DNA from: an uncultured Gammaproteobacteria bacterium
GTDB lineage: Bacteria > Patescibacteriota > Microgenomatia > UBA10105 > UBA927
DNA length: 64,000 bases
Reading direction: 5' to 3'
NCBI GenBank assembly: GCA_964629685.1
Contig: CAZVTT010000003.1
Span: 86,038-150,037, forward strand
In this document: piece by piece, positions 1 through 64,000 of the stretch
How the letters are laid out: every line of letters starts with the position of its first letter
How positions within the stretch are numbered: the stretch's first letter is position 1
Position numbers and translations under genes: made by a program
Notes under the pieces: model-generated
Seen by the model: the letters and a program-made list of their open reading frames with translations, nothing else
The model's database searches: none
What the model was told of the DNA's origin: nothing

Positions 1-46
1 GGGAGCTGTCCTGGCAGCACTTAGGAATCCCGATGCCGCCATCCTT

Positions 47-1096
47 TTGGTCTGGTGGATATGTATTCCGGTAGCCGCCATCATATTTACCGGGAACAAA
101 CATATTATTTCCCAAATATCGCGGTATATTTATTATTCGCTTCCCGCATATATCCTCCTGCTGACATTTACCGTATCGGAAACCTTCAGAATTATTACGG
201 ACTGTATCAGCCGCATGATTCCAAAACACAAATATAAATCCCCGCTTACGTCCGGAATTCAAATAGTCTTTACTTTGGGGTTTTTGGTCTTCATATTCGG
301 CCCTCAGCATCTTCCGGTTATTGCTCACCCAGATAACCGGAACGAGTACGAAGATATGATCGGTATCACACAAAAACTGACCGAATTGGGTCCCTTTTGT
401 CTGGCCAGTGACAATCAGAATATGCTGCGTTGGACTATCTGGTATACCCGGGTGTATCACCAAAATTCCGGTTTACCCTACCGATGTAATCCAGACTCAC
501 CCATACTGCTCATGATTCCCGGCGACGGAAAAGGCATGGGCATACCCCAAATCACCTGGCAACCGGTCTGGAAACAGGAAGGTATTCCCACCCGTACCCC
601 GTTCTTTGTTACCCGCGGCGTCATTCTTTATCGGGAACCGAGACCGGTTACGGGTATATCTACCGATACCACGGGTTTACTTACACTCCCGTTAAACGAA
701 ATTGCCGGTTGGAAAATACAACAGGAATCCACGAATGTCGCCTGGATCCAGTTCCCTGCAGGAGTAAAACCCGCGGATAAAACACAACCCGGGGTGCTAA
801 TGTACTCGGTAAAACCAGGATTTCCCTTTGCAGCCACCGGTGCTGCCATTACAGCCCAAACTGATGTTCACGGAACCGGGAGTTCCGTCACCATTGCACT
901 GCGGAACGGCGATACGGAATTGGGGCGTGCTGAATTTTCCGGCGTGGGCACGGAGACAAAAGCGGTGCAGTGGCAAACGCCGATAACCCGGAATACCAAT
1001 CTAACGCTGGTACTTACCCTGGTAGACGACAACAGCGGCGCGTTATACTCCAGCGACGTTCGGGCCGAACGAATCAGCATCCGATTTACCCGGTAA
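47..1096 (+). CDS. hypothetical protein; start uncertain (the reading frame stays open back to nt 2, so the gene may be 5'-truncated by the window edge, or it may start at an internal ATG near 215 followed by a hydrophobic segment)
   Basis: 349-codon ORF, the longest in this region; only short antisense ORFs overlap it; same strand as and just upstream of the 1173..3137 gene; no recognisable catalytic motif. Confidence 0.4.
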   Translation: MVWWICIPVAAIIFTGNKHIISQISRYIYYSLPAYILLLTFTVSETFRIITDCISRMIPKHKYKSPLTSGIQIVFTLGFLVFIFGPQHLPVIAHPDNRNEYEDMIGITQKLTELGPFCLASDNQNMLRWTIWYTRVYHQNSGLPYRCNPDSPILLMIPGDGKGMGIPQITWQPVWKQEGIPTRTPFFVTRGVILYREPRPVTGISTDTTGLLTLPLNEIAGWKIQQESTNVAWIQFPAGVKPADKTQPGVLMYSVKPGFPFAATGAAITAQTDVHGTGSSVTIALRNGDTELGRAEFSGVGTETKAVQWQTPITRNTNLTLVLTLVDDNSGALYSSDVRAERISIRFTR

Positions 1097-1172
1097 TTTT
1101 CCTGACTTTCCCCGTACATATACCCTGTTTTTCGTTTTCCTTTTATCCGTTTTTTCTTGTACAATTGTTTCC

Positions 1173-3137
1173 ATGGATCAGCATGCCCGCAAATCTTCCG
1201 GACCGTCAGTGGTTACATTACCCCCCAAACCGCGCCGTTCTTTCGCCTTCGTTTCACTCTTATCATCACCCGTCGTATTGCTGCTCTTAGTCATTGCCAG
1301 CGTAGTACTCCGACTTATTTTTATTCCCAATCCCGGTTTTGAAGCCGACGTCTCCTTCTGGAAATCCTGGGGACTGGCACCGCTGGACCATGGGTTAGTC
1401 TGGAGTATGCACAACACCAATAATAACTACCCTACGCCGTTTGCATATTTTCTGATGGTGTTGGTAAAAATATATAGTTTGTTTGCGGACCCCCATAATT
1501 TTAACGAATTCTGGAACAACTCAAATGTATTGTTTCTGGCCATCGCCAAAACTCCTTCCATACTGGCAGACTTCGGTATTGCTGCACTCTTTGTCTGGAT
1601 CGGGAAAAACGCCAAACGACTGGGATTTCCGGCATTGGGACTGCGGTACTATCTGGGTTTAGGATTCCTGTATCTGCTCAGTCCTATTTCCATTATGGAC
1701 GGGGCCTGGTGGGGTCAGGTTGATAGTATCGGAGTCATCGTCTTTTTATTTGCCATACTGGCTGTCCTTACCAAACGGCCCTTCCTTGCCGGACTGATTT
1801 ACATTACGGCCATGATGACCAAACTGCAGAACATGATTTTCGGCCCGCTGTTTTTTGTATTTGTGTGGCAGATGTTAGGAACACGCGGACTGATCCGCGC
1901 AGTCGCCGGGTCTATGCTAGGATTTTTAGGACTGAACATCGAATTTTTACTCGCCAAAGATATGGGGCGGGTGTTTCAATCCCTCACCGACAACTATGAT
2001 TACTTCCCGCTCATGTCCCTCAACGCCTACAACTTATGGTGGATTGCAGCCGGAGCCAACGGCATGAAAATGTCCGATAAAATACTGACCATCGGAATTA
2101 TGAATGCCAAGCAGGTCGGACTTATGATGTTTGCCGGCATGTATGTATTTGCCCTTCTGCATCTCATGAGCGAAACCATCCGCAGCATGTGGAGCCGCTC
2201 ACTTACCTGGTCCAAAAAGGCACTGCAACGACAACAAAAACTGGTTGCCGAAAAAATCCATTCCCTGGAAGACGCCGGAAACCCCATGGTATTCCATCTC
2301 TTTACAGCTTTATCCATAGTCGTGGGAGCATTCTTTTTATTCCAAACGCAATCACATGAACGGTATGCGTTCCCGCTTACGGTATTTCTGTTACTTATGG
2401 CCCCATTTTTTCCGGCGGCAAAACGCCGTTTGTGGCTCTCCGGATATTTTGCTTACACGCTCATTTATTTTTACAATTTACATACTGCGTTCGCGTCTAA
2501 CTATCCACAGAACGTACTGCCTGTCTTACGGGATTTTAATGCACCGGGACTCACCATCGCCGTCTCGTATATACAGATCGGATTATTTTTATTGTTACTG
2601 GCATTTAACTGGAAACATATTCATAAACTGGTATTTGTTGCGGGATTCGGATTCATTTTCGGCATGATCGTGCTGGGTAATCTGTCCTATTTCGCCAAAA
2701 AACCCATCGCTCTCACCAAATTAACTCCTCATACCAGCCTGCAGGATTACGGTCGCCGGGGGAATAACCGTTCTACCAACGGAGCATACGGCCCCAAATC
2801 GTGGAGCCGTTTATCTACCCAGTATTTTTACTATAAAAAAGGAATAGGTACGCATTCTCACAGTAAAATTGTGTACCATATAAACGGATTATTTTCGACA
2901 TTTACCACAGACTACGGCATAGACACCGAAGCGGGATCTCCCGGGTCAGCCACCTTCCAGGTTTGGGGGGACGGAAAAATGCTATTCGAATCTCCCAAAA
3001 TGGGCCGATTTGATCAACCGAAGCATACATCGGTCGACATCCGGGGCGTAACCCAGTTGGAACTGGTAACCACAGACGGTGGTGATACGATAAATGATGA
3101 TCACGCAGACTGGCTCAATCCGAAATTAATACCATGA
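1173..3137 (+). CDS. polytopic membrane protein, GT-C-like (PMT/ArnT-like) glycosyltransferase candidate with C-terminal NPCBM/NEW2-like carbohydrate-binding domain (..DDHADWLNPKL)
   Basis: 654-aa ORF with ATG start; 10 or more hydrophobic helices; first predicted extracytoplasmic loop carries an acidic FEAD motif; C-terminal soluble domain ends with a DHADW motif typical of NPCBM domains; the stop overlaps the next ORF's start as ATGA. Confidence 0.6.
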   Translation: MDQHARKSSGPSVVTLPPKPRRSFAFVSLLSSPVVLLLLVIASVVLRLIFIPNPGFEADVSFWKSWGLAPLDHGLVWSMHNTNNNYPTPFAYFLMVLVKIYSLFADPHNFNEFWNNSNVLFLAIAKTPSILADFGIAALFVWIGKNAKRLGFPALGLRYYLGLGFLYLLSPISIMDGAWWGQVDSIGVIVFLFAILAVLTKRPFLAGLIYITAMMTKLQNMIFGPLFFVFVWQMLGTRGLIRAVAGSMLGFLGLNIEFLLAKDMGRVFQSLTDNYDYFPLMSLNAYNLWWIAAGANGMKMSDKILTIGIMNAKQVGLMMFAGMYVFALLHLMSETIRSMWSRSLTWSKKALQRQQKLVAEKIHSLEDAGNPMVFHLFTALSIVVGAFFLFQTQSHERYAFPLTVFLLLMAPFFPAAKRRLWLSGYFAYTLIYFYNLHTAFASNYPQNVLPVLRDFNAPGLTIAVSYIQIGLFLLLLAFNWKHIHKLVFVAGFGFIFGMIVLGNLSYFAKKPIALTKLTPHTSLQDYGRRGNNRSTNGAYGPKSWSRLSTQYFYYKKGIGTHSHSKIVYHINGLFSTFTTDYGIDTEAGSPGSATFQVWGDGKMLFESPKMGRFDQPKHTSVDIRGVTQLELVTTDGGDTINDDHADWLNPKLIP

Positions 3138-5689
3138 AACACATCGAAAAAATTATCGGAATACTACTGGTAGTTTTTGCTGTAGGGTTCAATTTGTGGC
3201 TTTACCGCCTGGAACCCACCGCTCTGAGTGATCCCAACGACAATACCTTTCAATTTGCCTTGGTAGACCGCACCAATCAGATGTGGGATTTCGCCGCAAA
3301 AGAATGCGTCAAAACCCCGTTCACCTATCCGCTCTGCTTTGTGGGTTACATGGTGGATCATTGGGTACCCAATTGGGCACAGGGATACAACCTCCCCTAT
3401 TACTACTCACATGTCCCGCAGATCGTCATCGTTGCCAGTTTCAAACTCATCGCACCGGTACTGGGAGCAATGTCGCTCTTTACGTATTACCACTGGATAA
3501 TTTATCTGTTGCTGTGTTTGTTCCCGATCTCCGTATTTCTGGGACTCAGAATAATCAGAACATCCTGGCTTACCGCCGGAATCGGTGCACTGCTGGCTTC
3601 CCAGCTCTCTACCGACGGACTGTACGGTCTGGACCCGCCATCATTTTTATGGCGCGGTTACGGATTATCCAGTCAGATGTTTGCCATGATCTGGATGCCG
3701 CTCGCAGTTGCATACGCGTACCGATTCCTGATGATTACATCACAACAACAATTTAACTGGCAAACGGCAGCTTATATGGAATGGCTGGCTATAACCAGGC
3801 CGTTTACCCTGGCAATCAACACTCTCCGTAAACGAATTTCTCCTGCACGGAAACGCGTTTCCTCCCCGGATGAGGAAGTAGAATACGCTCCGGAATTGCG
3901 TCGCCTGTTCTGGATGGCTGCAGGATTCGGAATTTTAACCACCGCTGGCCATTTGGGTATAGGAATCATGACTATATTCTCTATTGGCTTTCTGGGGCTG
4001 TCGCCGGTAATTATGTCGATTATGGAAAAGCAACCAGTAAAGGAAATATATTATTTATTGATCAAACAAAGTGTTCGTATCCTTTTGCTGGTGGGAGTCG
4101 TCGTTTTCTTCCTCGGATACTGGATTATACCCACCCAATTACACGGGAACTACCACAATATTTCCGTTTGGGACCCGGTATGGAAATTTGACTCATACGG
4201 CTGGGGTGAAGTCATGAATATGTTTTTTAACGGAGCTCTTTTTGACTTCGGACGCAGCCCCATTGTCACCGGCTTGGTAATTTTGGGTGCCTTCGCCTGC
4301 TTTGTTATTACAAAAAATAATGGTAAACCGGCAGACGCCGAGGCGCTTACCGGCAACAACCACCAACTGCCTTCGCCAACGCACTTACCGTTTGTTCCTT
4401 TTACCTTTCTGTTCGTGTTCTGGATGTTATTTTTCTTTGGTCGGGCTACCTGGGGCGGTCTGATAGATCTTATTCCCGGTATGAAAGAGGTGCATTTATC
4501 GCGGTTTATTGTGGGACTGCACATGGCCGGATTATTTTTAGCGCCTATCGGATTCACTTGGATCATCGAACAGCTCAGTACCTATACCGTCAGATTGCTG
4601 GCGTATGCCGCTAAACTTCCCGCATTGCGGACCAACACCGGACTCAGTCTCATGGTACTTTGGATTTCCGCTGCCGCCGGAATCGCCTGGCTCTTCCCTT
4701 CCATATATGTTCAGACCATCCGGTATAACGATCTGAATAACAAACTGATTGTGCAGGCCAATGATAATTTTGTTCGGGAAAAACCTTTTCTGGACGAAAT
4801 CTTTGCTACCTTCCGCGGCTTACCTCCTGCCCGTATTTATGCAGGCAGAGCCGGTTGGGGCAGTAAGTTTGAAATAGCGGAAACCCCGTATAACATGATG
4901 CTGTCCACCTACGGCTTATCTACCGTGATGTGGCTTCCCGAAACCTGGTCCATGAATTCTGATACCGAACAATTCTTTAGCGAAGACGTAGAGAACAACT
5001 ATAATTTATATAACATCCGGTATGTCGTTACCCCACCGAATATCGAACCGAAAACATTCTGGACTCCGCTAAAAGAAACATCCGAATGGAAATTATACGA
5101 AGTTAAAAGCACGACCGGATATATAACCACCGGTACCAATTCCATGGTTGTTTCCACCTCCAAGGAAACGCTCATAAATATGGTGCATCTTTGGATTCAG
5201 TCACCCCAACACGTCGACAGACTGTATCCCGAACTGTCATTTAAGAAAAAAATATCTTCCCAACTTCCGGTAATCCGGATGCTGGATGAAGTCACCTATC
5301 AAACGACAGACGGACAACAGAAAAATATTTTCGCCGATCCCCCCTTAGTTACCGGCGTAACACCGAACATAACGGAAGCGGAAGAAAAAAATATCGCCGA
5401 TATGATTTTCAGTACCTCCGTTACGGTAAATGAACCTTGTATAAACTGTATTGTCATCCTGCGGCACACGGATCATCCCAACTGGCAGGTTAAACTCAAC
5501 GGAAAACCGGTTGATCATTTTACGGTTTTCCCCTTCTTCGTCGCCGCCAGACTACCGGGTCCGGGAACATATTCCGTAGAATTCAGTTATAAACCATCCC
5601 TGCTTAAAATGCTTATGCTGAGTGCTGCCGGAGTCGCAGGACTCGTACTGTGCTGGGGTATATTCCTCTCCAAACGGAAAACCTCCTAA
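3134..5689 (+). CDS. YfhO-like large polytopic membrane protein (putative glycopolymer or glycosylation accessory protein)
   Basis: 851-aa ORF; start ATG overlaps the upstream stop (ATGA at 3134-3137), indicating translational coupling; N-terminal multi-TM block, large soluble region, and a single C-terminal TM (LSAAGVAGLVLCWGIFL), matching the YfhO-family layout. Confidence 0.55.
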   Translation: MKHIEKIIGILLVVFAVGFNLWLYRLEPTALSDPNDNTFQFALVDRTNQMWDFAAKECVKTPFTYPLCFVGYMVDHWVPNWAQGYNLPYYYSHVPQIVIVASFKLIAPVLGAMSLFTYYHWIIYLLLCLFPISVFLGLRIIRTSWLTAGIGALLASQLSTDGLYGLDPPSFLWRGYGLSSQMFAMIWMPLAVAYAYRFLMITSQQQFNWQTAAYMEWLAITRPFTLAINTLRKRISPARKRVSSPDEEVEYAPELRRLFWMAAGFGILTTAGHLGIGIMTIFSIGFLGLSPVIMSIMEKQPVKEIYYLLIKQSVRILLLVGVVVFFLGYWIIPTQLHGNYHNISVWDPVWKFDSYGWGEVMNMFFNGALFDFGRSPIVTGLVILGAFACFVITKNNGKPADAEALTGNNHQLPSPTHLPFVPFTFLFVFWMLFFFGRATWGGLIDLIPGMKEVHLSRFIVGLHMAGLFLAPIGFTWIIEQLSTYTVRLLAYAAKLPALRTNTGLSLMVLWISAAAGIAWLFPSIYVQTIRYNDLNNKLIVQANDNFVREKPFLDEIFATFRGLPPARIYAGRAGWGSKFEIAETPYNMMLSTYGLSTVMWLPETWSMNSDTEQFFSEDVENNYNLYNIRYVVTPPNIEPKTFWTPLKETSEWKLYEVKSTTGYITTGTNSMVVSTSKETLINMVHLWIQSPQHVDRLYPELSFKKKISSQLPVIRMLDEVTYQTTDGQQKNIFADPPLVTGVTPNITEAEEKNIADMIFSTSVTVNEPCINCIVILRHTDHPNWQVKLNGKPVDHFTVFPFFVAARLPGPGTYSVEFSYKPSLLKMLMLSAAGVAGLVLCWGIFLSKRKTS

Positions 5690-5727
5690 TCCTTTCCTTT
5701 CCCCATCATTCCTGAGTGAATTGTGTG

Positions 5728-8700
5728 TTAGGGTACAATTATCGGTCGTGGCGTATTCAGCAATCGCAATCTGGGACGTTGCCATGGGAATACAGGAGCT
5801 TCATAGATAAACGAACGGTTAAGAATTATAAGAAAATCTCCATTCTTTAAAGCCCGATCAGAATCAAGCATTCCATATATTGGACTATTATAAGGAGTAC
5901 CTGTTCTCCATCGTTCATCTTCTGGCATCACGATTTCTTGAAACCCAGTTACAATCTTAATTTTATCCCCTTCCAGGAAAATATTATTATCCTTATGAAA
6001 GATACGGATAGTTTGCTTAAATAAACCATTCGTAATAACCACCTCATTTTTTTCTAGACTCACAATTCTGGGTTCAACTTTTACACCGGGTATAAATCGT
6101 ATACTATCAAGCGTGGTATAGAGCTGAAGCACTGACAAAGAATTTACCCGCCGCATTGCGAGGTTTAACCTATTGATAGCTAAAGTCCATCGGCTATATG
6201 GTAAATATCGTTGAGTCATTCCATCTGCCTTTCGTAGTACTGCCTCAAGAATATTTTCAGTAGCAATAACAGTAATAGCAACATGCGGTTGCGTCGATGC
6301 CATACCTACGACAAATAGATCATGGAACGAAAGAAGTAAGCGATCCCACGGGACAACTGGTGGTTCGATAATAGGCTTTTCTTCCGGTATGGCGGGCGCT
6401 GTCTCAGATGTATTAACGGTCTCCATTCGTGTTCGGAAAAAACGCAGCACGCCTCGCCAAAACATCTGCCAACCGTCGTTCGCGATTATAGTACTAATCG
6501 ATCGATCTCCCATTCTTCCATCCGGCACCGCGCGAACCTCAGGTTCACCGATACGTATTACGGGTTCGGTAGGAACCAATTCCGGTCGGACATTTTGCTG
6601 ATAATACGCCAGAGCTTCTGCATACGTACCGAATTTTTCTTCACCCAACAATCGGATATACGTTTGCAGCACCTCAGGAATACCTGGCATATATGTTCTG
6701 TTGGACGCATCTGTGGTCGTTATTTTTTGAATCATGAATTCCCCGACTGCCTTAACTAAAATTCGGGATTTTCCGGAACTCACCCGGGATGCACTATTTA
6801 AGTCTCCTACTTTTGCCCGGATCACTTTACCGGTTACTTTATCGGTAAAAATAAACGTATTTACGTCTCGCACGTCATCAACTGAATAGCCCTTTTGTTC
6901 CGCTTCGACCAAACCAGCGAACAGACCATCCAGGATGGTCACCAATGTGGTATATTCCTTCCTGGCTGCTTCTTCCGCAATAACCCCGGTATAATCAGAA
7001 GCATCACCATCTGCAAGTTCCAAAAGCAGTACCGGAAACCCATTTATTTTTCCCTGATCAAGCATCGTCAGTAAAGACTCCTGTCCGGCAAGAGCCTGAT
7101 ATACCGCTATCTCTTTTTCCGTCGCTGCTGCGCGGGCGATGCTGGGGATCTTCACCGCAACTTCCATATCTCCTGCAGCCGTTTTCCGGATAGCCCGGTA
7201 CACCGTCGCCCCGCTACCTCCCAAAGATTCTGTCAGTCTCAATGTTTCCGAAATACCGTTTGTAGATACGAAACTCACATCAACCTGTTTCCCGTCTTTT
7301 AAATACCCGGTGATAAAATTGGTTATGGACTTATCCGTTATCGACTGATCAAACGAAACTACCTGCGTCTGGTTTTCCCGCACCTCTTCCTGTTCAACAT
7401 TCAAATCCGGTTGATACACCTCATCGGCAGTAAAAACTGCCGAATATGCAACACGTACAGGCATCTGCCAGAGATCATTTTCAATAAAATCCGCAGCAAG
7501 CCGGACCGGTTCACGCACGTACCCGGGAAGTGCACAAGCCGCATTGGCCCCGTCTGCGGCATATACCTGACGTATACCGGGAACCAACGAACTACAATTC
7601 TCTTCCGCGACCAACCAGGCCTGCAGTCTCCGTGCAAACGGAATCGCTATCCGGTCGCGTGCCAATTCTTCGATTGGGAAATACGCCTGTTCCGGCTCTT
7701 CCACCTCGGGGGCAGCTACCGGTTCAACCGGTACTTCCGGCTGCTCTGCCTGAACCTGCGGGGATAAATGAATTCTGAAGAAACGCTGTGGAAAATCCGG
7801 ACCGAAATGCTGCGTCGTGCGTTCTTCGCGTTCAATAACTCCTCTCCGGCTGTACATCCGGGATAGTGCTTCTGCGAGTGTTTGTTTATTGGTTCCGGTA
7901 AGATAGTCTGCAGCATGCGTTTCCACATGGGTATAACCACGCGCCACTAACTCTTTCTCCAGCACCTTAAGCATCCTGACAAATCCGGTTCCCGAAAAGC
8001 GCTGATCAAATACGGTAGAAGAAATATATGCCGTATCAGCTGATTGTTTATTCGCATAAATATATCCGATTACCTTAGCTCTTCCGTTTTCTTCAACCGT
8101 CTGCACGATCACAATGTTCTGCGGATTATTAAAATCCGCTTTCAACTGTGCTTCCGTATACCCCAGGTTAGCATTGCCGAAATTAAATCCCTGTTGCTCC
8201 AGTGCAAGCACATCCTCCCGTAAACCGGGGACTAAAGTCCAGGGATCACCATCCCATGTTGCCGGATTAAGTACTATTGTACCCACAGGAAACACCGGAA
8301 TATCGGTACTGTCAGGGGCCTGTTCTCCGGCAGCTACAGCCAATACCCGCTTGGCATTCCGGGATAACGGACGGGCAGATCTAATGGTATATCTATACCG
8401 CGGATGGAACGTTTCTTCTTCTATGGCAACTTGCTGTGCTTCAGGGGCAGCATACGTAGAAAGAATATACGCTTCAAACCCTGGCCGGTTCGATAATCCG
8501 CCGGCTTCGGTAGTAATATACAGTTCAAAACCCAGTGCTTTTGTAATTTTGTACAATGCCAGCATCGTTTGATCTATAAACTGTTCCTTTTTCTCAATTG
8601 TCAGCTGGCCTACAAAAGAAGTCGACGGATCAAATCCTATCATTACAAGCTTTTTATCCTGAATTGAGAACAAAACATCTCCGACCAACTCGCCATCAAC

Positions 8701-11700
8701 TATCATCCGGGCCATAGCCACGGAATCACGGGCCATGTCGTACGGAAAGTTTCCAAAGCATGTTCCGGAACAATTTCCCTGAAACAGATCCAGAAAATTC
8801 TTTGGTCCCAGTACTATTTCTACTGTTTTCTGATTCCGCACCGACTGGGTTCTGTTTACTGTTAACGCTTCTTTTATACCGGTAAATACGCGCCACTGTT
8901 CCGTACGGGTTACTCTCCCCTGCAAACTCTCTAATCCCATACCGCGGAGTACGTGCTGCAGATGCGTCGTAAGATCCGAAAGTTCGTTGTACAGTTCATT
9001 TCGCTCAGTAACCGGAAGTGACCCGCTTAAATACAGCCGGACGCGTTCCAATTGAATTTGGGCTAGTACCTGATTCACAATACGGAAGACAACGTCTTCA
9101 GGTACGGCAATTCTACCCAGTATATATCCCTGCATTCGTCCGACCGGATCGGCATCAGCCCGCATTCCTTTCAGAATATTTTCCGGAATTTTTTCCGTTA
9201 CATATTCTTCGTTTATCCCGTCGGCATTTACGTTCTGGAACACCTCTTCCACTTCCGCATGTAATGCTTCAATACCCGTGTTATCCTGGGTGGCCAAAGC
9301 AGTATTTAATACATCCTTCAGTTGTCCTTCAATTTCCGGAGGAAGTTCAAACAGCACGTCTTCCGTGGAAAATCCGAATGTTTCCGTAACGGTCCTTGCT
9401 ATACCGCGGGTTGTTATCTTCCCGTCTATATCCCGTATTACCTGAGGCGCGGAACGATTTTCCATCGGAACGGCAAGACGTTTGGCTATATCTTCCAAGT
9501 CACGGGTAAAATTAGAATCTACCCGTTGGATGTATACCGGATAAAATGCATATTGCTGCGGCGTCAGTGGAGTCCCGGAATGTATCCTCTGGGTAAAACT
9601 GTCATAAGAGTTACTACTTTCTGCCGCTATATTCCCAATGAGTTGCCTCCGGGTTTCCCTGTTCTGTTCATCCTGTAATTCGGGAGATAATACTAACGCA
9701 TTCAAATAGACCCCTGCCCGCTGATCTATGGCTAAGTCCGGCCTGACAGATAACAATTCCAGGAAGAGCGCCTTTTCCTCCGAAGTCATTTTTGCCGGGA
9801 GACCGAATTGCGAAAAGTAATATACGGCGTCAGGGTCATTCGGTGTCGGATAAATACCCCGGATTAACCGGGTAAGCTTAGTTACCGCCTGCGGAGACTG
9901 TTTTACTAATTCCGTAATCGCCCGCCCCTGCAACCGCAAGCGAATTTCACGGACGGTTTCCAACGGATACGACGTAATCAATTTCAACGCGAATGATGCA
10001 TCGTCATCTATCACCCATTGCGGGAGTAACACCTCATTTGTCGTGGCCTGTAACCTGTGCAGATAAGCTCTCCGGACAATTTGAGCATTTCCGGTTACGT
10101 CACGGGGATTTTCACGGATAGCTCCCAATTCAGTGCCGTCCACCACCGGTGCTATAACGGAAATCAATACCGGGTCAGCATAATCCAGTGCATGAGCCTG
10201 ACTGCTGATATATGCGGCATACTCAAGTGTGGCAGTCTCCTGATCTATTATGGCTGAAAACAACAATATCTGCTGTAGACCGTCAGCTTCATCATACTCT
10301 GAAGATCTACTGGCCAGCCGTTCGATCAGATACCCTGAAGCTTTGGTTAACACTATTTCCGGTCTGGTTACCAGCAACTGCAGGGCAATCAATCGCTCAG
10401 CTTCTCCCAGCTGTTCCGGGAACGTAATTTCCTGCCGCAGTTGTTCTGCCGTGGAAAGCGGATTCACCAATACCGATACTTTATTTACTAAAGCTGCCTG
10501 TTTGTCGGGATTGCTTTCCGCAAGAGCAACGATAGCCGGCTGACGCAGAAGTTGCCCTGCCTGACGCAAAGCTTCTACCGGAAGTGTTTGTACCATCCGG
10601 ACGGTGGCAAATGAATCCGCGCGTACCGCCCAGTCAGGTAGAATTTCTTCCCCCAGATACGCATTCAATTCACGGAAATATGCATGCTTCAACGCCGTCT
10701 GCTTGTCATAGGGTTTGGCATTGGAACCAAGAGATGCAAACTCATCCGCACTCAGAAGGGCTTTCATCATCGGGTCATCCAGATAGGTTACCCGGTAATT
10801 ACTGGTATTACGCATTAAAAAATTCAGAATATCTAACTTGGTAAACAGTCCTTCGGCCATCATAGACTGAAGTTCCGCAAATGCTCTGGTTGCAAGCTCG
10901 GCATTTTCCCGGTAACTGATCATTTTGAAGAAGCTCCCCTCAATAGACTCTCGGTAAGCCGTATCCGTGTCATATCCTGTGGCAAAACTCATGAACTCCG
11001 CTGTCGGAATTGTGGCTTCAGGGCCGATTGTCTGTTGCATCAGCTCACGCATGAGCCGGGTGGTGGCCTTCCCGTTCACGATATAATCCGGCAAATACTC
11101 GATATGTGCCAGAATGTATGCTCTAACACTCGGAGGTGCGTCAACAAATGCAGGTGCGTAAATCCGCACGATATCGGCATAGGAAATATCTTCCGGATCT
11201 TTTTCAAATAGTGTCAACAGATACTCCAACTGTTCGGACGATTCATTCCCCTCTTCACCGCGCACGCGGATCGATTCCGGTCGCTCCATCGAAAACGTAT
11301 TTATTGCCGTAACGGTTCGCAGATATTGCGCTTCCGGAATTCTGCTCAGTTGTCGGGAAGCAGCTTGCAACCGCGGACTCCGCATCAGCGACTGGAGTGA
11401 TACCTGAATTCCCAGTTGATGTAGCCGGTCCATATCATCCATTACATAGGGATGGCGGACAAAAAACCACAGCGTTTGCGGGGTAACGGACTTAAAATAG
11501 TTTAAGGTAATCTTCGTAGCTTTAAGGAAAAGCAGATACGTTACTTCCTTAACCTCGGCAGTAATCAGTGAGGGTTCGTTCTGTTCAATGTGTGAAACGA
11601 CTTCATTCACCCGCCGGACACCCAGCAACCTGAGCATCGCTTCCAGATAAAATCTCCCGCGGCGATCTGCCAGATTTTTCGGATTGGGAGTGATAGACTG

Positions 11701-14700
11701 CGTGGATCTATTGTAACTCCGTACGGAATGCCTGCTGGCCAGATTACCGATAATTCCGGAACCGTCTACCCCCTCGGGTGGAGGAACCGGTACCGGTACC
11801 TGATTCGGCATCAGGTATGTCGGCAAGGTAAACAGATATTTAAATGGTAGCCATGCTAATCCGTTTATTCCGGCTGCCACTCCGTGTATGGTTTTGACCG
11901 CGCTGTTATTGGGAAATATTTTTGTTCCCAACCAGGTAACCCGTTCAATAACAGTGGTAAATGCTACCACTTTAAGATATTCCGGATTGGCAAACGGAAC
12001 CATGCTCGGCAACGACGTTATATCATCCGGGGAATCCTGATTTGTACTCAATATCCGTTCTAACGGATGAAGCTTTTTCGTAGGATCAATATGCTGTACA
12101 TATTGTTGAATTTGTTTTGCAGTGAGTGACTCGAGTAATACTGCCGCATCTTTACCATTAGCCGTGGTTTTATATATCTTGATGACGGGACTAATACTTC
12201 CCTTCCTCACTTCATATCGGATTCCCAATTTGTCGAGTAACGGTAAAATTTGGTACACATCCTGTATTGGAGAGAAATTCTGCTTACGGATCTGGGAATT
12301 ATATCCGATCACCGGCTGTTCCGAGCCTTCTTTTCCCTCGGATAACTGAAATATAAAATATCCGTCTTTCGACAACACCTGCATCACGCCACTAATTTGC
12401 CGGATTAAATCCTGTGCATCCGGTGAATAATGCTGAAAGTTAATTCCGATAGCCATAGCCACATCAACTGTCCCGGGCTCTACTACCGTATGGGCTTGTT
12501 CTGCAGTAACGCCATGAATTCTATCCTCAATGTGAAGTAATTTATGAGATACGATTGCCTCCTGTGCCTGTATATCATCAGGATATTGGTATGAAGGCTC
12601 CAAACCGGCTACTACCGTATATCCTTCGCGATCCAGATCGCGCACCGCTGCTCCCATGCCTACGCCAACTTCCATAATCCGCCGGGTATTCGTTTTCCAA
12701 TCGGTGAGTTCATCATCCGTCACACCCAACATAGCTTGGCCTGTTTGGTCAGGGTAATGCACGCCGTCAAGAGAAGGACTGCTGGTAAAAAATGGTCTTC
12801 CGGTTACCATCCACGGGGCTCGTTCACTGTTTGACTCTTCCCGAAGAAATACCGGTAATGCGGCAATGAGGCTATCCAAATCGTCTTGAGGAACTATTGC
12901 TACAGGTAAACCGAGAAGATATGGATGTGCCGGGAGTGCCTGAGCTTGCGACTGTTGTTCTAGATTTTGTTGCTGTTGGCCTATAAATGCCACTTCTGCA
13001 AATAATGTTGGGATGGAAACGTGTACGGGTATAGAACCTTTACTGGTTATTAGATACCCTTCATACACTCGTTCATGTGTCCTGCTAGCACCGGTTAACA
13101 ACAGTTTAACTGGCTGATTCCCCTCGGCATCAGTTAATACAACTTCGACTTCTTCCCCATTCTGGACTCGGGAACGTATGTCTCTAATGGAAACAATACT
13201 GGCCGTAATCTGCTCCGGCGTTGATTTGTTCTGTTGAGAATTTATTGACTCAGATTGTGGTTGTATTTGATCGTTAATACCATCAACTGGTTCGTCCTCA
13301 GTTGTAGAGGAAGCGTCGGGCATTGTTTGCACTATCGTTCTCCCTAACCACAAAACCGGTGCCTGCCAGAGCGCGGTATCAGCAATTTCCACACCGTCTT
13401 CCAGTACTTTCCTGGCTGCTCCGGGAAGGGCACACTGCCCGCCGGTTGTTCCCCCATCCGCCGCAAACACCGGCCGTAACAATCTCATACCGGTACCGCA
13501 ACGATTATTCTGATCATCAAGCCATTCCTTAACACCTTCAGTCGCGTCGAGAACAATCTCCTGAGCTGCCGTTTCAACAGGGAGATACGTTTCGGCCTGA
13601 GAGTCTGCGTTACTGCTCTGAGCTTCCTGCGATGGTTCGACCTGTACCCTGCTTAATGTTACCCGGCCATTGTCAGTCGGATCTGCATACACCCAAAACG
13701 TATTTGTACCGATGGTAATAAAGTCACCACGGTGTACAGTTCTGATTTCATAATACGGGACAACCTTATCATTTATTGAAAATATGGCTGAGGCTATCAC
13801 ATTTTGTACCGCCAGTGTCTCATCATCAATCCGCCGGACTTCCAGCCGGATACCCCTGGAATAAGTACCGGGTAATAACAAAACATCAGGTACATCATCA
13901 GGCGTATACGTCCCAACGGTTACGGTTTGATTCTCCGGAATATTCAAAGTAAACAATTTCTGGCGTACCAGTTGCGATCGCCGAAGTGACGTCAGAGACC
14001 GTGCCGGCAACACTGTCTTTGCTTCATATTGTGACCGGAAATATTTATACGTAGCTATCGTCTTTAATACCTGTGCGTGATATTCATAGTCGTTTCCGAT
14101 ATATGAGTCTTTACTTTTTATCCACCGATTGTATTCGCTTATCCATTGCGCAATCTGTGCATCCTCAGGATTGGCTTGCATCAATGTATTGAGATACTCA
14201 GCGTACCGTCCCAACAAGGTCGCGGTAGTATCAATATTAGAATTCCCGCGCGATAACGCCAATAAATAATGTGCCCCTTCTTCCAGTCCCATCAAAAAAT
14301 ACTCCCTGGCTTGAGTGGTTATGGTTGAAGTATGCGCTTCGGGGGCTGACTGTTTTTGTGTTCTCCGTGAAGTTAATGCCAGGCTAATTGCCTGACTAGC
14401 TAAGTCTGTACCGTAATAGCCGATATATGGTTCACCCATAAACTCATCCGGAACCGATGAGTAGTACCCGAAAGCATCAACAAACGTTGCCCGAAAATTG
14501 TGTATTTGTGCCTGTGTAGCAGCTGTATACAATCTCCCGGAAGTAATCAATACCGGGAAATTCAACGCATCTCCTCCATTTTGTTTTGTGGCTAAGCCGG
14601 GAAAACTTCCGAAACTGAATTGCATACCAAGTTCCGTATATGCCATCAGTTCTGCAGCAGCTGAATAAACTTTCTGCTTTCGCAGGGAAATTCCGGTCTT

Positions 14701-17700
14701 CTTTATTTCCGCGTCTATATCGTCTTTAATGGGTGACTTCGCAATGAAATCCATATAGTAGGCTTTACGAAGACCAATATAATGCTCAACATACTGATCA
14801 AACTCTGCAGCAGTTTTAAAGTCTCCAAGCGTTGGTCTCTTCTCCACGGGAACAACAGTAAATGTTGACGCAGCAACCAGTTGGGTTACTTTTTCCTGAA
14901 CCTCTTGTCCCAACCAGTTCTTCCGCACACGGATTACTGTCTCAATTCCTTTCTTTCGATGAGTAAAGGATTGTTCTCCCTCCGGGTATATCATGTTTAA
15001 TTTCTCCGCTAATGCACTTTCTGAATCCGCCGCGGTTACGATTACCTGTAATAACGGGTGACCGATGCTGCTCGGCACATTTCCAGCCCAGGTATAGTCA
15101 ACAGCTATATACCTATTCCCTACCTGATACACCTGGCGGAGCAAAGCTGTATTCGACTCTCCGACCGGTGCATCTGAGAGAATCAACGGAAGATGTTGCG
15201 CAGTGAATGGATCTAACTCACCGAAACTGAACACATTTTTCACATCTCCTACCAATGGTTTTATCTGGTGAACCTGGACAATAGTTTTGAGCTTTCCTTC
15301 CCGCTCGCGGAGTTGGCGTTGGAATTTAATCCGCCAGTCGTTTACGATACTCCGGTTCATGCGGTACACACGAATTGCAGCCAGGTATATTCTCGGATTT
15401 ATCCAGTCACGTAACGGATACGTTTTGAATATATTTGAGAGACGCTGTTGCAACAAGAACGGATAGAATTGGGGAATCGTTTCCGTTTGTAACGTCGCAT
15501 TAGCTCGCTCTATAGCAGCAGCAATACGCTGCTGCAGTCTGATGGCTGCTTTGTACTGTTCCTGAATACCGTTCGGCAGTATCCGCACGTACCACGGTAA
15601 CACCGGTTCAACCACAACCGGTTGTGATACCGCCACCTTCTGCGTGGTTTGTACCTCGGCGTTTACTGCCTCTGTTTGGCTAAGTTCTGTTTCCGGTTTG
15701 GTTTGCTGTTGCTCAGGTTGAGCGGGAGAAGCCGAAACCGATACGGTTCTGAGCACCCACAACGCCGGAGCCTGACCGATAAATTCGCGGGCAGGATACA
15801 ACAACCTTCCCAGCAGACTGCACCCTCTCCCCGATTGGTCCGCTGCGTATGCCTGAGGTACCAATCGGAATGCCGCACCGGCACAATCTTCAGTTACATC
15901 ATCTACCCACTCATCCGTGGTTTCATCCCAACCCGGTGCGGCAGCAATCGGCTCAAACGCTTCCGGATGGTACATCCATTCATAATAGATATCCCGCATG
16001 TCTCCGGGGTTTAATGTCGGGTCAGATATCGCTATCCGATAAATTTGCTCACGGGTAAGATCGGGATTTTTCCGTCTGGCTTCATCTATGACATACTCAC
16101 GCAGAAAAAATTCCAGTTCTTCGTCTGCACGCGGTGTAAAATATGATTCGTAGCTCAATGGTCCATCGGGAAATCCGGCCGTATACCCCGAAATAAATTC
16201 GTCCTGATCATAATAGAAGGCCAGCAAGTCAGGTATCACCCCATATTCCCATGCAGGCAAAATTATACCGCGACTGTTAAGTAATGCCCGGGCATACGTA
16301 TCGGCAATGCCGGCAGTACCGCGTTCATACGGCATCATGTTAATTAATAAATAGTATGATTCCGCAACTGCCCGCTGTATTTCCGCTTCATCAGCAGATG
16401 TTCTGACTATTGTTAACAGTTCCTGTAAACGTTCGTACACCACCTGCTGTTCCGCTTCCGTAAAATACAGATGATATATTTCGTTGCCGATCATGCTACC
16501 CGGATTATCCGTACGGACCAAAATACGCTGTGCCAGAATACTGACTCCCTTAACGGTAATCCGGTGTTCATACACAGTGACGTTGGGTGATTTCGGATCT
16601 GGTGTCCCTTTTTCCTGAAACCAGGGTCGGGAAAACGAATACATCAATTTGGAATCCCACCAATCAAAATCCGTCGTTTGCAAAGACGTGGTTAACGAAT
16701 CATCCCGCTCTCGTCCGAAGGCAGCATCCGTTTCTTCTACGCCGGCTTTCCTGGCAGCGACCAACGCCTGTAAAATATCCTGTGGAGTAAGCGTTTCATC
16801 GTCCCTGATTGGTGCTTTCAGCGTATCGATAGCTTCAGCCAGCGGTAGGGCAAATTTCGGATTAAAGCCACCGAATCTCCTATCACGCAGCACTACATTC
16901 GTCCAGGGATAATCCGGTGCCCGGCCACCATGCTCCCGGATATATGCTGCCATCTTTTCCACTTCCCTGTCCCAGATCATTTGGATTAATTCTTTTGTCC
17001 AGGTGTTATCTTCTCTCCGTACTGCACCGAGATACACGGTCATAAAATCACCGGTACTGATCATCTTCTGTTGATCCTCTTCGGAAAGACTGTTCCAAAA
17101 ATCCTTCCATGATTTTCCGGAGGATTGCGGTTGGGGTAACTGCGGAGCAGGCTCCGTATCCGGCCGGATCACATCCAGAACAGCCTCCCCTTCGTGTACC
17201 AAATCGGACCACAGGGTATCTGCCGGTACATTCGTACCAGGATACCGTTCATTTATAATGGTAGAAATATCTGTTTGTCCTGTTAGATAGGCATCGATAA
17301 CGTCTAACATTTGTTTGTAACTTTCTTCTGTTAACATATCGAGCATGTCCGTATATCCCTGTGTTCTGATATTCTGTCCGACATTGCGGATACGGTACGC
17401 CTGCTTAAATTGTTCAAGTGAAACAGGAGTTGGAGCTCCATTGGCATACGCAGCGTTCCTAAATTCCAAAAACGCCAACAGAACATTACCGCCATGCTGT
17501 ACTATCCACGTCTCTACACCTATGCCACCCAATCCATGTTGATCAGCCGATTTATAAACATTTCCTTCTTTTAAAATCAATTTTGCTAAAACTATATTGG
17601 CCAGTACCGTTTCCCGATGTTGTGTGCCGATTAACGGATCTCCTGCTTGTTGTTCAATCGCTTGTAGTTTCTTTTCAATTACCTGACTGGGAGTAATCAA

Positions 17701-20700
17701 ACTATCCGAACCCTTTATAAATATTCCCAGGTCGAAATCCACCGCTTGATCATTGACTGTCGCACCGGTAACCCGGATTTGCACATATCCGGTGCCGTTA
17801 TCTATTACCGTCAGATTCGCACCTGCATCCAACCGGTTCCGGATGTTATTGGCAAGAGTAGTCGCTTTTTTGAAATCAGCACTATTTACAGACAAATGAA
17901 AATCGTAGTCGGCATCACCCGGTACGTGAGTTTGCCTACTGGTGGAACCGGAATACAACAATGTCGCATCCAACTGACTTTGGCCTGCAACAGTTTGATA
18001 ATTCATCCCCGTATCCGTAAACGCTTGCCCGAGCAAACGAATCACTGCATCTCCGGTTACGTCAGTTTGGGTATCGCCACGCATCACCTCTTTAACCGCA
18101 TCCACATCACGGGCATGTTGCTGTCTTCTGCCGTTATGTAAAAGATCATCAATTAGTTCACCGGCAGTCGTATTTGCGGTAGTATCTTCAAACCCGATGG
18201 TATCGTTCTGGAAATACCCGATACCGGCAAAATCAGCCCGTAAATTTTCGTACTCCGTAAGGGTAAAAATAACTTTACCGGTTTGATCTGTAACAGGTAT
18301 GTACACGCCGTTAGCTGCAATGTAATATTTCAGACGGGCTAAGGCTTCATCTCGTAGATATGCATTGTCACTAATAATGAATGCACTTATATCTGACCAG
18401 GCAAATCCTGTCCGTATTCCGTATTGCTGATCCGAAAGCGTCGAAAAGTATTCGTACCGTTGCTGATCATACGGTGCCCTTGTTTGCCCGGATGTATGCT
18501 GAAACCGTTCATCCGGTTTTAGTACCAACATAATGTCTCCATACCCTTTTGCAAGAGAACCTTCCAACGCGGCCCGAAACGGATCCTGCGACTCGGAAAT
18601 ATTCGGCATTACCAAACTTAAATCCGTATCAAATGGTGTTAAATCAGAAGATGCGTCAGCACCTAACAATTCGGGAGCAGTAAATCCGTTTCTCGCAACA
18701 GATTCCAGAAATACGGAACGGAATCCTTTCAATAAATCGCCAGGCCGAATATCTACATACTGTTCGCCTTTATCGTTTTCCCGGAGCTGTGCCGTATTCC
18801 GCTCAGTAGATTGTGCTTTAATTTGTGCAATATCCTGCAACATGTCCGCAAGCGACGCGTAACCTAACGGATACAGGAATTGCTGACCGTACCATTCCGT
18901 AACTGATTGCCCATCCGATATTTCCAGTGCAGAACGTAGTTGTGCTAATTTTGACTGCACATCTGAACGGAGTGTTTCTGCGGTTACACTTCCCTGCTCC
19001 GGCAAGAGTGAACTATTTATAATCGTAATTAATCTATTCAGGGTAATATTCGCCTGCGTAAGTTCTTCTTGTGTAAGTTGTTCGCCCGATTCCATCCGAT
19101 GCAGCAACTGCTCTCCCGAAGCTAATTCACGGATAAATTGCACGAATGTCCACGACCCGCCGCGTAAATGGATGCGCAGTAAATCAGTATAAATAATTGC
19201 CCGTGCAATCCTATCTTGTCCAACTGCCCGCTGCAAAACCGGAGAAGAAAAATCATATGTATTTTCCCGCAGTCTCTCCGCAGGATACAAAATATCAAAT
19301 ACCCGGTATATCTTTCCCATCGTGGGAAGATTGTTAAACGCAAACACGGCAAATATTTTATTGTACGTTTCCCGTGGAGACGGTGTCTGTAATATTTGCG
19401 CAAATATTTCCAATTTCGCCCGTTGTATCTCCGGTAAAGGAGAGTTAACCAGGTCCAAAAACACATCCACATTAGCCATTAAAACCGATTTATTTATCCT
19501 CATCATCACCGGCGCCAACTGTTCCATTTCCTGGGTGCGCAATCCAAACATGGCATCCCAGAATTGACGTTCTGCCACCGGCAACGTTGCAAGTACTTCC
19601 GCATTCATCACTTCATTGACCGGCGGCAACACGGTGTAATGAGCGAGTTCAATGAGCAGACCGGGATTCAAACTCTCGGGACGATCAACGACAATCGCGT
19701 TATTCCGGATGAGCGGTAATATTTCAGCCTGATGTGTTAGGAAAAAATAGCGGCGCTCGTACTCTAACGGACTATCGACGACTTCTCTGCGATAGAATTG
19801 CCAGAATATCAGCTCGTTTCCGGTAAATTGGTTTACCACTTCTTCCGTCAGATATGCATCCAGTAATTCGGTATACCGACTAACTTCCGCCGGATTCCTA
19901 CGGATGGATTCATCGATTGCCCGCACAAAAGCTATTGGCGTTACTCCATCTATGGGGAATTCGGAAACCCCGCGGGCCCTTAACTCGACCAACGCCGGAC
20001 GCACATAGCCGCGTGAATTTAATACCAAATCCCAAAATATGCGGTCTGCTTCTGTCAGCGATTCGTTGCCTTCAAGCACTTCCCGAATAACGGTATCTTC
20101 GAATTGTGCTTGGTTTAACGCCAGATAGAAGGCTGGTTGTACTACCCCGTCTGTAAAAAACGCATTTACCTGACCTATATGATCATGCAAAAATTCACGT
20201 ATTTCATAAAATCTGTATACATATTCCCACATGCGTTCTGCCGCAGGTGTTAACCCAAGCGCGCGTATTTGGTCAAATGGTACTAACGTATTTACTTCCC
20301 GCCAACCATCCGGATACGCATATATTTCAGTCAAAAACGCCTCAGTAATATTCCCCTCTTCATTAAAATACGAAGTAAAGTTTTCTCTATTGGCAAACAA
20401 AAACTCCGATATATGCAGCGGTGCATCTTTCATCACTGTCCAAAATCTGCGTTCCGCATCGGGAAACGCGTTAATCATATTCTGAGAAAGTATTCTTCCG
20501 TACCACACTGAAGAAATACCGGACGATTCCAACGCGTAAAAGAATTCGGGTGTTACCGCACCATTCCGGACAAATTGTGACATTTCGGAACTATGGGTAC
20601 TGATGAACGCGAGTACTTCCCGACTGGTTATCCCCTCCGTTAATTCATCTTCCGTACTTTCCGGACGTTCCTGTAGCCTTCTCAGTAAGGTATTCAAATC

Positions 20701-23700
20701 CGCAACACGGGTGTTCGGTCTTCTCTGCCTGCCCCACAATTCCCTGGTAGTTGAAAACAGTTGTACGATTGTTTGTTGTGCTCCCTCAAGAATAGAGGGC
20801 TCCTCTAGTACTGATTGCTCCGGAGAAAACACTGGTACTAATTGGTCTGCCCGCGGCGACGGTAATGGCGTTTGCGCTTGATCCTCACGTACTGACGTAT
20901 CCTCTGCTTCGCCTTCTTCCTGAAGTAATTCACTATCCGTTTCTGCAGCTTCAGTTTCGGGAGGAACACCCGGATTTTGTTGACGTACCGGAGTAACGGA
21001 TTCGATCAATTGCGTTACTCTGTTTACGAGTGAAGGAATGAATCCCACGTTTGGCTGTTCCGGTAAGGCTATTGCCCCGGTATACCCGTTGGCTCTGGCG
21101 TACGCTTCAAGGGCAATTATTTGATACGCGAATGCTTCCTGCAGATATTGAAGTTGATCCGTTTCTCCCGGTTTTAACTCACCTTTTAGCGCTTCAAATA
21201 TCACGTTCAGCGCTAACGTATTTGCGGCGACAGCTGTGTCTACCTGTTCCGCAGTGAGTGGCCGGTGGTGTGCCGCTGCCACTTCCGCCATGGTGTTTAC
21301 CGCCTGCAGAATCACCTGATTCCCGGGTATGCCGCTTTCGGTATGTCTGCTCAAATGTTCCTGGGCCAACCTGAGCAAATCACGCATATGCTGTTCTTTG
21401 GCCGGCCCGGTAGCATCATGAATTTTCTTCAAAAGTTGATTTGCCTGACCACGGAATACCGAACATTCTTCACAACCGTTGGGGTCACCCACATCGTTTG
21501 CCTTATCTAACGCATCTTGGGCATATTGTTCTGCCTGAGTCAGACGGGCTTCAGGGTTCACCACCTCGCGTATCGCTTCCAGTATCGTTTTTAACGGAAC
21601 CTGCTCTTCGTTCGTCAATCGGCGGATGTCAGTATTCACCCGGTTTAAATCTCCTACCAATTCATCAAACTGTGCCGTATTTAACGTCAGATCATATATC
21701 TGTGCGTCGGCGTCTATGGTCGTCACCGCCGTAGTCCGTACCGGTTGAATCCGTTCTCCGGCCAACAACGTATTTAATCTGGCGAGCAATCCCAACACAT
21801 AAATCCGCTGTGGTATTTCGTGATGCAGATGCGATACCCATTGTGCCTGTGTTTTTATGTCTCCGGCTGCTTCCGATTTTGCCCAGGCATCAAACGAGCC
21901 TTCCCGTTTTCCCTGCCAGGCTTCCAGAAGCCGTAAAAATACAGCCAGTGTATCTGCCCGGAAGAACGGTATGTTACGGGTTTTTATGGCTGTATATACT
22001 GCCCGGGAATATCTGTTCGCTTCCACAAACCGTAATTCCATGTATGCTCCGTCCTGTCCGGGTATACCAAATGATTTCACCGACTGTTGCGCTTCGGTAA
22101 TCTGCAGCCTTCCACCGGCTTCGCGTGAGAATCGCTGTAGGGTGCGGGTACCCTGACCGGTACCGCCGTCTTTCGTCGTCTTCCCGACATTAAAGTCACC
22201 GTTGGTAAAGTTTGCCGGTTTAAATCCTGATCCACTATCCTGAATTCCTATTACAACTTCTCCTGTATTTGGATCAATTCCGAATCGGACCGTAATTTCC
22301 ACGTCCGAACCGTTTATTTCATATGCATTCTGAATAATATTCTGGAACATAATCTGAAGCGCACTGGGTCGGAACCGAAGTTGCAACGGACGCGCAGGAG
22401 GAACTACGGTAAGTTTTATACCTTTTATCTCAGCTAGCGGCGCTACCATTTCATTTAGGAACGGTTCCAGTTCTACTTCCGCAATATCGTCTCCATTTAT
22501 ATACCTGCTCCACATATCCACCACCCTGGCAGCGGATCGGAGATTACGGTTGGCGCTTTCATACCATTTGCCATACAACTGTTCCGACATGGCATCAGGT
22601 AACGCACCCATACCGGAAAATTGTAGATACATGGACGCATATCCTTTCATACCGGCAAGCTGGTTACCCAAATCGTGACGTAATATTCCCCATGAATCGC
22701 CACCGTCTTCATCCCGCAACTGTTTTAATATTTCGAGCAATTCATCTGCCAAACGCACCACTTCGGGTCCAATCCGTGTTACCGCTTCGGTTCTTGCTGC
22801 TGTATTTGCCGGATTCTCAGGTAATTCGTCGATGAGTCCCCGCAGGTTTGTAAGATACGTATCTATCTGTTCAAACGTGGCATAAATTTTATCGACATTT
22901 CGGACTTCCGGTTCCGGCTCCGGTTCTACTAATGATTCAGTATTTGATACTTCTGTCGCGTAGCCCCACACATACACTTGCTGACCATCTACTTCTATTG
23001 GCCAGCGTACCAGACCGACAAATGCATGCGTTCCCCGCTCTATACTTTCTATTTGGGCGAGTTGGACGATTTCGTCCACCTGTCGGTTAATACTGGTAAC
23101 CCGTTGCCCCGAAACCGGATCGGTCGTTTGTCCCCACCGTCTGGCAGATGGCCGTAAATCCGTGACAGTGGCAGGGTTAACGACGACTTCACCTGCATTA
23201 ACCGTAACGCCGCCGCGTAACATGGCATACCGCGATCTGCCGTCTTCGTACAGGTCTCCCGGAAATTCAACCTGAAGTACATGAATATCTACCGGAGTAC
23301 GCTCGGCGGTCTCATCATTGGCGTTGGCATCCATAAAGGCGGTAAACCCGGTAGCTGTAGGTAGTCCGTCCGTAAACTGACTGGCCTGCGGATTTTGTAC
23401 CCACTCCACATCACCATCTGCTATGTTTCCGATATCACCCAAATGTAAAATCGTACGCGTTTGTCCGCCATTTTTCGGCTGATATTCCCAACGGATTACG
23501 TCATTGTATCCGGGAACGGCGCGGATACCTTCCGGTTCAGATTGTTGGGTAAGCGCACGGGATGTTAACGCTCTGGCGGAAAATTGTTGGGTTCCACTGG
23601 TGGTTGGCTTTGTAGTGGTTTCCGTTGTGAATGGATTTTGTTTCAAATCGGCTATGAAAGTATCCGCTTCCGAAATACGGAAATGACGCTGTGCCCGTGC

Positions 23701-26700
23701 ACGATATGCATACCCCTGTAACATAGTCCTGACCGATTCCATCATGCCGTCTCGGGTTATAAATTCTGCCAATTCCGCATTAGACGTAACACCATACGTA
23801 TGCAAAGTACGATAGATCACATAGTTAAGGTGCTCACAACCCGTTGAAGCACAAACGCGTAATAATTCTTCGTCGGAAAGATAATTGGTAATTTCCAGCA
23901 TCTGCGGTACTATATCTCCGCCTTTTTGCGCTTCCTGACCAAGCGTATCTATTACCTCTTGCAGTTCATTTGCCGTTAATTGTTCTGTACGACCTGCCCG
24001 TTGCTCCAGTTTAGTTTTCAGCTCAGATACACTCGCGGCAGGATGCAATTGTACGTCGGGATCCATGGGTAACAGTGCTAAGGTGTCATACGCGCGTGAT
24101 TGTGGATTAAAAGGTTCATCTTTAGCTGATTTAACGAAGTTATTGGCAAAGAATGTATATATTTCTTGCTCAATTACCGCTCTATTTGCCTGCTGCATGG
24201 TTTGCGCGTAGCCTTTAGTAAGTTGATCCACTGCAGCATCATATGAAGTCTGATTTATTCCCGCAGTATTCCGGTAAAATGCCAGTACGGAACCTGCCCG
24301 ATTCGCTGCTGTTTCAGACTCTGGGAACAACTGACCGAATACACTATCACGAAGCGCTGTATAGTAATCCCAATATTCCTGAGAAACGATTGTACTTACA
24401 ATATTCTCGGCTTCATCCCAGGAAACATTCCCCTGTTGTACTTCCAGGGCTACCATTAATAGCGTCGCCATTCCTTCGTTTCCTAAATCCCTAAGGTATG
24501 GACCATAAGCCCGTAACAAATCGTGAGAGGCTTCATGTGCCAGTATCCGGCGTAATAGCCTGGAGCGTTCCTCAGCAGTAAGTTCCGCATCAGCCCCGAA
24601 TATACTGGCGCGAACAACATAAACACCGGTGGCTTCATCATAGAATGCTGGGACTGCCTGACCCGGAAACTTTGTATCTATATACTGGTCATCAGCGACG
24701 ATTATCGGATAATGGGTGGGATTTATTTCTGACTGGGGTAAACGGATTTGTGCAATTGCGAGGGTATCCACTAAATTCTTCATCGAACCGACCAGCTCGC
24801 CCCGTTTGTGCAGCACTTGTAATGCGAACCATTTGTTTATGGCTTCCTGACTGGCATTGGTGAGTACACCGTTTTCGAGTGTGAGCGGATATTGTGTCGG
24901 ATTATCAAGATGCATGAGGTAATACCCTTTTACTAATCCGTAATTCTGATAGAACGGATCGGAATGGAACTGTTGCAGTACTTCTTCCCTGCCACTCTCA
25001 CCAGTTATTCTGGCTGTTTCCTGTAACTGATCAACCACAGCAGGTGCCCATTCCGGTACCACATGCGCCACGGCATCCATAGCGGTATCGGCAAATACGA
25101 CCACCGGTGCCCGCTGCACCGTATTACTAATCTGCTCACGTAAACTCAACGGACGGGATGAGCCGGGAGGATTGTTATCCGTTTGAGAATCTTCCTCACT
25201 TGGTGGTCGAACCGGATTACTCCTATTTCTTCTCCGCTCTTCTATAACTTGGGCACGTTGAATTTGTTTCGCTAATATCGCTTTTAAGCGTTCACTGAAT
25301 TCAAGTAATTCATCTTTACCGGTAAACGGAACCCGGAAACTGCGAGAACCACCCTCAACACTCGTAGTAACTTCTACACCTGCATCACGGAGTAAATTAA
25401 CCAAGAACGTTGTATCTGTTGATCCGCCGACGGATTGCGGCAACGGTCCTGTTGTAATCCATGTCATTACTTCATCCACATCCGAAAGCATCCCTTTTAA
25501 CGCGAGGATGACATTGCCAATATCAGCTTTTTCATCAGTAATACCATACACATTATTAAATCCGAAATGTAACTGGATTACTGAACCGTTTGGCGTAACA
25601 GCTCTAATGGCTGTAACCCCATTCTGAGCCACAAATCGTGATTCTGTATTCGTAGGCCTTTGCTGCCGTAATTGAAGCATAAAATCCTGACTCTCTTTGC
25701 TCACTTCTTCAACAGCCGCTGCTACTTCATACCAGACCCCACTAATCCGTGACCTGATTTCACCTACGGCAGCAGTAAGCTCATATTGCAGTTGTTCCCG
25801 TTGTATTTGAACTATATCAAACGGTGTTTCATCACCAACCGGAAGTTTTTCTACCAACTGTTGCATGAAGTACAGAGCTTCAACAAGTTGCTGCACTTCC
25901 GTTTCACTTACTTCTGCAGGAAGTGGAAATTCATCAAAATTATTCGCTACTTCAATTGCGGTTTGAATTGATCCAAGTGCTGATTCAATAAACGATGGTT
26001 TCGGTTCAATAATGGCCCTTGCTGTATTTACCTGAGCTATTAATGCTTTTTGAATCCGTTGGTTTGGCATCTGATGCTGATAGGCAACAGCGGCGGCTTT
26101 GGCTATCGCTTTTTTCGCTGATGCTAAATCTGGAGCACTTAACGCTTCATCTATAGCCGCGTTCACCTCTTTCACCGCTTTGCCACAGTCTGTGCAGGTT
26201 TGCCCGGCACTCGCTACCGTTATCGTACCAACTTGTGTAACATCCAATACATCCGTAACCACCGTGTCAGTTTTCTCTACGGATAATGCAGGAGATTGGA
26301 GTAATTGTCGTAAGACGGCTATATCAATTTCCCTTGGAGCATCGTCAGAAATGGTTGCTATCAATTGCTCGACTGCAATCTCTGCAACAGTATCTGAAGT
26401 GTCTGTTTGTACCGTAGCGGAAACCGGCTGAGTTTCACCTGTCGGTGTAAGGTATCCGGGATCGTTGGCAGTCGGCTGATGATACGTAATCGATGGACCA
26501 GACAATCTGCGGACTTCAGGGTCATTTCCGAGCAGAATTACATCGCCGTCATGCAATACTGTCGGCACCGTTATCCTGACACCATTTACCCAGGTGCCGA
26601 AACTCGAACCGGCATCCTCAATTGTTACCGTCGCACCGGTTATGGTTACCCGTGCATGTTGGGCACTACTGACCAAACCGGTACCGCTATTTTTACCGAT

Positions 26701-29700
26701 CAGCAGGTCATAATCCGCTTGTGACAGGATATTTTCACCCTCGCGCTGTCGCTGCAGCCGAATTGTCGTTTTTCCGTCCAGGCCCACTGCGTTTTCAGGT
26801 AATTCGACGGCTACCGGTATTGCTGCAGCACTCTCCGGGACCGGTACCGTTGCCGGAAGCAGCGGTAAAGACGGAGCCAGTCGGATACCCAAATTCTCGA
26901 GTACAAAACTCCCGAAGAGTGTCCGTAGACCCAATACGGTGCGGCGCGCTGCGGCAATAAAGTATGCGGTCGGATATGGCCGCGCGGCATCTTCACGGGC
27001 AACTGCTGCGCGGAGTGATTCCATATCAGCAATAAACACCCGGGAATCCGTCGCTTGGGCACCCACCGGTGCCGGCATATCCTGCAGCGCTGTTGCCGTT
27101 TGAATAGCCTTATCAATCGCAGCCAACATGCTGTCTTTATTTAACGTATCTTTGGTAATGGCAAACCGCACAACTTCAATTTGCGCTTGAACCGCCGTCC
27201 GCATCCGCGCATCCGCCCAGGTGTGGGTGGTAAATTGCAGTTCAGCATTCGTGAACGCAGCTACCGCCTCTGTTCTGTTTCCGGCAGCCAACTGATCTAA
27301 CGCCGTATCCAGCTGCCCCATAAGAGAAGGTACTTCCAGTTTACAAACCGAACATCCCGTTTCTCCCGCTAGTCTTCCCGCACGGTATGCCACCCGTTCA
27401 AAAAATGACTGCAGATAACGGATAAAGGAAACGCTACTGTTCCGGATAATCAATTGACGCTGAATTTCAGTTATACCATTTCCGATACTGTTCAACCCAT
27501 ATACGCTTAATCTGGGAAGTACCAAAACGACGTCAAATACATAATCTACCGCTGTCTTCGTTTGTTGATACACACCCTGCGCCATATTATCCGTGGCGAT
27601 TCCGCGGAAGGAATTCCACCGGGATGTAATACCGCCGAATAATCTGCGACTGATACCACCATCCGGAGCCTGAAGTTGTGCAGGGCTGAACACCCCACCC
27701 TGTGCTGCCAATGCCCCTGCCAGTAAACCGGCTTCGTTTACGGATTGTCTGGCGACCAGTTTGGCACCGTCTTCCCCAATAAGCCTGCGGGCTCTATCCG
27801 CAAGGGATTCCCTGCCGGTTATACGCAGCCAGGCACGCTGTACCACGTTCAGGTTGTCGGCATCCGCACCGATGTCCACATTGAAGACAAATTCACCGGT
27901 ATTTTTATCAAATACCACTGCTATTGTTACTTTCCTCGTATTCACCGTGTCAGCATGCGCACCACCAAAAACGACATCGTTTTCCTGAGGCAACAGCGAG
28001 AACATTACATCGGCATTATCTATCATTCTGGATTCGCCAACGTTAAATCCGTTCTTAGCCAGGAAGCGAATGGCCCAGCGCCATCCGCTTTGCGTCATAG
28101 ACTGAATCCGGAAATGGAAGCCTTCACCCTGACGCGCAGCCACCCGTTCACCGAGGGTAAATTGCCAGGCCCGCATAATCTGATCGGTAGACGTATTTCT
28201 TCCCATTAAGCCAAGAGATATTGCTAGATTATCGCCGTCATCGTAAACAGCTTCCAGGAAGTGGTAGAAGTCTACTCCCATAATCCGGGCTATCGCCCGC
28301 ACTATTAGTGTTTCTATCGTCAACCGACTTGCTTCAAATCGTAAATCTGCCAGCACCGCAATTTGTTCGTCACTCAGTTGCCCGATCTTTTCCGCAGACT
28401 CCAGGAATTCTGCTGTTACCGTTCCGCCGAATATGCGTAATAATTCCGGACTCTGATTAATCCGTACTGCCACATATTGCTTCCGCAATGCATCGACACG
28501 CGGTTTGAGTACGCCGTAAATTCCCGTACCGTCCAACGAGTCTACGCCCAACTCATTCACCAGTTGCGCGCGTACGACCGGATTTTGTGCCAGTCGTTCC
28601 AGATTCAGGCTGGTAGTAAAGTTTTTGATTTTTTGCTGCTGTGCTTCTTCCACGGTAACGGGATTATTCCGTTGATTCACGAACGGCGCAGCTTCCGTAT
28701 GAGCACGGATCGCTCCGGTAAGACTTCTGATAAATGGTGTGTATATTTTCGCGAGTGCCTTAGCTCCGTTTATGGTGGCGTGAGACCAGCCGGTAGATAT
28801 TTGTACCCCCAATAGTTGATCCGGAGCGTTCGTGTCAGCTTGAGTTCCGTAGAGTGTTTCGTCTTTCCCAAGTATGAAAGCAGCTTCCACATGATAACGG
28901 GCAATATTACCCCAGGTGGAAAGTCGTGGACCTTTCGCTTCAGAAAGCCTGGTTGTCCGGGTGCTAAATATTCCATCCAATACACTCAGCCGTTCTGTTA
29001 ATACCCGTGTTTGCGCATCTGTCCGTCGCGGATCATTGGCTGCCAAATCCGGATACACATCATCAACAGTTATCGGAGTTCCTACCAGACGACCGGAATT
29101 ACCTAATTGGCTTAATCGCTCAACTGTTGCTACATCGAGTGGAATTCCGTCATTTACCGCTCCCGTATTTGCTATTAACTGGCTGTACGCATATTTGTAT
29201 ATTAACGATTGCAGCCATTGCTCATCTATTGTCCCGTCGGACAGTACTATTGCATCGTTTAAACGGATGGAATACAACCGGGCAGAACCATCAGGATTCA
29301 TTATTACAAAGTCATAAATGTCTTTCTGATTATAGTCTTCCAGTATCATCCGCTTACCTTCCGGGTCTTTAGGATCAACGGTTCTTGCGGCGGTATATGT
29401 CGTAACCAACTGTTTGGTAATTACCTGGGATAATTGCTCCACCATGAATTCCGCTTTTTGGGTTTCCGAGGCACCTGCCGTCCTGCCTATTTCTACTTCC
29501 GTTCCATCCTGTCGTTCCCAACTCCGGAGAATATTCCGGACAGTCGGACTTACACGGGATAATTCCGCCAAAAGCTGGTTAATATTTTCCGGAGAGGTTT
29601 CGGTTACTGCTGCCTGAATCTGTGCAAACGTATTTGCCGCTGTCTGAAATACCGGAAGCAGTTGTGTTCCTTCTCTGGCGGCTACACCCCGTAAATTTTG

Positions 29701-32700
29701 CGGTACGATTGCCTGCAGTTGATTAAATAAATTGCGCAATTCCGGATTACTCTTATGCAGACGCTCCATAACTTCCAAGGCTTTATCGGGGTTTCTGCTT
29801 AAATAATCCAGGAGGAGTGATGTCACCCGTGCGGGATCCTTTTGAATAGTGGTGCGGTAATCATATTTTAACCACGTTATGTTCATATATGTTGCGGCAT
29901 CCGTCTGCAATATACGGTTAAGTACCCGGCCTACATTCTGTTTTATCCGATTAGCCCCGTCTACCAATATCGTTATCGGATTACCGACTTCCCTGGCCCA
30001 GGTTCCGCTTGCTGCTACTTGCCTGTATGACGCGACCCCTGCTTCTGCTCCGGCTTCCCGGGTAAGTCCGGCAGCTGACTGTGCCAGGAATATAGGCGTC
30101 AACGTCCCGTTGGAAATCCAGGACATAAGATTACGGATTGTTGAAGACGGCATCAGACTGCGGGCTTCATTGGTACGGGCGATGGTCTGATCAAGCTGTA
30201 ACAATACGCCGGTATTATGATCAATCAGTAATACTTTTTGCACCAAATTGAGCGGCACCCGGACAGGCGAAGTCAGCAATGATACGACAGTGGAAACTGC
30301 CTGGAACCATGCTCTCGGGGTGTATACTTTCGCCTGATCTTTGTCCGCAACCTTCCAATTTAGGCGGCCGTTTTCCATATACACCTTAATTCTGGTCGTA
30401 CCGATAGTAACCGTTGCCGGTCTGTTTACCACCACGAATTCCTGCGGCAGAACCGTTTCCGTTACGGTATTGGCGTCTATAGTATCGGCATCCACGTACG
30501 TCAGGGTAATTACGTTCGGACTGGTCGCACGGTTCGCGTCAGCCGGAACATTCCTGCCCGCAGGTGCCACATTAGAAAGTACGAAACTGGAATTGTCCAC
30601 CCGGGTTATCAGTGCATGGGAATCAGCCACACCTTCACCGGCCCGCACCCGTATACCGGCACTCCCGTTCGTACCGATTAACGTACCGGTATCGCGGGTT
30701 AAAGCACTCCGGATTGCGGCAAATACCCGCCCTACTCTCCCGCGTTCTGCCGTGATTTCTGCCGTGTCGGCAATAGGACTACTTACCCCATCCGTAGCCG
30801 GAGTAATACTACCGGGTCGTCGTAACAACGTCGGACGATCATCTTCATTATTCTGCAGGGCAATCCGGCGTGACAGTACTTGGCTCAGTATTTCATCATG
30901 CTTACCCGGTATAGTTAATATCGTTTGTAATGCAGTCTGATATATATCTGCTGCTTCATCCTTATGTGCAGGATCAATCCGCAGCAACAAAACTGCCTGC
31001 AGTTTACGATTCATGGCATCCGTTTCCCCTTCGCGAACGAGAGTTATGACTTCGTTCATCCGGGTCTGTAACTCTCCGGGAAGTACCGTCCGCGCCTGTA
31101 CCCGTTCCTTCTGTTGCCGGAAAGCCGTTTGCAGTCGGGTTACCAAACGCACCTGTAGTGTGGTGGCGACGCCCTTTTGCGCAGCTAACTGCTCAAGCAA
31201 CCTGTCTATTTCCCGCAACACGACATCGTATTGCTCCAATACCGTATCTATCTGGTCAGGTCGATCGTATGTAATCGTGACTTTATCCAAATCCCGAATC
31301 GTGTTTTCAAAATACCCATCAAAATCATAGAAGGTATACGTCTGATTTAATCGACCCTGCAATGTCCGCAGTAACGTAAGATATTGATCGGCAGTTACTT
31401 TCGCCTGCTGTGTGGGTAAAATATCGGAAGCCCGTTCTTCTTCCGATTTAGCTTCATATCGCGCGTCATCTATATCCTGTCGTAACGCTATGAGCACTAA
31501 TTCATAATTGGCTATTCCGTACTCCGTGCGGAGGGTATCCAGCAGTCTGGCCACCGCACCTGTCGGTCGGTTTAACGCGTCAGAGCTCGCTGCCGCAGTA
31601 ACCGGAGTTATCTTCAGTTCATTTGAGAGTTGGTTGTATAACCGTAATACCCCACGCTGATCGGCCGCGTTTGTTAACAAATCCGTAGCTGACTGAATAA
31701 TAAACGACCCGCTGCGCTGATCAATAAACCGGCTAAATACTCTTCCGAGTACTTCTCTGCGGAAATCAAACCAGGTATTTCTGGCCACTACCGCCAAACG
31801 CTGCTGTGTTGTAGCGGGTGTAACCAGCGTCGAATTATTCAGAATTGACTGCAATTCCTGCAGTTGCTGCGAAAGACGGATACGCTCACCTTCCAGCCGT
31901 TGCCGTTCTGCTTCCTGCGCCCGTTCGTCACCTTCCAGTACGCCAAGGATCGCGGAATCCAATAACTTTAACGCCGACTGATGTTTGGCAATAGCATCAG
32001 ATACATCCGCAGTATTTGGCGTTACCCGTGCCTGCTCTCCCTGGACTCTCGCCAATAAATCCATCTGAAACCATGCCTGTCGACTGCTGAATGCATGACC
32101 GTTTAACAATCGGCGCATTTGGGTAACCCACCGCTGCACGAATGGAGCTTGCGCCTGTGAATACAGTCCTTGCGCCCCCCGAATTTTGGTGAAGGCTTCT
32201 ATGGCATCGGTAATCCGGCGGTTCAATACGGAACATCGGGAACATTCCGTATCGTTTATTTGTGCCTGCGGTTGTCCGGCTCTACCGTTAACCGGTTGCA
32301 CCACAGCTTCCGCTTGTCCTTCTCCGATAAACATCACGGTAAAACTTATGTCATCACGGAATCTGCTGTTTGCCGGCAATTCCCCGCGTTTAATCTGATC
32401 CTGGTGGCGTGCACGTACTGCTGCGATAAGTTGGGCTTCCGCAATCTGAGGTGTCCGGGCGTTCGTCAAAATTCTGGCCAGAATCCGTTGTCCCAGCGCG
32501 GGATCCTGGCGGAAGTATTTCAAAAATCCATCCGATGTCAAGAGTACTCTGTCTCCCGATTTGGCTTTGTATGCCGATACTTTCCCGCCATAAAAACTAC
32601 TGCTGCCCAGATAATTCGGGTTTACCGGTGAAGCTGCCTGGTATTGCGGATCACGGGCATAAAACGCCAGCGGATTAAGTACGACGGGATCTATTTCTTT

Positions 32701-35700
32701 AAATGGTGTAGTTCCGCGCAGACGTTGGATCAGCCTACTAACTACGTTTGAGGCAGGCTGGACTGCGTACATTTCGGGATCACCGACCCGCGCTACCAGC
32801 AGACTTCCATCCGGCATTACGGTGGTACCGATTATGGTCGTAAACACCTGTTTATCCGGATCACTCCTTCTTCTTTCCGCTACAAACTGTACCATGGCAG
32901 CCTGCAGACGCACATCTATGGCGTTCTGCAAATAGGCTTGAGCTTCCTGTACGGTTGCCATGTTTCTGGCAAATTCCAGCTCGCGCAGTAAAAATTCTGC
33001 CGCAAATTGCGCACCGTCACGCAGACCGTTTTCGTTCGAACCGGACACGCCGTCTGCAACCACCATACTTTGTCCCTGCGTCAGCGCCACATCCTGTCCG
33101 AGCGGGGAGAATTTTGTATGCCCCGCTATAATCTGACCGTTTCCGACATTTCCACGGATAACCTTTTCTGTTTGCACCGGAGTTTCCGTCTGCGATACCC
33201 TGCTTATGGGAAGTATTCCCGTGTATTCTTTCGTATCCGCGGCGGAAATTTTCCCGTTGGCTATCGCATACAACGGTTTTCTGGTTCCCCGCTCCAATAA
33301 CCAGGCATTTCCACTCGTGGTACTTCCGGCGGTAAATACGTAATACGCATCACCTATTTGTATAGCATCACCATCCTGAAGATATGTCCGACCTCTGCCC
33401 TTTATATTTACGTCATTTACGAGTGTTCCGTTTGTCGAATTTGTATCTTCCAGATAGTATCCTTCACTATCAAAACCCAGCCTGGCGTGATCGCGGGATA
33501 CATTGGTATTGTTTATAACAATCCGCTCTCCGGTTCCGGCATTCCTGCCAAACGTAATGGCCCATGATCGATCAGCTGGTTGTTGCGGAACCACCCGGGC
33601 AACAGCTCCCTGAGCAGATATGCTATATTCCTGACTCCCGTTGGATTGTGTCAGTAGTACCTGTCCGTCTTCGTCATGGGAGAAAATAAGTATCGCGTCA
33701 TCACCAAACGAAATACTGTCACCGTCATGCAATACCCGTAACTGTCCGACTGCTAACGGATATCCGTTCACTGTAGTACGATTTGTCGCTCCGTCATCAA
33801 TAATACCGACACTGCCGTCAGCAGACTGAATTAACCGGGCATGAAGTCGTGATACGGTTGCACCCGGAACGGCAATATCCACCGTATTCCCGTCCTGCAA
33901 TCTCCCGATAGTACGTTCCCAGGTGGGACCTGCTTGTACCGGTGCCGCAATTTCTCCCAAGCTCAGTCCGGTAATAACTCTGCCGTTTACATCAAAAAGC
34001 TGCTGGATTCCTTCAGTATCCCGGCCGACAACCAATGTCACTTCACCCAACTGTACCTGATCACCTTCAGTAAGATTTTGCTGTGTTACTTTTGTACCGT
34101 TGATCAGCACGCCATTTAATGCACCGGAATCGCGTATGGCAATAACGTTTCCGGATGCATCACGGGAAATGTACGCATGTAATCGGGATACGGAGGCTCC
34201 GGCAATATTACCGTTCTGTTCACCCCGTCCGATTCCTTCCGTGGTCAATTCCTGTCCGAGAGCCACACGTGTACCGCTAAACACCGGTGCAGTCACCGGA
34301 ACCGGTGCACGGGATTGTGCTGTGCGTAGATCGAATATGGTCGTTGCATCATCAGCGATACTGCGCGAACGGGATACCACCGGTTGTTCCGTCCGTTGAT
34401 CCGCCGGCAATTCCGCCAGTGTATCTACCGCAATATCCGTTCTGGCTGTGCCGTACACTAATCCGATACTGGTAGTGGTGGCAATCACCCGGTAGCCGAC
34501 CGTTCCGACCATCAATTCATCACCAACCTGCAGCTCAACCGGAGTATTCCGTGGCGTGCGGTACGGCGTTCCGTTCCTGATAATGACACTACTTACGGGA
34601 TGACTGTCAGTAATAACTAAGCGATCATCATTACGTGACAATACCGTCTGCTCCTTTTCATTCGGACTGGCCTGCAGAACCAGAATTTCATTTTCACTCA
34701 ACGTGATTACGGATCTGTCTATTGTCGTCCGTTGAGCTAAAAAGCCGTTAAATGTATCTGGCGCGTCGTACACGTTCTGATCCAGACGGTTGTAAACCAA
34801 CCGTTGCTGTGAACTATCCAACTGATCAAACGGTATAAAATCTGCATCAACGGTATCAAACCCTTCATACAGCAATGCGGATGTCCGGTTGTTTCCGTCT
34901 ATGACCACAAATCTGCCGCTGTCGCGTTCATACGTTATCGTCACCGGTACGTCGGTTCTATAGGTATCATCACCATAAATTCCTGCCCGCGCCCGGAAGA
35001 ATGCATCTGCCCGCACGCCATCTTCGAGTGGGGTTAATTCCGAAATCGTGAAGCGATACCGTCCGGCAGTAAGAGTCTGAGCATTTGCACTGGTAACGGA
35101 ATTTACCTGCCGCGTCTGCGTTGAATTTACGGGTGATACCGCCGGATTACCCATTACAATTTGCAGCAATCCGTTTACATCGGTGGTCACATATACCACC
35201 GTTTGGTCAGATAATGCGTTTACTTCTCCGGCAATTGTGCCGAAGAATACCTGATCTCCTGATTGCAACGCGACAGGTGAACCATTGGTTACGGCAAGAA
35301 TTGTTCCGTCTGCCCGCCGGATAGATGTGCCGTACGAAGAACCTTTCCCGGAATTGCCCAGGTCGCGGACAAATATGGTATTACCCTCTCTGGTAAATGC
35401 TGCATGACGGCTGGATACCTTTGATCCGTAGACCGGTATATCGCCGCGTATTGCCGTCCGGTGATCCACCCGTCCTGCCACTACTTCTCCGCCGAGCCTA
35501 CCCTGACTCCCTGAAGGAATATAGATTCCGCGGGCCTGCTGACCGTTCTGTGTTTGTACCGGAATAAATGCGCCGGGAGTAGTATCTGCAATATAGCCCA
35601 CGACTCCTTCCTGGGTGTCGGCTGTCACATCTGTCGGCGCCAATAATTCGGTTGGTGCAGCGGCTATAACAGGTAATGGACTTGTCGGGCCATCCGCTTC

Positions 35701-38700
35701 CCTACGCATCTGATACACAATTTCATATGCTCTGCGCCGCAGTGCTTCGTTCACCGTAGCTCTGTTCCAGTTTGAAACGGACGGATATTGTGCAGTGTAC
35801 TGCCTGCGCAAATCCTCATATACCCGATCATATATCCGTTGTATGCGGGTAATAGCGCTGCCGCGGAATATTCGGCTTAACTGCGCGGAAGTAGGAATAT
35901 TTCCTTTTTCTGCGGCTACCACATCCGGGGATGAAAGTGCAGCCACATTCTTTTGTATTTCCGCCCGTTGAGCCGCAATCTGTACTCTGAAATATTCCTG
36001 CCGGATTAACGCGAATGCAATATCAAACCGTTGCGCGAGCGGAATTCTCTGAATAGTACTATTTGTTCTGTTATACCACTTGGTTCCGCTTGTGTAGACC
36101 AGGTAAGACGGAATACTGGACCAGTTCCCTTCAAATCCCTGCGGATTCGGATTTCGGTATACGAGGTAGTCCAGGCTGTAATCGTCTTTCACATACACTT
36201 TAACCGTTCCGGATTCCGGAGGTGTTCCCTGAGCAAGTCCTATCCGTTCTGCTAAGTACGCGGCTTTAGCCGTAACAAATGCATCCAGATCGGCAGTATC
36301 CAGCAGATTACCGATTAATGGCGTATACAACCTGCGCATTATTCCGGCGATAGCATCCTGTGTTACTGCCTGAGCCAGGGAAACTTGTTCGAGTACCGCT
36401 TCGTCATCCACTTTGGAATTTATTTCTATTAAACGAGTCACAAATTCGTTGGCTGCCATTCGGGAAACAATTTCCCTGACGCCGTTTGTCCTGTCTGCAT
36501 CCGACCAGATAGATGTGGCAAGTAACTCTTCTTCGACCTGACGTATCAGTTCGTTTGTATCCAGCACTGTTCCGTTAACCGCACCACGGATTACGGCATC
36601 TCCCACCCTACCGAACGCGGCCGACTGGACTTGTGTCGCCAATGCTGCCCGTTGTGTTCTGACTCTGGAATACATCTCCAACGCAACGGGAATTAATGCC
36701 TGGCGGGTTTCGGAAGCCAATGCCAGCCGTTCATCACGCGTCAGCAGTACTCCGCCGAGTCGGAACGCTCCGGATCGTACCCGCAGACTCCCCATCCAAT
36801 CTGTAACGGCAGATGCCACTGCGGCAGTATCGGTTGGACTTATATTCCGCGCAATCAGATACGCCATCAGGTTCCGTTGCATTTCCGGTGTTGTAACAGC
36901 AGCCGATATTGCCGCATCCCATTCGCGCCGTTGCGCTTCCCGCAGTGCATCGCGATGGAGCTCGCGGGCACGTGCGTTTACCGCTTTTCTCACTGCCGGT
37001 CTTCTTCTCAATGCAGGGTTCACCGTTCCCAGTAAATACTGTTCCGTCTCTTCCAGTTCAGAATATGAATCCAGTCGCAACTGATTCGTTGTGGCATTTG
37101 CCGGTATCGCCCGCAACGTACTCACCGTATCTTCAAATCTGTCCGCCGGCAACGTTACCGTTTGCAGTCGTGCTTCGGTCTGGCTTACATTCTCACCTGT
37201 TACGATTTCCGGAGCAGTTAATGCCGCAGGCTTTTCTGCCGTCGTCGTCTGATCTTCTCCTGCGGTAGTCGTGGTTACGGTAGTAGCTATCGTGGCAGCC
37301 GGACCTACTCTTCCCGCCCACGATCGTAATGCATCATAGAATAACAAAGTAGCCGTATATGGTATATTCCCACCGGGCACCGGCATTAAGAATGGATAAA
37401 CAAAACGAGTGAGCAGATATTTACCGCGATTTTGGGAGAATGAAACATTGAGTGTACCGCTGAATATACCGCTTTGTTGCGTACTGAATATATTTATCGC
37501 TCCCGCGAGTCGCTGCATCGGAGTAAGCGTCGGATTGGCTTTCAGGAAATCCCTGATTTCTGCAAATACCGGGAGTACGTCAGTACTTCCGCGTACCAGA
37601 ATGTCATAGGCGTCGACGGCAATGGTATAAAGTTTCAGTGGTGCATAAAACGGTGCGATTGGTCCCAGTAACTGACTTCCTGCCGGACCGAACTGTGCCA
37701 TGACCAGTTCCATCTGACCGACAATATCTTTAGGAAGTTGTCTGGTAACAAAGTACAACGGACTATATATATCCGGATTAATAAGTGCAAAAAGTCCGCC
37801 GCGTCGTTGGGTAAATGCCGCCAACGGACGTAAAAATTCCGGAACCCGTGCGAGTCTGGCTTCCGTCGTCAACTTAAGCTGTGCTTTTTCTGCTTCCGCT
37901 TCCTGCTTTTTCTGATTTTGATACAACGCGATTGCCGGATTTTGTACTGTCCGCAATCCCTGCCAGCCACGATTTAATTCGTAGGCGTATTCACCCGGAC
38001 GGGTTACGGCAAATCTGGCAAATCTGATTCCGTCATACACTAAGAAGTACGGATTCAGTATCCGGCTCCCTGCCCAGGTCAGTGTTTGTAGCGCTACGGC
38101 ACCGGTATTCAGTGGCCGCGGATTGCCGACGGCAAGTGGAGTTGCGTTAAAGACATAATTCACCAATCCGAAGAGTCCCCGTCCGCCTCGGGTATCGGTT
38201 CCGGCTCCTAAGCGCTGCAATATCCATCGCTGCAGCGCCGGCATGGCTTCAATTCGTGCTGCGATAGCGGCCTGTCGGGCAATTAACTCATCAACTTCAA
38301 TCTGCGCGGCAGATTTTGGAGCCGGCGGTTTTACCGGTTGATTGTCGGGTACAGGTGCTGCCACCTGATTTGCCTGGGGATCTGTCAGGTTTTCAAACGG
38401 TAAAATCGCCTGCACCTCCGCAGCAACTTCAGGAAGCGGATCGATCAACGGATCACCCGTTTGACTTATTCCTCCCACTGATTCCGGAGGAACTATGACA
38501 TCACTTTCAGCAACATCCGGTTGGGTTTGTGCGTCAGCTATTACCGCCCCCGCTTCTTCTACTGTGGTCTGAACCAATGTCGGTACTGTGGGAAGCTGCA
38601 CACCTCCGATTACTGTCGTAGCGGGTTGTGTACGCCCGGTAACCAGAGACAAAAATTGAAATAGTGCATTTTGTCTGGCCAGACGCTGCGCTGGCGTTAA

Positions 38701-41700
38701 CTGCTGAACCGTAGCTCCTTGTCCACCGACCGATTGATCCGCAGTAATGGGGATTGCTGCCACCGGTGGTACTACAACCACAGGAGCCTGCTGGTTAAAT
38801 TGACTCACAGCGGTTTGTGCTGATTCAAGCGCTAATTCGTTTGCTCTCGTTCTGACCGCCTGCTGAATCTGTTCATAGCCACGATATTGTGGCGTAACAA
38901 GTGTAGTAAGTGCTGTTTCCACGGGAGTTACCAATTGTGTTGGCAGTTGTACTTGATCAATCGGTATACCCTGAGCAAGCTGCGTTAAATAATACGATAC
39001 TATCGTGTCAACTGCAGGGGTATTCAACGCAGTAATCCGACGAACTTCTGCAGAAATTTCCTCCTGTGTCGGACCGGCAGGAAGTTGTGCTACCGGTGCG
39101 CTGTTTACCGGTGTAAATCCGGGAAGTCGAACTTGTGCTATATCACTATACCCATCCGCGGTGAAACCTACAGCAGTCGGATCCGTGATCACTTCTGTTC
39201 TTCCGTCCGCGTACACAACCCGGAACTCCTGCTGTTCAGATTCGTCTCGTTGCAATCGCAGCTGCATAAATCCTGCACGTGGTAACGAGGCAAATATATA
39301 TGTTCTTCCTGCATAGGTAACTCTGTATAATTCCCCTAATTTTTCAGGAGTATTTAAACCTTGGCGAGGATATGTAGTCATCAGTTCAACACGATAATCG
39401 GGAGATAGCAGCTCCGCCTGCATGCCCATAGCTCTCGCAAAGGCTACCGATTGCAAATTATGGGGGATAAATACTCCATCCTGATAAACCCCGCTAATAT
39501 ATGTAGAATATCGATTGCCATTTTCATATTCATCAAAAACTAAAGCACCATTAACGGCCTCATCCCCAATCTGAAGATCGGACAATGCGGACGCTATAAC
39601 TGAAGGAAGCTGTGAAATATTTTCAACATCTGACACCGGTACATCTACATATTTTCCATTTTGAATAGTCCTTAACGTAACGCGCCCTACAATGTGCAGT
39701 TGTGCAACATTTTGTTGTATTTGGGTTAACTCAGGTTCATTTACTCCCAATGAAATTAATATCTCCCTAGCTGCATCACCTTCATTACTAATCTCCTGTA
39801 CTGTAGACAATACCCGAACAATATCAACATATCTCATAGCCAATATTCTGGAATCCCCCCGAGCTATAGCGGCCTCAAACTCTTCAAATGCAGTTAATAA
39901 CTTAGTGCCAGTATTTGATTGCATTACTTTAGGCGTTATCGGATATCTTCTTAATATCGGCAAAAATCTTGAGGTGGGAACACTGTATTGTGTAAGTGCA
40001 CGGGTCACTTGTTCAGCTCGGCTTTTCTTCCCCTGATCAACAAGTGCGTCAACTAACGCTTGAATAAAAGTGTTTTGTACTATTCTGGAAGCGAGTGATG
40101 GTTGGTCATCCGCATTTATTTCCGGCTCTACGGGCGCTTGTGCCTGAACAATTTCTACTGCACCATCAGCATCATTATCAGTAACAACCACTCTTCTATC
40201 TTCTCCAATTTCCACCGTATCGCTTGGGGCAATTACGGCAGTATCCGTAACGGGGCTATCATTCACCATCAGCGGCTCTGCCGCCTGTTCTTCCGGTGGT
40301 CGTTGATCTGCAATCACCGTTTCGCCGGTCTCATTTTGGGTAATCACGATCGCCGGAACGTTTGGAGCATCCGATTCCGTAATCTCCCGCAGTTGAGTTG
40401 TGTTTGAGTCTACAATCACTGCTGTATCCGCATCGTCTACTTCTACGGATACATTGGAAACCGGTACCGGCAAATCTGACTGAGTTTGCGTATTCGTATC
40501 CGATTGATCCGTTGGGGCGGATTCTTCAGATGATTGGGAACCGGTATCCACTATTGCTCCCGGTGACTCCGGTCTGATGATGGTTACCACTGGTGCGGGA
40601 ATTATACGTTGAATAATAGGGGTACTTCCCAAGGTTTGGCGCATATCATTCATTGCCAACTGTACCCGGGCAGACAATGGTGTTTGGGTTGCCAAACCCA
40701 ACTGTCCGTCTGCATTCCGTACTACCGTAACCGGACGCGTTTCAGAAAGAATAATATCCCCTGGCTGTAACGTTACCGACGTTTCCCGGACTTCCAATAT
40801 CTGCCCGTTGCGCAGAATATGTGCCGGTATGGCCTGACCACCGACCCCCACGTTCGCCGTAAATTGCAACCCGTTGGTAATTGTCTGCACCCGTCCTCCG
40901 GTTACCCGGTACGGCTGATTTGCGTCGACGGCGATAAACGGTAATCGCTGTACTGTCGGGGTAGATTCTGCCGGCGCCTGTCGCACAAATATGCCCGCCA
41001 GGAAACCGCCGATACCCGTCGGTGCGGTTTGCTGCGCTCGCAGATCCGTAAGACTTTGGGCTAACGCGATGCGCTGTTGATCTGTTTGTTCCAATCGCTG
41101 TTGAATATCCCGATACATCACCAATGTGGAAAATGCAGCCGGATCGTTTACCCGAATAACCGATTGGGTACCGCGAAGTACCAGTCCGTCACGGGTTATC
41201 CGATTAAATGCCTCAAGCGACAATTGACCTGTAGGCATTTCCATCCCCTCAGGTAATAAATAGGTAGTTCTGCCCGGTACAATCTGACCGCGTACCACGT
41301 CGCGCCCCAAAGCATCAAAACTGATTATCTGTTGAGACGGATCACGGACGAACACCGGTGTCGTATTTATCATGAGCGCGTCACCCCTACGGATACCGCC
41401 GGATAAAGCACCGATAGTTGTCCTGGTAAGCTGTCCCTGACTTTCCAGTACGGTGATCTGGTCCCGCAGCGCCAATTGTTGTGTCTGCAACGGTCCGGGA
41501 ATATTCCGGAGTGTTTCCAACTCATCCTGCAGTATTCTGATGGTCTGCTGCGTATTTCTTGCCTGGAAAATAGTATTTAGAACCGGAACTGTCGAGAATG
41601 CTGGCTGCGGCAGTTGTGCTAACCGGGTTTGAACCGCAAGCGGAAACGCCGTAACATTGGCAAGTCCACTCCTTCTGGTTGCCTGCTCTGCGATCACTTG

Positions 41701-44700
41701 TGATTGTTGAACCTGTTCCTGTGACGCCGTATATGCCCGGGTAATATCCAATACCTGCGTGTTGTTCCCTTGGGGTATACGTAATTCATTCATCACCCGC
41801 GGATCAATGGACGTCTGAATTCTACCCACTAAATCAGTTAATGTTCTGGCGGAATTTAACGGTTGAGCTGCACCTGTCTGCTGGTTCGTCGGAAGAATAT
41901 CGGCAAGTTCGAATCGCTCCCGCGCGACATCAACCCTGTTCGTATATACTTCCCGTGCCGCCGGTGTTAAGCGTTCTATACCGGTTATTCCCCGGAGAAA
42001 TCCCTGTGCCCGATTCACGGAATTCAATACGTCTTGAGCGCCGGTAATTTCCCTAAAGCCGATGGTGGAATCCAAGTCAGTCGTTCGTCGGTATTCTGTC
42101 CGTAAGTTATCAAAATACTCGGTCGTTTGTCGGTTCGGATCTACACCGAGCAATCGTTCCAGCGCTGTCGGTTCTCGACGGGAAGCAAGTTCCATTTCAT
42201 TTATAACGGAAAGCGGCAAATTATCGGCTACCCGTTTGGCAGCTGCGAGTTCATTCCGTTGAGTGAGCAACGCTTCGTTCCGGGCGAAAAAGTCACGTGC
42301 TGTGGCAATATTCGCTAACTCGGCAGCCGGTACGTTCATACCCACCACTTCTAACCGTGAATACTCTCCGCTGCGGCCACGGTCACGACCGACGGCCTGC
42401 AGGAATGTGGTCTGGGTTGTATCCGTTCCCACGACGACGGTAAACCGTTCGGTTGATCGTGTATACAGATCCGTACCGTAATGAGAACCGTATTCGATTA
42501 CTGTCAGCAATGTTCTTTGACTATTACTGCCGTTCCGGTACGTTTCCATCGTGGCATCAACGCTTCGCAAATCATTGAGACGGATTTCTGTACCGTCTGC
42601 CCGGATAAGCCGGTGTTCACCACTGGGACTCACCACCAAAATATCGGCATCAGGTTGGGCACGGGACGCCTGTTCCCGAATCGTCCGCGACGATTGTTCT
42701 CCGGTAGCTATAACAACTATTTCAATATTTCCCCGTCGACCCTGCGTAATGGCAGTTCCGATATTTGCTGCATCTGCCACCCGGAATTCTGCAGGTTTGT
42801 GCGCAGCACCATCACTCAATACATAGTCCACCTGCCCGACAGGACTGGCATTCAGGGAAATACCATGTACTTTTTCAAATTGATTCCGGACATATTCCGG
42901 CGTTCCGGTAAATCCGAATATTTCCGAAAAATTCTGCATGAACAGCGCGTAATTTGTTCCTTTTGCCGTGCTGGTAACACTCACATCACCCAGATTTACC
43001 TCTACACGCCTGCCGATGCCTTCCAGCATCGCACCGCCTACATACTCAAGCGCCAACGCATCAAATGAACGGGATGGTGTCCGTTCTGTCGGGGCTGCTT
43101 CGTCGCGCAATCCGACCCGTTCACGACCTTCGCGGGTAACAACGCCAAAATCCACATCTACCCGTTTTCCGAGCATGTCCACTATACTTCCGGCAGCAGA
43201 ACGGGCTTCCGTAAAGTTCCCACGCAGGGTATTGGCGACTGATTCCCCAAGTCCGAAATTGTCTCCGTTCTGAAATCGTACGAGTGCTTCCTGACGCTGT
43301 GCTTCAGTGCCGGTAAATATTCTGTCACGGGCAGCTTCAGCGGCAGCTCTCTGTGACGGTTCCATTCTGCTTATCGCGACATCAAACATTTCGGTATATA
43401 ACCTATTCTGTGCAGCCTGATCTACAATCACGCCGCGCCCTTCACGGATCTCTATTCCCAGGGAACTTCTGGCACCGACAATATCACCCAATCTGGCCAG
43501 CTCAATAGCGCGTTGCACCGACGTACTGCGCGATATGACGGATTCAAACGTAGTAATAAATGTCCTACCCTGTTCATTCTGAGAAAGCACAATCCGTTCA
43601 CCCTCGCTGATGATGTAATCCACGTCAAGTCGTAAAGAGAGTTGGGCTTCGTCGGCAACCAACACCGCACCTTGTGCCTTTTCCATTACCGCTCTGCCCT
43701 GCTCGCCTTTTATTGATTCGTAGATAACGTCCTTCGTGGTCAGGAAAATTCTCCCTTGACCGACTTCCGCTGCCGTCCGCTGTGCGCCATCCAATAAAAC
43801 GACTCGGTTCCCTAAGGCTTCGGTTAACTGCTGTTCCACACGTACGCGCTGCTCATTGGAAAGTTGCGAGAACGATCGGACACCTTCCGGCATTTCTGCA
43901 AACTGTGTCGCGAAATTAAATAAATCGTTACTGGTGTTAAATAATCCGAATACGTCTTTCCCGGTCATTTCCGCTTTTAACGAAATAATTGCGGGAATAA
44001 TGGTTGATGATTTACCCACACCGGTAATAGCTTCATAGAGCGTTCCGACAGGCCCATCTGTGCGTTGGCCGATATTCAGCATGGCATCGACAATGAGTCG
44101 TTGCTGATTAAACTCCACGGATTCAAAACCACGTACACCCTGCAATTTTCCGCCACTGGTTTCTATCAGTCGCTGTTCTACGATTGCTAATTCACGGTTT
44201 ACTCTGTTTATCTGTGTCTGCACGTCTGCCGTCACTGCCGTGTTTGCCACTACACGGGTAGATGTCACCAACGTATCCCGCGGTAGCGTTCCGGTTATCT
44301 GACTATTCTCCAGTACATATAACGACCGGCCTTCTGCCAGTATCTCCACCCGTTGACCACCACTGAATTCCAGTACCATTCGTCCCTCACGGGTACCGAT
44401 TGCATCACGCAGTTCTGTCGTCGTACGGATTTCCCGGGGTAAATTCAGCCGTTCACCGCCTATTTCTATACCCGTCACCGCTGCACGGGTTCCGTCAAAC
44501 CCACGGATTTCACTGCGTACTTCTACAATCGGTCTTCCCTCGGGAGTGGTTTGCTGGAAACCTTCCTGTACTGCGCGATAGGCATCGACTTGGCTTTGAC
44601 CACGACCAACCAGCCGACCGAGAGCATTCGGACTCTCCGCACTACCAAGTATTCCATCAGCAATTCTTTGCGTTACTGACCGCTGTGTGTTTACCTGGAC

Positions 44701-47700
44701 CGGTGCAATTTCAGCACGCGGAATGGCAGTGGCAACGATCTGCACCTGCCCGTTCCCGACTGTCCCGACGACCTGATTGTTATTCACCAATCTGTCACCG
44801 GTCTCAAATACAAAATTCGCTTCAACCGGTATCCGTTGTACGGTCCCGTTCACCGTTCGTTCTACCACTAAATTCGGCGGAACCGTTTGTCCTGCCTGGG
44901 TTTGCAGTTGTAACGTTCCATTGGTGTTTACCACGGCTATTTCCTGTCCCTGGCCAACCGGGACTCTGGTCGGTAAACTCGCTCCTTGTGGCACCGGTTG
45001 CGCGACGTTAGCTGGAGGCCCGGAGACTTGAACTCGTGTATTCCCAGGAGCATATGCCGTTGCAGTGTTAACGACACCTGTTTCTCCGGTAGCTAATCGG
45101 GTGGGCGCAGCGAGTATGGCTTCATTACCGGAACGGGTTACGTAATCACTTGGTCTGAGTTCGTATGATTGACCACGTTCCATCACAATGGTCGTTCTGG
45201 TACCGTTTTCTGTTTGGGTCACCAGTCTAACTTCACCGGTTGTTCCTTCGGCTACCCGAACCCTGGCTACTTCGCCTTCCCGATATACTTCCAGAACCTG
45301 CTGATTCCTGCCCTCTCCGTATGTTAATGTCGTCGGCCGTTCTGCAGTTCCCGCTATTTCCAACGCGGTAGATCTGTCTACCCGACTACTTTGTGTACGG
45401 TATAACTGTATACCGAGTCCGATAGGATCTGACACCAACTGTCCGCCACGTGCCAGTAATGCGGTAACACCACCTTGTTCGTAAAACTGTGTCGTAGCGC
45501 GGCCTTCTGCACGGCCGAGCGCAGTATCGGGTCGAAGGAAATGGGTAAACGGACTTGCAAGCTGTAACGCTAATGCACTGCCGAGTGTATGGCCTATCCT
45601 GTCGGCATAACAGGTCGATTCCTGTTCCTGATCATCTATAATGCCTTCACCGGATAAATCACGGCAACCGGAGTTGCCCACTATCGTTTCCATGACACCC
45701 TTCCCGACAGCAGCACCGAGCGGCAGAACAATGTGTTCACCGATGGTCTTAAATTCCACATACCCGATAATGGAGCTTTGAAGTGCCTGAGTCGCACCCA
45801 ACCGTGCACCCGCACGACCGACTACTCCTTCGGATAATAACCCCGCAGATCCGAGTGAAATGCCCCGCGCGAGAGATTGAATTGGTGCCAAGCCGAAGTA
45901 TATGTCTCCGGCGGCACTCATACCGTATTCCATCGTGGTAGCTATTACGTTCCCAATATCATTTTGACCTGAAAATATTTCAGACCTCGCGAGAATGTCA
46001 CAACCCCGTGAACCGCCTACAAAACAGACAAAATCTATAGCAGTAGACACATTGCTTTCCGTAAGTGGACCTGCGGTATTGCCGCCGGTAATCCATCCGG
46101 CAATATTCTGTCCGGTAATAAAGTCTAAACTGGAACGGCTGGCATCACCTGCCAATGCGCCCAACATTTCTATCCGGTATCCAAGGTCAAGCGCATCTCC
46201 GACGATAGGCACCCATCCGTACGTCGTTTGTACCAACGCACCGACGGTTCCACCCAACGCCTGGAATGTATGGTCAATCGCAGTGGAAATCTGCAGATTC
46301 CCTAAGTCGCTGCCGACTGCAGAGATGTTCGTATACGCCCGTTCAATCCGACCTACCTGTTGCGCCGTTCCGTCCAATCCTAATAATGCAAAATTGCTGG
46401 CAAGAAAAACACGCTGGGCAATATTCCCGCCGTGATCGCCGGTTAACGCCAAATTCGCACCCATGGACCGCTCATACAGATCCCGAGCCCCATCCTCTCC
46501 TCCTAACGCATACGCAAACCCTACCAGAGGAGCTGCAATTAAATTATCCAATCCGCCATCGTCCGCCATACTGAATGCCATATTGGCTGCCACAAAATTC
46601 CGGTTAAAATTCTGGGCGCCTTCGATTCCCATAATGTCGATGTAGGCACCGGCCATAAACCCGGCCAGACCGCCTTCATCGCGCGCCGCATCAGCGGCCT
46701 GACTCCGTAACTCACGCTCCCGTGCAGCGATATCAATATTTATTTCATACTGTGCCAGAGACCGTTCCCCGCGTACGAATTCCATGCCGTATAAATCATC
46801 CGCCTGAGCCTGAACAACCAATTTTTGCTGATCGAGTGACCAGGATGTACCGGTGTTGATCATGGCTGCCACCATTTCCCGGTCACCGAACATGTGCATA
46901 TAGCCTTCGGGATCACTCAAATAGTCTTCCCACACGCCACCATTGTCGAACGCACCGATAGTTCCGTCACCCGTACACTGATATCCCGCTGTATTCAACA
47001 TTTCCTGATAGTTCGGACAAATGGCACCATCGCAACTGTAATCACAGGCAATAGCCCCTAGTCGCTCGCGCGTGGCAGGATCGTCATGTAACGCCTGCAT
47101 AAACGCCTGACTTTGCGTCAAACGCACCTGCATAGTATTTACGGACATATCTGCCGAATACATCCCCTGATAACTGACCCAATTGCAGGTCGTTCCGTGA
47201 CAGACATATACTTCCATTACCTGTTCCGGGGAATCACTTAATCCGTTATCGATATTACCGGGATCAAAAATATACATACTGGTTGTTCTGACTCCACCGT
47301 CAGACCAGTGGAATCCGACACTGCCGCCTGTCAGTAATGCACCCTGTTCCTGAGCTGTTAGCGTCCTGGGGACAAACTCCGCCAGTTCTTCAAAACTGGA
47401 AACCGTCACTACCCGACCGCGGGGATTTTGCGGAGAAAACACCGTACATTGCATTTCTGCATTCGTCTGTGTTTGAGTCGACGTATTGCAGGTGACATAA
47501 CTATTGCCGTTTTCTACCCAATCGTCAGCAAACTCGCCGGAAAACGTTTCCTGATATTGTCTGGTTAACGGATCTAACTGTGTTTTAATGCTATACGCAA
47601 CCTGTTGGCACTCGGCAGCAAATCCGGTTGTTCCGGACTGCGTACACATTTCCGAACCGGCAAGCACCGTATTCACCCGCGTGTCTATTTCCTGCTGACG

Positions 47701-50700
47701 TAATTCCAGACAAGCGGTATCGTCAATTTCGCATTGTCTTGCACTCTGATACACATCAATGATGCCGGATTGCAACGTCATGAACTGATTAAAGCGTTCC
47801 ACTTCCTGCCCCGCGTTAGCAGCCAACTCTTGCCTGCTCTCACACGTAACGTCAGTCCTGACACAATTCTGACCGGTGGTAATTAAGCTATTTAACGTAG
47901 TTTCCGCGGTGGCAAGTCGTGCTTCTGCCGCAGCGCACGCACCTTCTGCGTTACGGTCACAGGACAGCACTCCCAAACGGGCTTCCTGATATTCCGTCAG
48001 CGCTCCGCTCACATCTCCGGAATATTCATATAAACTGGATAGCGTTGTAATTTGACGCAGCGTCTGATTCTCCATACGGGTAGCTTCTGCATGACACTCT
48101 TCAACATTCGCTGCCCGCTGACAGACGTTTGCTTCCGTCAGGTTGAGTGTATCTCGCGCCAACTCGAGACATCGCTGTAATTCGGTATCGTTCTGGCTGT
48201 TTCTGGCCATACAGCCTTGAGCACTTTGGTAATTTGACTGATTGGCGACCGTCAGTTCAAATCCGGCTACAATATTCAGACACCTATTTGTTGTGCCCTG
48301 ATTCGCAGCACATTCACCCTGCGCGGAAAATTGCTGTAGGTTGTTGGAATAGGCGTTCTGACAGATGGATAAAGTCGCGTCACTGTTGGCGTTCTGTACG
48401 CAATTTGTATACTGCTCACGGTACTCAATAAGTTGGTCCTGTTGTCTGGCCACAAACGCATACTGCTGTAATGACGTACCCACCTGTAACCCCGTGCGCG
48501 CGACCGTCAAACGGCAGGTTTCTTCATCACTGGATTCATCACATAATCTGGCTTGTTGGGCGGAAATCTGACTTCGGGCTGTTTCAATACAGGCATCCTG
48601 TGCTTCTTTTGTAGACTGACGGTCAATACAGTTTTGCGCCATGCGGGTATATGAATCCGTCCGTGAACTTAAGTCATAACTCACTAACACATCCGCGCAG
48701 CGTTGCGGTGATCTTTCGCATTCGGTAGTCGATTCCAGTCTCCCCACCACACAGGCACGTCTGCTTTCTTCATCTTGAGCTTTTATGGCACAGCGTTCGT
48801 ACTCTTCACTGTTATAAATATCCCGGATCTGTTCCTGTGTCCTGAGTGCGAATGCGTATTGGTTCAAAGACGTGGTTGTTTGGCTGATCAGCTGACCGGC
48901 GTTCTGTTCACAGGTTTTCTGATCACCGGCTTGCGCACAATAATCCGAAATATAATCTGCCATCACCGTCCGTACTGCCGCGACACATCTGGCGTTTCGG
49001 GACTGCGCCGTTGCGTCTCCGAATGAATTCGTGTCTCCCGAACCAGAAGTATTTTCTATACAGGATTCCGAACCGGCAATACTTCCCTGTAATGCGAGGT
49101 TTATCTGATACCCTGCTACCACGTCGCGACACGCATTGGTATTTTTTGTATTTGCTTTACACTCTTCATTTGTCGTTGCATAATTTCGGATTGCGCTGTC
49201 ACGTTGCTGTAAACAGATTTCGTCAGGGGTGCTCCCGGCAGCACAGGTTTCATATGCATCCGCAATCAGATCAAGCCGGGACTGTTGGCGGGTAGAAAAT
49301 GCATATTCATTCAGTGAAGTATTTACCTGTTGCCACGATCTGCGGGCTTGCTGCTCACAGGCAGCCACGTCTGCAGCGGTGGCACATAAATCTTTTACTT
49401 CTTTGTCGTTTAATCCCTGCGTTACCGAAATACACCGTGCCTGTGTTTCCGCTGCCGTCGCTCCGTTATCTGCCGCTGAAGCCACACAGCTTTGTCCGGC
49501 AGTTGCCCACCGTTCCAGTGCCGCATTCACCTGGTAGTTTGCGGCCAGATCCTGACACTTCCGGGTGCTGCCGGCATTCTCCGCACATTCTCCCTGACTG
49601 GCAAAATTGGTAAACGAACTCCTCCGCGCGTTCTCACATACCACTAACGGTTGTCCGGTTTCCACACAAGCGTCGTAATCATCTGAAATTTCGGTTAATG
49701 CAGTTTGCTGTCTAATAACAAACGAATATTCGGTAAGTTGAGTCTGTGTTTGGCGGATTGTTCTGTTGGCATCATTTGTACACGATTCAACATCTGCCGC
49801 GTTTGCACAATACCGGCTAACCCGCTCACTCATTACCGTTTGTACTGCATCGACACACCGCTTTTGCTGTACTGCGTCTGCACCAGCCCGTTCGATACAT
49901 GATTGGGAGCCAGCCGTACTGCCGCGTAAACTGGTACTAACCTGATAACTTGCCAAAATATTCTGACACGCCGCAGTATTCCCGGAATTCGCTGCACATT
50001 CACCACTTGATACCAATGTTCTCCACTCCGCATCACGCTGCCCCTCACAGACACTACCGGGAATACCCTGGTTTACGCACTCGTTCACATCATCACCAAT
50101 TTCACTAATTCTTGCCTGAGTCCGAACATTAAATGCGTAGGTAGTTAACTGGCGCTGAGTTTGTCTTACGGAGGATTCCGCTTCAGAACGGCAGGCTTGC
50201 TGATCAGCTGCATTCCGGCATATTTCTGCTATGCGGGCATTCATGACTGTTTCGACCGCATCCACACAGCGCTCTTGTTGGCCGGCATCGGATTCCGCCC
50301 GTTCAATACAGGATTGGGATCCGGTGGAACTTCCCCGTAAAGATGCATTGATCTGATAACTCGCCAGAATATTCTGACACGTTGCAGTTCTTCCGGCATT
50401 TTCCGCACATTCGCCGGTGGAAACAACGCTCCGCCAGGACGCGTTACGTTGACTTTCGCAAATACTTGTTGGTATTCCCTGGCTTACACAGGTATTCAGT
50501 TGTGTATTTATTTCATCTATGCGTTCTTGCGTCCGGACATTAAACGCATATGATGTGAGTTGTGACTGTGTTCGTGATACCGCAAGAGCAGCTTCCTGAC
50601 GACAATTCTGCTCATCTGCTGCGTTACGACAATAATCGTCAATCCGCTCATCCATTACCGTTCGTACCGCATCGACACAGCGCTCTTGTTGCGCAGCATC

Positions 50701-53700
50701 TGTTCCCGCCCGTTCTATACAGGATTGGGATCCGGCAGTACTTCCGCGGAGACTTGTCGTAATCTGATAATTTACCAATAGACTCTGACAGGTGTTTCTA
50801 TTTTGCGCTTGTGCACATTCTCCACCGGATACCAACCTATTCCATGCCGTATCCCGTTGACTTTCACAAACGCTTCCGGGAATACCCTGATTTACGCAGG
50901 TATTAACCTGCTCACCTATTTCGTTGATTTGCGTCTGAATTCGGACATTAAATGCATAGTCAGTTAATCGTGATTGAGACTGAATTACGGATGTTGTTCC
51001 TTGCCTCCGACAGGCAGCAACGTCTGCTGCGTTAGCACAGAATTGAGTTATTCTGTCATTCATCACTGTCTGCACCGCAGCCACACAGCGCTCTTGTTGC
51101 GCAGCATCATCTCCGGCCCGTTCGATACATGCTTGTGAGCCGGCCGTACTGGCCCGCAGACTCGTATTTACCTGATAACCCGCTAATATGTTCCGACAGG
51201 TTGCATTATTGTCTTCCTCCGCACATTCTCCGGAATTTACTAAGCTTCTCCATGCTGCATTTCGCTCACTTTCACAAATACTTCCCGGTATCCCCTGATT
51301 TATGCAGGTATTCACGCGTTCGCCAATTTCTGCTATCTGAGTTTGTGTCCTGACGGTGAACGCGTATTCGTTTAACTGAGACTGAGTGCGGATAACGGAT
51401 ATATTTGCCTGAGAACGACAATTATTCTGATCTGCAGCATTCCGGCAAATCTCTGCGATCCGCTCGTCCATTACGGTATCCACCGCCGCTATACATCGCT
51501 CTTGTTGGGCTGCATCAGAACCAGCCCGTTCAATACAGGATTGGGATCCCGCCGTACTCCCCCGCAGACTCGTACTAACCTGGTAACTTGCCAGTATGTT
51601 TTGACACGTGGCGGTATTTCCTGAAGTTGCTGCGCATTCTCCGCTCGATACCAACGTCCTCCAGGCAGCGTCCCTTTGACTCTCACATATACTCCCGGGA
51701 ATTCCTTGTCGCACACATTCGTTAAGTTCATCTCCTATTTCCGTTATTTGCGTTTGCGTACGAACGTTAAATGCGTATTGATTCAATTGCGTTTGCGTAC
51801 GGGTTACGGAAATATTGGATTGTGATATACAGGCTGTTTGATCTGCAGCGTTCCGACAAATTTCATCAATCCGATCATTCATAACGGTCTCAACGGCGTC
51901 TATACACCGCTGCTGCTGAGCCACATCCGTTCCAGCCCGCTCTATACAAGATTGCGATCCTGCTGTGCTTCCCCTCAAACTCGTACTTACCTGATAACTT
52001 GCCAATAAATTTCGGCAGGCAGCAGTATTGTCTGAATTGGCAGCACATTCGCCGGTAGAAACAAGCGTACGCCAGGCGGCATCGCGTTGACTTTCACAAA
52101 TACTTCCGGGAATTCCCTGTCGCACACATTCATTTACATCCTGGCCGATTTGATCGATTTGTGTCTGAGTCCTGACGTTAAATGCGTACTCCTCAAGTTG
52201 TGTCTGTGTCTGATTCACTGATCGGGTTGCCTGTGATCTACACGTGGATTGATCTGCAGCATTTCGGCAGATATCTGCAATTCGGTCGTTCATCACAGTC
52301 TCTACCGCGTCAACACACCGCTGTTGCTGTACTGCATCAGCTCCTGCCCGCTCGATACAGGACTGTGAACCTGCCGTACTGCCACGAAGACTGGTATTTA
52401 CCTGATAATTTGCCAAAACATTTTGGCAGGTATCGGCATTTCGCACTTCCGCGCATTCACCTGTAGTTAGTAGCGTTCTCCAGGCGGTGTCACGTATACC
52501 TTCACAGACACTGCCCGGAATACCCTGATTTACACACGTATTTACCTGTTCACCTATTTCGCTGATCTGTGTTTGGGTCCGTACGGTAAATGCATATGAA
52601 TTAAGCTGCGTTTGTGTTTGAGATACTGCGGCAAGGCCCTGAGACCGACAACCGCTCTGATCTGCCGCGTTACGGCAAATATCGTCGATCCTATCGCTCA
52701 TAACCGTGCGGACTGCATCCACGCAGCGCTCTTGCTGCGCAACGTCGTCACCGGCTCTTTCAATACAGGATTGGGAGCCAGCCGTACTGCCGCGTAAGCT
52801 GGTGCTAACCTGATAGTTTGCTAAAACATTTTGGCAGGTAGCGGTATTCCCTGAATTCGCAGCACATTCACCGCTGGTTATCAGCGTGCGCCAGGCGGCA
52901 TCGCGCTGACTTTCACAAATACTGCCCGGAATTCCCTGATTTACACAGGTGTTTATCTGCTCGCCTATGTCGGCTATTTGTGTCTGCGTTCTCACGGTGA
53001 AGGCATATTGATTGAGCTGTGTCTGTGCTCTGGTAACGGATAAATTCGCCTGAGATCGGCACTCATCCTGATCTGCTGCATTCCGGCAAATATCTGCAAT
53101 CCGCTCATCCATTACGGTATCCACCGCCGCTACACATCGCTCTTGCTGAGCCACATCAGCTCCCGCACGTTCTATACACGATTGGGACCCTGCCGTACTG
53201 CCGCGTAAACTGGTATTTACCTGATAATTCGCCAATAGATTCTGGCAGTTAGCGGTGTTGGCGGAATTTGCAGCACATTCTCCGGAAGTTACAATATTTC
53301 TCCAGGATTGATCCCGTTGGCTCTCGCATATACTCCCGGGTATTCCCTGACCGATACAGGTATTCATTTGTTCACTCGCCTGTTCAATTTGCGTTTGCGT
53401 CCTGACGGAAAACGCATATGCTGTTAAATCATTCTGCGTTTGCGTTAAGGAACGGTTTGCCTGCGTCCGACATGCTGTCTGATCTGCCGCGTTACGGCAA
53501 ACTTCTGAAACCCGCTCATTCATGACGGTTTCAACCGCTGCCACACACCGCTCCTGTTGAGCGACATCAGTTCCGGCCCGTTCTATGCATGATTGGGATC
53601 CAGCAGTACTTCCGCGCAGACTGGCGCTAACCTGATACCCTGCTAATATATTTTGGCAAGTTGCTGTGTTCCCTGAATTTGCAGCGCATTCGCCGGTGGT

Positions 53701-56700
53701 AATAAGCGTCCTCCATGACTGGTCTCGTTGACCTTCACAAACACTTCCGGGTATTCCCTGATTCACACAGGTATTCAGCTGCGCACCTATCTCGGCTATT
53801 TGTGTTTGAGTACGGACGGAAAACGCATACGAATTCAATTGAGACTGGGTTTGCCGTACGGCTGTTAAACCCTGAGACCGACAGGCATTCTGATCTCCTG
53901 CATTCCGACAAAGATCATCAACTCGTGAGTTCATAACAGTACTTACCGCCGCCACACAGCGCTCCTGCTGGGCGACATCGGAGCCTGCACGTTCTATACA
54001 GCCTTGTGAAGCCTGAGCACTCGCCTGAAGTGTCTGGTTTACCCGATATCCGGATAAAATAGAGCGGCATGTCTCACTATTGTCCCCGGCACACTCACCG
54101 GTAGTAACCGCAGTATTCCAAGCAGAATTTCTTTGGCTCTCACAGATACTGCCGGGAATACCTTGACTTATGCAGTCATTGATATCTTCACCTATCGCAG
54201 CTATTTGTGCTTGCGTTCTTACACTAAACGCATATTGATCCAAATTGGCGGATACTTGCGTCTGCGTTCTCTGTGCCTGAAGTCTGCAGGTGCTTTGATT
54301 ACCTGCAGCAGCACAGACATTTTCAACCTGTGATGTAAAGGCGTTATTTACAAGCGAAATACACCGTTCCTGTTCGGCGGCATTGTCGGGATTTCGATCT
54401 ATACACCGTTGTGCGGATTCCGCACCGTTATTTGCTGCAACGTTCACCTGAAAAGAAGCGGCAATATCCCGACAATTTGTCTGGTTTGCGGCACATTCGC
54501 CCTGGGTAGCAAATGTCGAGAGTGCCGTATCATAGCGATTCTGACAATTGGAGACGGTACTGTCGCTACGGGCATTTTGGATACACGTAGTATATTCCGA
54601 TCGATAATCTTCCAGTACATCCTGCTGCCGTACCACAAACGCCACGGACGTAAGTCTTTGCTGTTCCTGCGTTACGGCTTGGCTAGAGTTGGCCCGGCAG
54701 GCAGCAGGATCTGAAGCACTTGCACAGAGTGTATTTATATTTGTCGTCATTACAGTCCGTACAGCATTTACACAACGCTGTTGTGCCTGAGCCATAGTGG
54801 TTTCACCTAACGTCGCATCCGGCTCGACCCGCTCTAAGCAGGACTGTGCTCCCGAACTGCTCCCCTGCAACGTTAATCCAACCTGATAATTTACCAATAC
54901 ATCGCGACAACTGGCGGAATTCGCACCAGCACATTCTCCCGTCGTTACCGCTCTGTTCCAGGCAGTACTTCTTTGGCTTTCACAAACACTTCCCGGTATT
55001 CCCTGATTTACGCATGTCGTTAGCTGAGCATTTATCGTCTCGAGCTGTGTTTGGGTTCTGACGTTAAATGCATATGAATTTAATTGGGTTGTAGTTTGGG
55101 TAACGTTTTGCGTCGCTTGAGCCCGACAGCCTGCCTGATCTGCAGTATTCCGGCATAGATCTTCTATTCTGGTATTCATAACCGTACTCACGGCAGTTAC
55201 ACACAGCTGTTGTTGTTGGGTATCTGAACCGGCACGTTCTATACATCCTTGCGAAGCCTGGGCACTTGCCTGCAATGTCTGTCCGACACGATAACTCGCC
55301 AATACATCCTGACAGGTGGCGGTATTTTCACCGGCACAGTCACCGGTTGTAACCAATCTATTCCACTCAGTGTTTCGCTGGCTTTCACAAATACTGCTCG
55401 GTATTCCCTGTCGTATACATTCATTCAATCGGTCGCCGACGGCCACGATATTTGCCTGCGTGGTATACGCGAGTACCTGGGTATCAACGGTAGATGTAAT
55501 TCTCTCTACTGCCGCGATTCTCCCCTGGCAGGTGGCATCCGTAGGCGGACATGTATCTGGACGCTGTTGATTTAACTGTCCCTCCAGTCTGGTTATTTCT
55601 GCTCGTGTGGCGCTACAGCGGGCAGCCTGATCAGAAGTGGTTACCTGTCCGGCGGCACATTCCGTTTCCAACCGTACCCGACTGGTTACCAAGTTTTCCG
55701 CCAGTTGAGCGTTCTGTTGCTGCACAGCCACTGCCGATTGCTGTACGTCTACGTAAAACAATGCATTTTCGGCTTGAGACCTGACGATATTACAGGCTAT
55801 ACCTGTTAAACCGCCGCAATTTTGTGCTATAAGTCGAAGCTGATTTTCGTTTGCCGTTTGAGACCGGTTACACTCTATTGTGGTGCTCCCTTCCGGACAA
55901 ACCAATCCCTGTAAGGCAGTATTTGTTCGTTGGTCTACCAGCGCCAGCGAACGACGGACCTGATCCCGTTGCGAATTCAGCGCCGTAAGTTCGGCTGACA
56001 CTGCCTCAGCCTGATTCTCACAGACCTGCAATGCCAATCCCGAAAGATTCCGACAGGAACCGAGTGTTCCGGTAGAAGCTGTCTGTAATGTGTTGTTGCA
56101 TGCCGCCAGCACATATTGATTTCCGTTTGCACCTTCACAGGCTATCGCGCGTACGGCCGAATTTACGGAGTTGTCTACCCTGTCCAAAGCTCCTCGCAAC
56201 TGTACACTTTGCTCCGCTAAATCCGCAGTACCGGCAATCGTATTTTGGGTAGCGTTATTTATCGGTGCACATCCTGCCGGCGTGTATTCACATTCTCTTC
56301 TGATTTCAGCGTTTAATGTATCCAGTCTTTGCTGAATCCTCCGTTGTTCAGCCTGGCACTGAGCAATGTTACCGCTCGTACATACTGCCGCATTTACGCT
56401 TTGCTGTGTTAAGTCCTGCAATTCTTCAGACCTTTGGGTCACATAAATATCGACCGAACGAACGGCACCTACGCGTTGATCGGCATATTCCCGTGGATCT
56501 AACTCGGTCGTCTTTCCGGTACCGTCACGTTTGGTTAATGCAGAGCAGGTTTGCCAGTGATAAATTTGTTGCATTTGCCTGCATAAATCTCCACCCGGTG
56601 CAAACTCCCCGATGGTACGGTTATTGGAAACATTAATACACGACTCTTCGTTTGTACGCGTATCTACGCCACAGATTAATGCCGTACCGTTTGGATTGTA

Positions 56701-64000: not shown

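Follow-up and report, generated by a model that had tools for sequence, protein, structure and literature searches.

Two consecutive GT-C-fold membrane proteins, most likely surface-glycosylating enzymes, beside a giant gene in Gottesmanbacteria-type Patescibacteria

We analysed a 64,000-nt stretch of DNA (the window) in which two adjacent genes, ORF1 and ORF2, converge on a giant open reading frame (table). We consider it probable that the two genes encode consecutive, probably co-transcribed GT-C-fold glycosyltransferases that belong to a conserved envelope-glycosylation cluster of the Gottesmanbacteria type, with a general function and not one dedicated to the giant gene.

Arrangement and conservation of the gene pair

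An earlier, sequence-only reading had described the two genes as overlapping by ATGA, hence co-expressed, and as ending 38 nt from the stop codon of the giant gene on the opposite strand. The overlap and the distance were both recovered: the ORF2 start codon lies on the ORF1 stop codon, the TAA of ORF2 occupies 5687-5689 and the giant ORF stop 5728-5730, and no terminator-like hairpin was found in the spacer between them. The ORF2 start is backed by homologues aligning from residue 1-5. In 73 of 76 loci, each representing a species of Gottesman-, Woese- or Roizmanbacteria, the gene directly upstream of the ORF2-like gene on the same strand is ORF1-like, a pairing far above chance. Co-transcription of the pair is plausible. 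The ATGA overlap, however, is present in just 11 of 83 related loci (median ORF1-ORF2 spacer, 78 nt), and translational coupling is confined to this lineage.

Features of the window discussed in the text
Feature	Position	Strand	Description
3' part of PMT_2-family gene	2..1096	+	365 codons of a 776-aa GT-C membrane protein
ORF1	1173..3137	+	654 aa, ATG start; predicted GT-C-fold glycosyltransferase with C-terminal CBM51/NPCBM
E57-A58-D59 codons of ORF1	1341..1349	+	candidate catalytic base; invariant in 56 sequences
NPCBM/CBM51 module of ORF1	2712..3128	+	aa 514-652; predicted extracytoplasmic
ATGA overlap	3134..3137	+	ORF2 start codon on ORF1 stop codon
ORF2	3134..5689	+	851 aa, ATG start; GT-C-fold, YfhO-like membrane protein
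D33-P34-N35-D36 codons of ORF2	3230..3241	+	DxxD motif, first outside loop; invariant
ORF2 ectodomain and terminal TM anchor	4709..5671	+	aa 526-825 and aa 826-846; DSSP of model, loop analysis
Spacer	5690..5727	none	38 nt between convergent stops of ORF2 and giant ORF
Giant ORF	5728..58422	-	17,564 aa; context only
Giant protein aa 56-202	57817..58257	-	TM and S/T/P-rich stretch; hydropathy and composition scan
LysM and peptidase M23 gene	59693..60769	-	synteny marker

Folds, topology and candidate active sites

ORF1 has 13 predicted TM helices (aa 33-503) ahead of its C-terminal module, and its AF2 model is of high confidence (pLDDT 89.9, pTM 0.89). The TM domain gave no Pfam or NCBIfam model above threshold, and family profiles of ORF1 and ORF2 found no GT-C chain among PDB sequences. 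Foldseek comparison of the TM part with the PDB returned EmbB, ALG6, GPI-MT-I, PIG-U and PimE; all matches were GT-C proteins and none was a transporter. By fold, ORF1 is nearest to PimE/GT87, ALG6 and GPI-mannosyltransferase I, and the membrane domain superposes best on PimE (9dm5; target TM-score 0.65) and ALG6 (6snh; 0.56). Family members match Pfam GT87 (22 of 56) and Alg6_Alg8 (3 of 56), and more distant relatives of 400-450 aa without the CBM match GT87 and PMT_2 at about threshold. The proposal of a PMT/ArnT-like GT-C enzyme thus stands for the GT-C fold, but not for PMT/ArnT specifically.

ORF2 is predicted to have 12 TM helices: 11 in its N-terminal part and, after an ectodomain of 300 aa, a last one that serves as anchor. 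Its AF2 model is likewise confident (pLDDT 82.8, pTM 0.85). The ectodomain is beta-rich by DSSP of the model and sits between the last two TM helices, as in the published topology of B. subtilis YfhO (PMC5836110), and the tail KRKTS is cytoplasmic by loop analysis. The best 16 Foldseek matches in the PDB are all GT-C enzymes (AftD, STT3, AftA, DPY19, Pmt4), AftD being the best. Topology therefore agrees with the description of ORF2 as YfhO-like, as does Pfam, in which YfhO is the sole family matched by ORF2 relatives (18 of 58). The sequence link is however marginal, since these relatives cover just the last 50-70 positions of the model, in the C-terminal part and near threshold, and ORF2 itself matches no Pfam or NCBIfam model above threshold, YfhO included.

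Models, topology prediction and family alignments agree on a polytopic GT-C fold for both proteins, each with an invariant acidic motif in its first outside loop. The invariant ORF1 motif F56-E-A-D59..F62-W63-K64 lies in outside loop 1 where the first juxtamembrane helix starts, with helix H57-73 of the AF2 model beginning at E57-A58-D59, a site predicted to be outside. D59 thereby matches in position the catalytic D58 of PimE, which is found at the JM1 tip (PMC12041525). In ORF2, D33, P34, N35, D36 and N37 do not vary among 58 sequences and are predicted outside; GtlB, another GT-C enzyme, has an essential DxxD motif in its loop 1 (PMC5836110). Loop-located invariant columns fall exclusively in predicted outside loops (69 outside and 0 inside for ORF1; 86 and 0 for ORF2), and further invariant polar residues of ORF1 there include K217-L-Q-N220 and S394-H-x-R-Y398. 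K+R residues are denser in the inside loops, with 19 in 89 aa there versus 9 in 161 aa of outside loops in ORF1, and 18 in 117 aa versus 7 in 117 aa in ORF2.

The structural matches of ORF1 include PIG-U, a subunit that has a GT-C-like fold but is not a glycosyltransferase, and neither query itself passes a Pfam glycosyltransferase model. One or both proteins might accordingly lack transferase activity, serving as a PIG-U-like scaffold or substrate-binding subunit, or be glycan polymerases or ligases. We regard this as very improbable: the invariant E57/D59 of ORF1 and D33/D36 of ORF2 occur exactly at the GT-C catalytic-base position and, together with dozens of further invariant polar residues in outside loops, point to a conserved active site. 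Likeness to PIG-U has also been stated for PimE (PMC12041525).

The C-terminal sugar-binding module proposed for ORF1 was confirmed as a clear CBM51 member in sequence and fold, predicted to lie outside the membrane. It matches Pfam PF08305 (E=2.1e-35, 122 bits, cutoff 23.9) and CBM51 with bound methyl-galactose (2vmg; Foldseek TM-score 0.84), and phmmer against 7js4 gave 3.5e-23 for full ORF1 and 1.1e-25 for the C-terminal segment alone. Among the C. perfringens GH95, GH98 and ZmpB CBM51 modules (2vmg, 2vng, 7jrl), its GIGTH and DDHADW signatures align with those of GH95 and ZmpB. The C. perfringens modules are parts of secreted enzymes (glycoside hydrolases or peptidases) that break down host glycans, whereas that of ORF1 is attached to a predicted membrane glycosyltransferase.

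Neighbouring genes and known glycosylation systems

Directly upstream of ORF1 is the PMT_2-family gene (Pfam PMT_2 E=2e-8); its 3' part in the window shares its frame with the ORF at 47..1096, and its 5' part lies just left of the window. A GT2 gene, two genes upstream of ORF1 and also just left of the window, overlaps the PMT_2 start by 1 nt (GT2 6854..7594 and PMT_2 7594..9924 in the numbering of the contig locus L001). The best NCBIfam matches of this GT2 are Dol-P-hexose transferase, PgfS (E=1.6e-11) and AglJ, all below cutoffs. GT2 occurs within 9 kb of the pair in only 5 of 36 loci and so is not a conserved neighbour. By contrast, a polytopic paralogue (g589-like) is near the pair in 34 of 36 loci and a small membrane protein with a PT linker (g247-like) is upstream in 30 of 36. 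The cluster encodes six or more polytopic membrane proteins, of which three are paralogues without an assigned family.

Several known systems resemble this arrangement in part. YfhO, CsbB and GtcA form multi-component transmembrane glycosylation systems in B. subtilis and Listeria (PMC5836110, PMC8035078). Shared with these are the many TM helices of ORF2, its large extracytoplasmic domain between the last two, its basic cytoplasmic C-terminus and GT-C fold, and a candidate lipid-sugar synthase (GT2) encoded nearby in the same direction. Unlike in those systems, the GT2 gene is neither adjacent to ORF2 nor conserved across lineages, no GtrA/GtcA-type flippase gene was seen within 10 kb upstream of the pair on its contig, the obligatory partner is a second GT-C enzyme with CBM51, and the host, a Patescibacterium, is not known to have teichoic acids. 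The S. mutans Pgf cluster consists of a GT2 and two YfhO-type GT-C enzymes (PMC12041528). Here too, there are genes for a GT2 with a below-cutoff match to PgfS and for two polytopic GT-C enzymes whose candidate catalytic motifs face outward, and adjacent genes encode proteins of the surface or anchored in the membrane that have Ser/Thr(/Pro)-rich linkers, namely g247 and the giant protein with its N-terminus. However, ORF1 is GT87/ALG6-like with CBM51 instead of YfhO-type, no epimerase was seen in the contig, and the neighbour is a multidomain giant and not a cell-wall-anchored adhesin.

PimE and ALG6, which represent GT-C transferases using polyprenyl- or dolichyl-phosphate sugars (PMC12041525), are linked to ORF1 by superposition, by the position of D59 and by the Pfam matches of its relatives, but sequence similarity is below family thresholds for ORF1 itself, ORF1 has 13 predicted TM helices and a CBM51 that both lack, and in this organism the ORF1 acceptor would be neither phosphatidylinositol mannoside nor a dolichol-linked N-glycan precursor. 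Mycobacterial EmbA/B/C and AftD (7bvc, 6x0o, 6w98) likewise join a GT-C membrane domain to extracytoplasmic carbohydrate-binding modules, and EmbB (for ORF1) and AftD (for ORF2) are among the best Foldseek E-values. These enzymes are however much larger, carry other CBM types and superpose poorly over their whole length (rmsd about 20 A, TM-score 0.16-0.35), and no arabinan pathway is evident here.

The GT-C enzymes known from solved structures to bear a CBM are Emb and AftD, which build polysaccharides. The CBM of ORF1, together with further polytopic paralogues as expected for stepwise polymer assembly, fits a glycopolymer as acceptor no less than a protein. The pair might thus build or decorate a teichoic-acid-like polymer, secondary wall polysaccharide or lipoglycan, with the CBM51 of ORF1 holding the growing glycan, in keeping with the classical action of YfhO on lipoteichoic and wall teichoic acids or with mycobacterial assembly by PimE, Emb and AftD; this is a tentative alternative that we hold to be somewhat unlikely. 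The best TM-scores of ORF1, to the glycolipid mannosyltransferase PimE and to ALG6, and the AftD match of ORF2 are consistent with it, and teichoic acids are what YfhO acts on in B. subtilis and Listeria (PMC5836110). Against it, the surroundings of the pair yielded no backbone genes for teichoic acid or lipoglycan, and the same-strand neighbour kept most often looks like a protein acceptor, being small, anchored in the membrane and equipped with an S/T/P-rich linker. Patescibacteria also have no known envelope polymer that could be named as the acceptor.

The giant gene and the proposed function

The sequence-only reading had further suggested a dedicated surface-glycosylation system, possibly acting on PT-rich linkers of the giant protein, and had named co-occurrence of the pair with giant genes in related genomes as a check. 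The co-occurrence is real: using a frame of at least 1,200 aa as the criterion, a large ORF lies downstream of the pair in 29 of 52 species loci, always convergent. Upstream flanks gave none (0 of 50) and the same strand downstream gave one (1 of 52). The arrangement persists at 41-49% ORF2 identity, although the visible parts of the giant genes show almost no remaining resemblance. In the giant protein the one strong TM segment (aa 56-74) is followed by an S/T/P-rich stretch (aa 91-202), and its about 230 Cys all occur in the first 3,900 aa, which fits an exposed, disulfide-bonded N-terminal part; the Pgf cluster likewise adjoins Ser/Thr-rich adhesins that it glycosylates (PMC12041528). Selection could therefore have kept the genes adjacent for O-glycosylation of PT-rich linkers in this extracytoplasmic part, but we find dedication unlikely. 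In 23 of 52 loci, including the whole basal clade of the ORF2 tree (at least nine gain or loss events are needed), the pair is retained although no large convergent ORF follows it, and g589-like and g247-like neighbours are kept more often than the giant gene. The giant gene fills a slot between the pair and a LysM-M23 gene, which flanks this slot with or without the giant gene and follows the pair within 5-8 kb in related loci that lack it (L005, L009); since the slot is otherwise collinear, giant-gene co-occurrence counts as few independent events. The putative acceptor region is moreover encoded at the opposite end of the giant gene, a distance of 52 kb from ORF1 and ORF2. The claim of dedication is therefore not upheld, and the convergent position is best read as an old, vertically inherited arrangement that was lost in several lineages.

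For the general envelope function that we favour, extracytoplasmic glycosylation from lipid-linked sugars is likely. A cytoplasmic GT2 would load a hexose onto polyprenyl phosphate. Fold, topology and conservation indicate that the invariant residues of both proteins, including E57/D59 of ORF1 and D33xxD36 of ORF2, face outside, where the YfhO-like ORF2 would place the first sugar on an extracytoplasmic acceptor; the outward CBM51 of ORF1 may then hold a galactose- or HexNAc-type sugar while ORF1 adds a further one. The acceptor would most likely be Ser/Thr/Pro-rich, membrane-proximal linkers of envelope proteins, a feature common to g247 and the giant protein N-terminus. In streptococci, enzymes of the YfhO type attach O-linked sugars to disordered, Ser/Thr-rich regions of adhesins and of proteins associated with the membrane (PMC12041528). 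By its composition, aa 56-202 of the giant protein could be an O-glycosylation acceptor, and its PT-rich linkers are by analogy a possible target. Collectively, ORF1 and ORF2 are most likely membrane enzymes that attach sugars to cell-surface molecules in this tiny Patescibacterium of the Gottesmanbacteria type.

Arrangement of the gene pair and its upstream cluster

ORF1, a putative GT-C glycosyltransferase with a C-terminal NPCBM/CBM51 module, and ORF2, a YfhO-like membrane protein, form a gene pair that converges on a giant ORF. The ORF table and the bases themselves agree with the anatomy given in the sequence-only reading, namely an ATGA overlap between the two genes and 38 nt between the ORF2 stop codon and that of the giant ORF. 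As a whole, the observations of that reading were confirmed, and its interpretation is partly supported. The start of ORF2 is backed by homologs whose alignments begin at residue 1–5. A promoter and terminator scan of positions 1..6200 gave fewer sites than shuffled sequence, with none upstream of ORF1 and none in the 38-nt spacer.

Coordinates of the gene pair, the giant ORF, and neighboring genes (L001, the source organism's own contig; L003 and L004, related loci carrying the pair)
Feature	Sequence	Position	Strand	Size	Remarks
g589, polytopic paralog	L001	831..2600	-	530–590 aa (three paralogs)	8–10 TM helices
g247, single-pass membrane protein	L001	2708..3451	+	247 aa	~7 kb left of window
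g537, polytopic paralog	L001	3525..5138	+	530–590 aa (three paralogs)	8–10 TM helices
g531, polytopic paralog	L001	5141..6736	-	530–590 aa (three paralogs)	8–10 TM helices
GT2 and PMT_2-family protein	L001	6854..9924	+	246 aa and 776 aa	directly upstream of ORF1; 1-nt overlap (TAGTG)
PMT_2 gene, 3' end	window	2..1096	+		continues from L001
ORF1	window	1173..3137	+	654 aa	from ORF table
ATGA, ORF1/ORF2 overlap	window	3134–3137	+		bases read directly
ORF2	window	3134..5689	+	851 aa	from ORF table; stop at 5687–5689
Giant ORF	window	5728..58422	-	17,564 aa	stop at 5728–5730
tRNA gene	window	58905..58977	-		between giant ORF start and LysM-M23 gene
tRNA gene	window	59273..59345	-		between giant ORF start and LysM-M23 gene
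LysM-M23 peptidase gene	window	59693..60769	-		just past giant ORF; same gene as in loci without a giant gene
Weak T4SS_pilin gene	L003	16393..17400	-		related locus
Weak T4SS_pilin gene	L004	14575..15561	-		related locus

The organism's own contig (Logan SRR14271365) extends left beyond the window. The top NCBIfam matches of the GT2 encoded there were dolichyl-phosphate hexose transferase, PgfS, and AglJ, all under their cutoffs, and all three families are lipid-phosphate-sugar synthases. The three polytopic paralogs farther upstream share the first-loop motif H..DY..YL..I.QG, and searches with them returned no Pfam or NCBIfam family. In the small protein g247, a TM anchor is followed by a S/T/P-rich linker; the protein also has a conserved globular domain and a conserved 'VLPAGxTYLGP' motif, and likewise belongs to no Pfam family. 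The three paralogs are possibly further GT-C-like enzymes of the same cluster, and g247 is a candidate acceptor or accessory subunit. A three-component transmembrane glycosylation system comprises a GT2, a GtrA/GtcA flippase, and a GT-C enzyme. The GT2 and GT-C enzymes are present in the contig; none of the genes called within 10 kb upstream belongs to the GtrA family.

Fold and family of the two membrane proteins

The sole Pfam match of ORF1 was NPCBM/NEW2 (PF08305) at aa 514–652 (E = 2.1e-35; 122 bits against a cutoff of 23.9). By phmmer, the CBM51 structure 7js4 was matched at 3.5e-23 with full-length ORF1 and at 1.1e-25 with the C-terminal segment alone, and this segment matched 2vmh and 2vmg at 4e-18 with the GIGTH and DDHADW signatures aligned. 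In a Foldseek search of PDB, the C-terminus aligned to the CBM51 2vmg with a TM-score of 0.84. The claimed NPCBM-like module is therefore present, with Pfam model, fold, and signature motifs in agreement, and the retention of both signatures suggests a functional site, with galactose- or HexNAc-type sugars as putative ligands.

The N-terminal 510 aa of ORF1 have hundreds of homologs at 48–62% identity, nearly all of which carry the NPCBM fusion and come from Patescibacteria (Gottesmanbacteria where named); some are labeled 'Gpi18-like mannosyltransferase' by JGI. The AlphaFold2 (AF2) model, built from 56 sequences, was confident (pLDDT 89.9, pTM 0.89). Foldseek matches of its membrane part in PDB were GT-C proteins only, including EmbB (4e-6), ALG6 (1e-4; target TM-score 0.56), GPI-MT-I (1e-3), PIG-U, and PimE (7e-3; target TM-score 0.65), which identifies a GT-C fold. 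Assignment to a non-glycosyltransferase transporter family, which would have undone the sequence-only reading, did not occur, because no transporter fold appeared among the significant PDB matches, and we rejected such an assignment for ORF1. A MatE match (E = 0.098) was far below threshold and lies in the upstream PMT_2 fragment, not in ORF1.

Assignment to a particular GT-C family was less direct. ORF1 itself falls short of the threshold of Pfam GT87 (PF09594), with no match at E ≤ 0.1; among its 56 family members, 22 matched GT87 (best E 1e-5) and three Alg6_Alg8, all weakly. Across 1.84 billion cluster representatives searched exhaustively, phmmer returned 1,749 relatives of ORF1 at E ≤ 1e-3, many of them proteins of 400–450 aa without the CBM. 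Eight of ten sampled CBM-less relatives matched a GT-C family model (GT87 in seven, four of which also matched PMT_2, and Alg6_Alg8 only in one), with scores at or near the gathering thresholds (24–35 bits against a cutoff of 25 for GT87). These near-threshold matches place ORF1 as a GT-C enzyme in a clade near GT87, PMT_2, and ALG6, a sister group for which membership in GT87 is not demonstrated. Profiles of the ORF1 and ORF2 families, searched against PDB sequences, recovered CBM51 only and no GT-C chains.

Four motifs are invariant across the 56 ORF1 sequences: F56-E57-A58-D59, F62-W63-K64, K217-L-Q-N220, and S394-H-x-R-Y-A-F-P401. The first, acidic motif lies in the first predicted outside loop, directly after TM1 and at the start of helix 57–73, with D59 at the beginning of the first juxtamembrane helix of the AF2 model. 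The catalytic D58 of PimE sits at the tip of the equivalent helix, and PimE and ALG6 are both assigned to the GT-C_A subclass (PMC12041525). AF2 helices and hydropathy together indicate 13 TM helices and a cytoplasmic N-terminus bearing five K/R residues. Under this topology, 69 loop-located invariant columns fall outside and none inside, and K+R number 19 in 89 aa inside vs nine in 161 aa outside. It follows from the predicted 13-TM topology that the CBM51 would be outside, on the same face as the putative active site.

ORF2 itself had no match in Pfam (E ≤ 0.1), NCBIfam, or PDB sequences (phmmer), nor in a plasmid collection searched by tblastn. Its homologs, at 45–53% identity, are abundant in the same organisms, and about a third have a precomputed YfhO match. 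When we scanned 58 relatives directly, YfhO (PF09586) was the sole family found, in 18. The sequence link to YfhO is marginal, because these relatives match only the last model positions (~766–835 of 835) near the cutoff (24.7–34.7 bits against 28.5), leaving the N-terminal catalytic domain unmatched. The best 16 PDB matches of the AF2 model (pLDDT 82.8, pTM 0.85) in Foldseek were all GT-C enzymes, among them AftD (3e-7), STT3, AftA, DPY19, and Pmt4. The sequence D33-P34-N35-D36-N37, invariant in 58 sequences, follows directly after TM1 in the first outside loop and contains a DxxD motif resembling the one that is essential in the GT-C enzyme GtlB (PMC5836110). The predicted layout begins with 11 TM helices at the N-terminus, continues with a beta-rich ectodomain of 300 aa (aa 526–825), and ends with a terminal TM helix (aa 826–846) and a KRK tail; each of the 86 invariant columns located in loops falls on the predicted outside. 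The published layout of YfhO has ~13 TM helices, the last two separated by a large extracellular loop of 389 aa (PMC5836110), and the modeled ORF2 conforms to this plan. We use the designation 'YfhO-like' for ORF2, a GT-C protein by its modeled fold and acidic first-loop motif and a possible member of the YfhO family: its topology agrees with that of YfhO, and its sequence remains under the Pfam YfhO threshold.

Conservation of the pair and its association with giant genes

To survey the pair across species, one genome per species was scanned, yielding 80 loci from Gottesman-, Woese-, and Roizmanbacteria, 76 of them usable. An ORF1-like gene lay directly upstream of an ORF2-like gene in 73 of the 76; the two genes share the ATGA overlap at 11 of 83 loci, with a median spacer of 78 nt. 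Within 9 kb upstream, the neighbors at 36 loci were g589-like genes (34), g247-like genes on the same strand (30), and GT2 (5), with PMT_2 at none. The g247-like gene is a commoner neighbor of the pair than the giant gene and immediately precedes ORF1 in basal lineages. From these frequencies, the conserved core is g247, ORF1, and ORF2, in that order, and the GT2-PMT_2 module is a lineage-specific addition upstream of ORF1. Many of the MAGs (L010–L089) with a clearly Patescibacteria-type locus were deposited as 'uncultured Gammaproteobacteria bacterium' and are mislabeled.

In related contigs, gene calls just past the pair gave convergent products of 15,956, 13,173, 12,315, 5,270, and at least 2,673 aa, and two related loci had no convergent giant product. 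Downstream sequence of 6 kb or more was available for 52 species loci, and 29 of them have a minus-strand frame of at least 1,200 aa; 26 of these 29 frames run past the end of the fetched DNA; the frames start at a median of ~1 kb from ORF2. Frames of this size were found in none of 50 upstream flanks and on the same strand downstream in one of 52 loci. The proposed co-occurrence with giant genes in related genomes is therefore real, with a fixed orientation. The seemingly complete large frames in L017, L020, and L043 proved to be internal fragments without recognizable N-termini. The pair occurs twice, in divergent orientation, on the 47.6-kb contig CAVQFA010000001.1 (L017 and L020). A large frame follows each copy, and the two frames share 90% identity; the arrangement is either a genuine inverted duplication or an artefact of long-read assembly.

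When mapped on a tree of ORF2-like proteins, the large frame occurs in 33 of 53 loci; the basal clade and several subclades lack it. At least nine changes are required, which is the pattern of an old arrangement repeatedly lost. In loci without a giant gene, a LysM-M23 peptidase gene follows the pair within 5–8 kb. Relatedness among the giant genes is only loose in their visible C-terminal parts, of which 22 of 34 are linked by BLAST at 22–58% identity, and the window's giant protein was matched in only six fetched loci, the organism's own contig among them. The pair does not require an adjacent giant gene, and the co-occurrence reflects few independent events. The convergent synteny is genuine and previously unreported; the evidence does not make the pair a dedicated system for the giant gene, and that part of the sequence-only reading is not carried, given the persistence of the pair without a giant gene and the losses on the ORF2 tree. 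Literature searches on Gottesmanbacteria with giant genes and on NPCBM with Patescibacteria found nothing relevant, and a preprint on Omnitrophota giant genes does not cover the lineage of the window.

Two further features adjoin the giant gene. The two tRNA genes upstream of its start could mark an insertion hotspot for it. The two closest relatives have, between the pair and the giant gene, a gene of ~330 aa with a weak T4SS_pilin match that the window lacks.

Putative acceptors and biological significance

The models present two GT-C-fold proteins with predicted outward-facing invariant acidic motifs, one of them bearing a predicted outward CBM51; the adjacency of the pair is conserved, and a GT2 lies nearby. 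Both enzymes would use polyprenyl-phosphate-sugars as donors. ORF2 would make the initiating transfer and ORF1, guided by its CBM, the extending one, and the acceptors may be Ser/Thr/Pro-rich linkers. The closest characterized systems are CsbB/GtcA/YfhO, which glycosylates teichoic acid (PMC5836110), and GtrB/PgtC2 and Pgf of streptococci. The YfhO-type enzymes of the streptococcal systems attach O-glycans to disordered, Ser/Thr-rich regions of membrane-associated proteins, and the Pgf genes adjoin those of their adhesin substrates (PMC12041528). A polymer acceptor, with the pair decorating or building a non-protein envelope glycopolymer, is nearly as likely as a protein acceptor. The present pair differs from the characterized systems in joining a YfhO-like enzyme to one that is GT87/ALG6-like and bears a CBM51, in having no flippase gene visible nearby, and in that both proteins are below every family threshold, the NPCBM module of ORF1 aside.

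As a potential protein acceptor, the giant protein has one strong TM segment only (aa 56–74) and a S/T/P-rich stretch at aa 91–202. Its Cys residues number 27–42 per 500 aa up to residue 3,500 and 14 between aa 3,501 and 4,000, with totals of ~230 in the first ~3,900 aa vs ~20 in the remaining 13,600 aa. This distribution suggests that the N-terminal quarter is exposed and rich in disulfides, next to a remainder depleted in Cys, and the exposed quarter could in principle be an O-glycosylation acceptor. Pfam recognized little of the 17,564 aa: five FHA domains, one HATPase_c, and an ALP_N-like match in the Cys-rich repeats. An AvrB_AvrC-like (type III effector) segment lies at ~aa 13,995–14,082, within the last 4,364 aa. 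A homolog search with aa 40–760 returned nothing at E ≤ 1e-5, candidates probably being swamped by low-complexity sequences. We consider it improbable that the g247-like protein, the GT-C/CBM51 protein, the YfhO-like protein, and the convergent giant gene constitute an O-glycosylation module of a Gottesmanbacteria surface apparatus, in which the two enzymes would glycosylate the exposed N-terminal part of the giant protein, rich in Ser/Thr/Pro and in Cys. If true, this would be the first defined protein-glycosylation system of Patescibacteria, and one tied to giant proteins with a possible part in host-cell contact.

The ultrasmall Patescibacteria, most of which have not been cultured, are believed to live attached to other cells, and very little has been learned of their envelope chemistry. 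The giant gene occupies ~5% of a 1-Mb genome. ORF1 and ORF2 are ordinary enzymes of a well-known superfamily, recognizable yet divergent, and their combination of domains is new: the fusion of a GT87/ALG6-like membrane domain to a CBM51 lectin module is a previously undescribed architecture. The pair lies within a cluster of further polytopic membrane proteins, and in roughly half of the species a giant gene stands back-to-back with it. Gottesmanbacteria and their relatives, as a whole lineage, keep a fixed pair of GT-C glycosyltransferases that are predicted to act outward. If their acceptor is a polymer, a wall glycopolymer of a new kind would be indicated. The pair would offer a possible handle, through lectins and glycoproteomics, on the surface structures of Patescibacteria.

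Follow-up and report, generated by a model that had tools for sequence, protein, structure and literature searches.

A two-cysteine element repeated three times between modules of a 17,564-residue bacterial protein

Pretoxin elements, such as PT-VENN (PF04829), PT-HINT (PF07591), PT-TG (PF14449) and the VENN of CdiA, are short conserved elements located right before the variable C-terminal enzymatic module of a very large, probably surface-exposed protein. MARTX toxins carry several enzyme-like effector modules in one giant exported chain with flexible linkers. In diphtheria toxin, Pseudomonas exotoxin A, Shiga toxin and clostridial neurotoxins, a disulfide loop is nicked and reduction frees the enzymatic part. 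The Cys loops are C186-C201 in diphtheria toxin, C265-C287 in exotoxin A, C242-C261 in Shiga toxin A and the one joining light and heavy chains in botulinum neurotoxin. Giant proteins also occur in bacteria such as Omnitrophota, and it has been proposed that they are cut into smaller products, at points stated to be unknown (West-Roberts et al. 2023, bioRxiv 10.1101/2023.11.21.568195).

The element described here (the junction, copies J1 to J3) resembles the pretoxin elements in preceding enzyme-like modules of a protein that is giant and probably surface-exposed. It lies in a 64-kb window, which is the whole stretch of DNA that was analysed. The reading frame and the three copies are as follows.

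5728..58422, minus strand: giant ORF of 17,564 aa, one unbroken reading frame, carrying all three junction copies
15721..15975, minus strand: J1, aa 14150-14234, Cys at aa 14180 and 14201 (nt 15820-15885); translation, alignment, HMM 92.5 bits
13315..13599, minus strand: J2, aa 14942-15036, Cys at aa 14975 and 14997 (nt 13432-13500); translation, alignment, HMM 119.3 bits
7426..7692, minus strand: J3, aa 16911-16999, Cys at aa 16943 and 16963 (nt 7534-7596); translation, alignment, HMM 103.3 bits

Gene callers choose the identical start for the 17,564-aa ORF in independent Logan assemblies. Translation placed the three copies in this one ORF where an earlier note on this DNA had located them. 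The two Cys and [YF]AAD[GQ] are common to 3 of 3 copies, with the Cys spaced by 20-22 residues. The similarity is not restricted to the residues listed in that note: the copies are about 85-95 aa long with 31-39% identity in the alignment, and their likeness starts about 25-30 residues N-terminal to the first Cys, with [YF]xP[IV]E and W[LV]xD. Invariant in all three are P, W, C, AAD, C, L, G, Q, P and R. In the Cys-Cys loop, [YF]AAD is preceded at a distance of three to six residues by one Arg or two, and the ~90-aa element contains no conserved His or Asn. The proposed consensus needed correction in its spacers (4-7 residues, not 3-4, from C to R; 4-6, not 5-7, from AAD[GQ] to C) and in the LWQxPV ascribed to every copy. 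J1, the most divergent copy, has no LWQ and reads IGQAP instead of LWQAP, as well as AADQ and LLG. A DNA pattern for [YF]AADG..C.LPG..WQ matches at J2 and J3.

The three-copy repeat is far above chance similarity. Smith-Waterman z-scores against shuffles were 20 for J2-J3, 11 for J1-J2 and 5.7 for J1-J3, with the observed score reached in 0 of 2,000 shuffles, and 0 of 1,500 real 90-aa windows of the giant protein matched any of the three observed pair scores. An HMM built from the copies matched the giant protein at exactly these three places, and relaxing the limit to E<=100 added no others.

No homologue of the junction was found in 1.84 billion representative proteins or in scans of genomes, metagenomes, viruses, plasmids and phages. 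Neither the junction, nor the 3,664 aa around the junctions, nor 1,500 aa upstream had relatives in any collection searched. The other six-frame ORFs of the window gave no match to the junction HMM, and the orphan junction-plus-domain cassettes that the earlier note had suggested looking for were found, like further junction copies, neither there nor in ~60 kb of same-organism loci (many overlapping) nor in loci taken from 80 genome assemblies, 1.3 Mb in all. The three junction segments matched no Pfam family at E<=1 and no NCBIfam family, and the best match of a PDB profile search was only at E 1.6. PT-VENN, PT-HINT and PT-TG were absent from the junctions and from the whole-protein scans, and in the literature the string YAADG occurs in unrelated contexts only. 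As far as its sequence can tell, the junction motif is undescribed, as had been claimed, and is an orphan without a described family. AF2 gave a pLDDT of 59 for J2 alone and of 42 for J3 with the kinase-like module behind it; neither model was usable.

The modules and linkers around the copies are listed below in the order of the chain.

16177..16464, minus strand: AvrB/XopAH-type (Fido) module, aa 13987-14082, ending ~70 aa before J1; Pfam PF05394 at 6.5e-9, above cut-off
15631..15720, minus strand: Q/E/T/P-rich low-complexity linker after J1, aa 14235-14264; window of low hydrophobic fraction
13687..15630, minus strand: unassigned module of ~650 aa between J1 and J2, aa 14265-14912; no significant Pfam, NCBIfam or PDB sequence match
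13600-13686, minus strand: linker before J2, aa 14913-14941; low hydrophobic fraction
13189..13314, minus strand: low-complexity linker after J2, aa 15037-15078; low hydrophobic fraction
12868..13188, minus strand: degenerate kinase N-lobe-like segment after J2, aa 15079-15185, TGASRTHERVYEG...VHVSIP; colinear with the post-J3 segment, weak
12349..12678, minus strand: weak class-I methyltransferase-like segment after J2, aa 15249-15358; Methyltransf_25 at E 0.0052, below cut-off
7915..8145, minus strand: weak GNAT-like segment before J3, aa 16760-16836; Acetyltransf_1 at E 0.0012, 19.6 bits (cut-off 20.7 bits)
7693-7770, minus strand: P/E/V-rich linker before J3, aa 16885-16910; by eye
7318..7425, minus strand: acidic, Q-rich linker after J3, aa 17000-17035; by eye
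6433..7317, minus strand: kinase-like module after J3, aa 17036-17330; motifs GGSGATVYRA, VAVKIP, DDVRDVN and VGDLN

The AvrB/XopAH-type module also matched NCBIfam NF041403 at 9.4e-12 (a partial match), and this Fido module just before J1 makes the context look effector-like. A VGVGMG motif is visible in the methyltransferase-like segment. The GNAT-like match, which had been placed behind J3, lies upstream of it, so J3 precedes the kinase-like module only. We infer the kinase-like nature of that module from its motifs; its database match was faint (APH(3') at E 0.17), with none in Pfam. J2 and J3 have a low-complexity linker at either end and J1 has one at its C-terminal end only, both J3 linkers having been read by eye below the threshold of the low-hydrophobicity linker scan. 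With such flanks the element would sit bead-like between enzyme-like modules. The earlier description of a recurring two-Cys element between modules stands. The element is not a general boundary marker: aa 13,500-17,564 hold at least nine linker-like segments, and the element occupies only 3 of ~9 boundaries.

The upstream flanks of the copies are mutually dissimilar (z about 0). The ~110 residues behind the linkers of J2 and J3 align colinearly (z 5.7 against shuffles), and in a whole-protein comparison no segment matched the one behind J3 better than the one behind J2. This likeness is suggestive only, because its score was equalled by 18 of 1,500 real windows (1.2%). Unrelated upstream and weakly similar downstream flanks together suggest that the element belongs with what follows, as the earlier note had it. 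That each copy precedes a distinct module holds for J1, behind which nothing kinase-like was found. Behind J2 and J3 the modules may differ only in part, with a kinase N-lobe-like start perhaps in common. Their colinear weak similarity fits duplication of a unit made up of the junction and the start of the next module.

Pfam scans over the whole length of the giant protein found no protease, Hint, VENN, TG or Rhs domains and no RHS/YD matches. Overlapping 760-aa tiles covering aa 1-13,760 held no match to Peptidase_C80 or another peptidase family at E<=0.1; no peptidase family matched in aa 12,901-17,564 at E<=0.01 or, in the module segments between aa 13,600 and 17,564, at E<=1. Sequence inspection revealed no DPxGL motif inside or beside the junctions. 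Apart from one M23/LysM cell-wall peptidase among the neighbouring proteins, neither the protein nor its neighbours have a detectable protease domain. A convergent 851-aa gene adjoins the ORF end at 5728, with no small immunity-like gene there.

The distribution of Cys along the chain is uneven. Residues 4300-17564 (13,265 aa) contain 18 Cys (0.14%), each with a partner within 22 residues, where about one Cys with such a neighbour would be expected by chance; random placement reproduced the full pairing in 0 of 200,000 trials. In the last 4,000 aa, 6 of the 8 Cys are those of the junction pairs, and the other pairs of the Cys-poor part are of CxxC type. The Thr/Pro-rich, Cys-rich region that follows the N-terminal anchor has 232 Cys between aa 81 and 4299, an even number. 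The anchor, at aa 62-80, is the single strong hydrophobic segment. No other convincing membrane segment was found, and after aa 80 none reaches membrane-helix strength; a region at aa 3850-4330, rich in Gly/Ala and mildly hydrophobic, lies on the border of the Cys-rich and Cys-poor parts and could cross the membrane. Even Cys counts and Cys exclusion are reportedly signatures of exported proteins (Dutton et al. 2008, PNAS; Daniels et al. 2010, JBC). Three neighbour proteins with exported-type domains (NPCBM, M23/LysM and CarboxypepD_reg, export being judged by domain type) have 0 Cys, and the cytoplasmic iPGM neighbour has 1.15%. We favour a location of the Cys-poor part outside the cell. That part also contains domains of typically cytoplasmic kinds (FHA in five copies, PP2C, weak HisKA/HATPase_c, kinase-like); if it were in the cytoplasm, the junction pairs would not be disulfides.

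We infer the junction's fold, its putative disulfide and any release role from sequence. Our preferred reading, held tentatively and at somewhat under an even chance, is a lineage-restricted inter-module domain of ~85-95 residues, probably self-folding and multiplied within one gene, with a Cys-stapled loop as latch or recognition point. Such a domain would begin with an acidic, Trp-containing and probably helical segment, continue with a 19-21-residue loop between the invariant Cys, holding one or two Arg and the [YF]AAD[GQ] turn, and end with C-x-L-[PL]-G followed by a hydrophobic stretch that includes Q-x-P and R. The staple would be a disulfide if the region is extracellular. The stapled loop would be the functional surface of the domain, perhaps a redox-sensitive latch or recognition point that marks where each of the three terminal modules begins. 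Against the domain count the low-pLDDT AF2 models, the weak J2/J3 downstream likeness, the motif residues lost in J1 and the existence of three paralogous copies only, with no orthologues found. Against an extracellular disulfide count the typically cytoplasmic domains and the possible crossing at aa 3850-4330.

These domains lend some weight to a reading that we regard as rather unlikely, in which the junction is a cytoplasmic N-terminal extension of kinase-like domains in a signalling scaffold and its Cys pair and conserved Asp bind metal or sense redox state, thereby controlling the neighbouring module. FHA, PP2C, HisKA with HATPase_c and the kinase-like module are a typical intracellular phospho-signalling set, a kinase N-lobe-like segment lies behind the J2 and J3 linkers, CxxC pairs are a common metal-binding half-site, and the Gly/Ala-rich border region could bring the chain back across the membrane. 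However, that return would have to do without a segment of membrane-helix strength, nothing kinase-like follows J1, the kinase assignment is itself weak, two Cys and one Asp make an incomplete metal site, and a seven-fold Cys depletion would be unusual for this organism's cytoplasmic proteins, to judge by iPGM. If the protein is instead exported and its terminal modules work inside another cell, a protease might nick the disulfide loop at Arg; the disulfide would keep the parts joined, and reduction in the target cytoplasm would free the downstream module. The spacing of the Cys pairs in a Cys-purged sequence, the Arg ahead of [YF]AAD, the flanking linkers and the N-terminal anchor with its Cys-rich, Thr/Pro-rich continuation are in keeping with this. 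So are modules that need ATP, SAM or acetyl-CoA, the AvrB/XopAH-type effector domain among them, and an iPGM neighbour whose closest relatives are mostly from MAGs of Patescibacteria, a group with many episymbionts. We nevertheless hold such release to be unlikely, since the only protease domain detected is that of the M23/LysM cell-wall peptidase, no translocation machinery was identified, the strictly conserved AAD suggests more than a bait loop, and most boundaries are without the element. A putative role of the junction in release or processing is possible. Its extension to serial redox-gated release points, through which a bacterium of ultra-small size and probably episymbiotic life would pass the C-terminal enzyme modules of its surface-anchored giant protein into a partner cell, is doubtful. 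A disulfide-closed, protease-sensitive loop would then precede each module, and the modules would be cut apart outside the cell and freed singly on disulfide reduction inside the target. If true, one chain would use the nick-and-reduce principle of AB toxins at three sites, and the cleavage points of a giant bacterial protein would be defined for the first time.

The copies might also be the best-kept remnant of an old duplication of a larger module, with no function of their own beyond membership of the chain. All copies are in one protein with no family outside it, J1 is visibly decaying, and the J2/J3 likeness fades gradually downstream. What makes this quite unlikely is that the Cys and their spacing, AAD, L-x-G, Q-x-P and W do not vary among copies of otherwise ~35% identity, and that these residues stay while all similarity is gone upstream of every copy and downstream of J1; six Cys kept in a Cys-purged region argue for selection. 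Very improbable is the polymorphic-toxin or cassette organisation that the earlier note had read from the repeat, in which a conserved boundary lets C-terminal modules swap with orphan cassettes. A recurring element before enzyme-like modules of such a protein and mutually unrelated upstream flanks would suit it, but we found no pretoxin domain, Rhs, Hint or other toxin-delivery hallmark, no immunity gene, no orphan copies in the same-organism sequences scanned and no relatives that would show polymorphism. The junctions are moreover internal and serial, not one boundary before one terminal toxin. No DNA-level repeat usable for recombination is common to the three copies and their protein identity is 31-39%, so they cannot support homologous recombination now.

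Compared with known systems, a domain with a Cys-stapled loop, our preferred reading, is distinct from Hint and intein-like modules, whose fold has ~130-150 aa with an N-terminal Cys or Ser and a C-terminal His-Asn, whereas the junction has ~90 aa and no Hint match. Autoproteolysis of Rhs and Tc toxins involves YD/Rhs repeats and the DPxGL aspartyl cleavage motif, neither of which was found here. Pretoxin domains occur once before the terminal toxin, and the junction three times in series within the chain; it has no sequence match to them, its copies are too diverged for recombination, and no immunity gene, orphan cassettes or polymorphism were found with it. With MARTX toxins the protein has in common a row of enzyme-like modules joined by flexible linkers in one giant chain. 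In MARTX toxins the junctions are unstructured linkers cut after Leu by an internal cysteine protease domain, Peptidase_C80, while here a conserved ~90-aa domain is predicted and no protease was detected. Like the Omnitrophota giant proteins, this one exceeds 10,000 aa, comes from an uncultivated bacterium and is mostly unannotatable; in place of the many membrane segments and the SecA-like and C39/S8 peptidase domains of those proteins it has one anchor and no such domain. As in AB toxins, two Cys 12-25 residues apart enclose a loop with basic residues, which lies where an enzymatic part meets the remainder of a Cys-poor chain. The AB-toxin loops are not conserved AAD-motif domains, and the likeness is one of functional analogy, not homology; we know of no AB toxin with three serial cleavage-loop sites in one chain. 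An AB-toxin-like nick-and-reduce loop at the junction, though unlikely, would fit the Cys spacing, the basic residues of the loop and the Cys-purged background.

The giant protein is encoded by one long ORF, in which a two-Cys element with the motif [YF]AAD[GQ], here called the junction, occurs three times (J1, J2 and J3). Their extents were taken from an alignment of the flanks.

5728..58422, minus strand: giant ORF, 17,564 codons without interruption
aa 14150-14234, minus strand: J1
aa 14942-15036, minus strand: J2
aa 16911-16999, minus strand: J3
aa 16760-16836, minus strand: weak GNAT match upstream of J3

Translation put the three peptides of the earlier note at exactly the residues and nucleotides it had assigned them, and two Cys surround [YF]AAD[GQ] in every copy. 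The consensus string proposed with them had wrong spacers, and LWQ, supposed to be common to all copies, is missing from J1. The aligned similarity starts about 25-30 residues ahead of the first Cys ([YF]xP[IV]E ... W[LV]xD) and stops at a conserved Arg past the Q-x-P motif, so that each copy comprises about 85-95 aa. With a pairwise identity of 31-39% over this length, and with P, W, C, AAD, C, L, G, Q, P and R invariant in all three copies, the likeness is not confined to the few residues listed at first. Smith-Waterman scores of the junction pairs were 20, 11 and 5.7 SD over composition-preserving shuffles, none of 2,000 shuffles reached the observed score, and 0 of 1,500 real 90-aa windows of the giant protein matched any of the three pair scores. 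The junction repeat is above chance. An HMM built from the three copies, a check that had been suggested with the motif, gave, with a cut-off as loose as E<=100, exactly three matches in the giant protein, namely J1-J3, and zero matches in the window's other six-frame ORFs.

The stretches of 200 aa that precede the copies are unrelated to one another (z about 0). J1 is preceded by an AvrB/XopAH-type Fido module (Pfam 6.5e-9; NCBIfam 9.4e-12). A GNAT-like module had been placed after J3; the GNAT match lies ahead of it, so the kinase-like module alone follows J3. The claim that a distinct module stands behind each copy may not fully hold for J2 and J3, whose downstream regions align colinearly through a linker, a short beta-rich stretch and a glycine-loop/VAVK-like stretch; the last of these is intact in the J3 case (GGSGATVYRA..VAVKIP) and has degenerated in the J2 case (TGASRTHERVYEG..VHVSIP). 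This similarity is weak (z 5.7 versus shuffles, yet 18 of 1,500 real windows equal that score); in a search of the whole protein with the J3 downstream segment, the J2 downstream segment was the best match. From these alignments, the junction plus N-lobe was likely duplicated as one unit.

Low-complexity linkers lie on both sides of J2 and of J3, and on the C-terminal side only of J1. Of the proposal that the junction is a recurring boundary element, what remains is that it probably marks where modules begin; it does not mark boundaries in general, since aa 13,500-17,564 contain at least six other linker-like segments that lack it. The sequence after the junctions shows neither a Met nor another signal pointing to internal translation starts. 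Between the methyltransferase-like and GNAT-like segments, the helical region (window 9463-10725, minus strand; aa about 15900-16320) also has an internal repeat of about 205 aa, though a weak one; aa 15911-15944 match 16116-16149 with a blastp E of 0.02, and the copies have similar PDW/PQW contexts.

No match to the junction was found in Pfam, NCBIfam or PDB sequences, and a literature search for the string YAADG gave nothing relevant. The junction repeat is real and, as the earlier note supposed, undescribed. Word-index searches gave no matches, whether the query was the junction profile, the 3,664 aa surrounding the junctions or the 1,500 aa upstream. An exhaustive HMM search of 1.84 billion representative proteins returned three repeat proteins, which are false positives, as each score adds up 7-19 stretches that reach 10 bits at most (i-Evalue above 1e4). 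As there was no self-hit, this library does not hold the giant protein, so relatives in fragmented assemblies could be missed and absence from it is not proof; no further copies, which the earlier note would seek in metagenomes and giant proteins, were found in it. Protein libraries lack the C-terminal third of the giant protein. A degenerate DNA pattern for [YF]AADG..C.LPG..WQ, which picks up J2 and J3 within the window, had 14 matches in JGI metagenomes, about the hand-estimated chance number, and 0 of the 14 scored above 15 bits with the HMM; in viral contigs it had 0 matches. Plasmids and phages searched by tblastn contained no junction match. An AADQ..C string in the N-terminal 137-aa repeats was rejected as a relative (hhalign probability 0.1%). 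AlphaFold models of J2 alone and of J3 plus the kinase-like module were of low confidence (pLDDT 59 and 42).

Logan assemblies of the four sequencing runs SRR14271333, SRR14271339, SRR14271365 and SRR14271370 carry the same locus with identical flanking proteins. Among Logan loci L001-L003, L084, L085 and L100-L103, no contig that extends into the giant gene has it whole; the N-terminal pieces measure 798, 998 and 1,829 aa and the C-terminal one 221 aa, and this terminal piece was all that was found when contigs with the downstream neighbour genes were searched for alternative C-termini. Genes flanking the giant gene are also on an NCBI contig of 155,056 bp. About 60 kb of same-organism loci, many of which overlap, and 1.3 Mb of loci taken from 80 genome assemblies contain no junction copy. 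A genome scan with aa 15036-16320 found no relative. The scan with iPGM, the product of a neighbouring gene, gave 41-53% identity, mostly to Patescibacteria MAGs, and would place the organism only roughly.

The Cys residues and the recognisable domains of the giant protein are distributed as follows.

window 45526-58182 (aa 81-4299), minus strand: Cys-rich N-terminal part with Thr/Pro/Ser-rich spacers
window 49981-53670, minus strand: tandem 137-aa repeats, at least nine copies with eight invariant Cys each
window 33343-35445 (aa 7660-8357) and 26527-26667 (aa 10586-10632), minus strand: FHA domains, five in all, up to E 6.6e-42
window 32428-33081 (aa 8448-8665), minus strand: PP2C phosphatase domain, E 9e-7
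window 32233-32244 (aa 8727), minus strand: CSRC, isolated CxxC
window 27343-27354 (aa 10357), minus strand: CSVC, isolated CxxC
window 26185-26196 (aa 10743), minus strand: CTDC, isolated CxxC
aa 11524-11529, minus strand: CASTGC, further close pair
window 22087-22365 (aa 12020-12112), minus strand: HATPase_c, E 3.3e-9
window 21463-21474 (aa 12317), minus strand: CEEC, isolated CxxC
aa 16551-16555, minus strand: CSGTC, further close pair

The Cys-rich part contains 232 Cys, an even number (about 5.5%), and its 137-aa repeats are 62-73% identical to the first copy. Pfam matches to ALP_N and CBM_21 there contain no stretch that is significant by itself and appear to be repeat artefacts. Only 18 Cys (0.14%) are found in aa 4300-17564, and none between aa 4272 and 8726. 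Each of the 18 has a close partner: there are four CxxC pairs, one Cx4C and one Cx3C, and the two Cys of J1, J2 and J3 are at distances of 21, 22 and 20 positions. Not one of 200,000 random placements was all paired, the chance expectation being about one Cys with such a neighbour. This Cys-pair pattern is a new observation. The CxxC, CASTGC and CSGTC pairs might staple the chain locally by a disulfide or form zinc-hook-like half sites. The four CxxC pairs form a second recurrent Cys element, with a Gly/Thr-rich turn before and an apparent helix after, hundreds of residues apart in sequence otherwise Cys-free.

Three neighbouring genes encode proteins with domains typical of export and no Cys, namely an NPCBM domain protein (1173-3137, plus strand), an M23/LysM peptidase (59693-60769, minus strand) and a CarboxypepD_reg protein (62478-63887, minus strand), and the cytoplasmic iPGM (60944-62506, plus strand) has 1.15% Cys, which suggests that the organism excludes Cys from exported proteins. 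Even Cys counts and Cys exclusion are reportedly recognised export signatures. The giant protein has one strong hydrophobic anchor (aa 62-80) and no other segment at membrane-helix strength. The Cys pattern, the Cys-free neighbours and the single anchor together favour an extracytoplasmic junction part, in which a disulfide would close a loop of 19-21 residues. A serious reservation is that the Cys-poor part also holds the five FHA domains, PP2C, HATPase_c beside a weak HisKA match about 90 aa upstream of it, and the kinase-like module, all usually cytoplasmic. FHA, PP2C and HisKA/HATPase_c make up a phospho-signalling set inside the giant protein. Exactly at the Cys-rich/Cys-poor border, aa 3850-4330 (window 45433-46875, minus strand) are mildly hydrophobic, with 14% Gly, 13% Ala and 0.6% Lys; this region might insert into or cross a membrane and, if so, would settle on which side the other 13,000 aa lie. 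In aa 1-8000 (window 34420-58422, minus strand) there is a strong depletion of lysine and histidine, with Lys at 0.0-1.9% against Arg at 5.6-9.5% and zero Lys in aa 1001-2000; Lys is up at 3-4% in the last 4,500 aa.

We tentatively read the junction as an orphan inter-module domain in which the Cys pair would staple the loop and whose copies would have arisen by duplication inside the giant gene. The same Cys pair could instead belong to a cytoplasmic redox- or metal-sensing head of kinase-type modules, a reading in keeping with the signalling domains and at odds with an extracytoplasmic location; we hold it unlikely, although it leads the alternatives. The J2/J3 similarity, which fades downstream, would suit a functionless remnant of an old duplication, which we consider improbable beside the residues kept in all copies. 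The polymorphic-toxin junction of the earlier note, a site of recombination between effector cassettes, agrees with the probable position at module starts. Pretoxin, Hint, Rhs, Peptidase_C80 and other protease families were undetectable anywhere in the giant protein, no immunity-like gene was found at the locus, no DNA repeats link the copies, and the orphan junction-plus-domain cassettes that had been anticipated elsewhere were absent from the window, the same-organism loci and the 80 assemblies, which makes that reading very improbable. Five short DNA repeats about 4.1-4.2 kb apart were considered as traces of a methyltransferase-like/GNAT-like duplication and are treated as chance, since the two regions show no similarity as protein (z -0.2).

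Should the junction be a mere structural bead, the result is a modest orphan-domain annotation. Known from one protein only, the junction is for now of limited general importance. What the sequence offers is three sharp candidate sites within the giant chain. Hardly anything in bacterial giant proteins is annotated, and it has yet to be settled if they are processed into functional parts, and at which positions; their cleavage points are stated to be unknown (West-Roberts et al. 2023, bioRxiv 10.1101/2023.11.21.568195). Cys-pair junctions between enzyme-like modules, in a region purged of Cys, give precise candidates that can be addressed experimentally. By analogy with AB toxins, the junction might be a nick-and-reduce release site, which a disulfide-closed loop would suit and the lack of a detectable protease family in the protein does not favour; we rank this unlikely reading after the sensing head and before the remnant.

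Follow-up and report, generated by a model that had tools for sequence, protein, structure and literature searches.

A predicted FHA-PP2C reader/eraser module embedded in a 17,564-residue open reading frame of a probable Patescibacteria bacterium

FHA and PP2C domains are joined in the plant fusion phosphatase KAPP, and FHA domains are paired with a kinase in the composite kinases Rad53 and Chk2. In the T6SS set Fha1/PpkA/PppA and the mycobacterial set PknB/PstP/FhaA/FhaB, by contrast, the phosphothreonine (pThr) reader, the PP2C eraser and the Hanks-type writer are separate proteins from dedicated operons that also contain T6SS or cell-division genes. A KI-FHA plus PP2C fusion, in which FHA gives substrate docking, has been described as DRA0334 of Deinococcus radiodurans (bioRxiv 10.64898/2026.01.23.701218), and PP2C-kinase fusions are known from Pseudomonas and Deinococcus and FHA-kinase fusions from cyanobacteria (PMC1262709). 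Each pairwise fusion is already known, and the claim of an earlier note on this DNA that the three functions normally occupy separate genes was overstated, although separate sets do exist; what is new at the locus described here is the protein context.

MARTX toxins are multi-effector single-chain toxins, and the polyvalent proteins that phages and conjugative elements encode were reportedly described by Iyer and colleagues in 2017; both are thought to act in another cell. The AvrB/XopAH family comprises effectors that act in the host, and NleH, OspG and HopBF1 are minimal effector kinases. Giant proteins of the ultra-small Omnitrophota, encoded by single ORFs of >10,000 aa, contain very divergent, sparse domains including HATPase_c, many of which are paradoxically predicted to be extracellular; it has been proposed that these proteins are used to attach to other cells or to attack them (West-Roberts et al., bioRxiv 10.1101/2023.11.21.568195). 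The protein analysed here resembles them in its size of >10,000 aa and its sparse divergent domains, HATPase_c among them, but the Omnitrophota are a different phylum, their giant proteins have numerous TM regions and a Pfam-detectable SecA_DEAD domain where we found one TM segment and SecA-like motifs by eye, and that report makes no mention of FHA.

The window, the whole 64,000-nucleotide stretch that was analysed, contains a giant ORF of 17,564 aa plus stop (5728..58422) on the minus strand, which also carries all features located below. Its reading frame of 52,695 bases is uninterrupted and uniform in composition; the listed start is a GTG at 58422, and the other candidate is an ATG at aa 44 (MKSSTIH...). 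Bases 32323-35484 fall within this ORF, and the residue-to-base mapping given in the earlier note is exact. The architecture is new and consists of a signal anchor, ~4,200 Cys-rich residues and 13,300 Cys-depleted residues with sparse enzyme modules. The named relatives of the flanking iPGM, the one housekeeping gene used for the assignment in this analysis, are nearly all Patescibacteria, and the producer is probably an ultra-small, episymbiotic bacterium of this group (CPR). Within the window, we recognised no T6SS or cell-envelope operon context, no T6SS or cell-division genes as found around known Ser/Thr signalling sets and no secretion or delivery machinery; a cognate kinase gene near the FHA-PP2C module is also missing.

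In a Kyte-Doolittle scan, a crude way to count membrane segments, hydropathy exceeded 1.6 in one segment only of the 17,564 aa, namely ILPLVLLLAFASVTVLLIS at aa 54-83 (58174..58263), which we take to be a signal anchor or signal peptide. The orthologues on L009 and L010 retain this segment, and because its N-flank is strongly K/R-rich in the L010 orthologue, an N-in orientation is suggested; in relatives from two other samples, the N-terminal part of the gene is preserved in synteny. It is followed by Pro/Thr-rich linkers with small Cys-rich modules (aa 84-961, 55540..58173) and by 18 tandem repeats of ~137 aa each (aa 962-3441, 48100..55539), each with eight conserved Cys (seven invariant, the eighth present in ≥90% of copies). 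AF2 models the repeat as an all-helical unit (pLDDT 89.4) whose fold had no match in the PDB, and the array is probably a disulfide-stapled helical rod. The Cys content is 5.5% in aa 1-4271 and 0.14% in the remaining 13,293 aa; among the flanking proteins, those of the cytoplasm and membrane have 0.8-1.15%, and the three that look exported have 0%. A Gly-rich amphipathic stretch (aa ~3900-4300) lies at the boundary of the Cys-rich and Cys-poor parts.

The earlier note had described four tandem FHA domains fused directly to a PP2C phosphatase, with a fifth copy downstream; all of these lie in the Cys-poor part. All five copies exceed the Pfam FHA cutoff (PF00498, 20.7 bits), and an HMM built from them revealed no significant sixth copy in the giant protein; the first four are not strictly consecutive, however, as ~320 aa part the first from the other three. 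Copy a (aa 7647-7735, 35218..35484; 33.1 bits, E 8e-8, aa ~7660-7728) has GR (7650-51) and SxxH (S7671...H7674), with Tyr replacing the conserved Asn beside a 5-aa insertion. In the spacer that follows (34261..35217), Pfam and NCBIfam recognised no family; a ParB-like 'IDGNNR' motif was seen by eye, and aa 7929-7981 form a weak half-FHA-like stretch. The complete GR/SxxH/N triad, as judged by alignment, is retained in three of the five copies: copy b (aa 8055-8135, 34018..34260; 44.1 bits, aa 8064-8126) with GR 8065-66, S8079xxH8082 and N8103-G; copy c (aa 8165-8250, 33673..33930; 50.7 bits, aa 8171-8240) with GR 8173-74, S8191xxH8194 and N8214 followed by R rather than G; and copy d (aa 8285-8365, 33328..33570; 62.7 bits, aa 8289-8357), the most canonical, with GR 8292-93, S8309xxH8312 and T-N8331-G. 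The top PDB match of copy d is the Arabidopsis FHA domain 1UHT (E 8e-7), followed by FhaA, OdhI, Rv1747 and GarA and, more weakly, Rad53. Copy e (aa ~10575-10640, 26503..26700; 49.8 bits, aa 10585-10632), the fifth domain, is degenerate, with GK for GR, SxxH retained and Phe for Asn. The copies also match Yop-YscD_cpl, the YscD cytoplasmic-domain model, with lower scores.

The PP2C/PPM phosphatase domain (aa 8430-8700, 32323..33135) lies on the same chain but is separated from copy d by a linker of ~80 aa, so that the fusion is not direct. It passes the Pfam PP2C_2 threshold (PF13672; aa 8448-8665, 31.8 bits vs a cutoff of 24, E 1.3e-7), with a weaker Pfam match to SpoIIE and an independent NCBIfam match to Stp1_PP2C (E 3.4e-7). 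According to hhalign and MAFFT, Asp 8444, 8457, 8548, 8631 and 8690 correspond to D25, D38, D118, D191 and D229 of PstP, the reference sequence of which was verified as PDB 2CM1/1TXO, and the first two are 13 residues apart in both proteins. With this complete set of five metal-binding Asp, the phosphatase is intact-looking; the residue check suggested in the earlier note therefore passes for FHA and PP2C alike, and the segment as a whole is predicted from these motifs to be a pThr reader/eraser module amid one 17,564-aa ORF. As in KAPP and DRA0334, FHA stands N-terminal to PP2C on one chain as the docking part. These fusions have one FHA domain, whereas one plus three are found here, in a module embedded at aa 7647-8700 of a much longer protein and with a far more divergent PP2C, for which phmmer gave no match to a solved PP2C in the PDB nor any among 5.8e9 protein clusters; database searches turned up no homologue of the FHA-PP2C segment.

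Some 8,400 residues downstream of PP2C lies a kinase-like domain (aa ~17057-17270, 6613..7254), whose presence on the same chain had been claimed in the earlier note. It contains a G-loop (GGSGATVY), K17091 (VAVK), E17104, D17183 and N17188 (VDDVRDVN replacing HRDxxxxN) and D17207 (DLN replacing DFG), but the HRD His and Arg and the DFG Phe and Gly are missing. Past the DFG position it is short and unalignable, with no recognisable C-lobe and with a Ser and a TTT run, a possible activation loop. The Pfam Pkinase check gave no match, and neither Pfam nor NCBIfam reported any family even at E<=5, nor did phmmer against the PDB. When 1.84e9 representative proteins were searched exhaustively with HMMER, exactly three matches were returned (E 6.6e-6 to 3.5e-4), all of them bona fide Pkinase proteins (129-147 bits) that align via their kinase domains over a stretch beginning at the G-loop and ending at the DFG position. 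By these alignments, the domain is a real but very divergent remote homologue of Hanks kinases. The domain calls of the earlier note are correct, with good support for FHA and PP2C and with remote homology for the kinase. The locus shares reader, PP2C eraser and Hanks-type writer with the T6SS and mycobacterial sets, and FhaA, OdhI, GarA and Rv1747 are among the closest sequences to its FHA domains, but here everything is on one chain and the kinase falls short of a Pfam-grade Hanks kinase. Composite kinases demonstrate that pairwise fusion of such functions occurs in nature; their domains are adjacent, in chains of <1,500 aa, unlike the PP2C and kinase-like domains of the giant protein. With ~215 aa, a complete catalytic core and a truncated C-lobe, the domain resembles NleH, OspG and HopBF1 in architecture.

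Besides the five FHA domains and PP2C, two modules pass a curated score threshold. One is a histidine-kinase-like core (22078..22683) with HATPase_c, the ATPase half of such a kinase, at aa ~12020-12112 (Pfam 37 bits), PDB histidine kinase and NCBIfam matches and, by eye, an H-box-like LRHDLGNQLAGMKGY at aa 11914-11928. The other is an AvrB/XopAH-like segment (aa ~13988-14082, 16177..16461; Pfam AvrB_AvrC 35 bits vs a cutoff of 23.2, PDB AvrB E 1e-4, NCBIfam XopAH E 5e-12), which lends the protein an effector flavour; this significant similarity to type III effectors covers the C-terminal ~95 residues of the family only. A possible P-loop/SecA-like ATPase (aa ~4800-5350) appeared as a by-eye motif series or below threshold.

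Taken together, the giant protein may be less a self-regulating switch than a surface-tethered effector array directed against a host cell. Because of the single membrane segment, the N-in hint and the exported-like Cys usage, the enzyme train would be exposed beyond the producer's cytoplasm, and those of its modules that depend on ATP or Mn would act within the contacted host cell. The FHA domains would dock on pThr-bearing proteins, as in known FHA-PP2C fusions, and keep PP2C beside them, so that these targets or their partners could be dephosphorylated; the three intact tandem copies might add avidity or multi-site recognition. The module would thereby bind and erase host Ser/Thr-kinase signals, with the kinase-like domain as an independent module rather than a dedicated partner. 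Such a host-directed, FHA-targeted phosphatase is our tentative preference, quite possible but short of probable. It is biologically plausible because actinobacterial hosts sense Saccharibacteria epibionts via a kinase, a pThr site and an FHA protein (PMC13622651). The effector alternative, already raised in the earlier note, fits more of the anatomy, namely the signal anchor, the exported-like Cys usage, the AvrB/XopAH-like module and the probable episymbiont, although the window offers no delivery machinery. The loss of Asn in FHA a and e also speaks against it, and all recognised modules (FHA, PP2C, ATPases, kinase) are of typically cytoplasmic, cofactor-dependent types that, taken alone, would place them in the producer's cytoplasm.

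These module types, requiring ATP or Mn, would suit the cis-acting phospho-switch that the earlier note had preferred, in which the kinase-like or His-kinase modules phosphorylate the giant protein or its partners, FHA reads and PP2C resets, together controlling how a giant machine anchored in the membrane assembles or acts, from a cytoplasmic, Cys-poor C-terminal part of 13,000 aa. Reader, eraser and writer do share one ORF with catalytic residues kept in PP2C and the kinase-like domain; the Gly-rich stretch, exactly at the Cys-rich/Cys-poor boundary, could cross the membrane unconventionally, the possible SecA-like ATPase behind it would need cytoplasmic ATP, and the Omnitrophota giants are reported to be embedded in the membrane and to carry SecA-like domains. 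Nevertheless, the hydropathy scan found no second TM-quality segment, Cys depletion with every remaining Cys closely paired is not what this genome's cytoplasmic proteins typically show, the AvrB/XopAH family acts in hosts, and the giant protein has no Pfam-grade kinase, its kinase-like domain being a distant, separately junction-delimited module. The self-contained switch has no direct support, no T6SS or cell-envelope operon lies in the window, and we consider this reading less likely than the host-directed one. The FHA-like domains that T3SS YscD and Esx EccC/EssC carry have been proposed to act in interaction or assembly independently of phosphorylation, and the domains of the giant protein might by analogy be mostly non-catalytic, with FHA as phospho-independent assembly modules and PP2C and kinase-like domain as structural pseudo-enzymes in a giant fibre. 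The Yop-YscD_cpl matches, the residues lost from FHA a (Asn) and e (Asn and Arg), the eroded HRD, DFG and C-lobe and the extreme divergence of PP2C are in keeping with this scaffold, which we nonetheless hold to be improbable: FHA b, c and d retain every pThr-contacting motif, PP2C its five Asp and the kinase-like domain its Lys/Glu/Asp/Asn/Asp, and because exactly these residues survive extreme divergence, selection on catalysis and ligand binding is indicated. That the ORF is an assembly chimera or decaying pseudogene, its domain co-occurrence being non-biological, is hardly credible. The source is a metagenome, 18 near-identical repeats make assembly difficult, and this organism's short-read contigs end near the start of the array; however, an open frame of this length can neither arise by chance nor outlast decay, its composition is uniform throughout, its 5′ end, synteny and N-terminal architecture recur in independent assemblies from other samples, and the flanking iPGM is present on a 155-kb NCBI contig.

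All 18 Cys of the last 13,293 aa sit in nine close pairs, an arrangement matched by none of 200,000 random placements, and the pairs form two recurrent motifs at module borders. Type A, a CxxC (aa 8727/8730 in copy 1, 32128..32283) followed by a helix, occurs directly after PP2C and again at aa 10345-10394, 10730-10781 and 12305-12352. Type B, a Cys-x19-Cys loop with YAADG, is found at aa 14161-14232 and 14955-15035 and, as copy 3, just upstream of the kinase-like domain (aa 16925-17000, 7423..7650). A train of unrelated enzymatic modules with recurring junction or processing elements is also seen in MARTX toxins and polyvalent proteins, but RTX repeats, a cysteine protease domain and a phage or conjugation context were not detected here, and to our knowledge Cys-pair junctions have not been described for either. 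Methyltransferase-like and GNAT-like segments were additionally seen in the giant protein, by eye or below threshold only.

The segment singled out in the earlier note lies within a single ORF of 52.7 kb (58422 to 5728, minus strand) that encodes a protein of 17,564 aa, here called the giant protein, to which all aa numbers refer and whose features are all encoded on that strand. The residue mapping of the earlier note proved exact, with aa 7647-8700 corresponding to nt 32323-35484 and aa 17057-17300 to nt 6523-7254. An open frame of 52.7 kb is not attainable by chance, and we consider it very improbable that the ORF is an artefact; the sequence composition is even along its length. The giant protein was scanned against Pfam as 20 tiles of 1,000 aa each, and individual segments were then rescanned. 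Most of its length has no detectable relatives.

We predict with high confidence that the segment is an FHA-targeted PP2C module. Five FHA domains, designated a to e in N-to-C order, were found, and 5/5 exceeded the curated cutoff of 20.7 bits for Pfam PF00498: FHA a at aa ~7660-7728 (33.1 bits), b at aa 8064-8126 (44.1 bits), c at aa 8171-8240 (50.7 bits), d at aa 8289-8357 (62.7 bits) and e at aa 10585-10632 (49.8 bits). A search with an HMM built from these five copies revealed no sixth copy in the giant protein. The module begins with FHA a, followed by a 320-aa spacer (aa 7736-8054) that has no family match, the three adjacent domains b, c and d, an ~80-aa linker and PP2C. The earlier note had described four FHA domains in a row fused directly to the phosphatase; four FHA domains do precede PP2C on one chain, but the spacer and the linker make that description slightly too tidy. 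A ParB-like 'IDGNNR' in the spacer (nt 34879-34908) was seen by eye and lacks profile support.

To assess the binding residues, we aligned the five copies with the FHA domains of FhaA (Rv0020c) and of Arabidopsis 1UHT. The G-R, S-x-x-H and Asn positions are all kept in FHA b, c and d, with the Asn of FHA c followed by R instead of G. FHA a keeps GR and SxxH and has Tyr at the Asn position with an adjoining 5-residue insertion, and FHA e has GK, SxxH and Phe at the Asn position. Among PDB entries, FHA d matched solved pThr-binding FHA domains with E-values of 8e-7 to 5e-3, the best being the Arabidopsis domain (1UHT), then FhaA, OdhI, Rv1747 and GarA, with Rad53 weaker. By their conserved residues, FHA b, c and d are predicted phosphothreonine-binding domains.

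The phosphatase was matched by Pfam PP2C_2 (PF13672) at aa 8448-8665 with 31.8 bits (E 1.3e-7; curated cutoff 24 bits) over profile positions 22-204 of 209, and SpoIIE gave a weaker Pfam match at the same segment. An independent match came from the NCBIfam model Stp1_PP2C for Stp1/IreP phosphatases (E 3.4e-7), and because its 30 bits are far under the equivalog cutoff of 230, the domain is not an Stp1 orthologue. No significant PDB match was obtained with phmmer, and none of the eight loci retrieved for comparison (L001-L008) carries a PP2C gene. As references we used M. tuberculosis PstP, whose sequence is identical to PDB 2CM1/1TXO, and a sequence that we take to be B. subtilis PrpC. All five metal-binding Asp residues of motifs I, II, (V), VIII and XI are present. 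MAFFT and hhalign placed D8457 (ADGVSG) on PstP D38, D8548 (VGDPE) on D118, D8631 (TSDG) on D191 and D8690 (RDDIS) on D229. Because MAFFT misaligned motif I, D8444 (GQD) was assigned to PstP D25 from the Pfam match range and from its spacing, the 13 residues between D8444 and D8457 being exactly the distance between D25 and D38. Failure of the HMMs or loss of the key residues from all copies would have counted against the earlier note, and neither was found: both domain types score above their Pfam cutoffs, the phosphopeptide-binding residues are complete in FHA b, c and d, and the five Asp residues correspond to those of PstP.

Relatives of the module were not found in word-indexed, genome or metagenome searches. 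Word-indexed searches with aa 7630-8720 returned only two weak FHA matches and those with PP2C alone returned none, while genome and metagenome scans yielded no more than distantly related FHA proteins from Armatimonadota, Chloroflexota and groups like them. Consequently, an orthologue alignment of the module could not be built. Because contigs from short reads break near the point where the repeats of the giant gene begin, orthologue fragments may simply be missing from the databases.

The architecture itself has precedents. Plant KAPP is an FHA-PP2C fusion. The same architecture is found in D. radiodurans DRA0334, in which FHA provides substrate docking (bioRxiv 10.64898/2026.01.23.701218), and fusions of PP2C with kinase and of FHA with kinase have been described (PMC1262709). 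The domain combination is a variant of known fusions; what is unusual is its setting, a giant multi-enzyme chain that is partitioned by Cys content and punctuated by junctions, in what is probably a CPR bacterium.

The earlier note had also placed a Ser/Thr-kinase-like domain near the C-terminus of the same chain, a claim that stands as remote homology with catalytic residues but not as a kinase of Pfam grade. No kinase family in Pfam or NCBIfam matched the domain even at E<=5, and phmmer found nothing significant in the PDB. An exhaustive HMMER search with aa 17021-17330 against 1.84e9 representative proteins revealed no close relative and only three matches (E 6.6e-6, 2.9e-4 and 3.5e-4), all of which are genuine Hanks kinases (Pkinase 129-147 bits). 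BLAST and hhalign aligned the domain in register with these three kinases over the stretch between G-loop and DFG position, yielding the G-loop GGSGATVY, the beta3 Lys K17091 in VAVK, the alphaC Glu E17104, the catalytic Asp and Asn D17183 and N17188 (VDDVRDVN for HRDxxxxN) and the DFG Asp D17207 (DLN for DFG). The hhalign probability of 97.8% is inflated because the profile was itself built from those best matches. PknB also aligned in register by BLAST, without significance (E 1.1). The similarity stops at the DFG position, after which ~65 residues are poorly aligned, and the C-lobe subdomains VIII-XI (APE motif, alphaF Asp, subdomain XI Arg) were not found. An AlphaFold2 model from a 4-sequence alignment had a pLDDT of 42.7, which is too poor to judge the fold, and only its order of secondary structures is kinase-like. 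From these alignments, we judge the domain to be remotely homologous to the kinase catalytic core, its C-lobe being truncated or unrecognisable.

Further enzyme-like segments occur on the chain. A histidine-kinase-like core (aa 11914-12115, nt 22078-22683), which would add another kind of 'writer' to the giant chain, contains HATPase_c at aa ~12020-12112 (Pfam 37 bits, above threshold) and, ~105 aa upstream of it, an H-box-like LRHDLGNQ (LRHDLGNQLAGMKGY) seen by eye only. An AvrB/XopAH-like segment (aa ~13988-14082, nt 16177-16461) scored 35 bits in Pfam against a cutoff of 23.2, the match being confined to the C-terminal ~95 positions (233-321 of 326 in the Pfam profile). NCBIfam XopAH (E 5e-12) gave 46 bits against a cutoff of 220 and AvrB in the PDB gave E 1e-4; neither Pfam nor NCBIfam yielded a full-length profile match. 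Four minor leads were also recorded: Methyltransf_25 around MEVGVGMG (nt 12343-12678; E 0.0034, sub-threshold), GNAT Acetyltransf_1 (nt 7903-8145; 20.3 bits against a cutoff of 20.7) and, by eye and without profile support, an HExxH motif (LAHEASHD, nt 24520-24543) and an NTase-like 'GS...DADYDF' (nt 17893-17949).

A possible SecA-like P-loop ATPase is hinted at by eye at aa 4801-5353 (nt 42364-44022), where motifs follow one another in the order known from SecA/DEAD ATPases: GVGKSS (Walker A), VADEAQ, DVDYIISEGE, GFTGTP and QAVGRDRGRSGE (QxxGRxxR). A single BLAST HSP, with residues 323-364 of E. coli SecA, had a pairwise E of 0.004, and no Pfam or PDB profile matched the segment. The series is relevant because giant proteins of Omnitrophota have been reported with a divergent SecA_DEAD and numerous TM regions (West-Roberts et al. 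2023). In contrast to those numerous TM regions, a crude Kyte-Doolittle scan of the giant protein detected one strong hydrophobic segment, at aa 54-83, and no other segment of TM quality.

This putative anchor is followed by Pro/Thr-rich linkers and small Cys-rich modules (aa 84-961) and then by 18 tandem repeats of ~137 aa each (aa 962-3441, nt 48100-55539). The repeats are 26-75% identical to a reference copy; of the 8 conserved Cys in each repeat, 7 are invariant, and Lys is nearly absent from the repeats (9 in 2,480 aa). Modelled by AF2 with the 18 paralogues as alignment, the repeat is an all-helical unit (pLDDT 89.4), for which Foldseek found no match in the PDB at E<1. Pfam matches to ALP_N and CBM_21 in this region accumulate over the repeats with no single passing stretch and were discarded as spurious. 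The boundary between Cys-rich and Cys-poor parts is sharp, with 233 Cys (5.5%) in aa 1-4271 (nt 45610-58422) versus 18 (0.14%) in the 13,293 residues of aa 4272-17564 (nt 5731-45609). For comparison, the flanking iPGM contains 1.15% Cys and three exported-looking flanking proteins contain none. A Gly-rich amphipathic stretch at aa ~3900-4300 (nt 45523-46725), in which acidic residues flank short hydrophobic segments and which has no family match, is located at exactly this boundary and could insert into a membrane or serve translocation.

All 18 Cys of the Cys-poor part fall into nine close pairs, an arrangement that 0 of 200,000 random placements reproduced. The pairs belong to two recurrent motifs. 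Type A, 'G.TC..C' (CxxC) followed by a helix, occurs four times, at aa 8727, 10357, 10743 and 12317 (nt 32128-32283, 27241-27390, 26080-26235 and 21367-21510). Type B, ~75 aa long with 'W[LV]..E..C-x19-21-C.LPG' and YAADG, occurs three times, at aa 14161-14232, 14955-15035 and 16925-17000 (nt 15727-15942, 13318-13560 and 7423-7650). Both lie at module borders: one copy directly follows PP2C, FHA e and HATPase_c are followed at distances of ~100 and ~190 aa, and others stand behind the AvrB-like segment and ahead of the kinase-like domain. The motifs may be disulfide loops or processing sites.

Three Logan assemblies and an NCBI contig of 155 kb carry an iPGM identical to that beside the giant gene. 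Because its named relatives (44-59% identity) are, with one exception, assigned to 'Patescibacteria group' or Nomurabacteria, the organism is probably a CPR (Patescibacteria) bacterium, as judged from this one gene. Patescibacteria genomes measure ~1 Mb, so that a 52.7-kb gene would take up roughly 5% of the coding capacity. To our knowledge, how these bacteria exploit host cells is largely unknown.

The N-terminus of the giant gene and its synteny with M23/LysM, iPGM and CarboxypepD_reg genes are kept in two related metagenome assemblies. In one (L009, nt 1-7506, minus strand), a cut-off orthologue of 2,502 aa has the same anchor, Cys-rich architecture and repeats; because it is 45-56% identical to the giant protein versus 77% for iPGM, the giant gene is evolving more rapidly than the housekeeping gene beside it. 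The other (L010, nt 1-3066, minus strand; iPGM 58%) carries a cut-off orthologue of 1,022 aa that shares the anchor and the Cys-rich modules; only ~55 of its residues, around the anchor, can be aligned, at 40% identity, and the N-flank of its anchor is K/R-rich. A post-anchor motif, 'QVQ..DIR.RAA.PYP', is common to all three proteins.

Where the module acts is suggested by this anatomy. The reading that we lean towards, although we put it at somewhat short of an even chance, is that the FHA-PP2C module is host-directed, displayed outside the producer and acting in another cell. It is favoured by the single anchor, which is probably N-in, by the first 4,200 aa, which are disulfide-rich and obviously extracytoplasmic, by the exported-type Cys usage in the train of enzymes, by the AvrB/XopAH-like module and by a probable episymbiotic lifestyle. 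Actinobacteria sense Saccharibacteria epibionts through a pathway of kinase, pThr site and FHA protein (2026 preprint, PMC13622651), which makes a host-directed reader/eraser module a concrete, testable idea. Alternatively, the module could be a cis-acting phospho-switch within the producer, which we regard as rather unlikely but well worth keeping in view: the domains themselves depend on ATP or Mn and usually work inside cells, a property that the host cytoplasm would fit equally. A location in the producer cytoplasm would require a membrane crossing by the Gly-rich stretch at aa ~3900-4300. For the Omnitrophota giant proteins, too, an extracellular location of typically intracellular domains was noted as a paradox (West-Roberts et al. 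2023). That the domains are non-catalytic scaffolds seems improbable to us. A MARTX/RTX toxin was rejected because none of the 20 Pfam tiles contained RTX repeats or a cysteine protease domain.

If the host-directed reading is followed further, the giant protein, with its 17,564 aa, might be an 'effector train' that a Patescibacteria episymbiont tethers to its surface, a proposal that, with all its steps taken jointly, is a long shot. The N-terminal anchor and the ~2,500-aa disulfide-stapled rod would present Cys-free enzyme modules to the host cell, with the type A and type B disulfide-loop junctions separating the modules. Proteolytic nicking and the reducing host cytoplasm would then cause the junctions to release individual modules, and release after nicking and reduction is known from AB toxins. 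The freed FHA-PP2C could bind and erase host phosphothreonine signals, and the kinase-like, AvrB-like and other modules could rewire further host processes. A candidate target is the kinase-pThr-FHA threat-sensing that Actinobacteria use against Saccharibacteria (PMC13622651).

Should the FHA-PP2C module and the other enzyme modules act on a host, they would provide the first candidate case of an episymbiont directly manipulating the Ser/Thr phospho-signalling of its host; if the module is instead cis-acting, it would form an unusually large self-regulating scaffold. The giant protein also extends the giant proteins known from Omnitrophota to another ultra-small lineage, and its boundary between Cys-rich and Cys-free parts, together with the Cys-pair junctions, offers concrete handles on the export, cutting and use of giant chains.

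The flanking genes encode an NPCBM protein, two unknown membrane proteins, an M23/LysM peptidase, iPGM and a CarboxypepD_reg protein. T6SS families of the Fha1/PpkA/PppA-type gene cluster were not among them, and a T6SS threonine-phosphorylation context was rejected because the window has no separate Fha, kinase and phosphatase genes in a T6SS cluster; a phage or plasmid origin was likewise dismissed, as no such genes occur in the window. Three plus-strand genes (nt 47-5689) converge on the giant gene and encode a membrane protein of 349 aa, a protein of 654 aa with a C-terminal NPCBM/NEW2 glycan-binding domain and a membrane protein of 851 aa that has no family match; a role of theirs in modifying or handling the giant surface protein is conceivable. 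Directly upstream of the giant gene, on the minus strand, are two tRNA-Ala genes (nt 58902-58977 and 59270-59345; anticodons GGC and CGC), both of which are overlapped by spurious ORFs. Ala is the commonest residue of the giant protein (1,797 of 17,564). GC skew of the plus strand is negative in every 2-kb window (-0.03 to -0.20) regardless of gene orientation, which suggests a strong replication-strand compositional bias.

Follow-up and report, generated by a model that had tools for sequence, protein, structure and literature searches.

Giant proteins of more than 10,000 amino acids are almost wholly uncharacterised in the ultra-small, host-dependent bacteria that carry them, as is the way in which such long chains come to lie in or across membranes. 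The 64,000-nucleotide stretch of DNA analysed here (the window) encodes one of these proteins, in the middle of which an initial annotation had noticed a putative motor ATPase resembling SecA. What kind of ATPase is this, and what might it do inside so large a protein? The explanation we favour, with roughly even confidence, is that the module is a single, catalytically intact SF2 ATPase with the build of SecA, and probably the built-in translocation motor of the giant protein.

The ATPase module and its host protein

The region first noticed (window 42343-44040, minus strand) corresponds to aa ~4795-5360 of a single unbroken open reading frame of 17,564 aa (5728..58422, minus strand). Translation probably starts at Met44 (window 58293), directly before the sole strongly hydrophobic segment of the whole frame (aa 62-80). 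The module spans aa ~4770-5545, some 800 residues without a single cysteine. All of the motif strings quoted in the initial annotation were recovered, colinear and in the correct frame of the giant ORF, and they belong to a complete, colinear SF2 ATPase set (Walker A, DEAQ, TGTP and QxxGRDRG). On the minus strand, Walker A (AITGVGKSS, aa 4798-4806, window 44005-44031; GVGKS core at aa 4801-4805) is followed by TTKDVIYES (aa 4895-4903, window 43714-43740) and by motif II (ADEAQ, aa 4923-4927, window 43642-43656; DEAQ itself at aa 4924-4927), which runs into LSLRLDVDYIISEG. Motif III (FTGTP, aa 5171-5175, window 42898-42912; TGTP itself at aa 5172-5175, window 42898-42909), motif V (YGSHYGTDL, aa 5311-5319, window 42466-42492) and motif VI (QAVGRDRGRSG, aa 5342-5352, window 42367-42399; the QAVGRDRG part at aa 5342-5349) complete the series. 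With motifs I, II, III and VI and two tandem RecA-like folds, the module is a member of the SF2 helicase-like ATPase superfamily.

Across 16 aligned relatives, whose overall identity is only 19-45%, these catalytic motifs vary little or not at all. The Walker A G and K are invariant, the motif II D and E are at least 90% conserved, and P426 in motif III and Q593, R597 and R599 in motif VI, which include the arginine fingers, do not vary in the 16-sequence alignment. Near-invariance of catalytic residues at such low identity is what purifying selection on catalysis produces. The module is highly diverged from every characterised family, and this extreme divergence would suit a structural relic, in which the SF2 fold persists for scaffolding or for sensing nucleotides and does no mechanical work. 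Conservation of the Walker A, motif II, motif III and motif VI residues argues against such a relic, which we hold to be extremely improbable.

The module is built from six parts, all on the minus strand. An N-terminal extension (aa 4577-4771, 44110..44694), delimited by blastp mapping, is conserved solely with the closest relatives, P0001-P0004. NBD1a (aa 4772-4935, 43618..44109), the first part of RecA-like domain 1, carries QxxVILDA, Walker A, TTKDVIYES and motif II. It is separated by a PPXD-like insertion (aa 4936-5156, 42955..43617) from NBD1b (aa 5157-5190, 42853..42954), the second part of the same domain, which contains TNYALFMQNFSEIFGFTGTPEYVRNQFEKVHGI and motif III. NBD2 (aa 5191-5369, 42316..42852), the second RecA-like domain, bears motifs V and VI, the Q, R and R of the latter being invariant in the family. 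A family-conserved C-terminal extension follows (aa 5370-5545, 41788..42315), in which the structural model places a helix of more than 40 residues ahead of the blocks W..ts.lD, NR.q.F and PLs.a; this tail of ~170 aa is conserved across the family.

DEAQ and TGTP are 247 aa apart, and the intervening sequence is modelled as a folded domain (pLDDT 88.9), with ~220 aa lying between the strands that carry the two motifs. The insertion begins with an outgoing strand (YIISEGERIV), continues through helices, a hairpin, a helical sub-bundle and a second hairpin, and ends in a helix with the conserved pattern TGRxYSxxxDxLAYExxG (43033-43083) before the returning strand.

Likeness to SecA and to nucleic-acid helicases

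Among SF2 proteins, SecA is the one distinguished by an accessory domain placed between motifs II and III. The SecA-type build proposed by the initial annotation is borne out in this respect, with the ~220-aa domain occupying the position of SecA's PPXD; the annotation had suggested checking for a cross-linking-like insertion between Walker A and motif II, and the insertion seen here lies between motifs II and III. The module therefore has the SecA feature of a preprotein cross-linking domain set into NBD1 between these motifs on a two-strand stem. Both fold searches ranked SecA first, as did a search with the insertion alone, although the lead of SecA over Hel308, XPD and LGP2 is small, with Hel308/Hjm, XPD, DinG and LGP2 scoring nearly as high.

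Traces of SecA are also found in the sequence. NBD1a matched an alignment of 13 SecA sequences, assembled from plasmid tblastn matches, with a probability of 95.2% (hhalign, E 2.7e-8). NBD1b weakly resembles a 27-residue SecA-specific stretch (hhalign E 0.18; PDB SecA 2ipc, E 1.2), a likeness also seen as position-specific matches, and TNYxRFLxxFxEIxGFTGTP is colinear with a 20-residue SecA segment around motif III. In the insertion, GRxYS-x11-G pairs with SecA GRRWSDGLHQAVEAKEG, and the pattern has no second occurrence in 92 kb of giant-protein sequence. A SecA HMM gave colinear matches, all of them sub-threshold. When the insertion alone was aligned with SecA by hhalign, DVDYIISEG fell off-register on the PPXD hairpin DVDYIVKDGEV (E 0.0087, Prob 4.6%). 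We took this match as chance and dropped it, since both the model and colinearity favour the pairing originally proposed, in which the box after motif II corresponds to SecA PLIISG.

The stronger claim, that the module follows SecA motif by motif rather than generic helicases, fails at the level of sequence. The window copy has no match in Pfam, NCBIfam or PADLOC, nor among PDB sequences by phmmer. SecA_DEAD (PF07517), SecA_PP_bind (PF01043) and the SecA P-loop model (PF21090) match neither the window copy nor any of the 16 aligned members at E <= 1. Pfam ResIII matches 12 of the 16 and DEAD 10, the DEAD matches being confined to the first RecA domain of relatives and neither model matching the window copy. 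Searched against PDB sequences, the family profile ranks the Ski2-like SLH1 (1e-8), RIG-I (6e-5) and Brr2 ahead of SecA (E 1.2), and hhalign comparison with single E. coli SecA, UvrB, DinG and RhlE sequences is non-discriminating (UvrB 59%, SecA 44%). No scaffold, wing or two-helix finger of SecA was detected in the C-terminal tail, which does not match full-length SecA (hhalign, Prob 0.5%); the 340 aa past motif VI contain no cysteine and do not resemble SecA residues 600-901. Identification of the tail as a scaffold or wing domain was accordingly dropped. Nor was any similarity to the family detectable in the SecA-like domain of a 2,948-aa Legionella geestiana plasmid protein (99.9% SecA-like). 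The missing SecA profile match, the helicase matches in the PDB, the failure to detect a scaffold or wing and the lack of a strong transmembrane segment nearby in the window protein all count against reading the module as a SecA-type translocation motor.

On these grounds the module may instead be an SF2 helicase or translocase of the ordinary nucleic-acid type (Ski2-, RIG-I- or ResIII-like) whose RecA domain 1 acquired a helical insertion independently. Its substrate would be RNA or DNA, it would be one enzymatic module of many in the giant protein, and its likeness to SecA would reflect convergence or shared SF2 ancestry. The Pfam and PDB profile matches, the near-equal fold scores and the failure to detect a scaffold or wing all favour this reading; the position of the insertion, the rank of SecA in the fold searches and the colinear SecA-specific motifs on either side of motif III argue against it, and overall we consider it unlikely. 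The accessory domains of the other top-scoring SF2 families lie elsewhere. Those of Ski2-like/Hel308 and RIG-I-like proteins (winged helix plus ratchet, Hel2i) follow or interrupt domain 2 rather than entering the motif II-III loop, and the profile matches to these families are limited to profile positions 25-157. The FeS and Arch insertions of XPD and DinG likewise sit at other positions, and a helicase of this type was rejected outright, since a module without cysteine cannot hold an FeS cluster. DEAD-box RNA helicases combine a Q motif, DEAD, SAT and HRIGRxGR in a compact core, whereas the module has DEAQ, TGTP, QxxGRDRG and the 247-aa gap, and so does not belong among them.

Relatives, membrane context and the side on which the putative motor would work

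Only 27 relatives were found among the 1.84 billion representative proteins searched. Nearly all are giant proteins or pieces of such proteins, and the named ones come from Patescibacteria MAGs; a phage origin was dropped after a search of viral contigs with the three closest sequences returned no relatives. The module defines a rare, highly diverged family that is nearly confined to giant membrane-anchored proteins of Patescibacteria-type ultra-small bacteria. According to blastp mapping it is the sole part that the window protein and its relatives have in common, and to be the one conserved element of otherwise unrelated membrane-anchored giants would be odd for a nucleic-acid enzyme.

A common layout recurs in the relatives, with a signal anchor, a Cys-rich stretch, a second transmembrane segment (TM2), a Cys-free stretch containing the motor, and a third segment (TM3). 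A crude Kyte-Doolittle scan places TM2 650-900 aa upstream of the motor, often with TM3 downstream. In one relative an extracytoplasmic enzyme (VanY) comes after TM3, and the parity of the transmembrane segments suggests that the motor lies on the cytoplasmic face. The same kind of scan found no strong transmembrane segment in the window protein near the motor or after the signal anchor; Gly/Ala-rich, weakly hydrophobic segments are present at aa 3950-4250.

The favoured reading can be phrased as a mechanism. RecA-like domain 1 is interrupted between motifs II and III by a PPXD-like domain of ~220 aa, which would act as a substrate clamp; RecA-like domain 2 and a helical tail peculiar to the family come next. 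As in SecA, ATP would be spent on holding and shifting unfolded polypeptide, not nucleic acid. Located close to the membrane, the motor would most likely help parts of its own giant polypeptide, or of further copies, across. We infer this translocation function from the build of the module and its setting; the self-threading or cargo unfolding that the initial annotation had raised is speculation. Since the module is compact and its catalytic residues are clear, the idea is directly testable by biochemistry.

The distribution of cysteine raises the question of where the motor works. In the window protein, 233 of 251 cysteines precede aa 4300, leaving 18 in the following 13,264 aa. The Cys-rich part, presumably exported, lies N-terminal to the motor and is therefore made earlier. 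Three putatively exported neighbour proteins contain 0% Cys and one clearly cytoplasmic neighbour, iPGM, contains 1.15%, in a tiny sample of six neighbour proteins. With some 13,000 aa around it that are nearly Cys-free, like the exported neighbours, the motor may leave the cell; this and the order of synthesis count against the favoured reading. AvrB_AvrC effector-type, FHA and HATPase_c domains lie downstream of it.

These observations would fit a motor whose site of action is the cytoplasm of a target or host cell instead of that of the producer. In that case the N-terminal ~4,000 aa, rich in Cys, would attach to the target surface, and the amphipathic Gly/Ala-rich stretch (aa ~3950-4250) would enter the target membrane. 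The motor, as the next large domain in the chain, would then draw on host ATP to pull in or unfold the remaining effector chain of ~12,000 Cys-free aa. Consistent with this are the cysteine distribution, the downstream AvrB_AvrC effector-type, FHA and HATPase_c domains, the lack of a strong transmembrane segment past the signal anchor and the origin of the relatives in episymbiotic Patescibacteria. Nonetheless, a delivery system of this kind has no known precedent, SecA drives chains away from itself, with pulling not an established mode, and the clear TM2 and TM3 that flank the motor region in relatives fit a resident membrane protein. The cysteine argument is based on six neighbour proteins, and unfolded export of the 17,564-aa chain would itself be left without explanation. 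We regard a motor acting in the host as improbable. More doubtful still is the complete scenario of a self-delivering effector, whose Gly/Ala segment breaches the host membrane and whose motor folds in the host and reels in ~12,000 Cys-free residues; if true, the cargo (FHA, HATPase_c and AvrB-like modules) would bring along its own protein-import motor.

SecA and the SecA-like domains of other giant proteins

With canonical SecA (NBD1-PPXD-NBD2; B. subtilis 1TF5, E. coli 2FSF/3BXZ) and the accessory SecA2 4UAQ, the module shares two RecA-like domains, the full motif set, the accessory domain between motifs II and III, similar surroundings of motif III and a similar GRxΦS...G helix. The secondary-structure elements of the insertion presumably follow the same order as those of the SecA PPXD. 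The PPXD is ~155 aa long and the insertion ~220 aa, and the surplus would be the added helical sub-bundle. SecA has DEVD and TGTA where the family has DEAQ or DEAH and TGTP. Furthermore, the helical scaffold, wing, two-helix finger and C-terminal Zn/SecB-binding tail of SecA were not detected in the module, and SecA is a free protein of ~900 aa, whereas the module is embedded in one of 17,564 aa.

To call such an arrangement unusual, as the initial annotation did, overstates the case. Divergent SecA-like domains, with SecA_DEAD and preprotein-binding domains but without scaffold or wing, have been reported in most giant Omnitrophota proteins and some of those of Actinobacteriota, and self-export was proposed for these proteins (West-Roberts 2023, 10.1101/2023.11.21.568195); a PF07517 cluster has also been described in giant proteins (10.64898/2026.06.07.730766). 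The domains of West-Roberts 2023 share with ours a single SecA-type motor in which no scaffold or wing is recognised, a giant host protein (>10,000 aa), an ultra-small, host-dependent bacterium and a proposed part in exporting the giant protein itself; they have transmembrane segments nearby, and in relatives of the module the crude scan likewise places such segments around the motor. That the module is the sole shared part in Patescibacteria, and that a Pfam-detectable version exists in Omnitrophota, points to a built-in polypeptide motor as a general need of this class of giant proteins, whether it arose independently or goes back to an ancient shared source. The published domains were found with Pfam models, and neither Pfam nor NCBIfam nor PADLOC detects ours; surveys for such domains among giant proteins consequently count too few. 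The module appears to stand apart as a family of its own (27 representatives) in a Patescibacteria lineage. It is a more diverged variant of an already published kind, from a different group of ultra-small bacteria.

An SF2 ATPase with an insertion in the SecA position

One uninterrupted minus-strand reading frame of 17,564 codons (5728..58422) encloses positions 42343-44040, where the initial annotation had placed a SecA-like DEAD motor ATPase. The motif strings it quoted are all found, colinear, in this frame, confirming the observation; translation gives AITGVGKSS at aa 4798-4806, TTKDVIYES at 4895-4903, ADEAQ then LSLRLDVDYIISEG at 4923-4941, FGFTGTPE at 5169-5176, YGSHYGTDL at 5311-5319 and QAVGRDRGRSG at 5342-5352. 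The module is present once in the giant protein, 27-31% of the way along the chain and not, as had been stated, in its middle.

DEAQ and TGTP are 247 residues apart. In an AlphaFold2 model of aa 4750-5420 (pLDDT 79.7, pTM 0.74), the chain leaves the motif II strand by an outgoing strand (YIISEGERIV), forms a domain of helices and hairpins, and comes back by a returning strand to the motif III strand, so that the anticipated preprotein-cross-linking-like insertion is indeed found, in the SecA position. Attachment of an accessory domain at exactly the motif II-III point through a two-strand stem is characteristic of SecA, whose domain there is the preprotein cross-linking domain (PPXD); in XPD/DinG, UvrB, RIG-I and Ski2-like proteins the accessory domains are found at other places. 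In a Foldseek search of the PDB, B. subtilis SecA ranked first (1tf5, E 2.5e-10; 2ibm, best TM 0.43; 3jv2), above LGP2, DinG and XPD, a ranking on which two structural programs agreed with small margins. These results show an intact SF2 ATPase with an insertion in the SecA position and SecA as its best structural match.

Profile searches, in contrast, favour generic helicases. Scanned singly with Pfam, 12 of 16 family members matched ResIII and 10 matched DEAD (best E 1.9e-10); none matched SecA_DEAD or SecA_PP_bind. Searched against PDB sequences, a profile of the 16-sequence alignment matched Ski2-like SLH1 (1e-8), RIG-I (6e-5) and Brr2 across the first RecA domain only, with SecA at E 1.2 (profile 376-415 against SecA 370-409), while hhalign against single E. 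coli sequences was not discriminating (UvrB 59%, SecA 44%, DinG 25%, RhlE 14%). The first RecA domain did match a 13-sequence SecA alignment, assembled from plasmid-borne secA and secA2 genes (hhalign probability 95.2%, E 2.7e-8), which at this level we take to show SF2 homology, not SecA specificity. The earlier statement that the motifs align with SecA rather than with generic helicases is therefore not supported at the profile level, where ordinary helicase profiles score better than those of SecA.

At low stringency, an hhalign path followed SecA colinearly, starting at Walker A and crossing the PPXD as far as motif III. Over the latter half of the insertion and on through motif III, the family has a G.DFG hairpin, TGRxYSxxxDxLAYExxG and then VSxxSxxTNYxRFLxxFxEIxGFTGTPxxvxxQFxxxyGI; set side by side, SecA has DxDYIVxDGEVxIVDEFTGR, then GRRWSDGLHQAVEAKEG, then a further 40 residues. 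The pattern GR.[WYF]S-x11-G (K/Q permitted for R, Q for S) occurs there in 12 of the 16 members and in the PPXD of 3 of the 13 SecAs; 92 kb of giant-protein sequence contain no further instance. An HMM of SecA 215-425 placed its top four matches in the 92 kb at this position, and matched there in 10 of 17 proteins overall. Because such scores are singly insignificant (hhalign E 0.18; HMMER E 0.01-8) and the proteins mutually homologous, we take them together as a single suggestive observation rather than ten separate ones. The agreement of SecA-specific motifs across the insertion and motif III is thus suggestive.

The ResIII/DEAD and SLH1/RIG-I matches beat SecA, and so the better helicase match that had been named as grounds for rejecting the SecA-like interpretation was found; given the SecA-like architecture and the SecA-specific element, its companion, a lack of SecA-specific elements, was not. 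We regard the module as probably of SecA type. An ordinary nucleic-acid helicase with an unrelated insertion, to which the profile scores point and against which the insertion's position and motifs argue, is rather unlikely.

Distribution and conservation of the family

The window copy has no match in Pfam, NCBIfam, PADLOC or a phmmer search of PDB sequences, and a word-indexed protein search with the module returned nothing, although relatives exist. When 1.84 billion cluster representatives were searched exhaustively with HMMER, only 27 relatives emerged (E 1.9e-148 to 1e-4), nearly all of them either proteins of 1,500-8,000 aa or short fragments. Five more loci came from scanning genome and metagenome contigs, and none from viral contigs. 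Where given, source names are usually Patescibacteria or Gottesmanbacteria. Two members, P0023 (MEA3429776.1) and L006 (CAYHHA010000003.1), come from MAGs labelled Nanoarchaeota and Gammaproteobacteria (one each), labels that could reflect mis-binning or transfer among ultra-small symbionts. At one locus in a Gottesmanbacteria MAG (L007), a 3,899-aa relative (1019-12718) terminates soon past its motor, and a same-strand 1,809-aa ORF (12642-18071) overlaps its gene by ~77 nt; a single, longer gene may have been divided here by a frameshift.

Overall identity among the 16 aligned sequences is 19-45%, with the Walker A Gly and Lys, motif II Asp and Glu, motif III Thr and Pro, and motif VI Gln and both Arg invariant or near-invariant. 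Since the catalytic residues are kept despite such divergence, the alignment bears the mark of purifying selection on an active ATPase; that the module is a relic is very improbable. In a subfamily (P0012, P0014, P0015, P0016, P0022, P0002, P0010), GRDRCxxGC replaces GRDRGxxG in motif VI, and the module's sole two cysteines directly follow the arginine fingers.

The motor within the giant protein

The listed start is GTG (58422), but an alternative Met at aa 44 (58293), with MKSSTIHTRHTAVAGQVQ then ILPLVLLLAFASVTVLLIS (58183-58293), looks like the real start; it is followed by a signal anchor (aa 62-80), the sole strongly hydrophobic segment. Pro/Thr linkers and Cys-rich modules lie downstream of this anchor. 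Composition switches sharply between 45612-58182 (aa 81-4271) and 5731-45611 (aa 4272-17564): 233 of the 251 cysteines precede aa 4300 and the remaining 13,264 aa have 18, mostly in pairs, mostly CxxC (8727/8730, 10357/10360, 10743/10746, 11524/11529, 12317/12320). Per 500-aa bin, Cys makes up 5-8% up to aa 3500 and 2.8% at 3501-4000. A Gly/Ala-rich, amphipathic, weakly hydrophobic stretch (45673-46575, aa ~3950-4250; e.g. GGLDNLIAAPLVGFAYALGG, IVLPLGAAVGKGVMETIVG), possibly a segment for membrane insertion or translocation, coincides with the cysteine boundary, and the motor starts ~500 aa past it.

In relatives, a clear TM helix occupies the corresponding position. They show the same plan more distinctly: a signal anchor, a 3.5-7% Cys stretch, TM2, then a 0.0% Cys stretch with the motor 650-900 aa in, and often TM3. 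A VanY peptidoglycan peptidase domain beyond the third TM of relative P0015, together with TM parity, places the motor on the cytoplasmic face. By blastp, the motor is all that the window protein has in common with these relatives, apart from a short stretch near its N-terminus (aa 43-179) that matches P0002. The window protein's Cys-free part also has Pfam matches to FHA (at least five stretches; best aa 8289-8357, 33352-33558, and 10586-10632, 26527-26667), HATPase_c (aa 12020-12112, 22087-22365) and the type III effector-like AvrB_AvrC (aa 13995-14082, 16177-16440; E 6.9e-8), all likewise on the minus strand. A doubtful actin-like ALP_N match in the Cys-rich region (aa 2890-2945, 49588-49755, minus strand; E 7.9e-11), of which no individual stretch passes by itself, may be an artefact of repeats or of composition.

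In a SecA-type module, the PPXD-like domain and NBD2, the second RecA-like domain, would form a clamp gripping unfolded polypeptide, which would be moved with ATP; the module could then work as an integral motor close to the membrane, translocating parts of the giant chain or additional copies of it. For SecA-type identity and this function taken together, we put the chances at about even. The neighbouring genes are chromosomal (iPGM, M23/LysM peptidase, NPCBM protein). Three points are difficult for the translocation reading: synthesis of the Cys-rich and presumably exported part precedes that of the motor, no strong TM lies close to the motor in the window protein, and the motor region is as Cys-free as three putatively exported neighbours, NPCBM, M23/LysM peptidase and CarboxypepD_reg (1173-3137, 59693-60769, 62478-63887; 0 Cys), while cytoplasmic iPGM (60944-62506) has 1.15% Cys. 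In this small sample, cysteine looks to be excluded from the organism's exported proteins. A motor working inside a host cell after delivery is nevertheless improbable.

Comparison with canonical and giant-protein SecA

The module shares its motor architecture with canonical SecA but does not qualify as a canonical SecA. A ~170-aa tail common to the family follows motif VI, opening in the model with a helix of >40 residues; hhalign of this tail against full-length SecA found nothing, and thus the helical scaffold, two-helix finger, wing domain and Zn-binding tail are undetectable.

The rarity originally claimed for such an arrangement was overstated. Divergent SecA_DEAD and SecA preprotein-binding domains occur in most full-length Omnitrophota giant proteins and some of Actinobacteriota, without scaffold and wing and in genomes that also encode a normal SecA, and export of the giant protein itself has been proposed as their role (West-Roberts et al., 10.1101/2023.11.21.568195). 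A PF07517 architecture cluster appears again in a 2026 Omnitrophota survey (10.64898/2026.06.07.730766). A SecA motor is also embedded in a large hypothetical protein of 2,948 aa (CDS 453-9296) from a 13.8-kb Legionella geestiana plasmid (NZ_CP041715.1; locus L021), which is unrelated to the window family; its NBD1-PPXD-NBD2 region is clearly SecA-like (99.9% by hhalign against a SecA alignment) and has no detectable similarity to the family. The Omnitrophota and Actinobacteriota domains are Pfam-detectable, whereas the window copy is not: the module is a more diverged variant of a known SecA-like kind, from a different lineage of ultra-small bacteria.

Follow-up and report, generated by a model that had tools for sequence, protein, structure and literature searches.

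The spectrin repeat is a ~106-aa three-helix bundle that is cytoplasmic, eukaryotic and devoid of disulfides. In CHCH proteins, each CX9C motif lies within one helix, and disulfides cross-link two helices. Ebh and Embp, the 1-MDa surface proteins of staphylococci, provide bacterial examples of helical repeat arrays (PDB 2DGJ, 6GV5 and 6GV8; PMC7587433): the 125-aa FG-repeat of Embp measures about 7 nm, six repeats have a Dmax of 34.8 nm, and the EbhA rod reaches 320 nm (PMC7587433). Periscope proteins (the SasG, Rib and Sgo_0707 SHIRT arrays) are single-domain tandem arrays that act as surface rods, with array length setting projection (PMC8201768). Finally, giant proteins described as "tandem-repeat scaffold" are known from Omnitrophota (bioRxiv 10.64898/2026.06.07.730766; West-Roberts et al. 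10.1101/2023.11.21.568195).

Here, we describe a tandem array inside a giant gene on a 64,000-nucleotide stretch of DNA (the window). The array comprises 18 copies of an undescribed ~137-aa unit, modelled as all-alpha, and probably forms a disulfide-stapled, extracytoplasmic rod that serves as a ~100 nm stalk or spacer.

An 18-unit array within a giant gene

One ORF, on the minus strand at window positions 5728–58422, encodes 17,564 aa from a mechanically assigned GTG start, and its reading frame is open over 52.7 kb. Met44 (window position 58293, 'MKSSTIH...') is the likely true start; the N-terminus is kept in L005, L009 and L013. The features of the gene are:

5728–58422, minus strand: the giant ORF (ORF list, translation and N-terminus conservation)
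58183–58239, minus strand: hydrophobic segment, aa 62–80, ILPLVLLLAFASVTVLLIS (KD 2.67)
56503–58182, minus strand: aa 81–640, Pro/Thr-rich linkers and small Cys-rich modules, conserved in L005 and L009
55507–56502, minus strand: pre-array region, aa 641–972, with eight close Cys pairs, 86% identical to L005
53854–55506, minus strand: array units W1–W4, aa 973–1523 (unit HMM and L005 orthology)
49756–53853, minus strand: array core, units W5–W14, aa 1524–2889, 'QGIPGS' subtype, a single clade (identities, consensus and L005 comparison)
48067–49755, minus strand: array units W15–W18, aa 2890–3452, diverged subtypes (unit HMM and L005 orthology)
47443–48066, minus strand: post-array stretch, aa 3453–3660, with five further close Cys pairs (Cys map and HMM)

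Searched with a clean unit HMM, the 17,564-aa protein contains exactly 18 units of 132–149 aa, contiguous and in frame (aa 973–3452, window positions 48067–55506, minus strand), and no further unit elsewhere. The original prediction of an in-frame array of 18 units of ~137 aa is thereby confirmed; the ends it gave (47962–55422) lie ~100 nt off those found here. The predicted ~411-nt ladder is present. Base autocorrelation reaches 0.425 at lag 411, against a background of 0.263 ± 0.014 (~11 SD), with harmonics near 820, 1230, 1640 and 2050 nt; in a control stretch from the giant gene it never exceeds 0.284. Repeat finding gives spacings within the array of 408/411 nt. The protein motifs quoted previously agree with the unit consensus, while ggattgggatcc, said to recur every ~410 nt, has just three exact and two one-mismatch occurrences.

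Several candidate repeats or domains were rejected. A 19th, Cys-less copy (aa 6452–6575) arose with a first HMM, seeded on all 'QGIP' sites, and was gone with the clean HMM. A Pfam ALP_N match at aa 2890–2945 contains no individually significant stretch, and is read as repeat-driven noise. Regions aa 641–972 and 3453–3660 were considered as degenerate units; their HMM scores do not exceed those of shuffles, and composition-corrected BLAST gives no match. The pre-array region resembles the array in style (close Cys pairs) without detectable homology to the unit. The array is almost lysine-free.

The array is the sole long internal repeat of the giant protein, accounting for 14% of the total length. 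On its N-terminal side, aa 81–640 are 9.3% Cys and include ~4–5 copies of C..C.GC...FCGD.G..AGQTCNQ.C. The distal 13,000 aa carry four to five FHA domains, a weak PP2C-like match, an HK-type ATPase and an AvrB/XopAH-like stretch. With its ≥10 kaa and a single domain dominant by copy number, the giant protein resembles the tandem-repeat scaffold proteins of Omnitrophota. The latter differ in that they (i) belong to another phylum, (ii) use known Pfam repeats (TSP3, NHL, WD, HEAT, TPR), whereas the unit here is undescribed, (iii) have many transmembrane segments as opposed to one, and (iv) have a SecA-like domain, which was not detected here.

Predicted fold and rod shape

With alignments consisting of paralogous units from the one giant protein only, AlphaFold2 models a single unit as all helical (pLDDT 93, pTM 0.81; helices H2–32, H37–53, H55–59, H61–94, H98–120 and H126–136), and a three-unit construct with 44-residue helices across the unit boundaries (pLDDT 91.3, pTM 0.70; H126–169 and H263–306). 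Each unit would be a bundle of long antiparallel helices, the last of which would run unbroken into the opening helix of the unit that follows. Together, the 2,480 array residues would form one continuous, semi-rigid rod, as in spectrin or the FG-repeats of Ebh/Embp. These uninterrupted helices speak against the "beads" envisaged earlier; a spectrin/Ebh-like continuous rod is predicted instead. Taking about 5.8 nm per 125-aa repeat from Embp, the rod would be roughly 100 nm long.

Ebh/Embp are among the closest known systems. They share with the present case envelope-associated proteins of >10,000 aa with tens of helical tandem repeats of ~125–170 aa, in which bundles joined by a common long helix make a rigid rod that is tens to hundreds of nm long (PMC7587433; predicted here). 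In both, inter-repeat sequence identity is low to moderate, not near 100%. There are also differences. No FIVAR/GA match is found here, and neither 2DGJ nor 6GV5 is matched in fold, with Ebh/Embp absent among the matches listed. Embp carries an export signal at its N-terminus and a membrane segment at its C-terminus, as opposed to an N-terminal anchor, and the hosts are staphylococci as opposed to Patescibacteria. Ebh/Embp repeats are not known to have conserved cysteines like the four Cys pairs of the present unit. With spectrin, the array shares the (predicted) continuous helix linking successive units; it differs in having 137-aa units of ~5 helices. The Pfam Spectrin profile gives no match, and Foldseek matches to spectrin/plakin repeats fall short of significance (E ≥ 4.5, probability ≤ 0.08).

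The cysteines are highly regular. All 28 units inspected, from two species (18 from the window and 10 from L005), contain exactly eight; in the window, this amounts to 144 Cys in 18 units, distributed over seven invariant columns and one occupied in at least 90%. Across the 28 units, the C4–C5 (23) and C6–C7 (16) spacings are invariant, and C8–C1' is 38 or 40, with the remaining length variation falling inside C1–C2, C2–C3, C3–C4, C5–C6 and C7–C8. The spacings of the four Cys pairs vary (10–18, 7–11, 13–25 and 9–12). In the AlphaFold2 model, the helix turns fall in C1–C2, C3–C4, C5–C6 and C7–C8 (Cys 30/40, 57/67, 90/104 and 120/129, for loops 33–36, 54–60, 95–97 and 121–125, respectively). Invariant spacings along the helices, together with indels in the turn-bearing intervals, are as expected for a staple at each turn, and the Cys pairs most likely form disulfides that lock each hairpin. 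A comparable use of disulfides to staple antiparallel helices is seen in CHCH proteins, and the core C1–C2 and C3–C4 spacings are CX9C; here, however, the pairs span turns with variable spacing, and no Pfam CHCH match is obtained. We conclude that the ~137-aa unit is predicted to be a previously undescribed, all-helical domain with four Cys pairs.

Across the giant protein, 233 of the 251 Cys lie in the first ~4,250 aa. The 18 beyond aa 4300 form nine pairs, 3–22 residues apart.

Membrane anchor and probable location of the array

The segment at aa 62–80 is the only strongly hydrophobic one (the next best in the giant protein has KD 1.53), and is read as an N-terminal signal anchor. The charges beside it are ambiguous. 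In L013, the homologous anchor carries +3 on its N-side and net 0 on its C-side, suggesting an N-in/C-out topology. Since the rod comes after a single N-terminal anchor and a Pro/Thr-linked, Cys-rich head, it would lie outside the cytoplasm; we infer an extracytoplasmic array in an uncultured, ultra-small, Gottesmanbacteria-like Patescibacteria (CPR) cell. The single anchor, the distribution and pairing of Cys along the giant protein, the eight Cys per unit and the apparent bracketing of helix turns by Cys pairs agree with the original prediction of disulfide partners in an elongated extracytoplasmic structure.

At the boundary between the Cys-rich and Cys-free parts, no candidate for a second transmembrane segment exceeds KD 1.53. 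L013 carries a second hydrophobic segment; if a weak one exists in the window protein, both ends of the rod would be tethered. Given only one transmembrane segment, the distal FHA, PP2C-like, HK and AvrB-like domains would leave the cytoplasm too. FHA, PP2C-like, HK-ATPase and AvrB/XopAH-like domains are usually cytoplasmic, making export of the distal part odd.

Divergence and selection of the copies

The array core consists of ten units (5–14) with 62–73% DNA and 62–80% protein identity, and not, as first described, of fourteen copies that are 80–90% identical at the DNA level. Adding unit 4 gives a mean DNA identity of 66.5% (range 56–73%). Protein identity to the core is ~46–64% for units 1, 2 and 4, and 24–43% for units 3 and 15–18. 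Tandem Repeats Finder, run over 40–64 kb, reports no array because the copies are too diverged. Synonymous divergence between core pairs is saturated (dS at least 1.29; not computable in 24 of 45 pairs), with dN ~0.22, and the longest exact word common to core copies is 29 nt. Despite saturated dS, 56 of the 137 core columns are invariant and mean column identity is 80%. This conservation exceeds what a passive spacer obviously needs. For orthologous units (W1–3 versus X1–3 of L005), dN is 0.17–0.23; the value for the flanking iPGM is 0.148.

These values bear on two earlier proposals: that arrays this identical are recombination-prone, and that the core undergoes concerted evolution. Homogenisation would wipe out synonymous differences along with the others; as these persist, concerted evolution is unsupported. 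The likeness of the core copies is confined to the protein level, and hence points to purifying selection on old duplicates. The array copies are old duplicates under selective maintenance, with neither recent concerted evolution nor recombination-proneness supported. A plausible history is that old tandem duplications gave rise to the copies, which were kept by purifying selection and would now be too diverged in DNA for ready recombination.

Relatives of the array

The orthologue in L005 was found through synteny alone. The array family is present in L005, with another unit subtype expanded. W1, W2 and W3 have 1:1 orthologues there (X1–3), while the orthologues of W15, W16 and W17 are X8, X4 and X5, in changed order; the core block (W5–W14) is missing at the matching position. 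The more distant relative L013 (5,270 aa) has no array, and in L014, L016 and L017 the LysM-M23 gene is present with no large gene adjoining. Array content varies among related lineages. This partly vindicates the original expectation of copy number variation, on a longer timescale: the length differences are seen only between species or lineages (L005 and L013). Related lineages appear to have enlarged different unit subtypes, with a more distant relative having none.

Beyond these relatives, the unit profile gives no significant match among 5.8 billion proteins, in an exhaustive scan of 1.84 billion protein representatives, or in Pfam and NCBIfam. Nothing significant is found among PDB sequences (the best, CD38 at E = 0.46, is read as chance), and fold searches with the unit model find no significant relative. 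JGI metagenome scans with the core units and with the pre-array anchor find nothing. The sole match of a GTDB genome pattern scan, 35 residues in Bacillus, was dismissed. Fragments of giant genes that are cut by contig ends go unindexed, and so homologue searches may miss them.

Best and alternative readings of the array

The best reading of the above is a lineage-specific, extracytoplasmic stalk of roughly 100 nm. As a stalk or spacer, the rod would set the reach of the remaining giant protein from the membrane.

It is possible, though on balance unlikely, that the array is primarily a binding device: each unit would be an adhesin module, with 18 copies giving avidity for a host surface polymer. 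Such a function is compatible with the stalk, the rod shape becoming secondary. The invariant core columns under saturated dS suggest that surface residues are constrained too, and the helical F/FG repeats of Embp both make a rod and bind a ligand, fibronectin (PMC7587433). Cultivated Patescibacteria are described as obligate episymbionts, a lifestyle that fits a host-binding array. However, the unit matches no ligand-binding family or fold, and the absence of the core subtype from the matching position in L005, and of the whole array from L013, fits a spacer that can be adjusted better than a binding site that is indispensable.

An improbable reading is that the Cys pairs bind metal or are redox-active, so that the array would store metal, conduct electrons or act as a redox buffer. 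Its appeal lies in the strict conservation of 144 closely paired Cys, in CX9C-like spacings that recall CHCH-type motifs, and in four isolated CxxC motifs farther along the protein. Yet the pairs sit either side of helix turns with spacings that track segment length, which suits staples and is unfit for a fixed chelating geometry; the invariant columns include no conserved His/Asp partners, no metal-binding family is matched, and the context is extracytoplasmic.

The model originally proposed, a Periscope-type stalk in which near-identical repeats recombine and copy number tunes fibre length, is very improbable. A one-domain tandem array forming a surface rod is indeed the Periscope architecture (PMC8201768), and array content does differ among related lineages. 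But adjacent Periscope domains are 82–100% identical in protein sequence and their variation needs high DNA identity (PMC8201768), whereas the core here shows 62–80% protein and 62–73% DNA identity, saturated dS, identical words of at most 29 nt, and a blank Tandem Repeats Finder result. Moreover, Periscope copy number changes rapidly between strains, as opposed to between species or lineages, and the assemblies from three sequencing runs agree wherever they overlap, although the other assemblies of the window strain cover only part of the array (L002 ends in unit 7, L004 near unit 1).

That unit number or order is a misassembly artefact is scarcely credible: short-read contigs do end in or near the array, but copies differ at ~1 base in 3, so that reads place uniquely, the frame is open over 52.7 kb, L002 (from another run) is 100% identical over aa 1–1829, covering units 1–6, and every unit is distinct, several having specific orthologues in another species.

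Discussion

Two general points follow from these analyses. Firstly, a repeat that is striking at the protein level is not necessarily a hot spot of recombination; dS between copies provides the test. Secondly, a finding of "no homologues", even across billions of proteins, can reflect a blind spot.

Patescibacteria have tiny genomes, cultivated members grow attached to other microbes, and host attachment is largely unexplained. For a cell with so small a genome, 52.7 kb spent on one gene is a sizeable commitment. One speculative and rather doubtful extension of the stalk is a disulfide-locked nanorod, the molecular ruler of a contact apparatus, holding a 13,000-residue, effector-type body ~100 nm from the episymbiont membrane. 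The distal FHA/PP2C-like/HK-ATPase/AvrB-XopAH-like body would then extend to the host cell or be passed into it, and, if the ruler holds, each lineage would have a rod length (0, at least 11 or 18 units) that fits a different host envelope.

The stalk model offers a first structural reading of the most conspicuous segment of the giant gene, built on what would be a new domain family, found in one sub-lineage only and represented by other unit subtypes in related members.

The array and its setting in the giant protein

The array itself is a solid observation. A unit HMM places 18 head-to-tail units at aa 973–3451 of the giant protein, corresponding to window positions 48067–55506, and a clean HMM trained on these 18 alone recovers the same units and no others anywhere in the protein. 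The gene and its N-terminal features are:

5728–58422, minus strand: giant ORF, 17,564 aa counted from the mechanical GTG start
aa 62–80: strong hydrophobic segment (KD 2.67), the sole one in the protein
aa 81–640: Pro/Thr-rich linkers and small Cys-rich modules (9.3% Cys)
56700–57430 (aa ~330–575): small Cys-rich module C..C.GC...FCGD.G..AGQTCNQ.C, ~4–5 copies between Pro/Thr linkers
aa 641–972: Cys-paired region before the array
to about aa 3660: Cys-paired stretch after the array

The real start of the protein is likely to be Met44 ('MKSSTIH'). Units are 132–149 aa long, mostly 136–137, which accounts for the 408/411-nt spacing obtained in a DNA repeat search. The ~411-nt dot-plot ladder that the original prediction named as its own test is seen as a peak in base autocorrelation at lag 411 (0.425, compared with an in-frame background of 0.263 ± 0.014); harmonics follow near 820, 1230, 1640 and 2050. 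A control segment from elsewhere in the gene peaks at 0.284. The approximately eight conserved cysteines per unit turn out to be exactly eight in every unit (C1–C8; 144 across the array), and the motifs originally quoted agree with the unit consensus.

The array strongly avoids lysine, with 9 Lys to 189 Arg (0.4% K; window 48067–55506). Across aa 501–3000 of the giant protein, each 500-residue block has 0–2 Lys; in neighbouring genes K makes up 3.4–4.7%. The orthologous array in the related locus L005 is likewise lysine-poor (12 K, 113 R).

Divergence and age of the copies

Comparison of the copies refutes three claims of the original prediction: near-identity (80–90% at the DNA level), proneness to recombination, and concerted evolution of the array core. 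Among the ten core units (W5–W14, the 'QGIPGS' subtype), identity is 62–73% for DNA and 62–80% for protein. Protein identity to the core falls to ~46–64% for W1, W2 and W4, and to 24–43% for W3 and W15–W18. Tandem Repeats Finder does not report the array, and the 12-mer ggattgggatcc, said to recur every ~410 nt, has only three exact and two one-mismatch occurrences and so is missing from most units. The longest exact DNA word common to any two units is 29 nt (most pairs share <20 nt).

Between core units, dN averages 0.22 and dS is saturated: by the NG86 method it is not computable for 24 of 45 pairs, with a minimum of 1.29 and a median of 2.3 among computable pairs. Core columns with the same amino acid share a codon in 46% of cases, vs. 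37% predicted from codon usage in the gene. Had gene conversion or recent duplication been at work, synonymous sites would be homogenized too; since this is not seen, core similarity reflects purifying selection acting on old duplicates. The array thus offers little substrate to homologous recombination, nor is it liable to collapse during assembly. In line with this, a contig of the same strain from a different sequencing run (SRR14271333) encodes a protein 100% identical over aa 1–1829, encompassing units 1–6 and the start of unit 7; we reject the possibility that the array is an assembly artefact.

Predicted fold and cysteine staples

A single unit was modelled with AlphaFold2, using the 18 paralogues as the alignment (pLDDT 93, pTM 0.81). 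The modelled unit is all helical (H2–32, H37–53, H55–59, H61–94, H98–120 and H126–136). In a three-unit model (pLDDT 91.3, pTM 0.70), the last helix of each unit fuses with the first of the next, giving single 44-residue helices (H126–169 and H263–306). The beads originally envisaged are not supported, because the modelled helices run unbroken across unit boundaries; the predicted assembly is a rod in the manner of spectrin or Ebh.

Cysteine spacing provides a test made from sequence, independently of the model. In 28 units (18 from the window and 10 from L005), two spacings are invariant (C4–C5 = 23 and C6–C7 = 16, in 28/28), and C8 lies 38 or 40 residues from C1 of the next unit. The remaining spacings vary: C1–C2 10–18, C2–C3 8–18, C3–C4 7–11, C5–C6 13–25 and C7–C8 9–12. 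The invariant intervals match long modelled helices, and modelled turns fall in four of the five variable intervals (C1–C2, C3–C4, C5–C6 and C7–C8). This is the pattern expected of four disulfide staples, each closing one helix-turn-helix, with the following putative pairing.

Predicted cysteine staples of one unit
Cys 30/40 (C1–C2): around loop 33–36
Cys 57/67 (C3–C4): around loop 54–60
Cys 90/104 (C5–C6): around loop 95–97
Cys 120/129 (C7–C8): around loop 121–125

Membrane anchor and location

In whole-protein hydropathy, no segment of the giant protein other than aa 62–80 exceeds KD 1.53. In L013 (GCA_040960095.1, a 416-kb contig carrying a further relative), the N-side of the homologous anchor is clearly positive, suggesting an N-in/C-out orientation. 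Of the 251 cysteines in the giant protein, 233 precede about aa 4,250. The 18 cysteines beyond aa 4300 (window 5728–45500, aa 4300–17564) form strictly nine pairs, 3–22 residues apart. Four of these are CxxC motifs (aa 8727/8730, 10357/10360, 10743/10746 and 12317/12320); the other five are 4–22 residues apart. Such an even, locally paired Cys pattern, taken with the Pro/Thr linkers, points to an oxidising environment outside the cytoplasm for at least the N-terminal quarter.

Where the Cys-rich N-terminal quarter gives way to the nearly Cys-free remainder lies a weakly hydrophobic region rich in Gly and Ala (14.8% Gly; window ~45220–46720, aa ~3900–4400); its hydropathy (maximum 1.45) does not reach TM-like values. 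The distal three quarters carry signalling/effector-type domains that are usually cytoplasmic (window ~16170–34250, aa ~8060–14085):

aa ~8060–8360: three FHA domains (four to five FHA in all)
aa ~8450–8555: PP2C-like stretch, weak
aa ~10585–10632: FHA domain
aa ~12020–12112: HATPase_c (HK-type ATPase)
aa ~13990–14082: AvrB/XopAH-like stretch

Behind a single N-terminal anchor, the side of the membrane on which such domains lie is a puzzle. Given these domains and a second hydrophobic segment in L013 (aa 1118–1136, KD 2.03, beyond its main Cys-rich region), the single-anchor topology is tentative past the array.

Relatives and evolution of the array

A unit profile gave no significant match in Pfam, NCBIfam, PDB sequences or 5.8 billion clustered proteins, nor among 1.84 billion representatives in an exhaustive HMMER scan; it misses even the window's own protein, so the giant protein is absent from those collections. 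Indeed, the 5.8- and 1.84-billion sets contain neither the 17,564-aa protein nor the orthologue fragments cut at contig ends, making 'no homologue' results for giant genes there unreliable. Scanning GTDB genomes and JGI metagenomes with strict patterns found no relatives. L013's relative does have precomputed Pfam matches on record.

Relatives were found by synteny, via the flanking iPGM and LysM-M23 genes. The orthologous locus L005 (SRR31730570; iPGM 77%, LysM-M23 94% identical) holds a 2,502-aa N-terminal fragment, cut by the contig end, in which the anchor and the Cys-rich modules recur along with 10.4 units of the array's family; its pre-array region is 86% identical to that of the window. 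L009 (iPGM 58% identical) shares this N-terminal architecture as far as its contig extends. The C..C.GC-type modules, which have no family match, are kept in both. L013 (LysM-M23 72% identical) encodes a complete relative of 5,270 aa that contains FHA. It shares the anchor and the Pro/Thr-Cys modules, and its body is homologous too (24% identical to aa 4772–5482 of the giant protein); the 137-aa array is absent, at least from the ~2,950 aa covered by the locus.

Named homologues of the flanking genes belong to Candidatus Gottesmanbacteria and other Patescibacteria, which makes a CPR bacterium of the Microgenomates group the probable host. The block of LysM-M23 peptidase, iPGM and CarboxypepD_reg-domain genes (window 59693–63887) adjoins the large gene and is kept in L005 and L009. 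Less closely related Gottesmanbacteria (L012, L013) have Rho-LysM-M23 and then a large FHA protein; L014, L016 and L017 have no large gene at the corresponding place. Between the LysM-M23 and giant genes lie:

58902–58977 and 59270–59345, minus strand: two tRNA-Ala genes, anticodons GGC and CGC

Opposite-strand calls of 91 and 138 aa (Logan contigs), roughly over the tRNAs in the same intergenic region, may be spurious.

Unit by unit, several window (W) and L005 (X) units are 1:1 orthologues: W1–X1 (72%), W2–X2 (69%), W3–X3 (73%), W15–X8 (60%), W17–X5 (48%) and W16–X4 (44%). For the first three pairs dN is 0.17–0.23, close to the 0.148 of iPGM, indicating strong constraint. W5–W14 form one clade, whose sister group is W4 plus the W1/X1 pair. 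No counterpart of this clade lies between X3 and X4, its collinear place in the L005 fragment; a core-type block may occur further downstream, past the contig end. L005 has its own expansion of the W17 subtype (X6, X7, X9 and partial X11), and units common to both loci stand in different order. Unit sets thus differ between lineages (0 in L013, at least 11 in L005, 18 in the window), and array content changes by differential expansion or loss. The proposed tuning of array length holds on this long, between-lineage timescale only.

Proposed role

The function we infer is that of a stalk: the array is probably a continuous, disulfide-stapled helical rod, proximal to the membrane in a giant surface protein. 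Helices continuous across units would form one long rod, staples would close the helix turns along it, and the rod would serve as the protein's membrane-proximal stalk. The predicted structure is attractive, and the array would work like Ebh/Embp and spectrin rods. Each 125-aa Embp FG-repeat measures about 7 nm, Dmax for six of them is 34.8 nm, and EbhA measures about 320 nm (PMC7587433); by analogy with the FG-repeats, the 18-unit array would be roughly 100 nm long.

A multivalent binding array, compatible with a stalk, is suggested by conservation exceeding the needs of a spacer. We disfavour a Periscope-type stalk of rapidly variable length, as the DNA divergence of the copies falls outside the criteria in PMC8201768. 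Metal or redox sites are similarly disfavoured, because Cys-pair spacings vary with the intervening segment.

The giant protein can be placed in the descriptive 'tandem-repeat scaffold' class of giant proteins from prokaryotes, for which a 2026 preprint (bioRxiv 10.64898/2026.06.07.730766) reports that nucleotide tandems have likewise dissolved and protein repeats persist. None of the sequence and fold criteria tested puts the unit in the spectrin, FIVAR/GA, CHCH or Periscope families. Synteny found relatives where profile and pattern searches failed. Three things are new: (i) the domain family itself, which has no described relative, (ii) its regular architecture of four putative Cys staples, and (iii) its occurrence in a 17.5-kaa protein of the Patescibacteria.
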